Positions 1 through 64,000 of a DNA stretch of 64,000 bases are shown piece by piece. The stretch is taken from positions 25,398-89,397 of the forward strand of contig JBFLZY010000001.1 in NCBI GenBank assembly GCA_040755975.1, read 5' to 3'. The position numbers and the translations under genes are program-made. The notes beneath the pieces are model-generated. The model did not search any database and was not told the DNA's origin. It saw only the letters and a list, made by a program, of their open reading frames with translations. The stretch comes from Bacillota bacterium (GTDB lineage Bacteria; Bacillota; Desulfotomaculia; Desulfotomaculales; Nap2-2B). Position 1 is the stretch's first letter, and the number at the start of each line of letters is the position of its first letter.

Positions 1-49
1 TTCCGGTCGTATATCCTTTTTTACGATCGGTAAAGATGGGGGTTTACAT

Positions 50-334
50 TTGAGTAAGGCGGCGACGGAAATTCTTAACCCGCCGGAAGGATCAAAGGTA
101 GCTATCGGGATAAACAAGAAATTTATCGCGCTGAAGATAAGCGATGACGGTTTCACGTTTTTCCGGGGCAAGGGCGGCTCAATCAATATATCGGCGCGGG
201 CCTTCGCAAGACTATTGGCGGAGGAGGGCTGGCCGCTGCCCTGCCGGGTTATGCTCACGTGGGATGAAAAGAGCAAAATGCTCGTGGGCAAAAAGCCCGG
301 GGAGGAAGTTACTCAGGCTACCCAGGCGAGTTAA
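50..334 (+). CDS. hypothetical phage protein
   Basis: ORF track; TTG start; packed against next gene; no motif recognised. Confidence 0.35.
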   Translation: MSKAATEILNPPEGSKVAIGINKKFIALKISDDGFTFFRGKGGSINISARAFARLLAEEGWPLPCRVMLTWDEKSKMLVGKKPGEEVTQATQAS

Positions 335-349
335 TCAAAAGGGGAGGCA

Positions 350-727
350 ATGGTCGTGGAGCGGCAACTAAGCCATGAGGAACAGCTAATTGCCGGCATC
401 ATCGCCGAAGCCCGGGGGCGGGCCCGGGCCGTCCAGGTAAAAGAGCTTGCCCGCCGGACGGGCATCGACGAGCGCAGGGTGCGTGAAATTGTCAAACAGC
501 TCATTGAAGACCATTGCCTCCCCATCGGCAGCACCAGCGGCCTGCCCGGCGGTTACTACATGATCACCGACACCAGGGAGTTGCGCCAGGTGCGCCGCTC
601 CCTGGTCCGCCGGGCGGTGTCGATTTTGAACCGGGCCCGGACATACGACAGGGCCGGGTGGGTGAAGGAAATGGCCGGGCAGCTGGCTTTAAAACTGGAG
701 GAGGAAGAAAAAGGAGAGGTAGGATAA
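350..727 (+). CDS. phage protein with winged-helix/HTH-like segment
   Basis: GGGGAGG RBS just upstream of ATG; segment VKELARRTGIDERRVREIVKQL looks HTH-like. Confidence 0.45.
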   Translation: MVVERQLSHEEQLIAGIIAEARGRARAVQVKELARRTGIDERRVREIVKQLIEDHCLPIGSTSGLPGGYYMITDTRELRQVRRSLVRRAVSILNRARTYDRAGWVKEMAGQLALKLEEEEKGEVG

Positions 728-730
728 AAT

Positions 731-1015
731 ATGCGCAATGTATTTGATTCAATAGTTTGTGAGAGGCGCAATCAGGTTCCGTGGGCAAGAATCGACTTTT
801 TGGCCTTTGCAAGAGAAATGGCTTTTGAAGGAGAAGTTGTTTTGAGAATCCGGTACAGGCCGGATGTTGCGACCAGGTTTTGGTACGTCCTTGAGTGGCC
901 GGGAGAAGACGGAAAAACTCACCGGGCGGAGTCCCAGGAATTTCAGCTTTGCCTCTGGAGGGCCGCGCAAATTGAATTGGATGCGCGAGCTAAGAAAGAA
1001 AGTGATAAAAATTAA
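731..1015 (+). CDS. hypothetical phage protein
   Basis: ORF track; RBS-like GAGAGGTAGGA upstream; 3-nt gap from previous gene. Confidence 0.4.
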   Translation: MRNVFDSIVCERRNQVPWARIDFLAFAREMAFEGEVVLRIRYRPDVATRFWYVLEWPGEDGKTHRAESQEFQLCLWRAAQIELDARAKKESDKN

Positions 1016-1271
1016 CTATGAAGATGTTAAAATCATTAAACATCCCTATAAGGCAGAGATTTTGAGAAAAAGGGCCAAAGGGGTTTTATACAAAATCATC
1101 TGCAGCTACGAAGAAAAGCTTAAAGAATGGGCAAAAGAAAGCGGGATACCAGAGAAATGGATCCACAGAAGCAGAAATGGTATGCCACATATTGACTTGT
1201 GGGGAGCCATGGCGAGGAAACTGGAAAGGAGAATTGAGCATGGCCGAACCGGCGACGAAGGCGCAGATTAA
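1002..1271 (+). CDS. hypothetical phage protein (GTG start inside the 864..1271 ORF)
   Basis: First plausible start that avoids a long overlap with 731..1015; weak RBS; overlaps the next gene by 32 nt. Confidence 0.25.
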   Translation: MIKINYEDVKIIKHPYKAEILRKRAKGVLYKIICSYEEKLKEWAKESGIPEKWIHRSRNGMPHIDLWGAMARKLERRIEHGRTGDEGAD

Positions 1272-1641
1272 AAAGATTTGGATTACGGCGAAGCAACTTG
1301 GTATGGACGAAGTTGACCTGCGGGGGCTGGTCGGAAATCTTACCGGCGCGAACAGTGTCCAGGCAATGACTAAAGCCCAAGCAATCAGGTTGATCGATTA
1401 CCTGCTTGACCGGCAGAATAAAGACTACCGCCCGGAGATGGCTTCCCGGCAGCAGATCTGGAAAATAAAGCAGCTGGCGGCCGAACTTGGCTGGCAGGAC
1501 CATCAGCTAAAAGGTTTTCTTCGGAAGTATGCCGGCGTCGAAAGCCTTCGCTGGTTGGACGCCAGGCGGGCGTACAACGCTATTGAAGGCTTAAAAAAGC
1601 TGAAGGAGCGAATTACTCAAAAAAATGCGGCGGAAAAATGA
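1240..1641 (+). CDS. Mu gp16/GemA-like protein (DUF1018-like)
   Basis: ATG at 1240 with AAAGGAG RBS; duplicated motif (KAQIKKIWITAKQLG..., SRQQIWKIKQLAAELGW) typical of the GemA/gp16 family as I recall it. Confidence 0.5.
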   Translation: MAEPATKAQIKKIWITAKQLGMDEVDLRGLVGNLTGANSVQAMTKAQAIRLIDYLLDRQNKDYRPEMASRQQIWKIKQLAAELGWQDHQLKGFLRKYAGVESLRWLDARRAYNAIEGLKKLKERITQKNAAEK

Positions 1642-1702
1642 AAAAGGGATTGCCAAGTATATCAATACCGGTTATAATTTACCCAAGGAAACGAAAGGCG
1701 TT

Positions 1703-1743
1703 GTCGAACGAAATTGACGTTCGGCAGCGCCCTTCGGCTTTTT
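1703..1743 (+). terminator. terminator-like hairpins after the early block
   Basis: 8-bp stem 1703-1710/1718-1725, then GCC-CTTC-GGC followed by TTTTT. Confidence 0.35.
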
Positions 1744-1803
1744 AGGGGTGTCTAAAATCCGTTAGGTTTAAAAACTTAGATATAAGATCAGGAGGGATTT
1801 ACG

Positions 1804-2877
1804 GTGTTTAGACTTGGGCATAATGATTGGCGTCAAGCTATTAACTATATCGAATCCTTGCCGCAGGAAGCGGAGGGCATAAAATTAACCTGTCTGCCCT
1901 CATGGCCTGATGAGCGCGACTACAGATTCGGCGTTTTCGCCGGGATGACCCCCCTGCCCTCTGCCTTCATTCGCAAAAGCGAGATGCCGCCGGTAAGGGA
2001 CCAAGGGCGCTTCGGTACTTGCGTTGGACATGCCGCCTGGGCAGTGAAGTCTTGGCAGGAGATTCAACAGAGGGATCTTCCAGATGGCGGATTATCCCCC
2101 CTTTTCATCTATTCCCGATGCAAAGCAAAAGATGGGCTGGCGGCCGCCGGGACTTATCCCCGTGTAGCTATGGAAGTGCTACGCGAGGAGGGTGTATGCT
2201 CGGAGGCATTGATGCCATATAGTCAACTGACTGGCGACGTGCGGCCACCGCAGCCCTCCACCGAAGCAATGGAGGCTGCGAAAAAGTATCGGGCGGAAGC
2301 TTACGCACGGTTAAATGGAATCCAGGAAATTAAACGGGCTTTAATAGAGCAAGGCCCGGTCCTGGGTGCTCTGCTGGTCTGCGAAAATTTCATATATCCC
2401 GACGGCAGCGAATATATCGACTTGCCGGAAGGGTTTTATAAAGGTGGACACGCCATCACCGTCTGCGGCTATGACGATAACCTTGTGCATTTTTACCGGA
2501 ACGGCGTTGGCAGAACAGGTTTTTTCTTGATCCAAAACAGTTGGGGTGAAAAATGGGGCAACGGGGGTTTCGCCTGGTTGCCTTACGATTTTGTGGTGTA
2601 TCGGTTGGTCGATCCGCCCATGCCGGTGTTTTTTGAGGCATGGTCTTGCGTAGACTTGCCCTTTGAGTTGGGAAGGGCCGGCCGGGTCGTCCTTAAAGAG
2701 GGCGAGAAAGAAGCCTGGATTGACGGCCGAATCGTCACATACGATGCTGCGCCGGAAGTTGTGGAGCCGGGCCGGATGCTGGTGCAGATTCGGCTTATTG
2801 CAGAAGCGATGGGGTTGATCGTCAACCACCAGAAAGAGACCGGGGTTGTGGAGATCATTAACCCCAGCAAGGCATAA
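1804..2877 (+). CDS. papain-family (C1) cysteine peptidase with C-terminal copper-amine-oxidase-N-like (wall-associated) domain; candidate endolysin
   Basis: Catalytic motifs DQGRFGTCVGHA (Q/C), GGHAITVCGYDD (H), IQNSWGEKWGNGGF (N/W); GTG start with CAGGAGGG RBS; located just before holin-like genes. Confidence 0.65.
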   Translation: MFRLGHNDWRQAINYIESLPQEAEGIKLTCLPSWPDERDYRFGVFAGMTPLPSAFIRKSEMPPVRDQGRFGTCVGHAAWAVKSWQEIQQRDLPDGGLSPLFIYSRCKAKDGLAAAGTYPRVAMEVLREEGVCSEALMPYSQLTGDVRPPQPSTEAMEAAKKYRAEAYARLNGIQEIKRALIEQGPVLGALLVCENFIYPDGSEYIDLPEGFYKGGHAITVCGYDDNLVHFYRNGVGRTGFFLIQNSWGEKWGNGGFAWLPYDFVVYRLVDPPMPVFFEAWSCVDLPFELGRAGRVVLKEGEKEAWIDGRIVTYDAAPEVVEPGRMLVQIRLIAEAMGLIVNHQKETGVVEIINPSKA

Positions 2878-2959
2878 ACACGAACCTTGAGGAAAGGGGG
2901 AGGTTCGGGCATGCACGGGCCTCCCCCGCTAAAACATACCAAAAGCGGGGTGTTTAGTT

Positions 2960-3406
2960 ATGTGGGAACAGATTCAGCCGGCGGTGATGGATCTAATTAG
3001 TGGCGTGGCGGTGGCTCTGGTCGGACTTGCTTCAGCTTATGCGATTTTTTACATCAGACAAGCGACAGCGAAAGTGCAAGCTGAGACGGCCCGGATCCAG
3101 GATCAGGCGCAGAAAGAACTCATTTGGCACGCCACGCAGCGCCTGCAAGATGTGGCGGAAAAAATCGTGGCCAAGATCGAGCAGACCGTCGCGGGTGAGC
3201 TACGCCAGGCGGTCAAGGACGGCAAGGTGGACCGGGCGGAATTGCTAGCCCTGGGGAAAAGAGCGTATAACGAAGTTATAGCTACTGTTGAACCGGAGGT
3301 TGTGCAGGTGTTACAGGAAAACCTGGGGGACCTCAAGACTTATTTAGAAAGCACAATTGAGGCCCAGGTTAAAAAGCTGAAAGACGGGGGTAAGGGCGAT
3401 AGATGA
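2960..3406 (+). CDS. holin-like membrane protein (N-terminal TM plus long helical tail; LL-H-holin-like)
   Basis: One N-terminal hydrophobic helix (VAVALVGLASAYAIFYI), then a charged coiled region; position follows the putative lysin. Confidence 0.4.
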   Translation: MWEQIQPAVMDLISGVAVALVGLASAYAIFYIRQATAKVQAETARIQDQAQKELIWHATQRLQDVAEKIVAKIEQTVAGELRQAVKDGKVDRAELLALGKRAYNEVIATVEPEVVQVLQENLGDLKTYLESTIEAQVKKLKDGGKGDR

Positions 3407-3747
3407 GCGAAGCGGTGCAGGCCCTCCCTCCGGCAATGCTTCTCCCCGCTCTATTGATTGTCACCAGCTTGCTGGGAACGGCAACGTTGATCATTGGTTA
3501 TTTTCTGAAAGACTGGAAGGCGGCGCAGAAAGAAAAGGACGCCGCCCAGGACCAGGCGATCGAAGGTGTCAGAAAAGATATCGCGGATTTTAAGGCGGCC
3601 CTTCCCCACCACTACGTTTTGCGCGACGATTTTATCCGGGCGGTGGCCGGCCTTGATTTAAAGATGGACCGGATGGCCAGGGAGGTCAGCGAGATCAACA
3701 AAAGCCTGGCCCGGTTGCTGGGAGGGATAAGCGATGTTCACCAATGA
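3403..3747 (+). CDS. membrane-anchored coiled-coil protein (lysis accessory/holin partner?)
   Basis: N-terminal TM (LLPALLIVTSLLGTATLIIGYFL); ATGA overlap with the previous gene. Confidence 0.4.
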   Translation: MSEAVQALPPAMLLPALLIVTSLLGTATLIIGYFLKDWKAAQKEKDAAQDQAIEGVRKDIADFKAALPHHYVLRDDFIRAVAGLDLKMDRMAREVSEINKSLARLLGGISDVHQ

Positions 3748-4042
3748 GGCGCGCGAGCTGCGCGGGTTTATCCTGACTATGTGCCGGCACAATTACCCCC
3801 ATGGCTGTAGCGACAGATTGATCGCGGTCACTCTGGGTGAAAACCAGTTTTCTTCCTCCCCTGCCCTTTTGCGGGCGCACTTAGAGTACCTGGAGGAAAA
3901 AGGTTACGTCCGGCTTGAGGAAATCCGCGACGGCCACTTAGGGGTAAGCCGCGTGCTGGTCTATATAACCGCTAAGGGGATCGATTTGCTGGAGGGAAGT
4001 ATCCCGCCCGATCCCGGCATTTTGGTCCTGGCGCGGGAGTGA
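3734..4042 (+). CDS. small winged-helix protein
   Basis: LEYLEEKGYVRLEE... wHTH-like wing; overlaps both neighbours. Confidence 0.35.
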   Translation: MFTNEARELRGFILTMCRHNYPHGCSDRLIAVTLGENQFSSSPALLRAHLEYLEEKGYVRLEEIRDGHLGVSRVLVYITAKGIDLLEGSIPPDPGILVLARE

Positions 4043-4596
4043 GGGCAATGACCAGGCGCAAACACCATAAGGTGGCCACGTTGCCGGCTGAAGTTGTGGA
4101 AGCGGTCAACGAAATGTTGGTCAGGGGGCATACCTACGAGGAGATTGCCGACTGGCTGCATCAGATGGGCACCCCGGTCAGTCGGTCGGCCGTGGGGCGC
4201 TACGGGAAGGACTTTTTGGCCCGATTGGAGCGCGTGAAACTGGCCCGGGACCAGGCCAAAGCGATTGTGGAAAGCAACGCCGGTGAGCCGGGAACCCAAT
4301 TGGCAGAAGCAACCACGGAGCTGGCCATGAGCATGGTCATGGAAACGCTGGTCAGCTTGGACGAGAAAGACGGCAAAAAAGTGGTCGAACTTTTGAAGGT
4401 GATCCCCCGGCTGGCTGATTCGGCCACCCGTAGAGAATCGTTAAAATTCCAGTTTAATAGAGGCGTCGATGCCGCAGTGAATAGATTTAAAGAGCAGTTG
4501 CGCAAAGAGATCGGCAGCAACCACCCGGAGCTGGAAAAACAAATTTTCGCTATTCTTGACCAGGTGGCGGACCAAACCAAACAAGCCAAAGTGTAG
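4039..4596 (+). CDS. terminase small subunit-like protein (DUF3486/Mu gp27-like)
   Basis: N-terminal HTH (LPAEVVEAVNEMLVRGHTYEEIADWL), immediately precedes terminase large subunit. Confidence 0.55.
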   Translation: MRAMTRRKHHKVATLPAEVVEAVNEMLVRGHTYEEIADWLHQMGTPVSRSAVGRYGKDFLARLERVKLARDQAKAIVESNAGEPGTQLAEATTELAMSMVMETLVSLDEKDGKKVVELLKVIPRLADSATRRESLKFQFNRGVDAAVNRFKEQLRKEIGSNHPELEKQIFAILDQVADQTKQAKV

Positions 4597-6243
4597 GTGC
4601 TGGCGATGCTTTTAAAGGAACTGGTGGGTGAAAGGCAGACCGGGCTGGACTTTGCCGAATGGATGCGCAGAAACGTGCGCCTGGACGACGGCCGTCCCTG
4701 GGACATCAACAACCGCCGGGCGCTGGTGGAGATCGTCAGCAACCGGCACCATCGGCAAATGACCATTTTAAAGGGCGCTCAGACCGGCTTCTCCACGTTG
4801 TTCCTGGGGTTTGCCATGTACCTGCTGGACCAGATGCGGCGCAACGTGATTTACTTTTTGCCCACGCAGAAGATGTCCGACCGGTTTTCCACCACCCGCA
4901 TGGACAGCTTCGTGAACCGCAGCGAATACCTGCGCAGCCGGCTCAAGGGTACTGACCAGACGGGGTTAAAAGAGATCGACACCCATTTTCTGTATTTCAT
5001 CGGCTTGCAAAGCGTGCTGGGGGCGATCAGCATCCCCAGCGACTGCAACCTTTACGACGAGGTAGACCTGATTGACCAGGAGAATTTAGATTGGTCCTTG
5101 GACCGCATCGCCGCCTCCGATCTGGCGCTGTTACGTTTTTTCTCAGTAGGGATGTTCCCGGGAATCGGGATCGACGAGCGCTACCAGGACGGCGACCAGC
5201 GCAAGTGGCACGTGAGATGTGAAGGATGCCGCCACGAACAGGTGGTGGAAGATGAGTTCCCCGACAACTTTGTCCGCAAGGACGGAGAAATCATGCTGGT
5301 TTGCGTCCTGTGCGGCCGCCGCCTGGACGTGAACCAGGGGTGCTGGGTGCCGGATTTCCCGGACCGGTCCGCCGACCATATCAGCTACCGGGTACCTCAG
5401 CTGATCATGCCCGGGCTAAATCTGGCGTTCATCTGGGACCGCTGGCAGAAGGCCCAGAGCAAGCCCAGCAAGCTGGCCAAGTTCCGCTGCTCGGTGCTGG
5501 CCAAGCCCGACGGGGGCGACATGCAGCCGATCACCGACGAGGTTTTAAAGAGGGTTGAGCATGCTGCCGGCTACTACTTCTGCGATTACTGGCGCGATAC
5601 CGTCACCGGCATCGGGATCGACATGGGGGACCGGGCGCACGTCGCCGTCGTGGCCCCCCTGGACTGGGAGGGAATCCGCTGCCTGTACTTCGAGGAACTG
5701 GACGTTGAGGACCTAGTGGAACGGGTAAAGGTCCTAGAGAAAGAGTTTAGCGCCGGCGCGCTGGTGATCGACGCCCTGCCGGAGAAAACTACCAGCAAGC
5801 AGGTGGTGCGCAGTCTGGAAAAGGCCGCCGGGTACATTCAATACTTCAAAGGCACGGACGTTCAGGAAAAAGAGGAAGGCGAGGGCGACCGGGCGGTCAG
5901 GGTGGTGACCGTGGACCGCGACGAATCCCTTGATGAAACAACCGACCTTTTTGCCGCCTCCCCACCCCTGGCGCTTTTGCCCAAACCCCGGACGGTGGAT
6001 GAGGAGAAGACCCTGGAGACGGTGAAGAAGCACCTCAAAAGGCTGGTCAAGGAAAAGGACAAGGAAGGCGAGGACGCGACTATCCACTACAAGAAAAATG
6101 TGCCCAACCACTACGGCATGGCGATCAACTCGGCGCGGATTGCCTTATGGTTGGCCGCCGGCAAAGGAAGTAAAGGGCGCAGGTCCGGCCTTACCGGCGG
6201 GCGGGTTGTAGGGCGCAGTATAACGGAGGAATTGCGTTGGTAA
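4597..6243 (+). CDS. terminase large subunit (GpA-like)
   Basis: Walker-A-like ILKGAQTGFST, DEVD acidic motif, Cys4 zinc ribbon (CEGCRH...CVLCG); size and position fit. Confidence 0.7.
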   Translation: MLAMLLKELVGERQTGLDFAEWMRRNVRLDDGRPWDINNRRALVEIVSNRHHRQMTILKGAQTGFSTLFLGFAMYLLDQMRRNVIYFLPTQKMSDRFSTTRMDSFVNRSEYLRSRLKGTDQTGLKEIDTHFLYFIGLQSVLGAISIPSDCNLYDEVDLIDQENLDWSLDRIAASDLALLRFFSVGMFPGIGIDERYQDGDQRKWHVRCEGCRHEQVVEDEFPDNFVRKDGEIMLVCVLCGRRLDVNQGCWVPDFPDRSADHISYRVPQLIMPGLNLAFIWDRWQKAQSKPSKLAKFRCSVLAKPDGGDMQPITDEVLKRVEHAAGYYFCDYWRDTVTGIGIDMGDRAHVAVVAPLDWEGIRCLYFEELDVEDLVERVKVLEKEFSAGALVIDALPEKTTSKQVVRSLEKAAGYIQYFKGTDVQEKEEGEGDRAVRVVTVDRDESLDETTDLFAASPPLALLPKPRTVDEEKTLETVKKHLKRLVKEKDKEGEDATIHYKKNVPNHYGMAINSARIALWLAAGKGSKGRRSGLTGGRVVGRSITEELRW

Positions 6244-6255
6244 GGCGGTGAAAAA

Positions 6256-7536
6256 GTGGCGGAATACAGGCCCCAGGTCGGCCAGATCGGCAGTCAGCTT
6301 TCGGTAACGTTTAATCTCTTTGACGGCGCGGTGCTCAACCCCGACGCCGCCCTGGTATACGAATTTGAGCGCATGCTGGATACCGACGAAACAGTCTCCG
6401 CGGCGTTCTATTTCTTGACCATGTGCGTGATCAGCCACCTGGGGGAATACGACCACAGCGATAAAAACATCGCGGAGTTCGTCCGGGAATGCTTCGAAAA
6501 AATAGACGGAAGCCTGGTCCTGGCCTGCGAGGACATTCTATCCGCACTTTGGGCCGGGTACTCGGTGACAGAGATTGTCTACCGGCCGGAGGGCCAGCGC
6601 CTGATTATAGATTACCTGGCCACCTACCACCCTTCTACAATAACTTTTGTCATTGATCAGCGCGGGAGATTGAAGGAAGTTAAGCAGATAAATACTTATC
6701 ATCCCCTGGGGGTTATGCTCCCGTCTGAAAAATGCATTATTTTTTCTTACCGTAAGAGATTTAATGACTATTACGGAAAGAGCGCTTTTAAGCCCGTGCG
6801 TAAAAACTGGCTGCTCAAAGATACCTTTTTGAAGATGTGGGCAAGCGCCCTTGACAAGTTTGGTACCCCCCTGGTGGTGGCAATTGTTCCCGAGGGAAAT
6901 ATTACCGATCCCGAGACTAAACAAGAAATTAGCCAGTTGGAGTATACAACAAAACTTTTAGCCAACTTGCAGCACGGGACAGCGCTGGCGCTTTCAGCCA
7001 GCGACGCCGGCATTGGGAAGCAGTCCCAGCTCCCTGATATCAAGGCGCTGTCCACCGGCGGAGTTGGCGCTGGCGGAGCTTTTAACTCAGCGATCGGCTA
7101 TTTTAACAAGATGATTTGCAGGGGATTGCTTATTCCTTCCCTGCTCTTCGATGAGGGAGCCAGATCCGGGAGTCTTGCCCTCGGTACATCGCACTTTTAT
7201 AGCTTTTTGCTTATGGTCAAGGCAATTTACAACCAGCTCAAGGAGGTGTTGCTCGATCAGCTGATTGCCCGGCTGATTGATTATAATTTCGGTCCGCAAG
7301 ACGACTATGGGGATTTTACAGAAAAACCACCATCGCCGGAGGAGCTCGAAACATGGTCGAAAATCTTTGATAGCCTGGTCAACAGCGGGATCATGGACAC
7401 CACAGAGGAAACGGATCTCAATTTTGCGCGCAAGAAAATCGGTTTGCCGCCCCGACCCCTTTTAAAGAGCAGCTTGCAACAGCAAGCTGAAATGGCGGTG
7501 GCGCAATACGACCGGTACCTAAGGGCGGGGGCTTGA
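6256..7536 (+). CDS. portal protein (DUF935/Mu gp29-like)
   Basis: 426 aa, lies between terminase and the Mu-F-like gene; family assigned from position and general resemblance. Confidence 0.65.
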   Translation: MAEYRPQVGQIGSQLSVTFNLFDGAVLNPDAALVYEFERMLDTDETVSAAFYFLTMCVISHLGEYDHSDKNIAEFVRECFEKIDGSLVLACEDILSALWAGYSVTEIVYRPEGQRLIIDYLATYHPSTITFVIDQRGRLKEVKQINTYHPLGVMLPSEKCIIFSYRKRFNDYYGKSAFKPVRKNWLLKDTFLKMWASALDKFGTPLVVAIVPEGNITDPETKQEISQLEYTTKLLANLQHGTALALSASDAGIGKQSQLPDIKALSTGGVGAGGAFNSAIGYFNKMICRGLLIPSLLFDEGARSGSLALGTSHFYSFLLMVKAIYNQLKEVLLDQLIARLIDYNFGPQDDYGDFTEKPPSPEELETWSKIFDSLVNSGIMDTTEETDLNFARKKIGLPPRPLLKSSLQQQAEMAVAQYDRYLRAGA

Positions 7537-8375
7537 TGGAAATGGAGCAGGCGCTATTTAGGCAGCTCGACGAGGCTGAAACAAAAACTCTGGTTGAATA
7601 TGAAAAGTGGCTTAGCGGCTACCTTGCATCAATCCCCTGGGGGCAGCTTGAACGTGAACGCAAAAAAGGCAAATTAGAACTTGGTCAACTCGATAAAATT
7701 TTGCCCCGCCCGGACGAAACTGCCCTGGTAAAAGTTTTTAGTAAACACGGCAGCGAAATGGTAGTGGCGGGTAAAGCACACGGCGACATGCTAATTGCGG
7801 ACATACACAAGAAATACGGCAAGAAGAGCCTGACCGGTTACCCCGGGTTTGATTTTGACTATCAGCAGGACCCCCGGGTCATTCCACTTCTGGCCATTGA
7901 GGCGATGGAAAAAAGGGCGTTGGTACTGGCCGGCAACGTAAGTGCCGATATTGCGGCAGAGGTAAAGAAAATTATCATCGGCTTCATGGTGGAAGCGACC
8001 AGGGAAGAAGCGGAAAGCCAGGTTGCGGAATTGCTGCGGACTAACCGGGACCGGGGCAGCTTAATCGTCACCACGGAGACAACCTACGCATACAACCGGG
8101 GGCGCCTGGCCAGCTTCGCGGAAAACCGGGTCGACTACGTGCAGTTTTCGGCGGTGATGGACGCCAGGACCAGCCCGCAGTGCCGCAGCCGGCACGGACT
8201 GGTCATGGCGATGAACGACCCGAGGCTGTCGGGAAATACCCCGCCCCTGCACGGGCGCTGCCGGTCGGTGCTCGTGCCGGTCTACGGCGCGTACCAGCCA
8301 GAGCTGATTACGCCGGAACGGTTGAATTGGGATGAAGTCGCCCCGCTGCCCAAGGGGTGGCGGACGGCGGCTTAA
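7533..8375 (+). CDS. Mu F-like minor head (head morphogenesis) protein
   Basis: C-terminal motif FSAVMDARTSPQCRSRHG typical of the Phage_Mu_F domain; ATGA overlap with portal. Confidence 0.7.
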   Translation: MMEMEQALFRQLDEAETKTLVEYEKWLSGYLASIPWGQLERERKKGKLELGQLDKILPRPDETALVKVFSKHGSEMVVAGKAHGDMLIADIHKKYGKKSLTGYPGFDFDYQQDPRVIPLLAIEAMEKRALVLAGNVSADIAAEVKKIIIGFMVEATREEAESQVAELLRTNRDRGSLIVTTETTYAYNRGRLASFAENRVDYVQFSAVMDARTSPQCRSRHGLVMAMNDPRLSGNTPPLHGRCRSVLVPVYGAYQPELITPERLNWDEVAPLPKGWRTAA

Positions 8376-8397
8376 AATAACGGAGGGAGGTATTCAA

Positions 8398-8628
8398 ATG
8401 ATTGATTATGCAGAGACCCAGGTTGGGGATATTCTTCGCATTGTCGGCGCGGGCGCTCCTGGGTATGCCAAGAACGGCGACTTGGTCAGGGTGCTGGAGG
8501 TTCATAAGAACAGCGTTATAGTTGAAAACCGGGATGGGCTGACCTGTGAGTTTATCTTTAATTGCGGCGCCGCCCGGCTAGAGCCGACCGAGTGGAAAAA
8601 TGATTTTCCGCCTGAGGATGCCTCTTAA
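8398..8628 (+). CDS. hypothetical phage protein
   Basis: ATG at 8398 with GGAGGGAGG RBS, inside the 8332..8628 ORF. Confidence 0.4.
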   Translation: MIDYAETQVGDILRIVGAGAPGYAKNGDLVRVLEVHKNSVIVENRDGLTCEFIFNCGAARLEPTEWKNDFPPEDAS

Positions 8629-8654
8629 AACTCCCGCGAAAAGAGGGTGAAAGT

Positions 8655-9950
8655 ATGGAGTGGACAACCGCATACATTAACGAACTGCCGGACGAATGTT
8701 TTGCATATATCGAGCCAGGCGGCAAGAAAGACGAGGAAGGCAAGACAGTTCCCCGCTCCTTAAGACACTTGCCCTACAAAGATAAAAACGGCAAGATCGA
8801 TCTCCCGCATTTGCGCAATGCCCTGGCCCGGCTGCCGCAGACGGACATCCCCCTGGAGGGCAAGCGGGAGGCTTTGAAGAATCTGATTGCCGCAGCAAAA
8901 GAAGTGGGCATTGAAGTGGATGAGGAGCGCTACCAGAAGGAATACCGCCTGGCCGAGGGGCGGCTGAAGATACCCTTTTTCCGCCTGGGAAAGTGGCGCC
9001 ACCCGCGTTATGGCCTTGTGGAAGGAACCCAACAGATGTTTGATCAAATAAAAGCGAACTTCAAAAGGCGGGTATTGGGTCGCGATCCCTTCGTGAGGAT
9101 TGGTCATGAGCGCGATGATGCAACGGTTTACGCCGCGGGCGAGGCAAAAGGATGGGTTAAAGACATTGTCCAGGAAGGAGATGTACTGTACGCAATAGCC
9201 GAGCCGACAGATGAACAGATTGCCGAGGCAATCAAAAACAAAAGGTATCGATACGCCAGCGCTGAAATCGAACCCAATTATTTGGATAAAGAAACTGGCT
9301 TACGGGTCGGGGCAGTGCTTTCGGCGGTGGCGCTCACCAACGAACCATTTTTGACCAGGCTGCCAGACGCAATGGCCCTGGCCGACAAAATACATCTTGA
9401 TTACGAGGAGGTCGATGAGGTGAAACCCGAGGAACTGCTGAAGGAAAACAACAACCTGCTGAAATCCTTAATCGCCAAGCTTTCCGACTTTTTCGGGAAG
9501 AAGACCGAACAGGGAGCGGACCAGCCGGAAGAGATCAAGAAGCTTTTGGCGGAAGTTCAACAACTTAAGACCCAGGTCGGTGAATCCCAGAAGAAGCAGA
9601 GCAAGCTGGAGGTTGACAACTTCACCAAAGATATCGAAATGAAACTGGCTGGTCTCGTGGCCCAGGGTGTCCCGCCCGTGCTCTGCGAAAAAGCCAAGGC
9701 GATCATTTTGGCGGACCCGCAGAAAAGCATGGGTACAGTTAAGCTTGCGGACAACAAGGAAGCTTCCTTCGCCGAGATGATCCTGGACCTGTTGGGGGCC
9801 CTCCCCGCGGAGAACAGGGTGAAGATGGCCCAGCTGGGAAGCCAGGCGAAGCCTGCAGCGGGGAGCGAGGAGGAATTGAGGAAACTCGCAGAGGAAGACG
9901 TGAAAGCTCTCGGCGGTAAAGTAACCGCGGACGGCAAGTACGTATTTTAA
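8655..9950 (+). CDS. head protease/scaffold protein (Mu I-like)
   Basis: Segment IPFFRLGKWRHPRYG...MFDQIKANF resembles Mu-like prophage I protein; helical, charged C-terminal scaffold-like half. Confidence 0.55.
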   Translation: MEWTTAYINELPDECFAYIEPGGKKDEEGKTVPRSLRHLPYKDKNGKIDLPHLRNALARLPQTDIPLEGKREALKNLIAAAKEVGIEVDEERYQKEYRLAEGRLKIPFFRLGKWRHPRYGLVEGTQQMFDQIKANFKRRVLGRDPFVRIGHERDDATVYAAGEAKGWVKDIVQEGDVLYAIAEPTDEQIAEAIKNKRYRYASAEIEPNYLDKETGLRVGAVLSAVALTNEPFLTRLPDAMALADKIHLDYEEVDEVKPEELLKENNNLLKSLIAKLSDFFGKKTEQGADQPEEIKKLLAEVQQLKTQVGESQKKQSKLEVDNFTKDIEMKLAGLVAQGVPPVLCEKAKAIILADPQKSMGTVKLADNKEASFAEMILDLLGALPAENRVKMAQLGSQAKPAAGSEEELRKLAEEDVKALGGKVTADGKYVF

Positions 9951-9980
9951 CCAATTATTTCAGAGAGGAGCTGAAGAAGC

Positions 9981-10559
9981 GTGTTAAATCCCGGAGCGAC
10001 AACTGTTGAATCCTACAGCGACCGGCAGGTCCTGGCCTTCCCGGACTTTCGCGGACCGCTTATCTCGGTGTTGCTGGCCGCCGGCCAGGGGGACCTGGTG
10101 AGCGGCACGGTACTGGGCAGAATCACGGCCAGCGGTAAATATGCCCGGCTGCGCCGCACCACGTTGAGTGCAGACGGAGCGATCGGGCAAACCGTGCTCT
10201 CCGTCGTTGACGCCTCTATTTTTAAGGTTGGCCAGACGGTAAGCATTATGGAAGCGGACGGCACGGAACTGGAGAACCTGGGGGCGATAACGGCAATTGA
10301 CCTGGGGGCAAATACCATTACCGTCACCAATGCGCTGGCGGCTGCAAAAACTGCCGGGGCCTGGGTATTCGTTAACGACGGTTCAGAAGTAGCAAAAGTC
10401 ATCCTGGCCGAAGAGGTGCCCGACCAGGCCGCCGACGTAAACGTTCGGGCTTACCTGGGCGGCCTTTTTTACACTTCCAAGCTTGTTGGGATGGATGCGC
10501 TGGCCCGGGCTGACCTGGGGGCCAGGGTCGTTGAGGACATCACGGTAGTGCCGGCTTAA
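9981..10559 (+). CDS. head decoration-like protein
   Basis: Lies directly upstream of an E-type capsid gene (lambda D/E arrangement); no strong motif. Confidence 0.35.
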   Translation: MLNPGATTVESYSDRQVLAFPDFRGPLISVLLAAGQGDLVSGTVLGRITASGKYARLRRTTLSADGAIGQTVLSVVDASIFKVGQTVSIMEADGTELENLGAITAIDLGANTITVTNALAAAKTAGAWVFVNDGSEVAKVILAEEVPDQAADVNVRAYLGGLFYTSKLVGMDALARADLGARVVEDITVVPA

Positions 10560-10576
10560 GCAAATCTAACTAAGGA

Positions 10577-11602
10577 GTGATCGAAGTGGATTTAAGATTC
10601 CCTACCACGCGAGAAGTAACCCACGTTGTGCGGAACCGGGTAGTTGACCCGGCGAAGTTTGTTGGCGTTAAGTTTTGCCCGGTCCGCGACCACTACGCGG
10701 AGAGCATTGAATACGACGTGCTGGAAGCCTCGGTTGGGATGACGAAGCCCCACAATGTGGGCAATGATCCTAAAATCGTAAAACTTCCGGGCCAGAGCCG
10801 CAAGCGCTTCGGAACAGGCTACTGGAAAGAAACCTATCGCATCAATGAAGAAGAGCTCCTTTATGCCCGCAAGGCCGGTACGTACAACCAGCGCGCCGGG
10901 CGCGACCTGGTTTTCCAGCGGGCGAAGGAGATGGACGATCGCCTGGAGACCCGCATCGAGTGGCTGCGCTGGCAGCCGCTGACCGCCGGCCAGCTGGTCG
11001 TCGACGAGGACGGTATAAGGTATACGGTGGATTACAGCTTGCCGGCTTCCAACAAGCCGGTACTTGGGGGAAATAACCTCTGGTCCGATTTGGCGAACAG
11101 CGATCCCCTAAAGAACATTATCGACTGGCTTTTGCTCTTCCGGGGAACTGGCGCCAGGGGCGTAGAGGCGTACTTCAACAAAAAGGTGGCCGGGTACCTT
11201 GCCCAAAACGCCAAAATCCGGGATCTGCTCAAGCAGAGCCAGTACGCGAAATTTTTGACGCCGGAGAACATCGCCGCTGCGCTCAAGCTGCTCCTGCCCA
11301 CCCTGGAGTTTACTGCTTACGACGAAGGGTATTCAGATGAGGATGGCGTGTTCCATCCCTTCATCCCGGACGACAGGTTTATCATCCGTGCCGAGGGAAT
11401 TGCCGGTGAACCGCTGATGGACTTCGCAAGCACCATCAGCTTGCATAACGGCACTTTGGATAACCCGCAGCCCGGGAAGTTTGCCGTTATCGAAGACAAG
11501 TCGCAGGAGAACAAGAATCCCTACGTGGATATTACCGTAGGTATTTACGGCCTACCCCGGGTCTTTCATCCGAACTGGATCGTCAGCGCGAAGGTGGGGT
11601 AA
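10577..11602 (+). CDS. major capsid protein (lambda gpE-type)
   Basis: 341 aa, position in the head module; family assigned from size, position and general resemblance. Confidence 0.65.
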   Translation: MIEVDLRFPTTREVTHVVRNRVVDPAKFVGVKFCPVRDHYAESIEYDVLEASVGMTKPHNVGNDPKIVKLPGQSRKRFGTGYWKETYRINEEELLYARKAGTYNQRAGRDLVFQRAKEMDDRLETRIEWLRWQPLTAGQLVVDEDGIRYTVDYSLPASNKPVLGGNNLWSDLANSDPLKNIIDWLLLFRGTGARGVEAYFNKKVAGYLAQNAKIRDLLKQSQYAKFLTPENIAAALKLLLPTLEFTAYDEGYSDEDGVFHPFIPDDRFIIRAEGIAGEPLMDFASTISLHNGTLDNPQPGKFAVIEDKSQENKNPYVDITVGIYGLPRVFHPNWIVSAKVG

Positions 11603-11612
11603 GAAAGGCGGC

Positions 11613-11844
11613 GGTAACATACCGGTTACCAAAAATGCAACCGGTATGTTACCAAAGTAACCGACAGGTAACGGGCAGGTAACGTGAATGTTACCAAAGT
11701 AACGGCAAAAAACCTGCCGGTGTTACCGGGTAACATATAGAAAAAGCCTTATTTTAAGCGGCTTGTCAATTGATGGGTGGACGGTAAGAAAGCTTCTGCA
11801 GAGGGCGATGTTACCGGATTATGAATGGTTAAGGACCTGGTAAC
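11613..11844. repeat. GTTACC/GGTAAC motif array with hairpins in a 360-bp non-coding gap
   Basis: 12 GTAAC/GTTAC cores; 8-mer ATGTTACC at 11646, 11688, 11808 and inverted at 11613, 11729; perfect 15-bp stem 11613-11627/11639-11653. Confidence 0.85.
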
Positions 11845-11963
11845 GAGGCAAGTGTGATCGGCGAGTATCCGGCTGGGCAGCCCGGGATATGGAGCTGGTC
11901 GGCGGGCGCTTGCTGATTAAATAATCATAAACCTGCGAGGTGAAGGCGAGGGTGCTCTGATGG

Positions 11964-12410
11964 GTGCCCCTCGGGACTATGTACTGTACGCCCCAGAAGG
12001 TGCGGGAAGCGAACGAGCTTCTCCAGGACGAAACGGTGTTTTCGGACGAAGAGATATTACCCTGGATTGAAAAAGCCCAAAGCCGGATTGATGCGGCGCT
12101 GAAGAAACGCTACGTCGTGCCGCTGGCGGAGCCGGTGCCGGCCATTATCGAGTCCATTGCCCAGGACATGGCGGCTGGGTTTGTGATCGCCAACACGTTC
12201 AGCAACCAGCTGAGCCAGGAGGTCCTCAATCTCAGTAACCAGCTCCTTAAAAGGGCCGATAGTGACCTTGCCAGGGTGGTGGAGGAAAGGCAGCTGGACG
12301 ACCTGCCCGGGATCAGGTTGGCGACCACCCCGGGAGCCAGCAGCACCTCGGCAATGGCCAGCACCACCCCGAAACCAAGTCCGCTGGAAGGGATACTGAA
12401 GCAGTGGTAA
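11964..12410 (+). CDS. head-tail connector protein (DUF1320/Mu gp36-like); start may be ATG 11979
   Basis: N-terminus MYCTPQKV... resembles the DUF1320 start; position follows the capsid gene. Confidence 0.5.
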   Translation: MPLGTMYCTPQKVREANELLQDETVFSDEEILPWIEKAQSRIDAALKKRYVVPLAEPVPAIIESIAQDMAAGFVIANTFSNQLSQEVLNLSNQLLKRADSDLARVVEERQLDDLPGIRLATTPGASSTSAMASTTPKPSPLEGILKQW

Positions 12411-13027
12411 CCCTGTACGTAAAATCCAAAGGTCAGGATGCCGTGATGAACGTGATCGCCGACATGGCCGCCAGAGGCGTAAACACCAGGCCCCTGATGG
12501 GCCAAATCGGCCACATCATCCTGGCGTCTGTAACCAGGAACTTCGAGTCCGAAGGCAGGCCGGGAAAGTGGAAGCCGATCAGCCGGCTGACCCAAGACAT
12601 CTACGAGGGCCGCCTGCTGGACCGGCTCCGAGCCACCAAGGGATACGGAAAGATTAAGCGCGAAGCGACCCGCTTGAGAAGAGAAAGTGCTTTCCTTGAG
12701 AGGCACAAGGGGAAAATCCTGCAGCGGGAGGGCGATCTGAGAAAATCAATCGTTGTAGGCAAGGTGACCAACACCAGCGTGGAAGTCGGCTCCTCCCTCC
12801 CCTACGCCCGTATCCACCAGTTGGGCGGGGAAATAACTCCAAAAAGAGGACCGTACCTGCTGATACCCATCGGCGGAGGCAGGTTTCTTCGGGTCAAGAA
12901 GGTTACCATCCCGGCCCGCCCCTACCTGGTGCTGCAGGACGAAGACGGGACGACCATCCTGAAGTCCACGAAGGATTATATACTGGATGCCGCTCTGCAT
13001 GCCAAAGGGAGCAGGTTTAGGAGGTAG
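12404..13027 (+). CDS. phage virion morphogenesis (tail completion, Mu G-like) protein
   Basis: FESEGRPGKWKPISRLT motif region and position. Confidence 0.55.
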   Translation: MVTLYVKSKGQDAVMNVIADMAARGVNTRPLMGQIGHIILASVTRNFESEGRPGKWKPISRLTQDIYEGRLLDRLRATKGYGKIKREATRLRRESAFLERHKGKILQREGDLRKSIVVGKVTNTSVEVGSSLPYARIHQLGGEITPKRGPYLLIPIGGGRFLRVKKVTIPARPYLVLQDEDGTTILKSTKDYILDAALHAKGSRFRR

Positions 13028-13033
13028 TTAACC

Positions 13034-13510
13034 TTGCCGACGTCACCGGAAATCATTGACCTGGTGCACGATGTCTTAAAAAACGCGCCCGGCCTAGCGG
13101 GAGTTAAGGAATGGAACAAGGCCAACAGCCTGGTTACCCTGGCAGCTCCCGGCTGCTCCATAGGTCTTGATGAGGAAAAGTTCGAGGCGTACAGCAGGGA
13201 CCAGGACGAAGCCACTGCAAGATTGAGCATTTTATTCTGGTCAAAAAACATTGACCAGGCCGCAGGGGAGGCCGAAGTCCGGGAGTTGGCCCAGCAGGCC
13301 AGGCTGGCGCTGACGGCCAACCGGACCCTGGGGGGCGCTGTAGACGACAGTTTTGTGGAGGGCATACGATACGCTACGGCTGACGGCGGCAAGAGTATTC
13401 TGCTGCACCTGGCCGAGGTCAGTTATCGGGTAACGTATTATACCGATAGGTTCATTGCCGAGGCGGAAACACCGATTGACCAGCTTGACCACGACGTGGG
13501 TGCGGAGTAA
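13034..13510 (+). CDS. hypothetical neck/tail protein
   Basis: ORF track; position between the morphogenesis and sheath genes. Confidence 0.4.
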   Translation: MPTSPEIIDLVHDVLKNAPGLAGVKEWNKANSLVTLAAPGCSIGLDEEKFEAYSRDQDEATARLSILFWSKNIDQAAGEAEVRELAQQARLALTANRTLGGAVDDSFVEGIRYATADGGKSILLHLAEVSYRVTYYTDRFIAEAETPIDQLDHDVGAE

Positions 13511-13548
13511 TAAAAAGTCTCAAATTCTGAAGGAAGCGAGGGGATAAA

Positions 13549-14958
13549 ATGACACTGGAATACATTCACCCCAGGGTGGCCATCGACGAAAGCGACGTCG
13601 GCCCGCGGCCGACACCGGCGGTCAGCCTGGCCAGGATCGGAGTTGTAGGGACATTCTCCAAGGGACCGGTTAATGAGCCCGTATTAATCGGTTCTCTGGA
13701 CCAACTTGTAAGTATTTTCGGACAGCACAAAAGCGGCCTGAGCGGCTACCTATCCGCGCTGGGAGCAATGGCCCAAGGGGCTAATGATTTTTACGTTGTG
13801 CGCGTAGGCGGCGCGTCCATTGCCAGTGCATCAAAAATTCTTCAGGATTCCACACCGGCTGACTCGGTAGTCGTCACCGCAAAAACCCCGGGCAGCTGGG
13901 GCAATGACATCACTGTGGCAGTGGCCTCGGGTACCACCGGGGGAACGTTCAAACTGATCATTACCTACGGCAGCCAGCAGGAGACCTTCGATAACCTGAC
14001 CCTGGACAATGTGGCCACCCAGGTGACTTCCCAGTTCGTGACGGCAGCCAAGGCTCCGGGGGCCGCCAACATCCCTGCCAACATATCGGCAACTCCATTG
14101 TCCGGCGGCGATGACGGGGCCACTACCCAGGACTCCGATTACGTTGGCACCATCGACGGGAGCGGAAACCGTTCCGGGCTGAAGGTCCTGGAAACGGTGC
14201 GCTGCGCCATAGCGATATGCGCCCAGCAGTACAGCACCACCATCAGGAACGCGCTGCTGACCCACTGCGCCAACATGGTCATTGACTTCGGATTGAGGAT
14301 GGCGGTTCTGAACACTAGTGTAGGGTTGACCCCCACCCAGGCGGTGGCCGAGACGGCGGCCATGGACAGCATGAGGGGGATACTGACGTACCCATGGGTG
14401 GAGCTTTCGGACCTGACCGGCGAGCTGGTGGCCCCGGATGGAGTTTACGCCGGCAGGCTGTCGGTGCTGAAGGCTAGCGAAAGCCCCAGCAACAAGGAAA
14501 TCACCGGGATCAACAAGACCGAGCGGTTCCTGGCCGACTCAGAAATCAAAGCCCTCACCCAGGCCAGGATCAGCCCCATATCCCTGGTGGAGGGCAGGGG
14601 TTTCCGCATCCGGAACGGGGTCACCCTCGCCAGTGATCCGGCCTGGGCGCAGACCAACATCCGGAGGCAGTTCGACAAGCTGGAGATGGAGATTTTCGCG
14701 GCCACGCAGTGGGCCATCAGCGAGAACAACACCCCCAAGTTGCGGGCGGCAATTGCCGCACAGATCGATAACTACCTGGTAGCCAAGAAGCAGCAGGGCG
14801 AGATCTATGACTTCAAGCCTACCATCTGCGACGACACGAACAATACCCCGGAAACCATCCAGGCCAGGATACTGAATACCACCATCCGGGTGCGGCCGCT
14901 TTATGCCGCTGACTACATCGACCACCATATCCAGCGCCTAGTAGGGAATGAGAGGTGA
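13549..14958 (+). CDS. tail sheath protein
   Basis: 469 aa, precedes tube/chaperone/tape measure; sheath-like N- and C-terminal regions. Confidence 0.8.
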   Translation: MTLEYIHPRVAIDESDVGPRPTPAVSLARIGVVGTFSKGPVNEPVLIGSLDQLVSIFGQHKSGLSGYLSALGAMAQGANDFYVVRVGGASIASASKILQDSTPADSVVVTAKTPGSWGNDITVAVASGTTGGTFKLIITYGSQQETFDNLTLDNVATQVTSQFVTAAKAPGAANIPANISATPLSGGDDGATTQDSDYVGTIDGSGNRSGLKVLETVRCAIAICAQQYSTTIRNALLTHCANMVIDFGLRMAVLNTSVGLTPTQAVAETAAMDSMRGILTYPWVELSDLTGELVAPDGVYAGRLSVLKASESPSNKEITGINKTERFLADSEIKALTQARISPISLVEGRGFRIRNGVTLASDPAWAQTNIRRQFDKLEMEIFAATQWAISENNTPKLRAAIAAQIDNYLVAKKQQGEIYDFKPTICDDTNNTPETIQARILNTTIRVRPLYAADYIDHHIQRLVGNER

Positions 14959-14963
14959 TCTGA

Positions 14964-15239
14964 GTGTATCGGGTCAAAGAAGGCTGTCCGGGCTGCGGGG
15001 CATGTGACAATATTTGCCCGGTCGGGGCGATCACGGCCGGAAGCGGCCTGGGTGTTGTCATCACCGATGACTGCATCGATTGCGGAGTTTGTGTGGGCAC
15101 CTGCCCGATCAGACTAATCGTGAAGGTCACGGAAAAAGAATCCCCCGTAACAAAGGGCGGCAGTAAAAAATCCCCCCCGGCCGAGGGGAGCCAGGTGAAA
15201 GGAGGTTCCACGGATGCCGAAGCCGATCCAGGGCTTTGA
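14964..15239 (+). CDS. 2x[4Fe-4S] ferredoxin with Lys/Gly/Ser-rich tail
   Basis: Two CxxCxxCxxxCP motifs (CPGCGACDNICP, CIDCGVCVGTCP); GTG start with GAGAGGTGA RBS; 26-nt overlap with the tube gene. Confidence 0.8.
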   Translation: MYRVKEGCPGCGACDNICPVGAITAGSGLGVVITDDCIDCGVCVGTCPIRLIVKVTEKESPVTKGGSKKSPPAEGSQVKGGSTDAEADPGL

Positions 15240-15648
15240 TGTAAGCGTCCAGGTCATCGGCCCCAACGGGCCGGAACTGACCGGGGAGTACCAGGAATGC
15301 GAGTTCTCAGTCAAAAACGAGACTGAGGAATACCTGGAACTGAACGAAAGGATCCCGATGATCCTGGACGGGGAGATCAAAATTGAGGGCAAGCTGAAAC
15401 GGGGCTGGATGTCTTTAGACGTGCTCAAGGCGATCTTCGGGTCCGGTACCCTGCGGCGCGGAGAACGCCAGCCGGCAAGCCCGAGGTTTGTTATCATCTT
15501 CAGCGTAAACGCTCCGGAAAAGGGGCTGTCCGGCCGATACAAGTTTGAGCAGGCGGTAATTCCCGAGTTGTCCATCAGTATCGCCGCCGGCAAGGGCGCG
15601 GTCAAAAAGGACCTTTCCTTTAAGGCCGAGGGGATTACAGAGGCATAG
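15214..15648 (+). CDS. tail tube protein
   Basis: 144 aa, AAAGGAGG RBS, position after sheath. Confidence 0.65.
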   Translation: MPKPIQGFDVSVQVIGPNGPELTGEYQECEFSVKNETEEYLELNERIPMILDGEIKIEGKLKRGWMSLDVLKAIFGSGTLRRGERQPASPRFVIIFSVNAPEKGLSGRYKFEQAVIPELSISIAAGKGAVKKDLSFKAEGITEA

Positions 15649-15674
15649 GAAAACGATTTCAGGAGGGATATCAT

Positions 15675-16049
15675 ATGCCAATTGTTTATGGACCCTTGGA
15701 ACTTCCCAGCGGGAGGAGAATCAAGTTTCGCGCCCCCCTTGGTTCCGACCGGAGCAACGTTCTGATGATGACGCAGATTTCAGCGGAGCGGGCCATATCG
15801 GACACCATGCTGGTGGACGATTACGTGGCCGCCAAGTGCGTCACGGAAGTTGACGGGAAGCCCACGGATGGAGAGTATAAGCATCTTTTCAATGACTGGC
15901 CACTTCAGGATGTGTATTTTTACCGGGCAGTTTTCAATGAGGTGTGCGGTTTGACGGAAGATGTCCAAAAGAAAGCTAAAGAGGTCGCAGCTTTTTTGCT
16001 GAAAGGACAGACCTGTACCGCTGGATCCAAATCGGGAGGTTCGGTGTAA
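15675..16049 (+). CDS. tail assembly chaperone (G-like, short form)
   Basis: Lies between tube and tape measure; contains slippery heptamer T_TTT_TTG at 15992-15998. Confidence 0.6.
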   Translation: MPIVYGPLELPSGRRIKFRAPLGSDRSNVLMMTQISAERAISDTMLVDDYVAAKCVTEVDGKPTDGEYKHLFNDWPLQDVYFYRAVFNEVCGLTEDVQKKAKEVAAFLLKGQTCTAGSKSGGSV

Positions 16050-16153
16050 GTTACAGGGAATGGCTGGCCATGACGGACCTGGAGAGGGAAGCCGTATGGC
16101 TGGCTTTTGAATGGTTGGCGGAACAAACGGGAGGAGACACCCTGGGGGATTAA
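15675..16153 (+). CDS. tail assembly chaperone, -1 frameshift-extended form (GT-like)
   Basis: The -1 frame from 15998 is open for 51 codons to TAA 16151-16153; slippery site is in zero-frame register (gcT TTT TTG). Confidence 0.5.
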
Positions 16154-16167
16154 ACCCATGGGGTGGA

Positions 16168-16377
16168 TTATTTGGTTGATTCTCTTTTGTGTTGATAAGA
16201 ATCTGCTGCAGACATTAATACTTGTAAACCGACAAGGTATATTATTGCAGTAAACACCCATATCAACCACGGTATATTTGCGTCCCATAAAGCCATAAGC
16301 AGTGAGGTCGGAATAATTGCAACTAAGTAACAAATCGGCAGTGACAGCAACGAGGCAAAAAACATAACGATTTTCAT
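16168..16377 (-). CDS. small two-TM membrane protein, antisense moron
   Basis: Only - strand gene in the tail module; visibly AT-richer; own TTGCTT-16-TATACT promoter-like element and AGGGGG RBS. Confidence 0.5.
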   Translation of the reverse strand: MKIVMFFASLLSLPICYLVAIIPTSLLMALWDANIPWLIWVFTAIIYLVGLQVLMSAADSYQHKRESTK

Positions 16378-16416
16378 GAACATCGCCCCCTAACCTTTTT
16401 TAAAGTATATCACACC

Positions 16417-18516
16417 ATGCGAAAAAAGCAAGCGAAAAAAGCAAGGTGGAAGGCCATGGCAAGTACTACATTTACGATAGCGTTAATGCTTACGGCATAC
16501 AACAACATGAAAAGTGCCCTTTCCAGCGCTGAAACAAGTATAAAAAGTCTGGGTACAACATTCAGCCATACGCAATCGAGAATAAGCAGCACTACCGCTC
16601 AGCTGGAAAGGGCGCGCAAAGAACTTGATAAGTGGGAAAGCCGTGGTATGGCGCAGGTGGCTGGCGGGATGGTGATGGCCGCCCCCTTTGTGGGCGCGGT
16701 AAAAGCCGCCGGCGATTTCCAGGACGTGCTCCAGGAGCTGAAAATAGTAACCTACGACGCAGCTATGCCGTTGGAGGAATGGGAAAAACAGGCGAAAGCA
16801 ATGGCCGAACAGGCAAAACAAATGGGAATGGCTACAAAGTTTAACGCCACTCAAGCCGGCCAGGGATACGTTACGCTGGCCAAGGGAGGAGTGCTGGCCA
16901 GGGACATTTTAGAGGGGACCGGCGAAGCGACGGTAAAACTGGCCCAGGCAAGTGGTATGCTACCGGCTCAGGTGGCTGAGTCAATGGTGAAGGTGGGTAA
17001 CGCATATTCCATACAGGGCAAAGAAATGCTTGCCCTGGCTGATTTTATGTCGAGAGTGGACAACGCCTCCACCGCTTCGTTGTATTCGCTGACAGAAGGA
17101 TATAAATATGCTTCGGCGGCGGCCGCCCAGTTGGGGGTTTCCTACAAAGACACCGGCCTTGCGCTGGCGGTGCTGAATAACCGGGGACTGGACGGCACCA
17201 CCGCGGGCACCAACCTTGCGGACATGCTGCGCCGCCTGGCGCCGGTAACCAGGATGAGCGCCCAGGCGATGAAGGAACTGGGCCTTTCCACCGCCGACGT
17301 GGCCAACATCAAAAGGGGCGCCTCCAGGATAGGCCTGGCGGGACAAGACCTCTTTCACGACGAGTCCGGTAAATTGAAGCCGATGGCTGACATTATTCAG
17401 ACTCTGCGCCGGCAAACACAGGGCTTGCGGGCTGATGTCGTCCAGGTGGCGTTTACGGAGATGTTTGGCGTTGAAGGTGCCAGGGCGGCCCTTGCCTTAA
17501 TTAAAGAGGGCTCTGGTAGCTGGGAGGAAGTAAATGCGGCAACAAAAAGGGCTATGGGATTGAATGAACGGATCGCGCTGCAGCAAGAGACCTTTAACGC
17601 GCAGGTTGAGCAATTGCAGGAATCGTGGCATACTCTTATGGTCACCGGCGGTACTCCGGTGCTCTCATTCTTAACTGATGCCGTAGTTTACGCAAAAGAT
17701 CTAGTGCAAAAGTTTTCTGATTTCAGCAAAGAGAATCCGGGACTTACGCGGGGGTTGATGTATGGCATTGGAGCTTTTGCAGCCTTTAATATAGCAGTTG
17801 GAGTTGCAAGGGTCGGATTTTCAATATTTGGAAGAAACGTTCTTTCGGTGGTAGGGATGATTTCAAAGCTTAGCAGTGGCGCACTCAGCGCAGGTAGAAG
17901 CATGATCGGCTTTTGGAATACCTTTCAATATTTCCGCCAGGGCGCCGGAATTTTCAGGTCTCTATGGTCAGCCGTGGCTTTTGGCCACCCTGCCCTGGCC
18001 CGGGTTATCGCCGTAGTCTCAAGATTTGGGGGTACCTTGGCCCGGTTAGGTATCCAGGCGCTTGTTACCGGGGCCAGGCTGGCGGCAGCCTGGCTCGTGG
18101 GCTTAGGGCCGGTTGGCTGGATTATCATGGGTGTTTCGGCCATTATTGCCGCGGCGGTGGCGGCCTGGAAGACCAATTTCGGGGGCTTCCGGGACTTTGT
18201 TATGAGCGTCGTTGAAAAGATTATCAAGGTAATAAACAAAATCCGTGGGTTCCTGGGAATGTCCCTCATTGAATTGGATTCTGTGAAAAGAGGCGTAGGA
18301 GACTTGCGGGCTTTGGAGTACGAGAAGCCGCAGGTTATCAAAACCGTAGGCATGGGTGACGACAACAGGCAGTTCAACTTCAGCATTCGAAGCACCGATC
18401 CGAAGGAGGCGGCCGCAGAAGTCAGCTCAATCCTCGGCGGCCCCGGCATGGACAAATACAGAAGGTCGAGGGACCCCAGGCTGCAATATGATTTCTACGG
18501 CCTGGCCATGGAATAG
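16417..18516 (+). CDS. tail tape measure protein
   Basis: 699 aa, helical N-terminal half, Gly/Ala-rich hydrophobic stretch, position. Confidence 0.8.
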   Translation: MRKKQAKKARWKAMASTTFTIALMLTAYNNMKSALSSAETSIKSLGTTFSHTQSRISSTTAQLERARKELDKWESRGMAQVAGGMVMAAPFVGAVKAAGDFQDVLQELKIVTYDAAMPLEEWEKQAKAMAEQAKQMGMATKFNATQAGQGYVTLAKGGVLARDILEGTGEATVKLAQASGMLPAQVAESMVKVGNAYSIQGKEMLALADFMSRVDNASTASLYSLTEGYKYASAAAAQLGVSYKDTGLALAVLNNRGLDGTTAGTNLADMLRRLAPVTRMSAQAMKELGLSTADVANIKRGASRIGLAGQDLFHDESGKLKPMADIIQTLRRQTQGLRADVVQVAFTEMFGVEGARAALALIKEGSGSWEEVNAATKRAMGLNERIALQQETFNAQVEQLQESWHTLMVTGGTPVLSFLTDAVVYAKDLVQKFSDFSKENPGLTRGLMYGIGAFAAFNIAVGVARVGFSIFGRNVLSVVGMISKLSSGALSAGRSMIGFWNTFQYFRQGAGIFRSLWSAVAFGHPALARVIAVVSRFGGTLARLGIQALVTGARLAAAWLVGLGPVGWIIMGVSAIIAAAVAAWKTNFGGFRDFVMSVVEKIIKVINKIRGFLGMSLIELDSVKRGVGDLRALEYEKPQVIKTVGMGDDNRQFNFSIRSTDPKEAAAEVSSILGGPGMDKYRRSRDPRLQYDFYGLAME

Positions 18517-18525
18517 GTGATGTAA

Positions 18526-19122
18526 ATGGCGACGAAGGTATTTTTAGGCGACATCCTTTTCACGCCGGGACCCAGAAAAAGGCTAAAGTTCAACAACCCG
18601 CGCAGCATAGCGAAAATAGACATTCCCGGCGCCCCGCCGGTGTACCAGGACATGGGAGAAGATGAAACCACCCTGGCCTGGGATGGCGTACTGGAAGGCG
18701 ACGATGCATACCAGAAGGCCATCCAGATCGAGAGCATGAAAGACGCCGGCCAAGTGGTGCAGCTTGTGGTGTCCGATTGCCCGGAGCTGTGCAAGCAGGT
18801 CCGAATCAGGAGCTTTCCCTGGGACGTGGTGCGCTTGGACAGGGTGGAATATTCCATCGAGCTGGTGGCCGAAATGCCTCCGCCGGCGGTGTCCAACATC
18901 ACCGTGACTGCTGCCCAGGGGATCCAGGAGGGCACCGAAGAGCAAACCACTCCCTCCCCCTCCCCGGGGAATACATACGTCATAAAAGAAGGAGATACCC
19001 TCTGGGCCTTGGCCCAAAGACACTTTGGAGACGGCACCAGATGGCGGGAGATAGCCAGTGCCAACGGGATTATGGATCCCACCTCCCTGCAGATAGGGCA
19101 GGAAATAGTCCTTCCGGTATAG
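18526..19122 (+). CDS. LysM-domain tail protein (XkdP-like)
   Basis: C-terminal LysM (YVIKEGDTLWALAQRHFGDGTRWREIASANGI...LQIGQEIVLP). Confidence 0.65.
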   Translation: MATKVFLGDILFTPGPRKRLKFNNPRSIAKIDIPGAPPVYQDMGEDETTLAWDGVLEGDDAYQKAIQIESMKDAGQVVQLVVSDCPELCKQVRIRSFPWDVVRLDRVEYSIELVAEMPPPAVSNITVTAAQGIQEGTEEQTTPSPSPGNTYVIKEGDTLWALAQRHFGDGTRWREIASANGIMDPTSLQIGQEIVLPV

Positions 19123-19131
19123 GGTGGTGAT

Positions 19132-20199
19132 TTGTTGAACGCTCCGAGAGCGATAATCGAAGTGGCCGGCGTGGACGTGCGCTGGCACGACCTGGTGGAC
19201 ATACGCTTTGAAAACACTCTTTACCTGGCAGCAGACAGCTTCGAGGCCACTTTCCGGAATGACAATTACCTCAGCGACTGGTTCCGGAAACTACAGGAAG
19301 TGAAGATATACCTGGGGTACGTGAAGAATCCCGCATCTTGGTCAAAATCTGAGCTGGACCACGTATTTACTGGCCGGATTGACGGAGTTAAACCAAAGTT
19401 CGGAAACTCAATGACTGTTCAGATAATCGGCCGCGATTACTCGGCCCCTATGATCGATACTGAATACTCGGTGGCGTATGCCGAAAGGACTTCCAGTCAG
19501 ATTGCCGCCATGCTGGCCCAAAAATACGGCCTTACCCCGTTGATCACCGAAACAACTGTGATTGTAGAGAAAGAGCTGCAGGCGGATAAAAAGGAGTGGG
19601 AAGTCCTTCAGGCCCTGGCCGACAGGGAAGGATTTGTCTGCTACGTCACCAAGAACAAGGAGCTGTATTTCGGCCCCCGCCAGGAAGAAGATGAGGAAGT
19701 TGTGGCCGAATTGAGCTACCACGTTCCCGGCCTGGCCAACATAGGCGAAATCGAGTTTGACGATTCCACCATTGGGGTAATCAACAAGGTTACCATCCGG
19801 CACTGGGGTCGGAACAGACAACTGATAGAGGCGTCGGCCGTCAACCAGCAGGTGGTGGACGCCATGGGCGGCCAGATCAAGGAGCGGGTGATCTACGAAA
19901 GCAGGGCTAAAACCTATGAACTGGCCAAAATGTACGCTGAAAAGCGTTTAAAGCAACTGTCCAGAACAGTTGTGACCGCCTCCGGGATTTGCCCGGGGAA
20001 CCCCAAGATCATTGCTGAAAAGAGAGTAAAAGTGTCCGGCTGTGGCCGGTTCGACGAAACCTATTATGTTGAAAAAGCGGTCCACAAACTCAGCAAAAGT
20101 GAAGGATACCGGACATCCTTCGATATTACCAGTGTCCGGCCGGAAACTGCCGAACAGTACAGGCAAGACCTGTACGACTATAAGGAGAAAACGATGTGA
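19132..20199 (+). CDS. baseplate hub / late control D-like protein (XkdQ-like)
   Basis: 355 aa, position after the LysM protein; gpD-like order. Confidence 0.6.
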   Translation: MLNAPRAIIEVAGVDVRWHDLVDIRFENTLYLAADSFEATFRNDNYLSDWFRKLQEVKIYLGYVKNPASWSKSELDHVFTGRIDGVKPKFGNSMTVQIIGRDYSAPMIDTEYSVAYAERTSSQIAAMLAQKYGLTPLITETTVIVEKELQADKKEWEVLQALADREGFVCYVTKNKELYFGPRQEEDEEVVAELSYHVPGLANIGEIEFDDSTIGVINKVTIRHWGRNRQLIEASAVNQQVVDAMGGQIKERVIYESRAKTYELAKMYAEKRLKQLSRTVVTASGICPGNPKIIAEKRVKVSGCGRFDETYYVEKAVHKLSKSEGYRTSFDITSVRPETAEQYRQDLYDYKEKTM

Positions 20200-20555
20200 A
20201 TAAGCTGGCATTCCCACAGGCGGGCATTATAACCTCTTTGGATGCTGGTGCCGCCAAGGCAAAAGTTTTTTTGCCCCTGTTTAAGATTGAGACAGGCTGG
20301 ATTCCAGTAGCTACCAACTTGCTTTATCAGGAACAGGTAACCATGAAAACGCCGGTACTAACGGCTGATCCTTTGGGTACCATAGAGAAGCCACCGAAAG
20401 AGAGTCCACCGCCGCCTGACTACTTTACTGCAATAAACGCTCACGCCGGCACTGCTGAGAAAATCAGCTGGGGTACCTTGAAGGTTGGCGATGAGGTAGT
20501 AGTGATTTTCTTAAACGGTGACCTAAACGAAGGGCGGGTAATTGCCCGGTTTTAG
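20196..20555 (+). CDS. baseplate spike/plug protein (gpV/XkdR-like)
   Basis: Size, position, overlap with neighbours. Confidence 0.5.
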   Translation: MNKLAFPQAGIITSLDAGAAKAKVFLPLFKIETGWIPVATNLLYQEQVTMKTPVLTADPLGTIEKPPKESPPPPDYFTAINAHAGTAEKISWGTLKVGDEVVVIFLNGDLNEGRVIARF

Positions 20556-20564
20556 GAGGTTGAC

Positions 20565-20948
20565 ATGGCTAACCCGAAACTAGGTGTTGACCTGGCCGGT
20601 CCGGACCTTGTTGCAACGTATACGGGGGATGCCAGCCTGGTGGAGGACAAGGAGAACGTCAGGGGGGCAATCATCCGCAGGCTCAACACCCCCCTGGGCC
20701 GACTGTTTGCTCACCCGTGGTATGGCAACCCTGTTCACGATCTTCTTTCTGAACCGATGGATGACGCATGGGCGGGGAAAGCGTTGGCCGGCATCCGCCA
20801 GTGCCTTGATCAGGAACCGCGCATCAAAGTGAAATCGGTTCAGGTAAATATAAGTCCGGAAGACAGGAAGGCGGTATTCAACATCTCCTATACAATCATC
20901 GAAACTCCGGGGGTTGAGAATCTTGTCTGGCAGGTGAATTTGCCATGA
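20565..20948 (+). CDS. baseplate wedge protein (gpW/gp25-like, XkdS-like)
   Basis: 127 aa; RRLNTPLGRLFAHPWYG motif typical of the GPW_gp25 family. Confidence 0.7.
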   Translation: MANPKLGVDLAGPDLVATYTGDASLVEDKENVRGAIIRRLNTPLGRLFAHPWYGNPVHDLLSEPMDDAWAGKALAGIRQCLDQEPRIKVKSVQVNISPEDRKAVFNISYTIIETPGVENLVWQVNLP

Positions 20949-22060
20949 CCGAACCGAAATTTAAAGATTTCAACCAAATACTTGCTGACATGATGGCCAC
21001 CCTGGAGTCAAAAGGAACAAAGCTCACCGACATGAACCCGGGCTCGGTCATCAGGACCCTTTTGGAAGTGGCGGCTGTCAAGCTGGACGAAGGCCACTAC
21101 CTGGCTGAGCAGATTATGAACCTCTTTTTCGTATTGACCACATCCGGGGAATACCTTGACCGCCGGGTGGCTGAAAGGGGTATAACCAGGGTTCAGGGCA
21201 CCAAGGCCACAGGTTCCATAACTGCATCTAGGAGCACGCCGGCTCCCTTCGGGCAATTAATCCCCAAGGGCACTGCCTTTGAGACCGAGGATCGCTCTGT
21301 CCAGGTGGTCACCACCGCCGATGCCACCCTGGCCCAGGGACAGACCAGCGTTACCATCCCCGTGGAGACCGCTGCGGTAGGTAAAGCCGGTAACCTGCAG
21401 GCCGGGACGGTATTAAAACAGGTCGGAATTGCCATCAGCCTTATTGAGACGGTGACGGTGGCCGCCCCGGGTCTGGCCGGCGGCACCGACACCGAGTCCG
21501 ACACTGATTTGCGGAACCGGTACCTGACCGTAATCCGACTCCCTGGCACCTCCGGAAACAAGGCGGATTATATCAAGTGGGCCTTGGAGGTAGCTGGAGT
21601 TGGCGGAGTAAATGTAGAACCCCTCTGGAATGGTCGGGGTACCGTCAAGCTGTATTTATTGGGTACAGATAAGACTCCCGCCTCTCAGGACGTAGTTGAT
21701 GCAGTTCAGGCTTACATCGATCCCGATCCGGAGCTGGGCGAAGGCAAGGCCCCCATCGGGGCTACCGTTACCTGCGTGGCGGCCCCGGCTGTCAATATAG
21801 ACGTGTCGGCCACAGTGGTACTGGACGGATCAAAAACCCTGAATGAAGTACAGGCAGCCTTTGAAGCCGCGCTTATTGATTATTTCAAAGAGATCGCCTT
21901 TTCCGATGATACCACGGTGAGGTACAGCCGGATCGGCTCACTGATTCTGGACACCCAGGGCGTGACCGACTATTCCAATCTCCAGGTCAACGGAGGTACG
22001 GCCAATGTAACAGTTGCTGCCGGTTCCGTGGCCGTAAAAGGGACGGTGACATTATCGTAA
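20945..22060 (+). CDS. baseplate J-like protein
   Basis: 371 aa, position after the gp25-like gene, ATGA overlap. Confidence 0.75.
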   Translation: MTEPKFKDFNQILADMMATLESKGTKLTDMNPGSVIRTLLEVAAVKLDEGHYLAEQIMNLFFVLTTSGEYLDRRVAERGITRVQGTKATGSITASRSTPAPFGQLIPKGTAFETEDRSVQVVTTADATLAQGQTSVTIPVETAAVGKAGNLQAGTVLKQVGIAISLIETVTVAAPGLAGGTDTESDTDLRNRYLTVIRLPGTSGNKADYIKWALEVAGVGGVNVEPLWNGRGTVKLYLLGTDKTPASQDVVDAVQAYIDPDPELGEGKAPIGATVTCVAAPAVNIDVSATVVLDGSKTLNEVQAAFEAALIDYFKEIAFSDDTTVRYSRIGSLILDTQGVTDYSNLQVNGGTANVTVAAGSVAVKGTVTLS

Positions 22061-22626
22061 TGGACTCAAACGCTGGCCGGGAAATGCTTTTGATGCTCCC
22101 CGCCTACTATGACGCAGAGAACGTAAGGGCGGTATTGGATACTCAGGGTAAGGAGTTTGACACGCTGAAATCCCTGCTGTTATATGTGGCGGATCAGCTT
22201 TTCCCCGTATCGGCTAGCTCCTGGGGCCTGGATTGGTGGGAGAAGGAACTGGATCTCCCCACTATCGCAGGTAAACCTGACTCCGAACGACGCAGCCGGA
22301 TACTTTCAAAGTTGCGTGGCATGGGAACGGTAACGATAAATCTCATGAAGGTGATTGCAGAAGCTTACGATAATGGGCTTGTAGAGGTGATCGATCACCC
22401 TGAGGACTATTACTTCATCGTCAAATTCATCGATCACAGGGGTATACCGCCAAACCTGGGTGACGTCAAGGCCGCAGTCGAAGCAGCAAAGCCTGCTCAC
22501 CTTGAAGTGCTTTATGAATTTACATACTGCTGGTGGGGCGAACTATATGACCTGGGCAAGACCTGGGGCGAAATAAATACCCTCGGTCTGACCTGGGAAG
22601 AGCTCAAAACCTGGAGACCTGCTTAG
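22060..22626 (+). CDS. baseplate/tail protein (gpI/XkdU, DUF2313-like)
   Basis: N-terminal LPAYY... motif; position after baseplate J. Confidence 0.6.
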   Translation: MDSNAGREMLLMLPAYYDAENVRAVLDTQGKEFDTLKSLLLYVADQLFPVSASSWGLDWWEKELDLPTIAGKPDSERRSRILSKLRGMGTVTINLMKVIAEAYDNGLVEVIDHPEDYYFIVKFIDHRGIPPNLGDVKAAVEAAKPAHLEVLYEFTYCWWGELYDLGKTWGEINTLGLTWEELKTWRPA

Positions 22627-22639
22627 GAGGTGATTCGGC

Positions 22640-23887
22640 TTGCAAACAACGCCTAATCTTGGGCTGAAGAAACCAGAAGCGAACGATACTGTAAACGTAG
22701 ACGACCTGAATTATAACGCTGACGTACTTGACCAAGAAGTGGCGGCGCGCATTAAAAATTCCGGCAACACTCCCTCCATCCAGGCTGGCCTAGACGCGGC
22801 CAAGCCTGCTGCGGGTACTGCTGGCCGCCTTTACGTGGCTACCGATACGCAGATCATCTACCGCGACACCGGCACGGCCTGGCAAAAGGTCGGTGTTGTT
22901 AAGTGGGGCGACATCGACGGCAAGCCGGCCAGTTTTACGCCAGCGGTTCACGGTAACGAGGTCCATGACCCAGACCTGGCTCTGGCCAGCGACCTTGCTG
23001 CGCATTTGGCCGAAACTGCGCAAGACAACGACGTCCACGGCCTAAAAACATTGTTCCAAAACCAACAATTCGCCAACCTTATCAAAAACGGTGACTTTGC
23101 AAGTTGGAGTAATGGAGATACTTCTTTGCCTGATGGATGGTCTAGCAACGGTGCTTTATCAGTTTCGAAATCAACAGATTTACCAGAAAATACACAAAGC
23201 GGATTTTCAGTTAAACTATCATCTTTACAAGGCTGGTTTTATAACAACTCTATAGGAAAGTTAAAGAAAAATACTAAGTACACGCTTATTTTTGACATGA
23301 AGAAAGGCGCGGATTTTTCGTCTAGTGACTGGTTTCATGTAGACTTGTATGGGGGTGGTTGGGACACAGTAGATTTTGTAACATTACCGCCTGAACAAAT
23401 TTCAATTGAATGGACTAGGTATTATGGAACTATAACAACTCCGAATACAGATTTAACCAGTGACACGGTTGTAAGATTTTATATAATCCAAAGTGCCACA
23501 GTTAGTGGAGATATTTATATTGCTAATGTTGTTTTAGTCGAAGGCGAACTTCCCGTAGCCTTCGCCAACCACCCCAACGACCAGCACCTGAAGGCGGTGG
23601 ATTATCAGGATAGTGCGGGGACGAATTATGAGTATGGGTTGTTAAGTTTACAAACTATAAATACCATTATTAGCCTTGCTGCTGTAACAAATGCCTCAAA
23701 ATCTATTACCTTTCCTAAAGCGTTTACTAAAGTGCTTGGGGCATGGGCTATAACGACCTCTTCTTATTATAGTGTAGGCATAACTGCTTTAAATACAACG
23801 GGGGCTACAGTGCATATTCGCCATGTTTTAGATTCAGTTATAACAGCCGATATACCAGTATACGTGATAGCTTTGGGGGTGAAATAA
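22640..23887 (+). CDS. tail fibre with CBM-like beta-sandwich tip
   Basis: Conserved N-terminal fibre anchor (TPNLGLKKPE...), NGDFASW...GW jelly-roll-like segment; distal part is AT-rich. Confidence 0.6.
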   Translation: MQTTPNLGLKKPEANDTVNVDDLNYNADVLDQEVAARIKNSGNTPSIQAGLDAAKPAAGTAGRLYVATDTQIIYRDTGTAWQKVGVVKWGDIDGKPASFTPAVHGNEVHDPDLALASDLAAHLAETAQDNDVHGLKTLFQNQQFANLIKNGDFASWSNGDTSLPDGWSSNGALSVSKSTDLPENTQSGFSVKLSSLQGWFYNNSIGKLKKNTKYTLIFDMKKGADFSSSDWFHVDLYGGGWDTVDFVTLPPEQISIEWTRYYGTITTPNTDLTSDTVVRFYIIQSATVSGDIYIANVVLVEGELPVAFANHPNDQHLKAVDYQDSAGTNYEYGLLSLQTINTIISLAAVTNASKSITFPKAFTKVLGAWAITTSSYYSVGITALNTTGATVHIRHVLDSVITADIPVYVIALGVK

Positions 23888-24229
23888 ATGCAGATTAAAT
23901 ATATAACTCAAAAATCGACCAAACAAAAAGGATTTTGGCAACCAATCGTTGTTGATAATGGGGATGGAACCGTAACCCTACAGGCAACCACTTTCTATTT
24001 CCGTAACTTGGAAATAGAAATACCTAAAGAAACTTGGACACCACAAGAAGGTGACAAGATTTACATCGAAAATAACCATGTTGACCCACTATATAGGATA
24101 CCATCTGATGCTGAGCAAGATTATCAACCTTTAAGCGGAGAAAGAGAATCCTCTCCCGGCCCGGTAATGTGGGTTGAGAATGGTATTCTTCATGTTTTGA
24201 CACATGAAGGGGAGGTGGTGGTTGAATGA
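23888..24229 (+). CDS. hypothetical protein (fibre accessory?)
   Basis: Starts 1 nt after the fibre stop; AT-rich like the fibre tip. Confidence 0.4.
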   Translation: MQIKYITQKSTKQKGFWQPIVVDNGDGTVTLQATTFYFRNLEIEIPKETWTPQEGDKIYIENNHVDPLYRIPSDAEQDYQPLSGERESSPGPVMWVENGILHVLTHEGEVVVE

Positions 24230-24402
24230 GAACAGCAAAAATTCCACCGGAAGTAATTGAGCGCAGGCAGCGGGAAGAACAGCGGAGGCAAGCCAAGGAA
24301 CAGTTGATTGAACGATTGAAAGGAAGGCAGGCTTTGACCCAACAGGATAAGGATGACTTGCTTATTGAACTTGCTAGGCAACACGGGCTTATTACAAAGT
24401 AG
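24226..24402 (+). CDS. small charged helical protein (58 aa, below ORF-track cutoff)
   Basis: ATGA overlap with the previous gene; open frame read by hand, ending at TAG 24400-24402. Confidence 0.3.
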   Translation: MRTAKIPPEVIERRQREEQRRQAKEQLIERLKGRQALTQQDKDDLLIELARQHGLITK

Positions 24403-24437
24403 GACTTTTATGCGCAGCAAAAAGGGGGAGAAACCAA

Positions 24438-24641
24438 ATGCAGGAATTGGAAAAAAGGTTTACTTACCATTCGCCAAAGCCGGGGCAACCCGAAAAATAC
24501 ACGGCCATAAGGGAAAAGTGCAAGGAGTTGGCCTACCTAATCGACGAGCTTTGCCCCGAGTCAAGGGAAAAATCCCTGGCCATTACCAAGCTCGAAGAAG
24601 TTACCATGTGGGCAAACGCTGCGATCGCCAGGAACGGGTGA
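24438..24641 (+). CDS. small helical phage protein, possible Acb2/Tad1-hairpin-like sponge
   Basis: GGGGGAG RBS; motifs FTYHSP...Y..IRE...PESREKSLAITKLEEVTMWANAAIA. Confidence 0.4.
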   Translation: MQELEKRFTYHSPKPGQPEKYTAIREKCKELAYLIDELCPESREKSLAITKLEEVTMWANAAIARNG

Positions 24642-24675
24642 TCCGAATAAATGTTTTTCAAACAAATGTTTCAAT

Positions 24676-24709
24676 TTGACTTGTCCGGGGACGCATGATA
24701 TTGTATAAT
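24676..24709 (+). promoter_or_regulatory. sigma-70-type promoter upstream of integrase
   Basis: TTGTCC(24681)-17 nt-TATAAT(24704) with TG extension; alternative TTGACT(24676)-17-TATTGT. Confidence 0.4.
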
Positions 24710-24820
24710 AACAGCAGGCTAGGCCGGCCTGATCAACCGGCCGAAAAGCGCACTCCTGGGCGCCGCCTGCTTTCCACATTCCAGGAGGTCAAAAACCAAT
24801 TCCAGGAGGTTGGTCATATC

Positions 24821-25828
24821 ATGCTCCCCACCAACGGCAGGTCGGCCGGCGAAGAATTGCTTGACCGGCTGACGGTTGAAATCGCTCCTTTGTGTGCCGG
24901 TACCGAAGTCTTACAGTTACGTTCCAAGATAGCGGGCATTCTGGTATTATACGATATCCGGCCGGCCAGGCTGCCGGGTGCCCACCCTGACATCCGGGAA
25001 AAGATCGACTTGTTTCTGGCTGCTAAGAAATTGGAAGGGCTTAGCCCGCTGACCCTGGATGGGTATGAAATCGAGCTAAGAATTTTTTCGGAGGTCGTAA
25101 AGAAGCCCGTAGCCGAAATAACCACGGCAGAAATTCGGAACTACCTTGGTCAATTTCCAAAGCTTAAGTTGAGCTCTTTGGCAAAGAAATTATCGGTGCT
25201 GAAAAGCTTTTTCGGGTGGTTAGCAGAGGAAGAAATCATTTTCCGGGACCCAACCCGCCGGATCAGGCCTCCAAAAACAGAGAAAGCGCTACCCAAGGCC
25301 CTGGGGATTGAAGAGCTGGAAATGCTCCGGGAAGCCTGTCAGTCGCCCAGGGAGCGGGCTATGATAGAAGTGTTTTACGCCACCGGCTGCCGTCTGAGCG
25401 AAATTCAGCAAATGAACCGACAGGATATAAACTGGCAGTCTGGTAGCGCTAAAGTAATCGGCAAGGGGCAAAAAGAACGGGAGGTCTACTTCTCTTTCCG
25501 GGCGATGCATCACTTAAAGAAATACCTTATGAGCCGTCTGGACGATAACCCTGCCCTGTTTGTCACCGAAAGAAAACCTATCAGGCGGCTTTCGAGGAGG
25601 GCAATTCAGCGGGAAATAAAACTGATTGCAAAAAGGGCCGGGATAGAAAAGAATGTTCATCCGCACACTATGAGGCACACATTCGCAACGCTGACTCTAA
25701 ATAATGGCGCCGATATTTCTGCCGTACAAGCCCTCCTGGGCCACGCCAACCCGGCCACGACGCAAGTTTACGCCCAGGTGACAGACGAGCGGAAAAGGGA
25801 GCAGTACAGACGGCACCTGGTTCAGTAG
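24821..25828 (+). CDS. tyrosine recombinase/integrase (XerC/D-like)
   Basis: ATG 24821 with AGGAGG RBS; catalytic signature ATGCRLSE (R), HPHTMRHTFAT (HxxR), LLGHANPATTQVYAQV (H...Y). Confidence 0.85.
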   Translation: MLPTNGRSAGEELLDRLTVEIAPLCAGTEVLQLRSKIAGILVLYDIRPARLPGAHPDIREKIDLFLAAKKLEGLSPLTLDGYEIELRIFSEVVKKPVAEITTAEIRNYLGQFPKLKLSSLAKKLSVLKSFFGWLAEEEIIFRDPTRRIRPPKTEKALPKALGIEELEMLREACQSPRERAMIEVFYATGCRLSEIQQMNRQDINWQSGSAKVIGKGQKEREVYFSFRAMHHLKKYLMSRLDDNPALFVTERKPIRRLSRRAIQREIKLIAKRAGIEKNVHPHTMRHTFATLTLNNGADISAVQALLGHANPATTQVYAQVTDERKREQYRRHLVQ

Positions 25829-26058
25829 ATGCGGTAACAATTTTTCTCATAAATTTTTGGCATAAATTTCGCTGAAAATTCGCTAGGGAGATTTGCATTT
25901 TATGTGAGACAATTTTGCGTTATGCGTGTGAAACTACAGCAAAGAATACAAAGTTTTTTTAAGTCATAAAGTAAAATAGAAATAAACCGCACCCTTGATC
26001 CCTTTGTGTCTCTGGGCTATCCCCCGCACGTTCATATTATATGCGAAAACAACTCCGG

Positions 26059-27759
<1,701 letters not shown>

Positions 27760-27761
27760 TC

Positions 27762-27924
27762 AGCCTTTCCGGAAGGTTTGATACATGACTGAAGCGTCAG
27801 CAGGGAGCTGAGTGCCGGGGCTTGGTTCGGAGCGAACCAGGCAATTGAGAGGTGAGAGGCGGGAGGTGAGAGGTGAGACTTTAAAATTCCCACCTCCAAC
27901 TTCTCACATCCCACTTCTCAATTG
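27762..27924. repeat. Three consecutive hairpins in the argS-pyrG spacer (pyrG leader), including a heptamer-built inverted repeat
   Basis: 13-bp perfect stem 27762-27774/27807-27819; 7-9-bp stem 27821-27841; imperfect ~38-bp arms 27842-27879/27889-27924 built from GAGGTGA-like heptamers, both ending in CAATTG. Confidence 0.7.
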
Positions 27925-28077
27925 CGCTGCCGGTTCGCTGACCTCACCTGCGCCGTGTTTCGTCACCAGCCCTACGCATATGTCGCTCCTGGCAAATCGA
28001 ACGGCGGACCGGACATTTTCGTCCTTTTCTGGTGCCGCGAAAAAGAGGTATGGGGGTTTAACCACCAACCATCCAAT

Positions 28078-29766
28078 TTACATTCGTTCCGGGGCGCTTA
28101 CGCCCAGGAGGCGCAGGCCGTTGCGGATCACGATGCGGGCGGCGTTGGCCAGCGTCAGCCGGGCCGAAGACAAGGCGGCGTCGTCACCGATCACGCGGTA
28201 GCTGTTGTAAAAACTGTGGAAAAGCCCCGCCGTCTCGTGCAGGTAACGGGTTAACCGGTGCGGCGCAAGATCGCGGGCGGCCAGGGCCACTTCCTCCGGA
28301 AAGTCGGCCAGCTTGCGCGCCAGGGCCAGCTCCGCCTCTTCTTTTAACAAAAAGAGATCGACTTTGGCAAGGTCCGGCAGGGTTTTGCCCGGGTCGGACA
28401 ACTGCCGGAAAATGCTGCAGATCCGGGCGTGGGCATACTGGATATAATATACCGGATTTTCGTTGGATTGGGAACGGGCCAGGTCGAGATCAAAGTCCAG
28501 GTGGCTGTCGGCACTGCGCATCACGAAGAAGTAGCGGGCGGCATCTTTGCCCACCTCTTCGACCAGCTCTTCTAAAGTCACGAACCGGCCGGAGCGCTTG
28601 CTCATTTTCACCATCTCCCCGCCCCGGTACAGGCGGACAAGCTGCATGATGATCACCTGCAGGGCGTCCGGGTCATAACCCAGGGCAGCCACCGCCCCCT
28701 TCATCCGGGCCACGTGGCCGTGGTGATCAGCGCCCCAGACGTTGATGACGAGATCAAAGCCCCGCTCAAATTTATTCAGGTGGTAGGCGACGTCCGCCGC
28801 AAAATAAGTGGGGAGGCCGTTGCTGCGGACAAGCACTTCGTCTTTTTCCACCCCGAAATCGGTTGCCCGAAACCACAGGGCGCCTTCGTATTCGTAAAGG
28901 CAGCCTTTTTCCTGCAGCCGCTGAATAACTTTCTCAACAGCGCCGCTGGCGTGCAGGGAAGCCTCGGAAAACCAGACGTCGTAGTAAACGCCGAAATCTT
29001 CCAGCGCCTTCTTGATGGCCGCCAGCTTTTCCCGCAGGGCGTAGCGAACCAGGGCCTCCCTCCGTTCCGCGGCGCAAGTCTGCAGGTACCGGTCGCCGTT
29101 TAAGGCCAGAAAGCCTTTCACCGTTTCAATAATATCCTCGCCGTGGTAACCTTCCCGGGGAACCTCCCCGGGAAGGCCCAAAAGCTGAAAATAACGCGCT
29201 TCCAGAGAAAGGCCGAATAATTCGATCTGGTGGCCAGCGTCGTTGATGTAAAATTCCCTGGTCACGTCGTAACCGGCAAAATTTAAAATTGCCGCCAGGC
29301 TGTCCCCCAAAGCCGCCCCGCGGGCATTCCCCATGTGCAAAAGTCCGGTGGGGTTGGCGCTGACAAACTCCACCTGCACCCGCGCGCCCCTGCCCACGTT
29401 TACTCTGCCGTACCCCTCGTCTGCCCGGACAATCTGCGGCAGTTCCGCCAGCACCCAGGTGGGCTGCAGGTAAAAATTAATAAAGCCGGGGCCGGCAATC
29501 TCTACCCTGGTCACCGGCAGCCCGGTCAGCTTCAGATGAGCAAGGATCATCTCCCCGGCTTTGCGCGGCGGGATTCGCCAGGCCCTCGCCAGCAGCATCG
29601 CCAGGTTGGTGGCAAAATCCCCGTGCTCCTTTTCCCTGGGCACTTCGACGATGAATTCCGGCAGTTCCTCTCCGGCCGGCAAAGCCTCCTTTTGTCCGGC
29701 CTCGTAAACAGCGTCCCGCAAGGCGCGGGTCAGGTTGTTCCGCATCTGTTCCACTATCCCAGCCAC
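28078..29766 (-). CDS. argS: arginine--tRNA ligase
   Basis: 562 aa; class I signatures ([16 protein letters not shown] = HIGH region, MSKRSG = KMSKS). Confidence 0.95.
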
Positions 29767-29919
29767 TTAACCACGAAACCCCCCTGAAACATAACATAAC
29801 CGAATGTCCTGACAACCCACACCAGAGAGTTCTTCGGCATTTCTTTCCGTAAATCCTTTTTTAACCCTAAAAAAATATCAGGCACAAGGTGATCAGGCAC
29901 AAAGGCCATTTCAAATTAC

Positions 29920-31164
29920 TCAACCGGTTGCTTCGCCGGCGACGGGCCTTTGCTCGCCGGCAAAAGCGCGGGGGCCGGAAACTATTCTGGGCCGCGCGCC
30001 GCGCGCCTGAACGAATCTGGCCATCCTCCGGAAAGCCTCCGTTAAGTCCTCCACGGAAGCGGCGTAGGAACAGCGCACAAATCCTTCTCCGCTGGCGCCA
30101 AAGGCATTGCCGGGAACAACCGCCACCTTTTCTTCCCGCAAAAGCTGCTCGGCAAATTCTTCGGAAGACAGACCGGTACCGGCGATTTGGGGAAAAGCGT
30201 AAAAAGCCCCGCCCGGCTCAAAGCAGGGCAGCCCCATGTCCCGAAAGGCGTGGATCACCAGCAGGCGGCGCCGGTTGTACTGCTGCACCATCTGCGTCAC
30301 GGCCAGCCGCCCGTTTTTGAGCGCTTCCAGGGCGGCCATCTGCGCGGTAATCGGGGCGCAGAGCATCGTGTACTGGTGAATTTTGGTCATGGCGGCGATA
30401 AAGTCCGGGTTCCCGGCCGCGTAGCCAATCCGCCACCCCGTCATGGCGTAGGCCTTGGAAAATCCGTTCAGCAAAACGGTCCGCTCGCGCATCCCGGGCA
30501 GGGCGGCCAGGCAGGTATGTTCCCCAAGGTAGGTCAGCCGGCTGTAAATCTCGTCGGAAATAACCAGGAGGTCGCGCGCCTTGACCACTTCGGCAATCTC
30601 CAGGAGCGTGCGCCGGTCCATGACCGCGCCGGTGGGGTTGTTCGGGTAGCACAGGATTATGATCTTCGTGCGGGGGGTGACGGCCGCTTCGATCTTCCCG
30701 GCGGTAATCCGGAAAGCCTCGTCCATCGTGGTCGGAACGGTGACGACCTTGCCGCCGGCCAGGAGAACGCACGGGGCGTAAGAAACATAAGAAGGCTCGG
30801 GAATCAAAACCTCGTCGCCGGGGCAGACCAGGGCGCGCACGGCCAGGTCCAGGCCCTCGCTGACCCCTACCGTGACAAGAATTTCATTTTTGGGATTGTA
30901 CACCACCCCGCAGGCGGCTTCCAGATCCGCGGCAATCGCCTGGCGCAACTCCAGCAGGCCGTGGTTGGACGTGTACATGGTGTAGCCTTTTTCCAGGGAA
31001 TAAATGCACGCCTCCCGGATGTGCCAGGGGGTGATGAAGTCCGGCTCGCCCACGCCCAGCGAGATTACTCCTTTGGTTTCCGTAACCAGGTCAAAAAATT
31101 TCCTTATTCCCGAGGACGGGAGAGAGCTTACCAGCGGGTTAACGTACGCGTTCCACGATTTCAT
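29920..31164 (-). CDS. class I/II PLP aminotransferase (AlaT/YugH-like)
   Basis: NPTGAV, SKAYAMTGWRIGY (PLP Lys) motifs; ATGA-coupled to the upstream Lrp-type regulator, as in alaR-alaT. Confidence 0.8.
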   Translation of the reverse strand: MKSWNAYVNPLVSSLPSSGIRKFFDLVTETKGVISLGVGEPDFITPWHIREACIYSLEKGYTMYTSNHGLLELRQAIAADLEAACGVVYNPKNEILVTVGVSEGLDLAVRALVCPGDEVLIPEPSYVSYAPCVLLAGGKVVTVPTTMDEAFRITAGKIEAAVTPRTKIIILCYPNNPTGAVMDRRTLLEIAEVVKARDLLVISDEIYSRLTYLGEHTCLAALPGMRERTVLLNGFSKAYAMTGWRIGYAAGNPDFIAAMTKIHQYTMLCAPITAQMAALEALKNGRLAVTQMVQQYNRRRLLVIHAFRDMGLPCFEPGGAFYAFPQIAGTGLSSEEFAEQLLREEKVAVVPGNAFGASGEGFVRCSYAASVEDLTEAFRRMARFVQARGARPRIVSGPRAFAGEQRPVAGEATG

Positions 31165-31640
31165 GGGGAAATCGCCAACCTCCTGTCTTTTTCGCCGTCT
31201 TCGAACATCACGCCGTCCTGCTTGTAGGTCTTGAGGATAAAATGGGTGGCCGTGCTGAGCACCCCGTCGATGGTGGCCAGCTTGGTGGCCACAAAATTAC
31301 TGATCTCCCGCATGTTTTTCCCTTCGATGAAAACCGCCAGGTCGTACGCCCCGGAAACGAGGCGCACGCTGCGCACCTCGGGAAACCGGCAGATGCGCTC
31401 GGCCACCGCGTCGTACCCTACGTCTCGCTGCGGAGCCACGCGCACTTCGATCATGGCCATCACTTTCTCGTCCCCGGCCTTTTCCCAGTTAACCAGCGCC
31501 ATGTACTTCAAAATAATTTTATTCTTCTCCAGCTCTTTAATGATCCGCCGGACCTCTTCTTTCTCCATGCCCAGCATGACGGCAACGTCGTCTGCCCCCA
31601 GGCGGGCGTCCGCCTCAAGGATTTCCAGGATTTCTTTCAC
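31161..31640 (-). CDS. Lrp/AsnC-family transcriptional regulator (AlaR/YugG-like)
   Basis: HTH plus AsnC-type ligand domain; GTG 31640 with GGAGGTG RBS just after the T-box terminator. Confidence 0.75.
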   Translation of the reverse strand: MKEILEILEADARLGADDVAVMLGMEKEEVRRIIKELEKNKIILKYMALVNWEKAGDEKVMAMIEVRVAPQRDVGYDAVAERICRFPEVRSVRLVSGAYDLAVFIEGKNMREISNFVATKLATIDGVLSTATHFILKTYKQDGVMFEDGEKDRRLAISP

Positions 31641-31661
31641 GGCGACACCTCCAATAAAAAA

Positions 31662-31982
31662 CTCCCGCCCCAAAGGGACGAGAGCAATCTTCTCGCGGTA
31701 CCACCCTATTTGGCTGCCACTTTTTTTAAAATGTGCTGCAGCCCTCTTTTACCCTGCTAACGGTGGGCAACCGGTCGACAAGGCATACTCACCCGGCGGG
31801 GTTTCCCGGCGGCTTTCCACCCCCGGCTCCGGGGCGGCCCGGATGCTGCCTTTCGCCGGGCTCGCACCTTTTCCCGGCTCGCTGCGCTGATTGCCGGCAT
31901 CCTTCTTCCCCTTCACGGCCTTTGCCTCTATCAAATTACGCTGATTGTAACACGCCCGTTTTCCGTTGTCAATATGGTTATT
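31662..31982 (-). promoter_or_regulatory. T-box riboswitch leader with its promoter and terminator
   Basis: TTGACA(31982-31977)-17-TACAAT(31959-31954); AG-bulge/distal-loop-like CAGCGAG...GGTGCGA; T-box sequence AAATAGGGTGGTACCGCGAG (core 31704-31716); terminator stem 31672-31694 plus U6. Confidence 0.8.
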
Positions 31983-31992
31983 TTTGCAAAAC

Positions 31993-33504
<1,512 letters not shown>

Positions 33505-33699
33505 TCAATCTCTGACTGGATTAAGATCCCGGAATCAAGATCGCCATTCGCCCGTCTACTATAAGATATAAAAAAAACGAAGCAAAATCAAGCTGCCCGG
33601 GGCCAAAGCCGCAAATGCCGAATGAATCAATGATGTGCCTGAAGACAACGATCAGCACGTTTACCAGCTCAAGAACAATATAATTAAGGATTTTAATCC

Positions 33700-33910
33700 T
33701 AACAAAACAAGGGCTCCTCAAAGGAACCCCCCTCCCGGCGCCTCGCGGCTTTGACCGTGCCGGTTGATCGTTAGCCGGCCGTGATCTTGCGTGGCCTCCA
33801 ACGCACGGACCTCCTGGCGGCCGCTTCCCGGATAAGTCGCCATCCTTTCCGGCTCAAACCTCTTGACCCTGTTTAAACTTGATTATAACCCGGTATCTAC
33901 GATATGTCCA
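33700..33910 (-). ncRNA. Candidate structured RNA/leader of unknown family, with its own promoter and intrinsic terminator
   Basis: TGGACA(33910-33905)-17-TATAAT(33887-33882); GC-rich nested helices; terminator stem 33711-33729 followed by UUGUUUUGUU. Confidence 0.35.
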
Positions 33911-34373
33911 CTATCTGGTATTTAAAAAGGCCGGCCGGCACGGCAATTTCCACGATACTCCCTTTTTGCTTGCCCAGAATGGCCCGGCCCACGGGCGATT
34001 CGTTAGATATTTTTTTAGCTCCGGGATCGGCCTCCGCGGAGCCAACAATAGTATACTCAAATTCGCTGCCCTTTTCGAGATCGCGCAGGGTCACCGTGGA
34101 ACCCAGGTCCACCACCTCCGTTGCCCCCGCTTCGTGGTCAATGATGCGGGCGTTCCGGAGCATCTTTTCCAGCGTCAAAATCCGGCCTTCAACGAAGGCC
34201 TGTTCATTTTTGGCATCTTCGTACTCCGAATTTTCGGAGATATCGCCAAACTCAATGGCCTGTTTGATCCGCTGCGCGATTTCGCGCCGCCGGACGGACT
34301 TGAGCATTTCCAGCTCGTCCTCCAGCTTTTTCAGGCCTGCCAGAGTAAGGGGCACCTCTTTTTCTTTTTTCAT
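33897..34373 (-). CDS. greA: transcription elongation factor GreA
   Basis: MKKEKEVPLTLAGLKKLEDELE..., ENSEYEDAK motif; ORF-track start trimmed to the ATG with a GGGGAG RBS. Confidence 0.9.
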   Translation of the reverse strand: MKKEKEVPLTLAGLKKLEDELEMLKSVRRREIAQRIKQAIEFGDISENSEYEDAKNEQAFVEGRILTLEKMLRNARIIDHEAGATEVVDLGSTVTLRDLEKGSEFEYTIVGSAEADPGAKKISNESPVGRAILGKQKGSIVEIAVPAGLFKYQIVDIS

Positions 34374-34582
34374 CCTCATCCGTCTCCCCAAATCCATACT
34401 TTTCGTCAAATATATGCCCGGCCAGCCACCGTTTATGCAAAACTTAAAGCACTGCCCTGTTGTTCTCGCTGCAGTGCCCGGAAAATCTTTTTCACAATTA
34501 TAAGGAGAACCCCTCGCTTTGTCAAGGCAAAGTTTTGCCCCAATTTTGTCCATCTGCTTGCCGGCAACTCCCGGAAAGTCTT

Positions 34583-35674
34583 TCAGCCTGCCCCTGCCGC
34601 TTTTCCGGTGCGTTGCCGGGCGCGGGTTTTGATGCGCTCGATTTCCTCAGTGCTGATGGCCCGTTCAAAGCTGCGAAAACCGGCCAGTTTAAAGCCGTGC
34701 TTCTTCGCCAGCCGGCTGATTTCCTCAACTTTTTCAAGGGCCAAATCCCGGCCCAGGGAGAAATTCTCGTAGCGTCTTTCCAAAGCCAGCACCATCGTTT
34801 CGGCCATGCAGGCGTAGGCCATCCCCGGCGGGAAACCAAAATTAAAGCCAAAATCCACTTCTCCCGGGACCGCGATGACGCCGCCCTCGATCACCAGGAC
34901 GTCGTCCCGTTCCGCAGCCACCTGCCTGCTCACGTTGCGCGGGCGCGCCACGTCGCAGACCACCGCGCCGGGCATTAAATCACGGGGGCCGATGATGGCG
35001 TCGGTAGCACTGGTCACGGCGATGACTACGTGGGCGCTGGCGAGGGCCTGCTTCACGTTGTCCGTAATTCTTGCGGACAGGCCGGTTTCGTACAGAATTT
35101 TGGCCGCCACTTCCTCCAGAGCACTCTTGTTGCGGGCCACCAGGGTCATCTGGCGCACCTCCCTGGCCAGCAAAAGCGCGCATACTTTCCCGATGGAACC
35201 GGTCGCCCCCAGAATAACCACGTGGGCCTTTTTGAGGTCGTGCCCCATTAAGCGGGCCGCTTCCTTTGCCCCCTCGATGGCCGTGGCCACCGTGTAGCTG
35301 TTCCCGGTAGTCACCGCGATCTTTAAATTTTTGGCGACGGTGATGCCCGCATCCCCCACCACCGAGCTGAAGGCGCCCAGGCCCAGGATTTTCGCCCCCA
35401 GCTTTTCCGCCACGCGGCCGGTCTGGATGAGGCGCTTGTAAACAAATTTCTGGGGCAGCGTAATCATCTGGCGGGCGGTCAGGGGGCAGGAAACAAACCA
35501 GCCCTCGGCCTCGTTATAGGGGGTCTTCACCCCGGTAATACGGGAGAGCTTCATCGGCGGCACCAGGCGAAAAATGCCCTCCACTACCCTGTCCGGAAGG
35601 CGCCGGGTGAAGGGAAATTTTCTGGCCACGTCGCGGACGTCCAGGGGATGGATGAGGAAAGCAAATTTTTCCAT
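34583..35674 (-). CDS. NAD(P)-dependent oxidoreductase of the acyl-ACP-reductase (AAR)-like family
   Basis: N-terminal FAFLIHPLD, Rossmann VVILGATGSIGK, C-terminal FSLGR...HGF pattern shared with cyanobacterial AAR as I recall it. Confidence 0.55.
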   Translation of the reverse strand: MEKFAFLIHPLDVRDVARKFPFTRRLPDRVVEGIFRLVPPMKLSRITGVKTPYNEAEGWFVSCPLTARQMITLPQKFVYKRLIQTGRVAEKLGAKILGLGAFSSVVGDAGITVAKNLKIAVTTGNSYTVATAIEGAKEAARLMGHDLKKAHVVILGATGSIGKVCALLLAREVRQMTLVARNKSALEEVAAKILYETGLSARITDNVKQALASAHVVIAVTSATDAIIGPRDLMPGAVVCDVARPRNVSRQVAAERDDVLVIEGGVIAVPGEVDFGFNFGFPPGMAYACMAETMVLALERRYENFSLGRDLALEKVEEISRLAKKHGFKLAGFRSFERAISTEEIERIKTRARQRTGKAAGAG

Positions 35675-35895
35675 GAAGGAGTCCTCCTATCAAAAATATA
35701 AGACAATCCAAAACGAGACAAGCACCAAAAAGCTGTGCACGGCTTTGTGCACACATATTTTAACAAGAGAAGCCAAAATAAGCAAGTTAGTTTCCAAAAA
35801 ACGTTTCCAAAAAAGCCGACACCATAATTATTAAGAAATACAAATCGCCAGAAAGGCCCGCCAGGCCCGCGCAAAGGCGGATGAAAGCCCATCCC

Positions 35896-36897
35896 CTACT
35901 TCCAAATGCAGGTGCCCGTCTTTTCGGCCGGCCCGGGGAGTTCGCCGCTCAGCTCCCTTAATAGTTTCTCCAACTCCTCCGCACCGGCGGCCTGGTTGAT
36001 CCTGACCCGCATTTTGGCGGCTCCGGGAGTTCCTTTCAGGTACCAGGCAGCGTGTTTGCGCATTTCCAGGACGGCCACCCTTTCCCCTTTGGTTTCGAGA
36101 AGGAGTTCGAAGTGCCTTAAAGCCACTTCTACCTTCTCCTGCAATGTGGGCGGCGCCGGCACCTCCCCGGTGGCCAGGTAATGCACCGTCTGCCGGAAAA
36201 TCCAGGGGTTGCCCAGGGCGGCGCGGCCGATCATGACCGCGTCGCACCCCGTCTCGCGCATCATTTTCAGCGCGTCCCGGGGGCTCCGGACGTCCCCGTT
36301 GCCGATCACCGGAATGCGTACCGCTTCCTTCACCGCCCGGATAATGTCCCAGTCGGCTTCTCCGCTGTAAAACTGGGAGCGCAGGCGCCCGTGCACGGTT
36401 ACCGCCGCGGCCCCCGCCTCCTCCACCAGCCGGGCCACTTCCACGGCGTTGACGGAATTCTCGTCCCACCCCTTGCGCATCTTCACCGTCACCGGCACAT
36501 TTACCCGGCTCACCACCTCCCGGACGATGCGCGCGGCCAGTTCCGGGTTTTTCATCAAGGCCGCTCCCTCCCCGTTGTTGACAATCTTCGGGGTGGGGCA
36601 GCCCATGTTGATGTCGACGATGTCCGCCCCCAGCCTTTCCGCGATTTCCGCCGCCCGGGCCATGTATTCCGGTTTGGCGCCGAAGATCTGCACGCTTAAA
36701 GGGCCGGGCTCCCCCTCGTGATTCAAGATGGTCAGCGTGCGCGGGTTGCCATATAAAAGGGCCTGGTCGCTCACCATTTCGGTGCACGCCAGGCCGCAGC
36801 CAAATTCCCTGGCGATAATCCGGTACGCCCGGTCGGTAACCCCGGCCATCGGGGCGGCGATGACGGGGTTGGCCGGCTTAATACTGCCGATCTGCAT
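35896..36897 (-). CDS. dusB: tRNA-dihydrouridine synthase
   Basis: [15 protein letters not shown] motifs, 333 aa. Confidence 0.9.
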
Positions 36898-37684
36898 TGC
36901 GGCCGGCGCCTCCCCGGTTGCGCTCGTAGATAATCCGCAGCCCCGTTAAGGTAAGGAGCGGTTCCACGCGGTCGATGGTGCCGGCTTCCCGGGCGATCAA
37001 TTCCGCCAGCCCGCCCGTGGCGATCACCAGGGCGTGCCCCCCCATTTCTTTTTTCATCCGCCGGACGATCTCGTCCACCTGGCCGGCAAAGCCGTAAATA
37101 ATTCCGGACTGCATGCTGTGCACGGTGTTTTTCCCGATTACGGAAGGGGGCCGGACAAATTCCACCCGCGGCAGCTTGGCCGCCCGGGCAAAAAGCGCCT
37201 CAGTGGAAATCCCGATCCCCGGCGCAATGACGCCGCCCAGGTACTCCCCTTTGGCGGAAATGGCGCAAAAGGTGGTGGCCGTTCCAAAATCGACGATGAT
37301 CAAGGGCCCGCCGAAAAGCTCGTAACCCGCCACGGCGTTCACAATCCGGTCGGCGCCCACCTCTTTCGGGTTTTCGTACTTGATGGCCAGGCCCGTTTTG
37401 ATGCCGGGCCCCACGACCAACGGCTCCACGCCGAAATATTTTTGGGCCATTTGCTCCAGCGACAACATCAGCGGGGGCACCACGGAAGAAATCACCATGT
37501 CTTTAATTTCCGGCAGCGTCACTTCGACGGACCTGAGCAGATCCCGCAAAAGCATTCCGTACTCGTCCGCCGTCCGGTAAGGAAAAGTGGACAGGCGCCA
37601 GTGCTCCAGAAGTTCTTTTTCCCTGTATACCCCCAGGACAATATTGGTATTCCCCACGTCAAAAGCCACAATCACGGCAATCAC
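36878..37684 (-). CDS. coaX: type III pantothenate kinase
   Basis: [14 protein letters not shown]-terminus, ASKHA fold motifs, 268 aa. Confidence 0.9.
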
Positions 37685-37759
37685 CCAAAAATTTTTAAAC
37701 CCATTGTACCAAAGGGCCGTTCGTCACGCAACATTTCTTTTTCCGGCCGCGCCGGGTTT

Positions 37760-38335
37760 TCACGCGCCCGCTTTTGTCCCCCGGAGAATATCCAGCCGCC
37801 GGCAGACCACTCTCGCCAGCGCCGCGGCGGCCAGGGCTTTGAGCAAATCCAGGCCGATAAAAGGCAAAAAGCCGATCTTGATTACCTGCCACGCGGAAAA
37901 AGCCTTCCCCAGGTAAAAGTTTAAAATAAGGTAGAGATAAGGCAGGCCGCACAGGTAAATCACGGCCAAACCGCCCGTCATGGCTAAAAAATAACGGATT
38001 ATTCCCGGCTGCCCTTTTTTGGGCAAAAGCGCCCCGGTGACGTAGGCCCCTCCGATGAAGCCGAGCAAATAGCCGAAAGTAGGCTGCAGGACGTAGGCCG
38101 GCCCGCCGAAGGGCGGTTTTTCAAAAACCGGCAGGCCGATTAAGCCCAACAGCACGTACACCAGCATGGCCAGCGCCCCTACCCTTGCCCCCAGCAAGGC
38201 GCCGGTCAGCATAACCACAAAAGGCACCAGGCTGAAAGGAACCACCGGGGCCCCGAAGCGGAAAAGCGCCGCCGCCACCATCGCCAGAGCCGCAAATAAA
38301 GCCGCCAGAATCATTTCCCGGACCGTGAGTTTCAT
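37760..38335 (-). CDS. bioY: biotin transporter BioY
   Basis: Multi-TM protein starting MKLTVREMILAALFAAL with GAAGGAGGAG RBS; BirA operator upstream. Confidence 0.85.
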   Translation of the reverse strand: MKLTVREMILAALFAALAMVAAALFRFGAPVVPFSLVPFVVMLTGALLGARVGALAMLVYVLLGLIGLPVFEKPPFGGPAYVLQPTFGYLLGFIGGAYVTGALLPKKGQPGIIRYFLAMTGGLAVIYLCGLPYLYLILNFYLGKAFSAWQVIKIGFLPFIGLDLLKALAAAALARVVCRRLDILRGTKAGA

Positions 38336-38442
38336 TAACGATCTCCTCCTTCTTTCTTTCGCCAATTACTTTCCTTCGTCCGCCGCGCTCTTGCCGGCCG
38401 CCAAAAAATTCCCGGCCGGAAACCCGGACATTTTTGGCCGTA

Positions 38443-38476
38443 ATTGTTAACCCAACCTGGCAAACAAGTTAACGAT
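38443..38476. promoter_or_regulatory. BirA operator upstream of bioY
   Basis: ATTGTTAACC-N14-AGTTAACGAT inverted repeat, matching the known TGTTAAC-N14-16-GTTAACA Firmicute BirA box pattern. Confidence 0.6.
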
Positions 38477-38502
38477 TAGCCCAAAAAATAAAAACCTGAT
38501 AT

Positions 38503-39471
38503 TTAACAAGGCCGCAGGGAAACCTCCCCGGCCGTAATGCGCCTGACCGCTCCATCCGCCGTCCGCAAAATGAGATTGCCTTGTGCGTCTACATCTTCCG
38601 CCCACCCCTCCACGCTTTCTTTTAGACTGCTCACCCTTACCGGGCGATGCAGCGTTACGCACAACTCCTTCCAAAGCTTCAACACCGGGGGGAAACCCTC
38701 TTTTAACCATATTCGATAAAGGAGTTCCATTTCCTGCAAATAGGCCTGGAGTAATTTTACCCGGGAAACGGCCCGGCCCACAAACACCTTTAGCGACGTG
38801 GCCACATTTTTAATGTCCCCGGGGAAATCCTCTATATTAACATTTATGCCGGTGCCGATGATTAAATAATTGATCCGCTCCATCTCCGCGCTCATTTCGG
38901 TAAGAATGCCGCAAATTTTTTGATCGCCCAGCAAAAGATCGTTGGGCCATTTGATGCCGGGGCTCACACCGGCCGCCTGCCGCACGGCCCGGGCCACGGC
39001 CACGGCGGTCAGCATGGTCAGCGGCGGCGCCTCCACCGGATTCACGGGGGGGTAAAGAATTAAAGAACACCAGATTCCTTTTCCAAACGGCGAAAACCAC
39101 CCCCGGCCCAGCCGCCCCCGCCCCCCGGTTTGCTCCTCGGCCACCACCAGGGCGCCGTCCGGAGCTCCGGCCAGGGCCAGTTCCCGCGCCAGGACGTTGG
39201 TCGAGGGCGCCTGGGCATAATAAAAAATGCGCCGCCCGATAAATTCCGTCTTCAGCCCGGAAAGAATTTCCTGCGGGTAGAGACGGTCGGGCCCGGCGAG
39301 CAGCCGGTAGCCGGCGTGGGGCTGGGAAATAATCGCGTACCCTTCCGCGCGCAACGTCTGGATGTGCTTCCAGACCGCGGTTCGGGAAACGCCCAGATTT
39401 TTGCAGATTAACTCCCCCGAAACAAATTCGGGCTGGTGTTCCTTTAACAAAGTTAAAACCTGTTCTTTCAT
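38503..39471 (-). CDS. birA: bifunctional biotin--[acetyl-CoA-carboxylase] ligase / repressor BirA
   Basis: N-terminal wHTH (GVSRTAVWKHIQTLRAEGY), GRGRLGR biotin-loop motif; start trimmed to MKEQVL. Confidence 0.9.
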   Translation of the reverse strand: MKEQVLTLLKEHQPEFVSGELICKNLGVSRTAVWKHIQTLRAEGYAIISQPHAGYRLLAGPDRLYPQEILSGLKTEFIGRRIFYYAQAPSTNVLARELALAGAPDGALVVAEEQTGGRGRLGRGWFSPFGKGIWCSLILYPPVNPVEAPPLTMLTAVAVARAVRQAAGVSPGIKWPNDLLLGDQKICGILTEMSAEMERINYLIIGTGINVNIEDFPGDIKNVATSLKVFVGRAVSRVKLLQAYLQEMELLYRIWLKEGFPPVLKLWKELCVTLHRPVRVSSLKESVEGWAEDVDAQGNLILRTADGAVRRITAGEVSLRPC

Positions 39472-39562
39472 TACGGCATTAAACCCCAAATTCAGTGCAA
39501 AGCTGATTTGACTCTCCCGCAAGACCTTGCCCGGCGCGCCGGGTAAGGGCAACCACCTTTCG

Positions 39563-40093
39563 TCAGAGGCGTTCTGTCTCTTCATAACGGGCCAGCGCAA
39601 AAAGAAGATCCGCCGTCCTGTTGAGATATTTTAAAATGTTTTCGTTGGGCAGCTGTCCCTCCTCAAAAAGCTGGGCGGCCCTTCTTTCCGCCCGGCGCAC
39701 GACGGCCCGGGCCAGATCGATGGCGGCCGAAGCCGCCGTATCGCCCGGGATGATAAATTCCTGCGGCATCACCACCAGTTCCTCCAGTTCCTCAATCCAC
39801 CGGGTCAGCCGTTGAACCATCTCCCCGGTGACCACCGGACCTCTGAATTTATACTCGGCGTAATGTTCCGGCGGAACGGCCACTTCGGCAGCCGGGACAA
39901 ACATTTCTTTTTGAACAGCAAACAAAACGTCCCGGACTTTTTCTTTCCTGGCCAGCGCCCGCGCCAGGCCGAGCGTGGAAACGGCTTCGTCGACCGCCCC
40001 GAAAAATTCGCACCGGGAACTTGCCTTCGAGATTCGCTGGCCGTAAAGCAGGCCCGTTTCCGCCCGGTCGCCTTTTTGGTTAAAAGTCTTCAA
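39563..40093 (-). CDS. ATP:cob(I)alamin adenosyltransferase, PduO-type
   Basis: KGDRAETGLLYGQR..., FIIPG motif, 176 aa. Confidence 0.85.
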   Translation of the reverse strand: MKTFNQKGDRAETGLLYGQRISKASSRCEFFGAVDEAVSTLGLARALARKEKVRDVLFAVQKEMFVPAAEVAVPPEHYAEYKFRGPVVTGEMVQRLTRWIEELEELVVMPQEFIIPGDTAASAAIDLARAVVRRAERRAAQLFEEGQLPNENILKYLNRTADLLFALARYEETERL

Positions 40094-40235
40094 AAAAATT
40101 CACCCCTAATCCCCTTAAGTTTCCCCCTCCAGTCCTTTTTCTCTTTCTTTATCCTTATGCTGCCAGCTTTCTCCGTCAGAATAGCCCTGGCTTTTTAAAA
40201 TTTCTCTTCCGGGTTTAAAAAATCCTGCTCGCGGT

Positions 40236-40601
40236 TCAACTATCAGCAGTAACTTTGATCACGGCGTCCTTCGGCAGGGCCAGCCCGGCCGCCACCTCCA
40301 GGGCCTTTAAGATTCCGGCCGGAACCGGGCAGGCGGGATGGCGGACGTAACGCGCGGCCACCCTGTATAACCGGCCTTCGTGGGGCAACGAAAACAACTC
40401 CTGAAAGGGTTTCAAAGAAGCGATCTCCTCCGCGGCCTTTTGCCAGGACGGGCACTCCGAATCCAACCGGACTTCCACTTCTATTTCCCGGCCCTTTCCC
40501 GCGCCCTTTACAGCGGTGACCCGGGTGGTGAATCCGCAAATGCCGCATAGATCTCCGCCTTCGCCACTGGTTGAATACACCCCCGAAAAAATCGGTCCCA
40601 A
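40236..40601 (-). CDS. small Cys-containing protein of unknown function (paralogue 1)
   Basis: Shares CGF(T/S), HP.CP.P..I.K and PKD..IK motifs with 40683..41024; N-terminal start uncertain. Confidence 0.5.
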   Translation of the reverse strand: MGPIFSGVYSTSGEGGDLCGICGFTTRVTAVKGAGKGREIEVEVRLDSECPSWQKAAEEIASLKPFQELFSLPHEGRLYRVAARYVRHPACPVPAGILKALEVAAGLALPKDAVIKVTADS

Positions 40602-40682
40602 AATTACCCGGGCATAAAAACAAATCTTTTTTTGTACTTCACGTCCCCGGGGATTACCTCTCTATCGATAACCGAAGATCTC

Positions 40683-41024
40683 TTATCCACTGCGCTCGAT
40701 CTTAATGATTACGTCCTTAGGAATTGCCCCGTCCAGTTCCACCTGGATGGTTTTAATGATGGCGCAGGGGATCGGGCAGTCGGGGTGTTTGAGGCGTTTG
40801 CTGGCTACCTGATAAATTACCGAATCGATCATTTTTCCGAAAACTCCTTTGCTGCAGTCCACCAGCGCCAGGTCTTCGTTCATGCTGCGCAGATCCTGGC
40901 AGGCGCTGATGATCTGTACCTGCACTTTCATTTTTCCCACTTTATGCACCTTGATTACGCTGGTGAACCCGCAGGCCCCGGCCGTCACCCTGGCGCGTGC
41001 CAAAACTTCTCCCTCCCCTCTCAA
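40683..41024 (-). CDS. small Cys-containing protein of unknown function (paralogue 2)
   Basis: Aligns with 40236..40601 along its full length. Confidence 0.5.
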   Translation of the reverse strand: MRGEGEVLARARVTAGACGFTSVIKVHKVGKMKVQVQIISACQDLRSMNEDLALVDCSKGVFGKMIDSVIYQVASKRLKHPDCPIPCAIIKTIQVELDGAIPKDVIIKIERSG

Positions 41025-41103
41025 ACAATCTTTCTCGTAAGCCGATTATACCATAATCTCCAAAATTATAAAAAGGATTTGCTGACAACCAGGAAGAAAA
41101 AAA

Positions 41104-41209
41104 CCAGGTGCCAACGGCCACCTCGTTGCCGATCTGCTTCTTGATGGTACCGGGCGTCCACAAGAAAGCGGCAATGGCCTGGCTCGCCGCGTTCATGGCG
41201 CTGTATGCC
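41104..41209 (-). pseudogene. Chimeric relic: internal mtaA-like fragment fused to C-terminal mtrH-like fragment
   Basis: 41104-41150 aligns by eye, with a few mismatches, to 42735-42785 (EIGNEVAVGTW); 41156-41209 aligns similarly to 43422-43475 (NAAxQAIAAFLWT). Confidence 0.7.
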
Positions 41210-41271
41210 AGCCGGCAGCCACCAGTTGGAAAAGGTCGGCGTTCACCTTGAGGATAAACTCGTTATCCCTC

Positions 41272-41300
41272 TTGACTTAGTCCACGACTTAGTCTATACT
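41272..41300 (+). promoter_or_regulatory. vapBC promoter with duplicated operator-like 9-mer
   Basis: TTGACT(41272)-17-TATACT(41295); GACTTAGTC at 41274-41282 and 41286-41294. Confidence 0.55.
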
Positions 41301-41323
41301 GGCAATAACGGAGGTGGATCCGG

Positions 41324-41560
41324 ATGGCGGTTCAGGTGAATGTTCACGAGGCAAAAACCCACTTTTCGAAACTTTTGGCCCGGGTAAAAGAAGGCGAAGA
41401 AGTGGTAATTGCGAAGGCCGGCACGCCCATCGCCCGTTTGGTTCCCGTCACGGAAACGCCGGCCCGGCGCGTTCCCGGCAGCGCTAAAGGAAGGGTCAGC
41501 ATTAGCCCCGACTTTAATGAACCTCTTCCCGAACCTGTTTTAGAGGCCTTTGAAAAATGA
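41324..41560 (+). CDS. Phd/YefM-type antitoxin
   Basis: MAVQVNVHEAKTHFSKLLARVKEGEEVVI... typical Phd/YefM N-terminus; ATGA overlap with the toxin. Confidence 0.85.
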   Translation: MAVQVNVHEAKTHFSKLLARVKEGEEVVIAKAGTPIARLVPVTETPARRVPGSAKGRVSISPDFNEPLPEPVLEAFEK

Positions 41561-41943
41561 GAGCGCTGTTGGATACTCACGCTTTTTTATGGTGGATTAC
41601 CGACGATCCCCAGTTATCCCCGCGCGCCCGGGAAATTATCAGCAGCGGAGAAAATAAGCTGTACCTTAGTGCCGCCAGCGGTTGGGAAATGGCTATCAAG
41701 GCCAGGCTAGGCAAGCTGCATTTGCCGGGCGATCCGGAACTCTTCATTTCCGAACAACTGGCCGTTAATGCCATTGAGCCTTTGGCTGTTTTGATGCGCC
41801 ACGCCCTCCACGTTTATACCCTCCCGGATTTCCACCGGGATCCTTTTGACCGCCTTGTGATTGCCCAGGCCCGGTTAGAAAATCTGCCCATTATCACCGT
41901 GGACCCCCAAATTGCCTGCTACCCAGTAGAGGTCATTTGGTAG
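41557..41943 (+). CDS. vapC: PIN-domain toxin VapC
   Basis: LLDTHAFLWW N-terminus, conserved acidic residues, DPFDRLVIAQA motif. Confidence 0.85.
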   Translation: MRALLDTHAFLWWITDDPQLSPRAREIISSGENKLYLSAASGWEMAIKARLGKLHLPGDPELFISEQLAVNAIEPLAVLMRHALHVYTLPDFHRDPFDRLVIAQARLENLPIITVDPQIACYPVEVIW

Positions 41944-42075
41944 GTCATCTGCAAGGAATAGAAAAATCAAAAAAATAAAAAGAGGATTTTCGATATGACC
42001 CCGCCCATGCGCGGTGCACGCCGCCAGGAAAATCCTCGCCAGGGAAACAAAGCTTACGGGCTTGGCAGAGAAGGC

Positions 42076-42109
42076 GGACAAAGGGAAACGCCAGGGTTTC
42101 CCTTTGTCC
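42076..42109. terminator. Strong hairpin between convergent vapC and mtaA-like genes
   Basis: Perfect 14-bp stem GGACAAAGGGAAAC/GTTTCCCTTTGTCC with 6-nt loop. Confidence 0.6.
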
Positions 42110-42125
42110 ATGCAACTGCCAGGTT

Positions 42126-43178
42126 TTATCGCTTCTTTCGCGCCCACTTCTCCGCCCCGTGTTTCTTCACTGTTTCCACCATGGCGCGCAGGTTATCCAG
42201 CGGCGCCGTGGGCCAGATGTCGCAGGCCGGCCAGACGGCGTCCACGCCGCCCTCAATGCTTTCCAGCACCGCCTTCTCAACATCCTCGGGCGTGCCGTTG
42301 GCCAGCACGTTATAGCCGTCCACCTTCCCGAAAAGAAGCGGCTCACGACCAATCATTTCCCTGCTCTTAATAAGGTCGTTCTTGGTTTCCACGCTGATGG
42401 CGTCGGCGCCGCACTCGTTCATCAGGCCGATAATCAGGTTGGTGTCGCCACAGATGTGCAGGATTTTCGGAGATTCGATCCGGCTGAAGATTTTCTCCAG
42501 GTGGGGCTTGATCACCTGTTTAAAACTGCGCGGACTCAAAACGTCGGTGGGCGCGCCCATTTCCCGGATGGTGATGTAGTCGGCGCCCGCCTCCCGGTAT
42601 TTTTCGGCCACCACGATCAGTCCTTCGGCCAGGGTATCCAGCAGGGCGTTGACCTCGGCCGGCTTTTTGAAAACAAGCTTGAACAGATCGTTTAAGTCCA
42701 TAATCTGCCCGGCCAGAGTAAAGGGCCCTAAAAGCCAGGTGCCGACGGCCACTTCGTTGCCGATTTCCCTCTTAATGATACCAAGAGCCTCCCTCACCAC
42801 CGGAAAGCGCCCTCGTTCGGGGTAGTCGGACGGAATTTCCACCTTGCTCATTTCTTCCGGGGAGTGGATAATTTTTTCTTTGATCGTCGGATAGAGCAGG
42901 TGGGCTACGTCCTCGTATACGTTCATCACACAGCCCAGGGCCTCCGCCTCCACGCACATGTCCCAGGGAATCACGGCACACTCGTAGCCAAATAAGTGAT
43001 ACGAACTGGCCCCGGCGGCGGCCATCTTTTTGGCGTCGCCGTGGATTTCGGGAAACCGGTAGCCGAGCTCTTCCAGGGCGGCGGTGGTCACGTTGCCCAT
43101 GCCGCTGTAACAGGCCATCCGGTCAACTTCCTTGCCTTCGAAAAGGCCCAGCACCCGTTCGCGGGAAGTCATCGTCAT
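42126..43178 (-). CDS. MtaA/CmuA (URO-D) family methyltransferase, paralogue 1
   Basis: RERVLGLFEGKEVDR N-terminus, ILHICGD (HxC) and WPAC Zn-ligand motifs; start trimmed to MTMTS with GGAAAGGGG RBS. Confidence 0.8.
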   Translation of the reverse strand: MTMTSRERVLGLFEGKEVDRMACYSGMGNVTTAALEELGYRFPEIHGDAKKMAAAGASSYHLFGYECAVIPWDMCVEAEALGCVMNVYEDVAHLLYPTIKEKIIHSPEEMSKVEIPSDYPERGRFPVVREALGIIKREIGNEVAVGTWLLGPFTLAGQIMDLNDLFKLVFKKPAEVNALLDTLAEGLIVVAEKYREAGADYITIREMGAPTDVLSPRSFKQVIKPHLEKIFSRIESPKILHICGDTNLIIGLMNECGADAISVETKNDLIKSREMIGREPLLFGKVDGYNVLANGTPEDVEKAVLESIEGGVDAVWPACDIWPTAPLDNLRAMVETVKKHGAEKWARKKR

Positions 43179-43246
43179 CGCTAAAAACCCCTTTCCGTAT
43201 TCTTCCTTCGAAAATGGTTTTTTCCTTGCCGGCAATTTTCATCACT

Positions 43247-44185
43247 TCATTGTCGCAGTTGCTTGACGAAGTCGCCGAAGAACTTGTAAAGCGGGTGGTT
43301 TGCGTTGGCCGGCAAAGTTTTCGTCTCGTCGTAAACCAGGGTGGCCAGCATCATCCCCGCGGTGGCCACGGCGGGGATGATCTTGGGAATGTTTACGATA
43401 GGACCGCTGAACAAGAGATCCGTCCACAGGAAAGCAGCGATGGCCTGGCCCGCCGCGTTTATGGCGCTGAAGCCCTCGGAGCCCCACATTTCCCGGGCCT
43501 CCTTCCACATGTACGTGCCGTTGGAGGAAGCCACGCCCGCCGGCCAGCCGAATTCCTCCTTCACCAGGCGGCTGGCCAGGCAGGAAAAGGCCGTGGAGGG
43601 CAGGTTCATGACGGCGGTATCCACCAGGATGGTGGCAAAGCCGTCTTCTTTAATTGCTTCCAGCATTTTCTTCAGGCCGGTGACCCGCCCGCGCGGAGTC
43701 TGGTCCTCCTGGTTGAAGGCCTGCACCACCACGTGCTTGATACCCAATTCTTTTAAGCGGGCGGCCTGGCCGGCGATATCCTTATCCCAGGGGGTGATGC
43801 TGTTGTACAAAACCCGGTCCTGGATGCCGAGTTCGGCTGCGTAGGCGGCCACTTCCAGCCTGGTCTTTTCCACCCAGATATCGATCCCGAAGGGCTGGCT
43901 GCTGATGCTTAAGAAAAATTCGAGGTACGTTTTCATTTCGTCCAAGGAGTTGGCCACCATGGCCACCATGGCCGGTATCCCCGTCTGGGCGGACAGCTCT
44001 TCCTGGCGCAGGACGTAGTCCCGCGCTTTATTCCGGTCAAATTTGCGCTCTTTCCGGCTCTCCAAAATCCGGTCGCCGTTGTGGAACATAGACGAGATCA
44101 AGAGCGGCGGGTTTTCGCCCGGCTGCCCGCCCACCTGCCAGTTCCCGATCCGGCATACTTTTTGCGGACGACTGAGCTTAAACAT
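43247..44185 (-). CDS. MtrH-family methyltransferase (corrinoid:pterin methyl transfer)
   Basis: N-terminus FKLSRPQKVCRIGNWQVGGQPGENPPLLISSMF typical of the MtrH family. Confidence 0.8.
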   Translation of the reverse strand: MFKLSRPQKVCRIGNWQVGGQPGENPPLLISSMFHNGDRILESRKERKFDRNKARDYVLRQEELSAQTGIPAMVAMVANSLDEMKTYLEFFLSISSQPFGIDIWVEKTRLEVAAYAAELGIQDRVLYNSITPWDKDIAGQAARLKELGIKHVVVQAFNQEDQTPRGRVTGLKKMLEAIKEDGFATILVDTAVMNLPSTAFSCLASRLVKEEFGWPAGVASSNGTYMWKEAREMWGSEGFSAINAAGQAIAAFLWTDLLFSGPIVNIPKIIPAVATAGMMLATLVYDETKTLPANANHPLYKFFGDFVKQLRQ

Positions 44186-44238
44186 TTCTTTTCCCTCCTT
44201 AATGAAAATAGATGAACCGCAAAGACGCGAAGGACGCC

Positions 44239-46257
44239 TTACCGCCTGGGAATCTTCTCCAGAATGTGCTGGATGTGGGGGAACTTATCCCGGGAGTGTG
44301 GGAAAGCCATGGCGGCGGCAAAACGCTCCTGAAAATCGGGTTCGATGGCCGTCTCCACAAATTCAATTTCCCGGGCGATCCAGGCCGCCTCCGCCCGCTT
44401 ATCCGCGTCCAGCAGGGCCAGCTTGGCCCCGTCGCCGGCGGCGTTGCCCACCGCCACCACGTTCGCTAAGTCGCAGTCGGGAATCATGCCGATGACCATG
44501 GCGCTCTCCTTGTTTATGTAATTGCCGAAAGCGCCGGCCAGGGTGATGCTGTCTATGTGGTCGACCCCCAGCTTTTCCATCAAGTAGCGCGCGCCCACGT
44601 ACAGGGCCGCCTTCGCCAGCTGGACGGCCCGCACGTCCCCCTGGGTGAAGGCAATGTCCTTGCCGATGGAAGTTTCTTCCGCCCAGGCCAGCACGTACTC
44701 CGGCTTGCCGTCTTCTCCCCGCCGCACCCTGGGGGAATCGAGCTTCAAGTTGAAGCGCCCGTTCCTGTCGATAATCCCTGCTTTGAAAAGTTCGGCCACA
44801 ATATCAATAATCCCGGAACCGCAAATGCCTTTTGCCTCGGTCTTCTTGATTTCCGGGTACCACAATTCCTGGCCGATGACTTTGTACGAAATTTCGAGGG
44901 TCTCGGGATCGATCTTCACTTTTTCAATGGCGCCGGGCGCGGCCCGCATCCCGAATTTGATCTGCGCCCCTTCCAGGGCCGGCCCCGTGGCGCAGGAAGT
45001 GCACATCATCTTTTGCGCGTTGCCGATGTCGATTTCCCCGTTGGTGCCTATGTCAATGCACATCCGGATCTTTTCCTGCTCCTTGTAAGGCTCCTCGGCA
45101 ATCAGCACGCCCACGTTGTCCGGGCCTACAAAGCCGGCTTCCACGGGAAGCGTGTGCACGTTAGCCGTCGGGCACACCTTGATCCCCAGATCCCGCGCTT
45201 TGATGTTCAAGGAGCTTTTCACCCCGGCGGTGAAGGGCGACCGGCCGAGAAAGCTGGGTTCGATGCAAAGGGCGATGTGCTGCATGGCGGTGTTGAAAAC
45301 CAGGGTGACCTCCAGGATGTCTTCCGGCACCATCCCCACCTTTTCGGTCATCCGCCGGGCCAGCGTGTTGATTCCTTCGATGATGGCTTCGTGCATGCGC
45401 TGCAGGCCGTCCTCGTTCATCATGGCGTAGGTGATGCGGGAGAGGACGTCTTCCCCGTAGCGCACCTGGGGGTTCATCATGGAATCAACGGCCAGCACCC
45501 GGCCGCTGCGCAAATCGCACAGGTAGGCCGCCACGGTGGTGGTGCCCACGTCGATGGCCAGCCCCACGCAATTTTCCACCAGACCGGGCTCAACCAGAAT
45601 GATTTCCTTGTTGTTCCAGACGGTGACGGTTACATCCCAGGTGCCCTCCCCGGTGACCAGCGGCAGGCCCGAAAAAAACTTGCCGCCCAGGGTCCGCCGG
45701 GTAAACCCGCTCTGGTTCCGCAAAACAAAGGGGAGTTCGCGCAAAACCAGATAATCGATGGTTAAATCGCGATAAAGGCCGTACTTAGCCGCCAGGGCGT
45801 CCCGAATCCGCTCGAAATCCCCCCGGTGATCCTCCAGGGTGGCTTTCTCCAGCTGCAGGAAGTACTTGCGCACCGCCGGGTTAAGTTTATAAACGCGTTC
45901 TTTGCCGTGCTCCAGAACCACCTGTTTGGCCCCGCGGCTCTCCTCCGGCACAAAAACCAGCACGTCCCCGTGCACTTCGGCGCAGCAGGCCAGCCGGTAG
46001 TTGTCGGCAAGCTCCTTTTCTTCCAGGAAATCTTGTTCTTCTTCCAGGAGGGGGGACAGGTGGCTCATCCGCGAATCAATGCCGAATTTTTCAAAAAAGC
46101 CCTCTTCAATTTTTACCTTGCACTTGCCGCAAACCCGGGCGCTGCCGCAAACGCTTTCGATGTCCACGCCCAGCTGGCGGGCCGCTTCCAGCAAAGAAAC
46201 GCCCTCTTCCACCCGGCCCCGCCGCCCGGATGGTTGAAAGATTACCTGTGCCGCCAT
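44239..46257 (-). CDS. Reductive activator of corrinoid enzymes (RACo-type): N-terminal [2Fe-2S] ferredoxin plus ASKHA ATPase
   Basis: CGSARVCGKCKV plant-type Fd motif; large ASKHA body (IDVGTTTV, IDIGTNGE). Confidence 0.85.
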   Translation of the reverse strand: MAAQVIFQPSGRRGRVEEGVSLLEAARQLGVDIESVCGSARVCGKCKVKIEEGFFEKFGIDSRMSHLSPLLEEEQDFLEEKELADNYRLACCAEVHGDVLVFVPEESRGAKQVVLEHGKERVYKLNPAVRKYFLQLEKATLEDHRGDFERIRDALAAKYGLYRDLTIDYLVLRELPFVLRNQSGFTRRTLGGKFFSGLPLVTGEGTWDVTVTVWNNKEIILVEPGLVENCVGLAIDVGTTTVAAYLCDLRSGRVLAVDSMMNPQVRYGEDVLSRITYAMMNEDGLQRMHEAIIEGINTLARRMTEKVGMVPEDILEVTLVFNTAMQHIALCIEPSFLGRSPFTAGVKSSLNIKARDLGIKVCPTANVHTLPVEAGFVGPDNVGVLIAEEPYKEQEKIRMCIDIGTNGEIDIGNAQKMMCTSCATGPALEGAQIKFGMRAAPGAIEKVKIDPETLEISYKVIGQELWYPEIKKTEAKGICGSGIIDIVAELFKAGIIDRNGRFNLKLDSPRVRRGEDGKPEYVLAWAEETSIGKDIAFTQGDVRAVQLAKAALYVGARYLMEKLGVDHIDSITLAGAFGNYINKESAMVIGMIPDCDLANVVAVGNAAGDGAKLALLDADKRAEAAWIAREIEFVETAIEPDFQERFAAAMAFPHSRDKFPHIQHILEKIPRR

Positions 46258-46424
46258 TAACCAACCTCCTCAAAGCAAGCCTGATTAAAATCTGGAACAT
46301 TCATACCGGGAAAGGATGTTTAGGTAAGTTGATCTCCTACTAAATTAAAGTTACTGCTCCTGCCTCTCTAAATCTCAGACTACCACCGGAAGATTCCTCC
46401 CTCATAAAGGACCTTAACCTTGAA

Positions 46425-47081
46425 TTATTTTATGTCTCTCAACGAACTAATCATGTTGATGGCGTCCCTTAAGGCATTGCTGGCGTCCTTGGCATATCCG
46501 TCGGCCCCAAACTTGGCGGCGATATCTTCAGTTACCGGGGCCCCCCCGATCATGATTTTCGCCTTGGGGTTTTTCTCTTTAATGGCCTTAATGATGTTTT
46601 TCATCCCTACCATGGTGGTGGTCATCATCGCCGAAAGCGCCACGATCTCCGAATCGGTGCGCAGCTGCTCTTCCACGAACTGTTCCAGCGGCACGTCCCG
46701 TCCCAGGTCGTGTACGATAAAACCGGCGGCTTCAAACATTACCTTCACCAGATTTTTGCCAATGTCGTGCACGTCCCCCTGGACCACGCCCATAACCACC
46801 TGGCCGCGCACACCCGCATCATCAGATTTCATATGCGGCCGCAAGATGCCGAGACCCGCATACAACGCATCGGCGCACATCAGCAGTTCCGGAACAAAAT
46901 ATTCCTGCTCCTCGTAAAGACGGCCGCATTCCTGCATCCCCTTGACCAGGCCGTCAAACACCGCCTTGTTGGCATCCAGCCCTGCGGCCAACCACTCGTG
47001 GGCGGCTGCTTTGACGGCTTCCTCGTCGTAATTAACCACTCCTTGCGCCAGTCTTTCCAGTAATTCCTGCTCTTTTTCCAT
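46425..47081 (-). CDS. corrinoid (B12-binding) protein
   Basis: B12 cap domain plus GDVHDIGKNLV (DxHxxG) and SALMTTT-like motif; start trimmed to MEKEQ. Confidence 0.85.
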   Translation of the reverse strand: MEKEQELLERLAQGVVNYDEEAVKAAAHEWLAAGLDANKAVFDGLVKGMQECGRLYEEQEYFVPELLMCADALYAGLGILRPHMKSDDAGVRGQVVMGVVQGDVHDIGKNLVKVMFEAAGFIVHDLGRDVPLEQFVEEQLRTDSEIVALSAMMTTTMVGMKNIIKAIKEKNPKAKIMIGGAPVTEDIAAKFGADGYAKDASNALRDAINMISSLRDIK

Positions 47082-47262
47082 ACTCATTCCCCTTTCCTGG
47101 CTAATTTTGCTCAATAAGTGCTAATAAATTGCTCTGCTATTAAATTTTTGATTATAACAGGACACCCTTATCCTAGCAATATAGGACCTCTTTCAAAATA
47201 GTTTTGTTGTCAGATGTAAAATTATAATCCCCAACGGTCATTTTTGAGGTTTGAACGGCCGG

Positions 47263-48045
47263 TTAAGCGTTCGCGTGAGTATTTTTCTGGCGGATAAAAA
47301 AGGCGATAAACTCCAAAACAAACCAAAACTCTCGGGCGTCGCAGTCACGCAGCGCGCATAGCAGGGCCTGCACCTTCGGATCGCCGATCGCCTGCCTGGT
47401 CTCCTCGTCCAAACCGGCGAGCACGGAATCAACATTATTTTCTTCGGTTAACAGGCTCGCCAGGGAAACATTCAGGCAGCGGGCAATCGCCTCTAAAGTC
47501 TCCAGCAGGGGAACGGTATAACCGCCTTCGATCTGGCTGATTAACCCCGGCGACACCCCTGCCTTTTCCGCGAACTCGGTCACGCTCAACCCCTGTTCAC
47601 AGCGGGCTTTTCGGATCTGCCACCCCAGGCCGACGGGATTAAAGCCCTTGTTTGCGGCCAGGGGGAGTTCCAGCGGATAATTTAAGGCCTCCGAAAGCTT
47701 TTTGATTTCTTCAGCGGTGGGCAGGACCTGTCCCGCTTCGATCCTTTTGATTGTCTCCGCCGGCATGCCGCTGATCTCCGCCAGATCGGCGACGCTCAAG
47801 CCCCTGTTCTCCCGCAGTTCGCGCACCTGTTCCCACTCCGGCGCATCTTCGGCGAGGGACTCCAAGTAAGCCGTCGATACTTTTAAAACGCCCCCCGCCC
47901 TGCAGATAAAAGAGGGGGTCGGTTTTTTGAGACCCCTTTCCACGGCGCTTGCGTAAGAAGCGGAAAAGCCGGTCAACCGGGCAAATTCACTGAGGCTGAT
48001 CCCCTGCTGCCTGCGTATTTCCCGGAGGCGTCTGCCGAAGAGCAT
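47263..48045 (-). CDS. XRE-family regulator with three tandem HTH domains
   Basis: Three HTH_3-like repeats (residues ~3-60, ~72-125, ~140-198) plus ~55-aa C-terminal domain. Confidence 0.8.
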   Translation of the reverse strand: MLFGRRLREIRRQQGISLSEFARLTGFSASYASAVERGLKKPTPSFICRAGGVLKVSTAYLESLAEDAPEWEQVRELRENRGLSVADLAEISGMPAETIKRIEAGQVLPTAEEIKKLSEALNYPLELPLAANKGFNPVGLGWQIRKARCEQGLSVTEFAEKAGVSPGLISQIEGGYTVPLLETLEAIARCLNVSLASLLTEENNVDSVLAGLDEETRQAIGDPKVQALLCALRDCDAREFWFVLEFIAFFIRQKNTHANA

Positions 48046-48076
48046 TAAATACCTCCTTGCCGGTTAAATGCGCTTC

Positions 48077-48766
48077 TCAACCGCTTATGGCCGCCCTGAA
48101 CGCCGGGTCATTTTTCATGGACACAAGGATATCGATGGCGACCTTCAGCGCCTTTGTGGCGTTCTCCGCGTAGCCGCAGGCGCCGAAACGGGTCGCAATC
48201 TCCTTTGTCAGGGGGGCGCCGCCGACCATCACTTTTACTTCGGGATTTTCTTCCTTTAACCGCACAATCACCCGCTTCATCTCCAGCATGGTGGTGGTCA
48301 TCATGGTAGAAAGACATACTATGTCGGGTCGGAGCTGTTCGTACAGGCTGAGGAAATTTTCCAGCGAGACGTCCCGGCCAAGGTCGTAAACCTCGAAATT
48401 CGCGCTTTCAAACATCATTTTGACAATATTTTTCCCGATATCGTGAATATCCCCCGCCACCACGCCGATCAGGACCGTGCCCCGCACGCCGAAATCCTTT
48501 TTGTCCAGCCGGTTCTTGAGCAGTTCCAGGCCCCTGTATAGAGCGTCGGCACATAACAGCATTTCCGGAATGAAGTAAACCTGCTCTTCGTACAGGCGGC
48601 CAACTTCCTCCATTCCCGGAACCAGCCCCTCAAAAATTGCTTTTCCGGCGCTGATCCCTTTTTCCAGGCACTCTTCAACCAGTTGCGCCACTCTTTCTTC
48701 TTCGAAATTTATTACCGCCTTTTTTAATTGCCCGAGTAATTCGTTTTCTTCCTGACGCGACAGCAT
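48077..48766 (-). CDS. corrinoid (B12-binding) protein
   Basis: GDIHDIGKNIV motif; paralogue of 46425..47081. Confidence 0.85.
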   Translation of the reverse strand: MLSRQEENELLGQLKKAVINFEEERVAQLVEECLEKGISAGKAIFEGLVPGMEEVGRLYEEQVYFIPEMLLCADALYRGLELLKNRLDKKDFGVRGTVLIGVVAGDIHDIGKNIVKMMFESANFEVYDLGRDVSLENFLSLYEQLRPDIVCLSTMMTTTMLEMKRVIVRLKEENPEVKVMVGGAPLTKEIATRFGACGYAENATKALKVAIDILVSMKNDPAFRAAISG

Positions 48767-48934
48767 AACCGACGCCCCTTTATAAATTGGTTTTGTAAAC
48801 GCTTAAAAAATTGACCGGGAACTAAATCACGACAAAGGGAAAGTTTTCTACTTATACCCGCCTTTCAGAAATTTTTCACGCAATTAACAATAATTAATAA
48901 TTATATTTCTTTAATTTAAGCTTTAAAGCACTTT

Positions 48935-49705
48935 TCAAAGGAGGTGACGGTTTTGCTTGAAGAATTGAACAAAGTTAAGAACGTACTTGAGCTCGTTAGA
49001 ATTCAGATCGCGCACAGCACGCAAAATCGTCTGCGCCTTGGGATCGCCTAAAGTCTCCAAAACATCCGGATTCAATGAGGACAACAAATCCTCCACGTCG
49101 CTCTGGTGCGGGATTAAAAAATAACTGACGTGGACGTTTAAGCTCCTGGCAATCCGCTCTAAAGTCTCCAAAAGGGGGGTTGTCTGGCCGTTTTCAATCT
49201 GGCTTAACAGGCCCGGCGAAACTTCCGACCGGTCCGCCAGGGCGGTAATTGTCAGGCCTTGTTTCAGGCGTAATTTTTTCAGGCGGTAGCCCAAACTATT
49301 CGCCTGGTCGGATTGCTCGAGAAAATAGCGCAGATTTACGTTGAGGGCCTCGGATAGTTTTTTGAGATCCTCCAGATCGGGAACGGCCTGGCCTTTTTCA
49401 AACTTTTCCAGCGAGGCCACCGGGATTTCACTTATTTCGGCCAGATCTTCAATACTTAAACCTCTGCTTTCGCGGATAAAGCGAAGCTTTTCGGCCGTTG
49501 CTTCGTCATCAGACTCACTTAACAGATAAGTAACGGAAACATTTAATGCTTCGCTGATCCTTTTGAGCATGGGAATTGAGGGCTTCCGAACGCCCCGCTC
49601 TACGGCGCTGAGGTAGGAAGGGGAAATTTCCAGCTGTTCAGCCAGCTTGCTTAAGGTGATCCCCCGCTCTTTGCGAAAATCCCGGATTTTTTGCCCCAAA
49701 CCCAC
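48935..49705 (-). CDS. XRE-family regulator with three tandem HTH domains
   Basis: Same architecture as 47263..48045; GTG start. Confidence 0.8.
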   Translation of the reverse strand: MGLGQKIRDFRKERGITLSKLAEQLEISPSYLSAVERGVRKPSIPMLKRISEALNVSVTYLLSESDDEATAEKLRFIRESRGLSIEDLAEISEIPVASLEKFEKGQAVPDLEDLKKLSEALNVNLRYFLEQSDQANSLGYRLKKLRLKQGLTITALADRSEVSPGLLSQIENGQTTPLLETLERIARSLNVHVSYFLIPHQSDVEDLLSSLNPDVLETLGDPKAQTILRAVRDLNSNELKYVLNFVQFFKQNRHLL

Positions 49706-49859
49706 GCCTTAAGCCCCTTCCCCGGTTTTCCACGGCACGCTCTCGTGTTTAATGTCGATCATAACATGCGGCCAAAAAGTCGTCAAGCTGTTAGAAAGGA
49801 CCTTTACGGGCAGCAATTGGAGATTTTCGGCCGGCCGGCGAAAGATTTTCCGGCAGCGA

Positions 49860-50912
49860 TCAGTCCTGCTTTTCCGCAAACGCGCCGGGCATAAGTTCCC
49901 CTAATTTCACAAAACCGTGCTTTTCCATCACTTGCGCCAGAGCCGACAGGACCTGCGGCGCAAAGATAAAGACCAGCACGTTATTTTGGGCTCCCCGGGC
50001 AAGGGGGGCCCGGTATTCCTCTAAAGAATACCGGCCCAGCACGTAATTATACAGATAGGTTCGCCCTCCCGCCGTTACAAAGCCTTTCGCCCGAATCACC
50101 CCTTTGGGGAGTTGCTCCGTTATTTCCGCAAGGACCGGCAGTTCCCCGCCTTTCCAGAAAAAGGCGGCGGACATTAAGATGTCCGGCGGGGTAACGGCCG
50201 CCTCGGGATCACTCAATAAATCTTCAACGTACTGCTCCAGTTCCGCTTCGATCATTGGCGAGGGCGCAACAGCGGGGCCGTTTTTAGTTCCCCGCGGCGG
50301 CTTTTGCTGCGTTTTCTCCGGCAGGGCCAGCAATTCCGTTACGTCGAGATCGGCGTAGGTAGTCTCGTAAAATTGCGGACAGGGGTGGTGTTTCTGGATT
50401 AAAGACTTTATCTCGGCAATCTGCGCCGGGGAAGCGAGGTCGATTTTGTTGATGATAAACCGGGTCGACGAAGCGATTTGCTTTTCCACGGAGGCAAAAG
50501 CCGCAAATTCGTCTAAAAAGTGGGCGGCATCGATAATGCAGAACTGTTCTTGAAAGTGAAAACAATTATTAAAAATAGACAGGTTAAGGTCCTTTTTCAG
50601 GTCGCTGGGGTTGGCCACTCCGGTGGATTCGATGAGCAGCACGTCGGGCTTAATTTTTTGGGCAATCTCAAAGAGCCCTTTGATAAAATCGGTTTTTACG
50701 CAGGCGCAAAAAATAGATCCCTTGCTGATTTCCAAAATATCCAGCTCCTGCGCCGCCACCAGGGTTCCGTCCACCCCGATTTCGCCGAACTCGTTCATCA
50801 AAATCATGAGCTTTTTGTCTTGCGGAAACTGGTGGAGCAACCGGTTCAAAAAAGTGGTCTTCCCGCTGCCCAGAAAACCGGTGATCAAATAGACATTCGT
50901 TCCTTCCGCCAC
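49860..50912 (-). CDS. CobW/COG0523-family G3E GTPase (metallochaperone)
   Basis: GFLGSGKTTFLN P-loop, ESTGVANP switch region, C-terminal CobW_C-like domain. Confidence 0.85.
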   Translation of the reverse strand: MAEGTNVYLITGFLGSGKTTFLNRLLHQFPQDKKLMILMNEFGEIGVDGTLVAAQELDILEISKGSIFCACVKTDFIKGLFEIAQKIKPDVLLIESTGVANPSDLKKDLNLSIFNNCFHFQEQFCIIDAAHFLDEFAAFASVEKQIASSTRFIINKIDLASPAQIAEIKSLIQKHHPCPQFYETTYADLDVTELLALPEKTQQKPPRGTKNGPAVAPSPMIEAELEQYVEDLLSDPEAAVTPPDILMSAAFFWKGGELPVLAEITEQLPKGVIRAKGFVTAGGRTYLYNYVLGRYSLEEYRAPLARGAQNNVLVFIFAPQVLSALAQVMEKHGFVKLGELMPGAFAEKQD

Positions 50913-51078
50913 GTCCCGTCGACCTCCTCCGGGGTTGTCAGTATAAGGGCATCACGCCAATGCCGGGCTTAAAGACGACGCTGGTTTTGGACGGCAGACT
51001 TAGAGCGTAAATGTTCAGTGAAACCGCTCACTGTGACCCAAAATACTTCCAAAACGGCGTTTTTCATTAGAATTGAAA

Positions 51079-51351
51079 CTACCCGGAGCAACGCTTGCCA
51101 ATGGCCGCAATTAAGTCTTCCTGGGCCGGGATGGTTGATTCAAAGACCATTTCGTTGTCAACAGCGATTCCCGGGATGCATTTTGCCCCCAGTTCGCTTT
51201 TGCGTTTGATTCCCTCCCGCGTCTTCACATTCCAGACGCGCAAGTCAATTCTCTCCCGGATTTCCGGCGGTAAAGCCTTTACCGCTTCCACCATATAGGC
51301 GCCGGAAGCTCACTGATCGGTCATTAACACATCCACGATCTTTTTGGCCAT
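51079..51351 (-). CDS. thioredoxin-fold protein, family A, candidate selenoprotein (U14; motif U-A-S-G)
   Basis: ATG 51351 with AAAGGGGGAG RBS; in-frame TGA 51310-51312 joins a 13-codon N-terminus to ORF 51079..51294; aligns with the CAAC paralogue; hairpin 51267-51285. Confidence 0.55.
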
Positions 51352-51363
51352 GCCGCTCCCCCT

Positions 51364-51663
51364 TTACGTGCCCGGTTTTGCGTGCTTCTTGTTATAGCGT
51401 TCACGAATGGCGGCGATCAGTTCTTCCTGCGGGGGGATCATTGCTTCGTAAACCAGCTCGTCGTCGAGCGCCACGCTGGGCAAAGACTTCGCTTTGAGTT
51501 CGGTAAAACGCTTGATTCCCTCCCGCGTCCGGAGATCCCACTCGCGAACTTCAATAATCTGTTGAATTTCCGGCGGTAAAACCTTTACCGACTCCGCCAT
51601 ATAGACGCAGGCCGCTCACTGCCGAAAATCGGTCAGTAAAACGTCCACGATGACTTTCGGCAT
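51364..51663 (-). CDS. thioredoxin-fold protein, family A, candidate selenoprotein (U16; motif U-A-A-C)
   Basis: ATG 51663 with AAGGGAGGG RBS; in-frame TGA 51616-51618 aligns with the first Cys of CAAC in 54418..54822; hairpin 51574-51590. Confidence 0.6.
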
Positions 51664-51676
51664 TGCTTTCCCTCCC

Positions 51677-52576
51677 TTACCTCCCGACTGCTTCAAAGGA
51701 AACCCGCAACCCTTCCCGTTCCCAGGTGAGGAGGGCATATTGTCCCGCCCCCTCGTTATTTTCCAGGGGGCCGACGTTGATAAAATCCGCCTTCCCCAGG
51801 CGCACGTGTTTCCAGACGCCGGTTCCGGCAAAGAAGACCACATCCGCCGCAAACTGTTCCGTCATGGCGATAAGGGCGGGATAAACTTCTTCGTTGCGCA
51901 GGTAGTCGGACAAGTTGCAGACCATCAGCAACTCCAGGGAGTAAAGGGAAAAGTCCGAAAAACCGTCCAATTCCTGAATAAATCCGTCGGTAAACCCCAG
52001 CACCCGCTTTTTGCCCAGTTGAAAGCTTAAAAAAAGCGGTGCCTGCAAAAGATAGTCCCGGTTCTCCGGCTTTTGGCAGGGCAGGGTGCGGTCAAATGGG
52101 CCAGGCGCAAAAATTATTTTTTCCCTCCTGGCCAGTTCAACCACCGCGTCGTTGGCACCGCCCGGTCCGGTCAGGTTGCCTAAAGAGTAAAGCACTTCGA
52201 CTTTTGAACGCACCGTCGCAATTACCTGCCGAAAAGCAGGCAGGTTCCCGGCAACCCCGGAAATCACCGCTACTTTCCAATGGGGGGCCGGCGCCTCGTA
52301 AATCCTTATTTCATCGGAGGCACGCAACTTCCCTTCCCGCGCCAGCGCAATGGCCCGCGCCAGCTGATCCGGGCAGGACGTGTCGTTCCGGCAGGAAATC
52401 CCTTTTAAAAGCGGGACCACTTCGTCAACATCCCGCCCTTCCAGAAGGCGGCTGATCAACCGGGCATTACCGCGGCAGCCGCCGCCCACGAAGCACACGT
52501 CTTTAAGCACGTTGCCCGCTAACCGGAAGTGGATTTCCGGGGGGCAAATGCCCCTTGTTCTGTAAATGTACAGAAT
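51677..52576 (-). CDS. TSCPD/TIGR03905-like 4-Cys domain fused to metallophosphoesterase
   Basis: GGGCRGN...CRNDTSCPDQLA motif; homology continues 22 codons upstream of the first GTG, to an ATT that overlaps the upstream TAA. Confidence 0.6.
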   Translation of the reverse strand: MLYIYRTRGICPPEIHFRLAGNVLKDVCFVGGGCRGNARLISRLLEGRDVDEVVPLLKGISCRNDTSCPDQLARAIALAREGKLRASDEIRIYEAPAPHWKVAVISGVAGNLPAFRQVIATVRSKVEVLYSLGNLTGPGGANDAVVELARREKIIFAPGPFDRTLPCQKPENRDYLLQAPLFLSFQLGKKRVLGFTDGFIQELDGFSDFSLYSLELLMVCNLSDYLRNEEVYPALIAMTEQFAADVVFFAGTGVWKHVRLGKADFINVGPLENNEGAGQYALLTWEREGLRVSFEAVGR

Positions 52577-52869
52577 TATTCACCCGCTTCGAAAACCTCC
52601 CGGAGCGCTTCCTGCAGCTCCTCCACGGGCGGCGTGTAGTCGAAAGACAACTTGCCGTTAATAAACAGGGACGGTATGGGCGCAGGCTTGCCTAAGCCGT
52701 AGGACAGGATTTTATAACGGGGCGCGCCCTCCACCTGGCGCAGGTAGACCGTGGCCACCTTTACCCGGCCGCCGAAGGCCGCCGCCGCTTCCTCGGCGGT
52801 TTCCAGCGCATAAACGCAGGGAATACAATGATCGCCTTCGTAAATTACTTCCAGGAGAACGTCCTCCAA
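52576..52869 (-). CDS. thioredoxin-fold protein, family B (CIPC)
   Basis: LLEVIYEGDHCIPCVYA... and PSLFINGKL motif; paralogue of 54077..54421. Confidence 0.6.
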   Translation of the reverse strand: MEDVLLEVIYEGDHCIPCVYALETAEEAAAAFGGRVKVATVYLRQVEGAPRYKILSYGLGKPAPIPSLFINGKLSFDYTPPVEELQEALREVFEAGE

Positions 52870-52905
52870 GCTGCTCTTTGCCCCTTTGAAAACGATTCAC
52901 TGCCT

Positions 52906-53175
52906 CTAAGCAAGCAGCCCGCACTCCCGCAGGGCGCTGACCAGCGTATCTTTGCTGGGGCAGACGCCCATGATCCTGACCAGATCCCCGATTACCAGGG
53001 CCGGTAAAGCCGATATCTTCAGTTCTTCCGCCCTGGGGGTTGGTCCGCGGTGATATTCGATCTTAACCTTTTCACCGTACTCCCTCTTTAATTCCTCCAG
53101 CCGGCGCGTTAAAGAAATGCCTCCGGAGCACGGGGGGACGGAGAGAAAAACCTCAATTTTGACTACTTCAGCCAT
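52906..53175 (-). CDS. thioredoxin-fold protein, family C (single Cys, PPCSGG)
   Basis: VKIEVFLSVPPCSGG..., ALPALVIGD motif; GGGAGGGTGG RBS. Confidence 0.55.
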   Translation of the reverse strand: MAEVVKIEVFLSVPPCSGGISLTRRLEELKREYGEKVKIEYHRGPTPRAEELKISALPALVIGDLVRIMGVCPSKDTLVSALRECGLLA

Positions 53176-53438
53176 AATCCACCCTCCCGCAAGGCGTTTA
53201 ACAGAGTCACCCGGCTGGGCACCACGCCTTCGATTTTAATCAAGCCGTTAACTACTACCGCCGGGACACAGAATAGATTATATTCCTGAAACTTCTCCAT
53301 CCCTTCCTCGCCAACATATTTGCAAAATTCGATCTCCCCGCTGTATTCATCCGCCACCGCCTGAGCCAACTTCATAATCTCAAGGCAGCCGGGGCAGGGG
53401 GGATTGCCGCTGAAAACTTCCATTTTGACGGCCATCAT
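53163..53438 (-). CDS. thioredoxin-fold protein, family C (CPGC)
   Basis: VKMEVFSGNPPCPGC..., VPAVVVNG motif. Confidence 0.65.
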   Translation of the reverse strand: MMAVKMEVFSGNPPCPGCLEIMKLAQAVADEYSGEIEFCKYVGEEGMEKFQEYNLFCVPAVVVNGLIKIEGVVPSRVTLLNALREGGLWLK

Positions 53439-53707
53439 TGACCCCCCAATTCCTTTTCAATTATTTCCGCCAGCTCTGACTCGTTCAACACCTTGCCTAC
53501 GGATACTTTTTTGTCGTTGATGAGAACGGTGGGGGTCATCATAATCCCGTATTTTTGCCCCAACTCGGACAGGGCGTCGTGTTTTTCCACAAGCACCTGA
53601 CCGGCCGGAAATTTTTCCGCCGCCCGCCGCGCCTGCTCTTCCGCCTGGCGGCATCTGGCGCAGGGGGGCGTCGTGCCGAAGACCAGCACCCGCACACAGT
53701 CCGTCAC
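53435..53707 (-). CDS. thioredoxin-fold protein, family C (CARC)
   Basis: VRVLVFGTTPPCARC..., TPTVLINDK motif; GTG 53707 with GGGAGGG RBS. Confidence 0.65.
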   Translation of the reverse strand: MTDCVRVLVFGTTPPCARCRQAEEQARRAAEKFPAGQVLVEKHDALSELGQKYGIMMTPTVLINDKKVSVGKVLNESELAEIIEKELGGQ

Positions 53708-53782
53708 CGGTACCACCCTCCCTAAGTCATTCAAAAAGATAATGGTAACGTGGTTGCCCGTTCTCCTTTTTCGAGAGCCTCC

Positions 53783-54080
53783 TTACCTGCACCCGCATTT
53801 ATTTGTTTTGTCCTCCATTAACGGCTGCAGCACAAACTTAAACAGGGAAGCAGAAACAGCCCCGCCGGCAAGCGGGCCAAGAATATAAACTGCAAAAACC
53901 CCCCGCGCGGACCGGGGATGGCGATCTCCCCCCACCCGGCCAGGCAGGCAAACAAGCGCGGGCCGAAATATAAAAAATATTCATGGCCAGGACCGGGTGG
54001 GGGAAATAGCCGCCAAAAATCATACTAATAAGGAAAGTCCCCAGCAGTTCGCCGACGAAACTGGGCAAGTAATCGTTCAT
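53783..54080 (-). pseudogene. Degraded membrane-channel gene (MIP/aquaporin-like N- and C-terminal helices in different frames)
   Basis: Frame 1: MNDYLPSFVGELLGTFLISMIFGG; shifted frame: GVFAVYILGPLAGGAVSASLFKFVLQP...; total length far too short for an intact channel. Confidence 0.3.
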
Positions 54081-54421
54081 GTCCCTTGTCCTTCGCCGGC
54101 CAATTTCCTTTGTTCCAGCATCCGCCTGATTACTTCCGTCAGTTCTTCTACCGGGGGGATCTGGTCGAACACCAGCCGGCCGTCGATAAAAAGAGAAGGA
54201 ACCGGTGCGCAGCAGTGGTGTTTCCGCACGTTTTCTTCTCCGTAGAGTGATACGGAGAGGTCATAGAAGCGTTTGGCGCCGTCTTTTTTTAAAATATAAA
54301 CGATCTCCCAGCGAAGTTCTTCTGGAAAAGTGGAGGCCACAACCTTGACGACCTCCGCCATGTAATAGCAGGAAAGGTTGTGGTCTCCGGAATAAAGAAC
54401 TTCCAAATGAAGCGGCTTCAT
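54077..54421 (-). CDS. thioredoxin-fold protein, family B (CxxC degenerated to NLSC)
   Basis: LHLEVLYSGDHNLSCYYMAE..., PSLFIDGRL motif; ATGA overlaps on both sides. Confidence 0.55.
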   Translation of the reverse strand: MKPLHLEVLYSGDHNLSCYYMAEVVKVVASTFPEELRWEIVYILKKDGAKRFYDLSVSLYGEENVRKHHCCAPVPSLFIDGRLVFDQIPPVEELTEVIRRMLEQRKLAGEGQGT

Positions 54422-54822
54422 TCGATCTCCGAATCGGCTCTGGTATATTTGCCGGCGCCAGCTTTTTCCAGGTTTTCTTTAATCTGATCAAAATTAAACC
54501 CTACGTCCCGCAACGACCTTATTCTTTCCGCCATTTCGGGGGTTGGGGCCCGCCTGGCCAATTCGTCGATGAGCTCCTCGTACTGGGGAATGATACTCTC
54601 AAAAACCAGGTCCCCTTCAATGCAAATGGTGGGGAGCACCCGGCCGTTGAGCTCCAGGAACTTGGCGATGCCCGACTTATTCTTAATCGACCATTCTTTA
54701 TACTCGATCATGTCCTGGACGTCGGGGGGCATGGCCGCGATGGACTCCATCATGTAACCGCAGGCGGCGCACTGGACGCTGTCCAGAGTAAGCACGTCGA
54801 TTTTGATTTTCCTTTCGGACAT
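54418..54822 (-). CDS. thioredoxin-fold protein, family A (CAAC), Cys form of the two TGA paralogues
   Basis: KIDVLTLDSVQCAACGYMMESI...; [14 protein letters not shown]. Confidence 0.6.
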   Translation of the reverse strand: MSERKIKIDVLTLDSVQCAACGYMMESIAAMPPDVQDMIEYKEWSIKNKSGIAKFLELNGRVLPTICIEGDLVFESIIPQYEELIDELARRAPTPEMAERIRSLRDVGFNFDQIKENLEKAGAGKYTRADSEIE

Positions 54823-54840
54823 CTTTCTTCCCCCCTCCTT

Positions 54841-55875
54841 TTACCAGGAATCCGGATACCTGGCGTAATACTTTTCGTACCACTCCCGGGCTTCTAAAAC
54901 CTGCTCGATGTGTTCCAACGGAACGTCGTAAGGCATGTCTCACCCGGGGGCGAAAACGTAGCCGTGCGTACCGCCCGCCGCCAGGCTGACGATGGCGTCT
55001 TCGCGCGGCGAAAGGATGCCCAGGGAAAGGGCCAGGGTGAGCTTGAGGTTGCCGCCAAAGCCGACCCCGTATTTTCTGGCCAGGTCGCGGACAAAATTCA
55101 TGTTCAGCTGTTCATCGATGGCAAAGCCGTGGGTGCCGATCTGGCAAACGGCTTCCAGTACTTTCGTGGCGTCGCCGCAAATAAAGAAGGTCGATGTCTT
55201 TCCTTTCCGGTGGATCGTGGCAATGGCGGGCTGGCAATACGGATGGACGAATTCCTTAAAGGTTTCTTTCTTGATCTGGGAAGCCACCGGGTCGACGATG
55301 GCGATGATGTCGCACCCCATATCGCAATACATTTCCGCCGATTTTTCCACCACGTCCTGGCAGAATCTTAACACGTGATGCGCCCGCTCTTTGTTTTTGA
55401 CCACGTCGGTAAAAATGCGCACCCCGGCCAGGTGGCTCCCCAGGGTAAGCGGGCCGACGGCCAAACCAAAGAGGGCGCAGTCCAATTCGTCAAGTTGCGG
55501 TTTCGCGATGCGGGCCGCCTCGAAAAGCACCGGGTAACGCCCGTCTTCGCGTCCCGGCACCTTTAAACCGGCTTCTTCCACGGTTTTATCGGCCAGGGGG
55601 TGGGACTGCACCGAAGGAACGTTGTCTTTCCAGTACTTAAGTTCCAGCCCCATAGCTTCGGCTTCCACCGACAGGTCAAAAACCAGGGGGATGCCGTCGG
55701 CTTTGTACTTTCTGGCTGTCTCCACCACACCTTTAGCCAGCAACTGCGGGTCCCGGAGAAACTTATCGGCCGGCTCGCCGATGACGAAAGCACTGTGCAC
55801 TCCGGCGTACGGAACCCACGGCGCCCTGGGCGTCCTCTTGCCCCGGATGGCGTCAATCAACATTTGCTTGGCCAC
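54841..55875 (-). CDS. MtaA/URO-D-family methyltransferase, paralogue 2, candidate selenoprotein (TGA at the Zn-ligand Cys position)
   Basis: GTG 55875 with AAAGGAGGAG RBS; in-frame TGA 54940-54942 (APG-U-DMPYD) aligns with APGC/WPAC/WPSC in the paralogues; frame stays open 32 codons to TAA 54841-54843; hairpin 54912-54924. Confidence 0.55.
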
Positions 55876-56440
55876 ATTTTCTCCTCCTTTTCTTTTAGGA
55901 TCAAGGCGCTCCGGAAACCCTATCCATTCCTTATTTCCCAGTTCCTTCTCCAGCCTCATCTCTCACCCCCGATGGATTGTTAATTTAAGGTTCTACCATT
56001 GTTCAAAAAGTAAAACTTATTTACACTACGGCTAAACTGCAGAGAAAAAAAATAACCGCTTCAGCAAGCAAATCTTAACTTAGATCTTTTCCGATGTAAA
56101 TCTTCTCCTCCCCAATTGCAATTTTTGCTTATTGAAAAGTCAATTTTCTATCCTTAACGGTCAAGTCCTGAAAACGCGCAAAATTCGCGCTCTTAATTGC
56201 CAAAACTTGTTTGTCTGTCCAGGAAAAAATAGGCCAACCATTAAGAGGCAAAAAGCGACCGTTTATATGTTATAATTTACCATTTAAGGGAAAAAGATTT
56301 ACAAGACCCGGCTTACTTTTATACAATTGCAACAGCAAGTTTTTTCTTTTCCTTCCAAGTTTAGTCATAGAGCATGTAGTTTACACTTTTTGAACAAACA
56401 GTGATAAAGTGACGTACTGCCAAAGTAGGAGGTTGGCCAC

Positions 56441-57475
56441 ATGGAGAAAGGAAAACTCAGTAGTCGGGAAAGAATGTTCAAAGCTCTCAGGGGCGAAAAA
56501 ACAGATCGTCTGCCGGTGCTGTGCGTTAATCAGACAGCCACCTACGAACAAATGGAAAAAACGGGGGCATACTGGCCCGAAGCTAATTTCCGGGCTCAGG
56601 AGATGGCTATGCTGGCTGCGGGAGCCTATTCCGTCCTGGGTTTTGACGCGGTGCGCGTTCCTTTTTGCCAGACAATAGAAGCAGAGGCCCTGGGTTGTCC
56701 AATTAAGGATGGGGGCACCAAAAACGTACCGAGTCCCGCCGACTACCCATACAAGCCCGACGAGCGTCCCGCCATGCCGGAAGATTATCTGCAAAGAGGA
56801 AGGATTCCGGAATTAATTCAGGCCCTAAAATTATTAAAAGAAATGGTCGGGAACGAAGCCCTGGTTATTGGCGGCATTATCGGACCGTACAGCATTGCGG
56901 GGAGCCTGATCGGCGTTGCCGACCTGCTCCGGAACAGTTTCCGGAAACCTCATCTGATCGAGCCATTCATGGCGATCGGCGAGCTGGCCGGACGTCTTCT
57001 GGCCCGGGAATTAATCAAGGCCGGGGCCGACGCGATTTGCATTGAAGACATGATGGCTTCCCTGGACATGATCAGCCCCAAGATCTACCGCGAAATTGTT
57101 TTGCCCTGGCAAAAGAAACTGCTTGCCGAACTTCGGGACATTCCGACAATTATTCACATTTGCGGCAAGCTGGACGACGTAATCGAGGACATCGCCGGTC
57201 TGGGGGTAACGGCAATCAGTGTGGAAACAAAAGTTAATGCTCCGCAAGCAATCGAAAAGCTAAAGAAATTTGACCGCCCCATTCCGCTGATTGGCGGAGT
57301 GGATGCTCCCCACACATTATTCTCCGGCAACGTAGAAAAAGTAAGAGCAGAAGTAAGCAAGGCGATTGCCGATGGGTATCACATGATCGCCCCCGGGTGT
57401 TCCATCCCCCCCGCAACTTCGGTAGCCAGTTTAAGAGCAATGGTAGAACAGGTTGAAGCGGTTTTTAACAATTAA
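56441..57475 (+). CDS. mtaA: methylcobamide methyltransferase MtaA-like, paralogue 3
   Basis: IIHICGK and APGC motifs; first gene of the mtaABC-type operon. Confidence 0.8.
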   Translation: MEKGKLSSRERMFKALRGEKTDRLPVLCVNQTATYEQMEKTGAYWPEANFRAQEMAMLAAGAYSVLGFDAVRVPFCQTIEAEALGCPIKDGGTKNVPSPADYPYKPDERPAMPEDYLQRGRIPELIQALKLLKEMVGNEALVIGGIIGPYSIAGSLIGVADLLRNSFRKPHLIEPFMAIGELAGRLLARELIKAGADAICIEDMMASLDMISPKIYREIVLPWQKKLLAELRDIPTIIHICGKLDDVIEDIAGLGVTAISVETKVNAPQAIEKLKKFDRPIPLIGGVDAPHTLFSGNVEKVRAEVSKAIADGYHMIAPGCSIPPATSVASLRAMVEQVEAVFNN

Positions 57476-57665
57476 AAATATCGGTTTACCGACTAAGTTA
57501 AAAGGTTTCAAAATAAAAAAACGGGGGTGGGGCCGGGGTAACCGGGATGCTTTAGAAAATTACCGTCCCAACATTTCGGTATCCATTTTCAGGAAGGAAC
57601 AACTGGCAAAACCAGCGCAAACGAATGTTTCTAACTTAAAAATAATATTAAAAGGAGGTTCGACC

Positions 57666-59039
57666 ATGGCGAAGTACACTTCTATGGCTTACAATAGCGC
57701 CGACGAAATGGTTTTCGGAACGGCCAAATACCCGGTCAAATACGGGCGCGATTTTGTAGTGGGAGGCGGTTTCGTTTATCCGGAGCTGGTTCCCCACCCC
57801 CGCCCGGGTTCCGAAGAATCTAAAAAAAGCCTGGTTCGGGAGTACGAAAAGATGGTCAACGACGTCTTGGAGCGGTGCGTTCAATTAGGTTTTCCCGGAA
57901 TCCAGGTGGAACTGGAACATGTTTACCAGATGACCAGGCATCCGGACTGGGGCGGGGAAATTGCCGCCACGGCCAGGCGCCTCATGGAAGATTATCACAA
58001 TAAATATGGCCTTAAAAGCGCGATCAGGGCAACGATTGCCGATTACCGTAAACCGGATGAGGAAAACATCCGGGACAGCGACGCCCTGAAAAATATCCTG
58101 ACTACCTTCGAAGCGAGCGCCGCGGCCGGAGCGGATAATCTCTCGATCGAATCGATGGGCGGGAAAGAAATCACCGACTACGCAATCGTTCGCCAGGACA
58201 TCCGGGGTGTTCTCTTCGGCATCGGGGTATTAGGTAGCCGCGACGTAGAATTTCTTTGGAAGAAAATTGTCGAAATTGCCAATAAATATGGAGCCACCCC
58301 CGGCGGAGAAACCGACTGTGCCCAGGCAAACGTAGCCATGTTTATGGCCGGCGGATACCTGGATAAGTCTGTCCCGCATACTTTTGCCGCCATTTGCCGG
58401 GCCATCGCCGCTGCCCGCACGCTGGCGGCATACGAGCAGGGAGCCAAAGGGCCGACGAAGGATTGCGGGTACGAAGATCCGATTATTAAAGCAATCACCG
58501 GGATCCCGATCGCCATGGAGGGCAAAACCTGTGCCTGTGCCCACGCCGATTTATTGGGCAACCTGGTAGCCGCCGTCTGTGACCTCTGGAGCAACGAGGC
58601 CGTGGAGTATCACGACATGTTCGGCGGAACTACGGCAGCGGTATTCACGGAAATTTTGGGCTACGACGTCGCCTTAATGAATACAGCAATTAAGATGGGC
58701 AAGGCGAAAGATTTGCGGGATATGCTGATTAATTCGGACAAGTATCGGGACACGCACGGATTTATCCTTTCGCCGGACAATGCCTACGAGATCGGCAAAG
58801 CCATTGTCAGCAACGCCGAATCTTACTACAGCCGCGCCCGGGCAGCGGCAATCAAGGCAGCCGAATTAATGCGGGGAGACGCCAGGTTGCTTCTGTCCGA
58901 TTTTGAAAAAGAAGTTCTCGAGTCTACCTATAATACGCTCTTGTCCCTGCCCGATCAAGAAGAAGATTTTCTTGCCGAATGCATTCCAATTTATCAAAAG
59001 AGTGTGCGCGGCTTCAAACCTGCCAATTACGGCTTATAA
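57666..59039 (+). CDS. mtaB: methanol:corrinoid methyltransferase MtaB
   Basis: Aligns end to end with my recollection of Methanosarcina MtaB (KYTSMAY..., SIESMGGKE, GDTDCAQAN, KDCGYE, CAH.D, WSNE.VEYH, F.P.NYG); ATG 57666 with AAGGAGG RBS. Confidence 0.9.
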   Translation: MAKYTSMAYNSADEMVFGTAKYPVKYGRDFVVGGGFVYPELVPHPRPGSEESKKSLVREYEKMVNDVLERCVQLGFPGIQVELEHVYQMTRHPDWGGEIAATARRLMEDYHNKYGLKSAIRATIADYRKPDEENIRDSDALKNILTTFEASAAAGADNLSIESMGGKEITDYAIVRQDIRGVLFGIGVLGSRDVEFLWKKIVEIANKYGATPGGETDCAQANVAMFMAGGYLDKSVPHTFAAICRAIAAARTLAAYEQGAKGPTKDCGYEDPIIKAITGIPIAMEGKTCACAHADLLGNLVAAVCDLWSNEAVEYHDMFGGTTAAVFTEILGYDVALMNTAIKMGKAKDLRDMLINSDKYRDTHGFILSPDNAYEIGKAIVSNAESYYSRARAAAIKAAELMRGDARLLLSDFEKEVLESTYNTLLSLPDQEEDFLAECIPIYQKSVRGFKPANYGL

Positions 59040-59073
59040 ATTTACTAAATAAATACTTGGGAGGGAATGGTAA

Positions 59074-59817
59074 ATGTACTTCCTCGACGATTACTCCGGC
59101 ATTTTTGTTCGCTACGACTTAAAGCGCGAACGGGGGGAGGCCAAGGCCGTAGCCGCAGAAGATGAAGTTATGCAAAAGGTTATGCAATGCGTTGTGGAAG
59201 GCGATACGGATAACATCGGCACAGTGGTCAGAACGGCCTTAGAAACCAAAGATCCCATGGATGTTATCAATGCCCTCGTCAAGGGCATGAATGAAGTCAG
59301 CCGGCTTTGGGACGAAGGGGTGTATTATTTGCCGCAGACAATTATTTCCTCCGATGCCATGCTGGAGGGCATCGAAATTTGCGAAGAAAAGATGGGCAAG
59401 GCTTTGGAGAAGAAAGGCGTGATCATCACGCACACAGCCGAAGGCGACATCCACGACTTAGGGCAAAAAATTGTCAATGCCCTCCTCCGGGCCAACGGCT
59501 ATCAGGTAATCGACCTGGGGAAGGACGTGCCCGTCGACGACGTTGTTGCCGCCGTAAAACAATATAAACCGGCCATGGTTACCGGAACCGCCCTGATGAC
59601 CACCACCATGACCGCCTTTGAACGGATCTCCAAACGCCTGACCCGGGAGGGAGTAAACCTGCCTTTCGTCTGCGGCGGTGGAGCCGTTTCAGAAGAATAC
59701 GTCACCAGCTACGATCTGGGCATTTGGGGGAAGGACGCTTCCCAGGCGCCGCTGATGGCGGCAGACGCTGTATCGGGCAAAGACTGGCGGCAAATGCGCG
59801 AAAAATGGAACGGTTAA
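59074..59817 (+). CDS. mtaC: methanol corrinoid protein MtaC
   Basis: GDIHDLGQKIV (DxHxxG), ALMTTT motif, position after mtaB. Confidence 0.9.
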   Translation: MYFLDDYSGIFVRYDLKRERGEAKAVAAEDEVMQKVMQCVVEGDTDNIGTVVRTALETKDPMDVINALVKGMNEVSRLWDEGVYYLPQTIISSDAMLEGIEICEEKMGKALEKKGVIITHTAEGDIHDLGQKIVNALLRANGYQVIDLGKDVPVDDVVAAVKQYKPAMVTGTALMTTTMTAFERISKRLTREGVNLPFVCGGGAVSEEYVTSYDLGIWGKDASQAPLMAADAVSGKDWRQMREKWNG

Positions 59818-59828
59818 GGTGAGCGCCA

Positions 59829-60776
59829 TTGCTTGTTGATCTCGTCAACGGTTTCCTGGGCAGCGGCAAAACTACCTTTATTCAGAATCTGGTCAAGCAA
59901 CTTGTTCCTTTAGAGCGGATCGTCATCCTGGTTAATGAATTTGGCGACGTGGGCATTGACGGGGTCCTGTTGGCCCAGGACGATCTGGATGTCGTGGAAT
60001 TGGCCAGCGGGTGTATCTGCTGTAGCCTGGCCCCCGATTTAGGCCGGCAGCTCTTCGATATCGCTGCCAAAGTTAAACCCGACCGGGTGATTATCGAGCC
60101 AACGGGCGTAGCCACTATCCAGGGACTGCTCTCCGTAGCCGGCAGCTTGCGTTTGGAAAAATACGTGGAAGCGATCAAAGTAATCCTTTTAATTGACGGA
60201 GCTGAATTTAAAGATTTCCACGCCGGTTGCCAGACGTTTGTGGAATCCCAAATTTCCCTGGCCGATCTCGTAATCATTAACAAGTGTGATCTGATTCCGC
60301 CCGCGGCTGTCCAGGAAATCCGGAAAACGATCGCAACAATTAACCAGCGGGCGACTGTTTTAGCTACGGAGTTTGGACAGGTCACCCTGGAGCAAATGGG
60401 TACCCCGCCTACTCCAGGTGATCTGGATAATGGTGGCGGCGGCAAATGTCTCCGCCACCATCACCATCATGACCATTTGGAGAAAAACATTCCTGCCTAC
60501 CAGACTTTTTCGCGAGAATACGACGGGATATTCAATTTAAACAATCTGAAGACTTTTTTTGATCGTCTCGGCAGCCGATCAAAAGGTGAAATTGCTCGCG
60601 CCAAAGGGATCTTCCGTTGCCCGGAGGGCTGGCATAGGATCGATTTCGTACCGGCAACCGGGGTCGTGGTAACCCCGCTGGCGGATAGTTTTGAACAAAG
60701 TCGGGTATTAATTATCGGCCTGGATTTAAATCACTTAAAGTTAGTCGAGAATTTACAAAAGTGCCTGCTGTACTAG
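59829..60776 (+). CDS. CobW/COG0523 G3E GTPase with His-rich insert
   Basis: GFLGSGKTTF P-loop, CICC motif, HHHHHDH stretch. Confidence 0.8.
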   Translation: MLVDLVNGFLGSGKTTFIQNLVKQLVPLERIVILVNEFGDVGIDGVLLAQDDLDVVELASGCICCSLAPDLGRQLFDIAAKVKPDRVIIEPTGVATIQGLLSVAGSLRLEKYVEAIKVILLIDGAEFKDFHAGCQTFVESQISLADLVIINKCDLIPPAAVQEIRKTIATINQRATVLATEFGQVTLEQMGTPPTPGDLDNGGGGKCLRHHHHHDHLEKNIPAYQTFSREYDGIFNLNNLKTFFDRLGSRSKGEIARAKGIFRCPEGWHRIDFVPATGVVVTPLADSFEQSRVLIIGLDLNHLKLVENLQKCLLY

Positions 60777-60789
60777 ACCGGGAAAACGG

Positions 60790-62421
60790 GTGAAGAGAAA
60801 GGTGCGTTACGGTATCGCTTTAGATCTCGGGACCAGCGGTTTTCGGGGGCAAGCCATGGATTTGAGCAACAATGAGATACTCGCTACGGTCATTACCTCT
60901 CGCCACCCAATACCCGGGGCAAATGTAATGGATCACCTTAATTTTGCCGTTGATTTTGGTCTTGATCTTGCTCATAACCTGGTGATCGCGGCCGTTAATC
61001 AAATTATCCATCAACTGGGGGTTCCTTTCGAGAAAGTAGCCAGACTGGCCGTTTGCGGGAACCCCATTCAGTTGTCTATTTTCGAAGAAATCGAAATCCG
61101 CGACCTGGCTTACGCCGGCGAACGCAAAAAAAGGGCGCTCGGCGTTATTCCGCCGAATCGCGATAGCAAGATCCTTTCTGCAGACAGAATTCGTGGTTTA
61201 GCTTTGCCAGCGCAAGCGGAGGTATACATCCCGCCGGCGGTTAGACACGAAATCGGCGCGGATGCCCTGGCGATGATGATTTTGTCTGGTCTGCTGGCAA
61301 AACCGGAAACTGCCCTGGTAACCGACTACGGGACAAATGCTGAAATGGCTTTAAAAGTGGGCGATGAAATTTTCACGGGCTCCTGTGCCGCCGGACCGGC
61401 CTTAGAAGGACAACACATAACCAACGGAATGCTGGCGGCGCCGGGAGCAATTGCCGATCTGCGCGCCGAGGGGGCCGGCTACCGGTTATATATTCTTGAT
61501 CAAAATTTAATTGCCCAAACAGGTGATTTAATTGATCCTGCCCGGGGCGCCGTACTGGAGAAGGGCCCTTTAAAGGCGGCAGGAATCACCGGGACAGGGG
61601 TAATCGCGTTAATTTACGAGGGAATCAAAGCTAACCTGATTCGTCTGCCCGAAATTAAAGTCAGCAATGGTCTCGATTTAACAAACGGGATTAGATTCAG
61701 CAAAGGCGATTTAGGAGAAGCAGGGAAGGCCATCGGTGCCTTGCGCGCCGGGTACCTGACGCTGGCCAAAGAAGCAGGGATTGCGCTTGCCGAAATCGAG
61801 TGCGCTTACATGGCGGGAGCTTCCGGAACTTACGTGGACGCTTTTAAAGCCTACCAGATTGGCATGGTTCCCCCGGCAGTGAAAAAGATTTACCAAATTG
61901 GCAATACTTCTCTGGCCTTGGCCCGCCAGCTCCTTAAGCGCCCCGAATTACTGGGCGAGTTGCAAGATCTGGCGAAGAAATTGAGAGCCCGGCATTGTAT
62001 GTTTGGAATGTCCAAAGATTTTGCCAACGCCTATTTATTAGAGTTATCCTTTTGGGGAGAAGGGATGCCCTGGCAACAATACCGGAAGCTCGGGCGAACT
62101 TTTAAACTCCCGGATTTACCTTTGCCGGAAGGAAACCCCGAGATTCACAGGATAGTAACACGGGATATAGACGTCTTAGGAAAGCGCGGTCTGCAGGTAA
62201 TTGAGCAGGTAGGAGACATGTACCACACGTCTTTCGCCGGCTGTCTGGATTGCGGATTGTGCATTTCAGAATGCCCCGAAAAGGCCCTGGAATTAAAAGA
62301 AGGTAACGGAAGTCGAAGCGTGTTTAGCTTAAGGGTCGACCGATGCAACGGCACGGCCTGTTTGCGCTGCGAACGGGTTTGCCCAGAAAAAGCTTTTTCC
62401 CTCAAAAAATTCATGGCGTGA
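60790..62421 (+). CDS. RamA-type corrinoid reductive activase (ASKHA plus C-terminal 2x[4Fe-4S])
   Basis: ALDLGTSGF ASKHA start; C-terminal CLDCGLCISECP ... CLRCERVCP. Confidence 0.8.
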   Translation: MKRKVRYGIALDLGTSGFRGQAMDLSNNEILATVITSRHPIPGANVMDHLNFAVDFGLDLAHNLVIAAVNQIIHQLGVPFEKVARLAVCGNPIQLSIFEEIEIRDLAYAGERKKRALGVIPPNRDSKILSADRIRGLALPAQAEVYIPPAVRHEIGADALAMMILSGLLAKPETALVTDYGTNAEMALKVGDEIFTGSCAAGPALEGQHITNGMLAAPGAIADLRAEGAGYRLYILDQNLIAQTGDLIDPARGAVLEKGPLKAAGITGTGVIALIYEGIKANLIRLPEIKVSNGLDLTNGIRFSKGDLGEAGKAIGALRAGYLTLAKEAGIALAEIECAYMAGASGTYVDAFKAYQIGMVPPAVKKIYQIGNTSLALARQLLKRPELLGELQDLAKKLRARHCMFGMSKDFANAYLLELSFWGEGMPWQQYRKLGRTFKLPDLPLPEGNPEIHRIVTRDIDVLGKRGLQVIEQVGDMYHTSFAGCLDCGLCISECPEKALELKEGNGSRSVFSLRVDRCNGTACLRCERVCPEKAFSLKKFMA

Positions 62422-62483
62422 AATCGTCGCCAGCAACTTTAGATCTTCAGTTTTTTCTTAAAAACCAGGGGTGTGGATAAAGC

Positions 62484-63560
62484 ATGCTTGCTAAGGAACG
62501 TATTTTGGGGCTGTTCGAAGGCAAGCCCGTTGACCGGGTGGCCTGTTTCAGCGGAACGGGCACAGTCTGGGGACAGGCGCTCAAAGAATATGGCTATACT
62601 TTTGCCGAAGTCCACGGATCAGCTGAGCAATTAGCCCGGGTGGCTGCGTTCCCCGCCCAGGCATACGGCTACGAATGCGCCGTCGTTCCCTTTGACTTAT
62701 GTACAGAAGCAGAGGTTCTTGGCTGCGCGACTAATTTTTACCCGCACCAAACGCGACCGCTCTACCCCAAGGTTGTCCGGCAGGTTATTTGTTCAGAAAA
62801 CGATTTGTTGCATCTGTCAATCCCCGAAAAGGTGGCCAATCTTGGCCGGGTTCCCGTGGTTACCGAAGCCATCCAGCGGTTAAAAGATCTGGTTGGTCAC
62901 AAAGTGCCGGTCGGCTCCCACGTTTTAGGCCCCTATACCCTGGCCGGGCAGGTTATGGATCTAAATTCGCTGCTGCGGCTGACCATCCGGAAGCCGGAAA
63001 AAGTGCTGGATTTACTCGCCAGACTTACCGAACTAATTAACCAGATATGCATTTGTTATGTTGAGGCCGGCGTAGATTACCTGACCGTGCGCGAAATGGG
63101 AGCCACAACCGATATTTTGCCGCCCCAAATTTTCACCAAATTGATCAAGCCGCACTTAAAAAATATATTCGAAAATATACAGGCACCGAAAATCTTACAT
63201 ATCTGCGGCGGCTCGCTTCCGATTATCTCTGAAATGTTGGCCTGCGGAGCAAGCGCCATCAGTATTGAAAATAAAAATGCGCTGGCCCAAACAAGAGCCC
63301 GCGCCGGCTCAGAACCCTTGATTTTCGGTAACCTTGACGGGTATGGAGTCATCGTTGACGGGACTCCCGATGAGGTGGGGGCGGCAGTAATCCGGTGTTT
63401 GGAAGAAGGTTCGGACGGCATCTGGCCGAGTTGCGAAATCTCCCTTGCCGCCCCAAAGAATAATCTGGCAGCCATGATTGAGGCAACGAAAAATTACGGT
63501 GGTAAGCTGTGGTTCCGGAAAAACTTTTGTACGAAAAATAAATTAGGAGCAAAAAAATGA
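62484..63560 (+). CDS. mtaA: MtaA/URO-D-family methyltransferase, paralogue 4
   Basis: ERILGLFEGKPVDR, ILHICGG, WPSC motifs. Confidence 0.8.
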   Translation: MLAKERILGLFEGKPVDRVACFSGTGTVWGQALKEYGYTFAEVHGSAEQLARVAAFPAQAYGYECAVVPFDLCTEAEVLGCATNFYPHQTRPLYPKVVRQVICSENDLLHLSIPEKVANLGRVPVVTEAIQRLKDLVGHKVPVGSHVLGPYTLAGQVMDLNSLLRLTIRKPEKVLDLLARLTELINQICICYVEAGVDYLTVREMGATTDILPPQIFTKLIKPHLKNIFENIQAPKILHICGGSLPIISEMLACGASAISIENKNALAQTRARAGSEPLIFGNLDGYGVIVDGTPDEVGAAVIRCLEEGSDGIWPSCEISLAAPKNNLAAMIEATKNYGGKLWFRKNFCTKNKLGAKK

Positions 63561-63637
63561 GCCTGGGTCAAAAGATCCGTGACTTTCGCAAAGAGCGGGG
63601 CGTAACCCTGGGCAAACTGGCAGAACAGGGATTTTGA
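63557..63637 (+). pseudogene. Truncated 5' fragment (26 codons) of a triple-HTH XRE regulator
   Basis: MSLGQKIRDFRKERGVTLGKLAEQ matches MGLGQKIRDFRKERGITLSKLAEQ of 48935..49705; ATGA-coupled to the mtaA stop; ends at TGA 63635-63637. Confidence 0.6.
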
Positions 63638-64000
63638 TTCAAACGAGCCCCTTTTTGGGTTTCCTCCGTCCGGTATTTACAATCTACCATTGATACAGGC
63701 TGCTCCAGGGGCAAAAAACTGACCTGCATCTTATTTTTAAAGCGCGTTAAAATTTTGATCATCCCCGGCCCCAGGAGAACGTAAAAAAGGGCGTTGCCGG
63801 CGGCGTGGAAGGTGTCCAGCCAGAAGCTGGCGGCGTAGGTGGCCAGGAAAGATTGCCAGTTGAGAGGGTGGATAAAGGCCGTCCAAAACCATATATTCAT
63901 AATCCAACCGAAAAGGTAGCCCCAGATAAAACTAAATACAGTCATGGCTTTATTGTCAATACCGGGAAAAATGGTTTTCATCAACCCGGCACAAATGCCG
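63568..64000 (-). CDS. multi-TM membrane protein, partial (ECF S-component-like); C-terminal ~45 codons are probably a fortuitous read-through
   Basis: Hydrophobic Trp/Phe-rich helices; N-terminus lies beyond the window; 3' end overlaps the regulator fragment. Confidence 0.45.
   Translation of the reverse strand, partial: GICAGLMKTIFPGIDNKAMTVFSFIWGYLFGWIMNIWFWTAFIHPLNWQSFLATYAASFWLDTFHAAGNALFYVLLGPGMIKILTRFKNKMQVSFLPLEQPVSMVDCKYRTEETQKGARLNQNPCSASLPRVTPRSLRKSRIF

Follow-up and report, generated by a model that had tools for sequence, protein, structure and literature searches.

A UGA codon probably read as selenocysteine in a URO-D/MtaA-type methyltransferase subfamily of sulfate-reducing bacteria

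Results

Gene organization at the locus

The gene of interest lies on the minus strand of a 64,000-nucleotide stretch of genomic DNA from a Bacillota bacterium (hereafter, the window), at the head of a conserved operon (Table 1). Its reading frame runs ...GTHGYVFAPG-TGA(54942–54940)-DMPYDVPLEHIEQVLEAREWYEKYYARYPDSW-TAA(54843–54841). As an earlier note on this DNA had claimed, an in-frame TGA is followed by a 32-codon tail that ends in TAA, and exactly 18 nt (AAGGAGGGGGGAAGAAAG) separate this TAA from the ATG of the next gene at 54822. A gene that stopped at the TGA would leave a gap of 117 nt, not the 118 nt stated in that note. The start codon proposed there, ATG 55959, is probably wrong. In an alignment of 13 Desulfotomaculia loci, the orthologue starts—GTG, ATG or TTG, each after a GGAGG Shine-Dalgarno sequence—all align with GTG 55875, and conservation ends upstream of this codon; we therefore rejected the ATG and take GTG 55875 to be the true start. 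The TTTACA element of an upstream candidate promoter is kept among close relatives of the locus.

The gene directly downstream encodes a CxxC thioredoxin-fold protein in 77 of 80 genome loci (64–87% identity), with a marginal PDB match to thioredoxin 1FO5 (E = 0.03) and a weak match to the NCBIfam HUIPC model. It is followed by a HUIPC-like gene with a degenerate motif (found in 46/80 loci), and by the remains of a MIP/aquaporin gene that is present as an intact, 279-residue gene at the equivalent place in locus L002. The HUIPC-family member that lies further downstream carries Cys; true H-U-IPC forms occur in the orthologous Desulfobacterota operons of loci L024 and L034. The earlier note's two further TGA-for-Cys genes are indeed present in the operon. 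Firstly, the TGA of the DFRQ-U-AAC gene is kept across Bacillota and Desulfobacterota loci, and is followed by a GGU-looped hairpin. Secondly, that of the TDQ-U-ASG gene is kept across Desulfotomaculia loci, also with a hairpin downstream. Overall, the operon encodes up to eight thioredoxin-fold proteins, two of them with predicted selenocysteine (Sec).

Other recurrent neighbours include a CobW-type GTPase gene, located downstream of the methyltransferase gene in 70/80 loci, and an MtrH-family gene, found in the window and in 30/80 loci. A CobW-type GTPase also accompanies the ordinary mtaABC genes of the window. In Desulfobacterota loci, the corrinoid protein/RACo/MtrH/MtaA set sits directly upstream of the methyltransferase gene, and a thioredoxin-reductase-like flavoprotein is encoded as well. 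Thioredoxin-reductase-like genes were found in 77 of 160 loci.

Table 1. Features of the methyltransferase gene and its operon, with positions in the window
Feature	Position	Strand	Basis or remark
Predicted Sec-containing URO-D/MtaA-like methyltransferase CDS (344 residues, Sec 312, TAA 54843–54841)	54841–55875	-	Translation
Shine-Dalgarno AAAGGAGGAG (55890–55881), 5-nt spacer, GTG start (55875–55873)	55873–55890	-	Sequence
UGA codon 312, probably read as Sec	54940–54942	-	Locus counts; alignment to Cys homologues and MtaA 4AY7
32-codon C-terminal tail after predicted Sec	54844–54939	-	Codon-position entropy; MtaA helix alignment; URO-D envelope
SECIS-like hairpin (core GUUCC-GUU-GGAAC at 54924–54912)	54910–54926	-	Invariance, pairing, frozen synonymous sites
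Candidate sigma-70-like promoter, TTTACA-17-TAAGAT	56072–56100	-	~200 nt upstream of start; consensus scan only
CxxC thioredoxin-fold partner, IDVLTLDSVQCAACGYMMESIAA	54418–54822	-	Next gene in 77/80 genome loci, always Cys
HUIPC-family-like thioredoxin-fold protein, degenerate H-N-L-S-C	54077–54421	-	NF047660 90 bits, below cut-off 105
MIP/aquaporin remnant, frameshifted and shortened	53735–54080	-	Only fragments left in window
Three tandem Thioredoxin_3 (MTH895/ArsE-type) CxxC proteins (53435–53734, 53163–53438, 52906–53175)	52906–53734	-	Pfam PF13192, TIGR00412
HUIPC-motif thioredoxin-like family, Cys version H-C-I-P-C	52576–52869	-	NF047660 115.3 bits, above cut-off 105
TSCPD-domain (TIGR03905-type) fusion protein	51677–52510	-	Profile matches
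Predicted thioredoxin-like selenoprotein DFRQ-U-AAC, UGA 51618–51616	51364–51663	-	Translation; TGA kept; downstream hairpin
Predicted thioredoxin-like selenoprotein TDQ-U-ASG, UGA 51312–51310	51079–51351	-	Translation; TGA kept; downstream hairpin
CobW/COG0523 metallochaperone-type GTPase	49860–50912	-	Pfam cobW, CobW_C
Corrinoid methyl-transfer machinery and regulators	42126–49705	-	Profile matches
XRE regulators	48935–49705, 47263–48045	-	
Corrinoid proteins	48077–48766, 46425–47114	-	
RACo activase	44239–46257	-	
MtrH-family methyltransferase	43247–44185	-	
Canonical MtaA/CmuA paralogue	42126–43235	-	

The in-frame TGA is conserved and alternates with Cys codons

All 152 related loci that are interrupted by a stop codon at the codon 312 column (80 genomes and 72 metagenome contigs) carry TGA; TAA and TAG were found in none. 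More broadly, TGA occupies this column in 80/80 genome loci and in 72/79 metagenome loci, with TGC in 6–7 and TGG in one (the relative L082). Among the protein homologues listed, 13 of 120 are full length with Cys at this position, and TGC is the codon in every Cys-form locus whose DNA was examined. That is, homologues show the Cys/Sec alternation that the earlier note had suggested looking for, with TGA or Cys at exactly the codon 312 column.

The tail beyond the TGA behaves as coding sequence. Its 32 residues are conserved and vary mainly at third codon positions (entropies of 0.42, 0.40 and 1.13 at positions 1, 2 and 3 of tail codons 11–32). The tail makes up the final helix of the barrel: it falls within the URO-D Pfam envelope, and its aligned counterpart in MtaA is the C-terminal helix. 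It is highly improbable that the TGA is an ordinary stop, giving a product of 311 residues and leaving the downstream 96 nt as an untranslated spacer or decayed remnant. This reading agrees with public annotation, in that all inspected database entries for the family, including RefSeq WP_ records of cultured Desulfofundulus and Pelotomaculum, end at residue 311. TGA is also commonly used as a stop in this genome. Moreover, the sole proteome study of a carrier, Desulfofundulus kuznetsovii TPOSR grown on methanol or lactate, did not detect the protein, though it did detect a neighbouring product, NHM26675.1, the likely orthologue of the CxxC partner. However, an ordinary stop sits poorly with the exclusive use of TGA among 152 loci, and with a tail whose frame and coding substitution pattern are kept across two phyla. 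Truncation would, in addition, cost the domain its final helix along with the residue that matches a zinc ligand in the alignment, and Cys-containing homologues continue straight through.

Alternatively, the UGA could specify a standard amino acid (e.g., Trp, Cys or Gly), inserted through near-cognate decoding or under a variant code without involvement of the Sec machinery. The TGG of L082 is in keeping with such decoding, but TGA is the normal stop of 12 of the 34 genes checked in the window, the next gene included, and the alternation is with Cys, as known selenoproteins show. Furthermore, the UGA is followed by a hairpin with a G-first apical loop (see below). The hosts are Bacillota and Desulfobacterota, which as far as we know use the standard genetic code. 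We consider this kind of read-through very improbable as well.

Regarding the Sec machinery itself, indirect support comes from the two other conserved TGA genes of the operon and from Desulfofundulus salinus, a related species whose annotation includes a formate dehydrogenase with Sec. No tRNA-Sec was found in the 64-kb window or in any of the 165 loci compared.

A SECIS-like hairpin follows the TGA

Bacterial SECIS elements typically have a G-first apical loop and obey rules of loop structure and distance from the UGA. In the window, the hairpin GUUCC-GUU-GGAAC begins 15 nt after the UGA, exactly as the earlier note had described. Its 5-bp core (GUUCC/GGAAC) and loop pattern (G-K-Y) are invariant across 124 distinct sequences, and in most orthologues the stem reaches 7 bp (AUGUUCC/GGAACAU) around a G-G-U loop. 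The stem starts between +16 and +18, and the G of the loop is at +23; the loop comprises only 3 nt as drawn, and opening of the closing C-G pair would make it 5 nt. Scanned against Rfam at gathering thresholds, the entire window yields a single match, an int-alpA RNA at 24712–24786, and no model matches the hairpin.

Three observations indicate that the hairpin is conserved as an RNA structure, in line with the SECIS check proposed by the earlier note. Firstly, pairing is retained at 96.5%, compared with 15–56% for slid controls, and includes two compensatory changes (U-A to C-G), each at the cost of one amino-acid change. Secondly, synonymous sites are frozen: the hairpin codons have entropies of 0.11, 0.12 and 0.17 by codon position. 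The Val codon is GTT in 144/144 genes (23% elsewhere in the same genes), the Pro codon CCG in 144/145 (33% elsewhere) and the Glu codon GAA in 144/145 (61% elsewhere). Thirdly, the hairpin is lost in four of the five distinct Cys-form sequences; Cys forms L083–L087 lack it and use other synonymous codons.

These data also bear on a third alternative, namely that translation terminates at the UGA and re-initiates at an AUG 3 nt further on (UGA-GAC-AUG), to yield a 311-residue protein plus a 31-residue peptide. An AUG does follow in most loci (as D-M-P), and the upstream GGGUGAG weakly resembles a Shine-Dalgarno sequence. Yet some Sec forms have CUN or AUH in place of the AUG (D-L-P, D-I-P) while still keeping both the TGA and the hairpin. 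Re-initiation would explain neither the exclusive use of TGA nor why the hairpin has gone along with the Sec codon in four of the five distinct Cys-form sequences, and we give it hardly any weight.

Since the TGA, tail and hairpin recur together in 152 independent loci from two phyla, chance can be set aside. On the evidence of these sequence comparisons, we regard it as almost certain that the TGA encodes selenocysteine, and the selenoprotein reading put forward in the earlier note is supported.

Enzyme family, fold and active site

Genomes of Desulfotomaculia and Desulfobacterota, at least 254 at species level, hold relatives of the predicted protein; Sec predominates in the family, and Cys forms are the minority. 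Cultured carriers include Desulfofundulus thermosubterraneus DSM 16057, D. australicus DSM 11792, D. kuznetsovii TPOSR, Pelotomaculum propionicicum, Desulfospira joergensenii DSM 10085 and Desulfatitalea alkaliphila. The full-length translation matches the Pfam URO-D profile (PF01208) with 183 bits (cut-off 23.9) over profile positions 4–344 of 346, a match that spans the TGA. It falls below the NCBIfam MtaA/CmuA model TIGR01463 (132.3 bits; cut-off 235.4) and PRK06252 (118.5 bits; cut-off 244), while the window paralogue at 42126–43235 passes both (239 and 273 bits). The best PDB match is MtaA 4AY7 (phmmer, 5e-24). We infer the fold from the AlphaFold model of the Cys homologue P0023, which is 70% identical to the window protein: the model (pLDDT 93) gives a Foldseek match to 4AY8/4AY7 with a TM of 0.86, pointing to an MtaA-like three-dimensional fold for the family.

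MtaA, MetE and their relatives have a Zn(Cys)2His site, at which thiols are activated for methyl transfer. When the window protein is aligned with Methanosarcina mazei MtaA, the TGA falls on the Cys of APGCG, and hence, as predicted by the earlier note, on the C-terminal zinc-ligand position. The three URO-D paralogues in the window carry H-I-C-G plus a Cys at the aligned column (IAPGCSIPP, IWPSCEISL, VWPACDIWP), and the H-x-C motif of the window protein is altered to F-I-C-G-D, as that note had also observed. In all family members examined, Phe or Leu stands in place of the His; where MtaA/CmuA proteins show the zinc motif His-x-Cys...Cys, the family has F/L-I-C...U/C. The Cys of the H-x-C motif is retained as Cys233. 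Where the window protein has Asp254, MtaA has a Glu within its V-E-E-K segment (a Glu which we take to be an exchangeable ligand of MtaA), and His92 and His148 are candidate replacements for the lost His.

Because the score lies far below the MtaA/CmuA cut-off and the His ligand has been lost, zinc binding and MtaA-like chemistry are not assured. A Sec/Cys/Asp site may bind zinc and activate a thiol or a selenol, as soft nucleophile or as leaving group, in the exchange of methyl groups with Co(I)/CH3-Co(III), a proposal that we hold tentatively and at a little under even confidence. A natural selenolate at a zinc site would, to our knowledge, be a rare case.

Sec312 could instead be inserted without ligating zinc, and form with Cys233 a redox-active or covalent selenol/thiol pair. 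Such a pair would cycle through a selenenylsulfide or bind substrate directly, and would be recycled by thioredoxin-like proteins and a thioredoxin-reductase-like enzyme. The loss of the His in every family member, the near-constant placement of a CxxC gene next to the methyltransferase gene, the thioredoxin-reductase-like gene in 77/160 loci and the wealth of thioredoxin-fold proteins in the operon all speak for this possibility. In addition, known selenoproteins are mostly redox proteins according to a selenoproteome review table. Against it stand the position of Asp254, the conservation in the operon of a CobW-type metallochaperone GTPase (though one is also found beside ordinary mtaABC), and the tolerance of other zinc-containing URO-D methyltransferases to ligand substitutions (PMC10418091). 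On balance, we judge a redox or covalent pair possible, at appreciably less than even chance.

Discussion

Proposed function

Taken as a whole, the observations are best explained by a UGA-recoded selenoprotein subfamily of the URO-D/MtaA type, an interpretation in which we have high confidence. UGA312 would be recoded to Sec with the aid of a SECIS-like hairpin inside the coding sequence, and the product would be a 344-residue (β/α)8-barrel of the URO-D superfamily, with the corrinoid:coenzyme M methyltransferase MtaA as its nearest solved relative. Genomic association suggests a corrinoid-dependent methyltransferase that works with the neighbouring corrinoid protein, RACo and MtrH-type methyl-tetrahydrofolate enzyme. 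The CxxC partner (plus, in Desulfobacterota, the thioredoxin-reductase-like flavoprotein) would maintain the Se/S site in its reduced state or act on the product.

Methylated sulfur or selenium compounds are the most likely substrates of the proposed enzyme. A His-Cys-Cys rule has been described for S/Se methyltransferases, along with selenide methylation by a related enzyme (PMC10418091). Cys-form clusters carry homocysteine-biosynthesis (HcyBio), Hdr-like and NMT1-type ABC transporter genes. Arsenic methylation was also considered. Pointers in its direction are (i) the aquaporin gene of some Desulfofundulus operons, (ii) the thioredoxin and reductase genes, and (iii) a DUF2284 neighbour, related to a domain that is fused to arsenite-methyltransferase selenoproteins. 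We ranked arsenic below methyl-sulfur and methyl-selenium compounds, as no arsenic regulators or efflux genes were seen nearby.

It is also conceivable, if unlikely, that the former zinc site has become a metal-free selenol/thiol centre, in which Sec312 and Cys233 covalently bind a methyl-chalcogenide or metalloid substrate. The resulting species (e.g., Enz-Se-S-CH3, or an As/Se adduct) would serve as methyl donor or acceptor for the corrinoid cobalt, and a relay of thioredoxin-like (seleno)proteins, together with the thioredoxin-reductase-like enzyme, would release the product. If true, this would be a new way to activate substrates for corrinoid methyl transfer, in an operon of three to four selenoproteins.

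Relationship to known systems

The predicted Sec protein shares with M. mazei MtaA (4AY7/4AY8) the (β/α)8 URO-D fold, the H-x-C Cys (Cys233) and the column of the APGCG Cys, here Sec312; in both cases, the genes adjoin those for a corrinoid protein and an activase. It differs in that it is only ~25% identical, has Phe or Leu for the H-x-C His and (in most family members) Sec as C-terminal ligand, scores below every NCBIfam MtaA cut-off, and is coupled to thioredoxin-like proteins. As far as we know, sulfate reducers do not make coenzyme M.

A second point of comparison is provided by the type 1 mlp clusters of anaerobes, which combine several MtaA-like Mlps with a corrinoid protein and a RACE/RACo activase (Kountz & Balskus, PMC10418091). 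These clusters have a proposed role in methyl-sulfur/methyl-selenium metabolism and a strong association with Sec-using organisms, and the same work cites genes for dimethylselenide demethylation in Methanococcus voltae. The Sec loci likewise hold two URO-D proteins, a corrinoid protein and RACo. However, the published account presents the Mlps as His-Cys-Cys proteins and reports no Sec in them, whereas the Sec protein lacks the His; and mlp clusters are without a tetrahydrofolate methyltransferase, whereas many Sec loci have MtrH. The comparison draws on the published description of the mlp clusters and of Mlp1, Mlp2 and Mlp3.

Several bacterial selenoproteins are known to use Sec in place of an active-site or metal-binding Cys, among them arsenite methyltransferase, HgcA and SaoB/SaoC (PMC13188914). 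The family described here resembles them in its Cys/Sec alternation, in-frame UGA and hairpin inside the coding sequence, and clustered selenoprotein genes. A URO-D/MtaA selenoprotein family is absent from the 2022 and 2026 selenoproteome review tables, from NCBIfam and from the results of full-text searches; papers on dual genetic-code expansion, read-through prediction and a dichloromethane fermenter make no mention of Sec in MtaA-like proteins.

The HUIPC family (NF047660), a Cys-form member of which lies in the operon, is a different protein with a small thioredoxin fold. Haft and Tolstoy reportedly treated this HUIPC-motif thioredoxin-like (seleno)protein family in 2025; because HUIPC members sit in the window operon and in orthologous Desulfobacterota operons, they may have looked at the neighbourhood of the methyltransferase operon.

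Significance

The comparisons strongly support a distinct, widespread methyltransferase subfamily of sulfate reducers, in which the combination of a URO-D/MtaA protein with Sec is apparently unreported in review tables and NCBIfam. The annotated 311-residue proteins lack a probably catalytic residue and the last helix; since the inspected database entries end at residue 311, censuses of the sulfate-reducer selenoproteome would undercount. The replacement of Cys by Sec, together with the loss of the His, amounts to a natural experiment on how a metal-chalcogenolate site tunes reactivity: the family may present either a selenolate at a zinc site or the conversion of a zinc site to selenium chemistry. 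The operon that the proposed Sec gene heads would carry two or three further selenoproteins. In a 2024 study of D. kuznetsovii TPOSR, this operon was described as an 'inserted fragment' of unknown function. Read as selenium-dependent corrinoid methyl transfer, the TPOSR block would gain a role open to testing, namely the cycling of metalloids or of methyl-sulfur or methyl-selenium compounds, for which anoxic sediments and the deep subsurface are the proposed settings.

Gene boundaries and the in-frame UGA

The minus-strand reading frame of the gene of interest runs through ...GTHGYVFAPG to a TGA at 54942–54940, and then stays open over another 32 sense codons (DMPYDVPLEHIEQVLEAREWYEKYYARYPDSW) up to a TAA at 54843–54841. 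Between this TAA and the ATG of the next gene (54822) lie 18 nt that contain a strong Shine-Dalgarno sequence; termination at the TGA would instead leave 117 nt. This arrangement, together with the hairpin GUUCC-GUU-GGAAC (54924–54912) that begins 15 nt past the UGA, is as an earlier note had it, apart from a gap of 118 nt. The start codon proposed there, ATG 55959, needs revision: orthologue starts (GTG, ATG or TTG, located 5–8 bases past a GGAGG) align with GTG 55875 (MAKQMLIDA...), and the DNA upstream of this position is unconserved among orthologues. The gene therefore encompasses positions 55875–54841 and encodes 344 residues, with UGA as codon 312. One homologue from a metagenome-assembled Bacillota genome (P0143, MEW6423226.1) is annotated with 339 amino acids, the length of the window's ATG-55959 frame. 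Desulfovirgula sp. (locus L013) is 95% identical.

The UGA and the downstream tail are conserved

A protein search returned 1079 homologues (E ≤ 1e-20), the best 120 of which were inspected. Among these 120, 106 end exactly at the UGA position, with 311, 306 or 307 residues (and one with 337, owing to an N-terminal extension). The remaining 14 have 341–348 residues, and 13 of them carry Cys in the selenocysteine (Sec) column (APG-C-DMP(Y/F)D), followed by the conserved tail. A GTDB scan with one genome per species identified 254 loci encoding a relative. In all 80 loci that were retained, TGA is followed by an open, conserved 32-codon tail. Carriers include, from the Bacillota, Desulfofundulus, Desulfotomaculum copahuensis, Pelotomaculum propionicicum and Desulfovirgula; from the named Desulfobacterota, Desulfospira joergensenii and Desulfatitalea alkaliphila; and many metagenome-assembled Desulfobacterales, Syntrophobacteraceae and Desulfatiglandales. 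Even with Cys forms as seeds, a scan of metagenomes gave 72 TGA, six TGC and one TGG at this codon. Neither TAA nor TAG occurs there in the loci of the two scans (80 and 79, respectively).

Recoding of UGA is site-specific, since TGA is the terminator of 12 of the window's 34 confident genes, the adjacent downstream gene among them. No tRNA-Sec was found in the window or in 165 related loci. A Sec machinery in the genome is indirectly supported by the operon's two further conserved TGA-for-Cys genes and by the Sec-containing formate dehydrogenase annotated in Desulfofundulus salinus. We conclude that the gene almost certainly belongs to a real, widespread selenoprotein family. The Sec interpretation put forward in the earlier note is supported by the conservation of the UGA, the Cys/Sec alternation at its column, the translated tail, the constrained hairpin and the position of the Sec residue.

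Selection acts on both the peptide and the hairpin

Entropies at codon positions 1, 2 and 3 are 0.35, 0.31 and 1.44 in the ten codons 5' of the UGA, and 0.42, 0.40 and 1.13 in tail codons 11–32, a pattern typical of translated DNA subject to purifying selection. For the six hairpin codons (D-V-P-x-E-H), the values are 0.11, 0.12 and 0.17; here, synonymous sites are frozen too. Among 145 distinct Sec-form genes, hairpin Val is GTT in 144 of 144 cases (23% elsewhere in the same genes), Pro is CCG in 144 of 145 (33% elsewhere), and Glu is GAA in 144 of 145 (61% elsewhere). Every frozen wobble base is either the leading G of the loop or the partner of an invariant base at codon position 1 or 2. 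In a set of 118 distinct sequences, pairing in the 7-bp hairpin reaches 96.5%, compared with 15–56% for a slid 3' arm. The stem has twice undergone a double change from U-A to C-G, independently and each time at the cost of an altered residue (His to Arg, locus L093; Val to Ala, L158).

Cys forms L083–L087 encode similar peptides with GTC/GTG, CCC/TCC and GAG, destroying the hairpin. The stem is retained in Cys form L081 and intact in the single TGG form, which suggests that both are recent switches. In a neighbour-joining tree, Cys forms are basal as well as nested among Sec forms, implying repeated interconversion. The TGG gene (L082 8001–9035, protein P0025) retains a perfect SECIS-like hairpin; its codon may have arisen by very recent mutation or may reflect a sequencing error, and Trp would be odd at a ligand position.

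A distinct subfamily of MtaA-like proteins

The protein matches Pfam URO-D with 183 bits, in a match that crosses the TGA. Its best solved relative by sequence is Methanosarcina mazei MtaA (4AY7; 5e-24), to which it aligns with F-I-C-G-D against H-I-C-G-N, and G-U-D-M-P against G-C-G-I-A. The AlphaFold model of a 70%-identical Cys homologue (P0023; pLDDT 93) has a TM score of 0.86 to 4AY8/4AY7. As the earlier note observed, F-I-C replaces H-x-C, and the window paralogues have Cys at the Sec column: all three keep H-I-C-G, the acidic residue of (V/I)-E-(T/N)-K and the C-terminal Cys, while the corresponding motifs throughout the Sec family are F/L-I-C-G-D, I-D-E-Q and G-(U/C)-D. Asp254 aligns with an MtaA Glu that we take to be an exchangeable ligand. 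Two histidines, His92 and His148, do not vary within the Sec family and are absent from the window paralogues; M. mazei MtaA shares His92 and has Asp at 148. On the NCBIfam MtaA/CmuA model the protein scores 132 bits against a cut-off of 235, while the canonical MtaA paralogue at 42126–43235 passes the cut-offs. Given these motifs and scores, the Sec family is, as judged from sequence, a distinct subfamily in which the C-terminal ligand is Sec and the His ligand is lost.

An operon with several selenoproteins

Features of the operon and its surroundings
Feature	Position	Strand	Remark
Sec gene (URO-D/MtaA-like)	54841–55875	-	first gene of the operon
CxxC thioredoxin-fold protein			
HUIPC-like protein			
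MIP/aquaporin remnant	~53735–54080	-	shortened, frameshifted; intact in Desulfofundulus thermosubterraneus (L002 11778–12617)
Three Thioredoxin_3 proteins			
Cys-form HUIPC member (H-C-I-P-C)	52576–52869	-	115 bits, cut-off 105
TSCPD fusion protein			
Thioredoxin-like selenoprotein, DFRQ-U-AAC	51364–51663	-	TGA at first position of CxxC-type motif
Thioredoxin-like selenoprotein, TDQ-U-ASG	51079–51351	-	TGA at first position of CxxC-type motif
CobW GTPase			
Regulators, two corrinoid proteins, RACo activase, MtrH-family methyltransferase			further on
Canonical MtaA paralogue, passing MtaA/CmuA cut-offs	42126–43235		
TTTAGCC-A/T-AAG-A/T-GCA-like motif	~56010–56040	-	~130–150 nt 5' of the start
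mtaA, mtaB, mtaC, CobW gene, RACo-like activase with 4Fe-4S domain, URO-D paralogue	56441–63560	+	complete methanol methyltransferase set, divergent, adjoining the operon
Phage-type integrase gene	24695–25828	+	
Rfam int-alpA RNA	24712–24786	+	37.8 bits, cut-off 35.8; 5' end of integrase gene

The two further TGA-for-Cys genes that the earlier note placed in the operon are present, and their in-frame TGA is kept in Bacillota and Desulfobacterota orthologues. Both contain a GGU/GGC-looped hairpin ~28–44 nt past the UGA. Since the proteins score 31–43 bits on the NCBIfam HUIPC model (cut-off 105), they may represent uncatalogued selenoprotein subfamilies. The operon's H-C-I-P-C protein belongs to the HUIPC motif thioredoxin-like (seleno)protein family, of which L024 and L034 encode true H-U-IPC forms in their orthologous operons. 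The spacer with the aquaporin remnant is ~540 nt shorter than in a 99%-identical locus (L001). The TTTAGCC-type motif is conserved in Desulfotomaculia loci L001–L013 and may be an operator for the operon's XRE-type regulators. The int-alpA match and the integrase gene hint at the boundary of an integrated element.

The partners are conserved across genomes: the CxxC gene directly follows the Sec gene in 77 of 80 genomes, and CobW is present in 70 of 80. The Desulfobacterota order is MtrH, MtaA paralogue, corrinoid protein, RACo, DUF6951, DUF2284, Sec gene and CxxC partner, after which come other genes, among them CobW and one for a thioredoxin-reductase-like flavoprotein; 77 of 160 loci have such a reductase-like gene downstream. 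Cys-form clusters additionally hold two HcyBio genes, an Hdr-like protein and an NMT1-type ABC transporter. DUF6951 and DUF2284 lie directly 5' of the Sec gene in Desulfobacterota (e.g., L041 8709–9797, L015 13352–14275); the DUF2284 protein resembles a domain known from fusions with arsenite-methyltransferase selenoproteins and with MbdU.

In D. kuznetsovii TPOSR, the Sec block was reported as an "inserted fragment" that replaces mtaBC and has no assignable function (2024; PMC10907483). The only protein of that block detected in the proteome, NHM26675.1 (PMC10907483), is probably the product of the gene adjoining the Sec gene, because its accession number is consecutive.

Possible function and relation to known systems

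Among described systems, MtaA itself comes closest, along with the type 1 mlp clusters reported by Kountz & Balskus (PMC10418091), who tie MtaA-like proteins to methyl-S/Se metabolism and find Sec machinery in 87% of mlp host species. They report no Sec in the mlp enzymes, unlike the family described here. The URO-D/MtaA family is absent from the family tables of the 2022 and May 2026 selenoproteome reviews, NCBIfam release 20 has no model covering the Sec family, and RefSeq/GenBank name all members "uroporphyrinogen decarboxylase family protein" (311 residues). As far as can be told from these tables and models, the family is uncatalogued.

The zinc sphere of URO-D-superfamily S-methyltransferases is His-Cys-Cys (PMC10418091). 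By analogy with MtaA and coenzyme M, the Sec/Cys/Asp site could bind zinc and activate a soft (S/Se) substrate atom for methyl exchange with the neighbouring corrinoid protein; we put this at slightly short of an even chance. The lost His ligand speaks for the main alternative, a metal-free site in which a selenol/thiol pair is serviced by a thioredoxin relay, which we regard as possible but somewhat doubtful. If the site does bind zinc, the thioredoxin-like proteins would keep it reduced or handle the product.

Overall, the protein appears to be an MtaA-like corrinoid methyltransferase with Sec at the zinc-ligand Cys position, leading a multi-selenoprotein operon. The most likely substrates would be methylated sulfur or selenium compounds, given that (i) the canonical paralogue belongs to the His-Cys-Cys (S/Se) type, (ii) the related enzyme Mlp2 methylates selenide (PMC10418091), and (iii) sulfur-metabolism genes are found in the Cys-form clusters; a role in arsenic methylation seems less likely.
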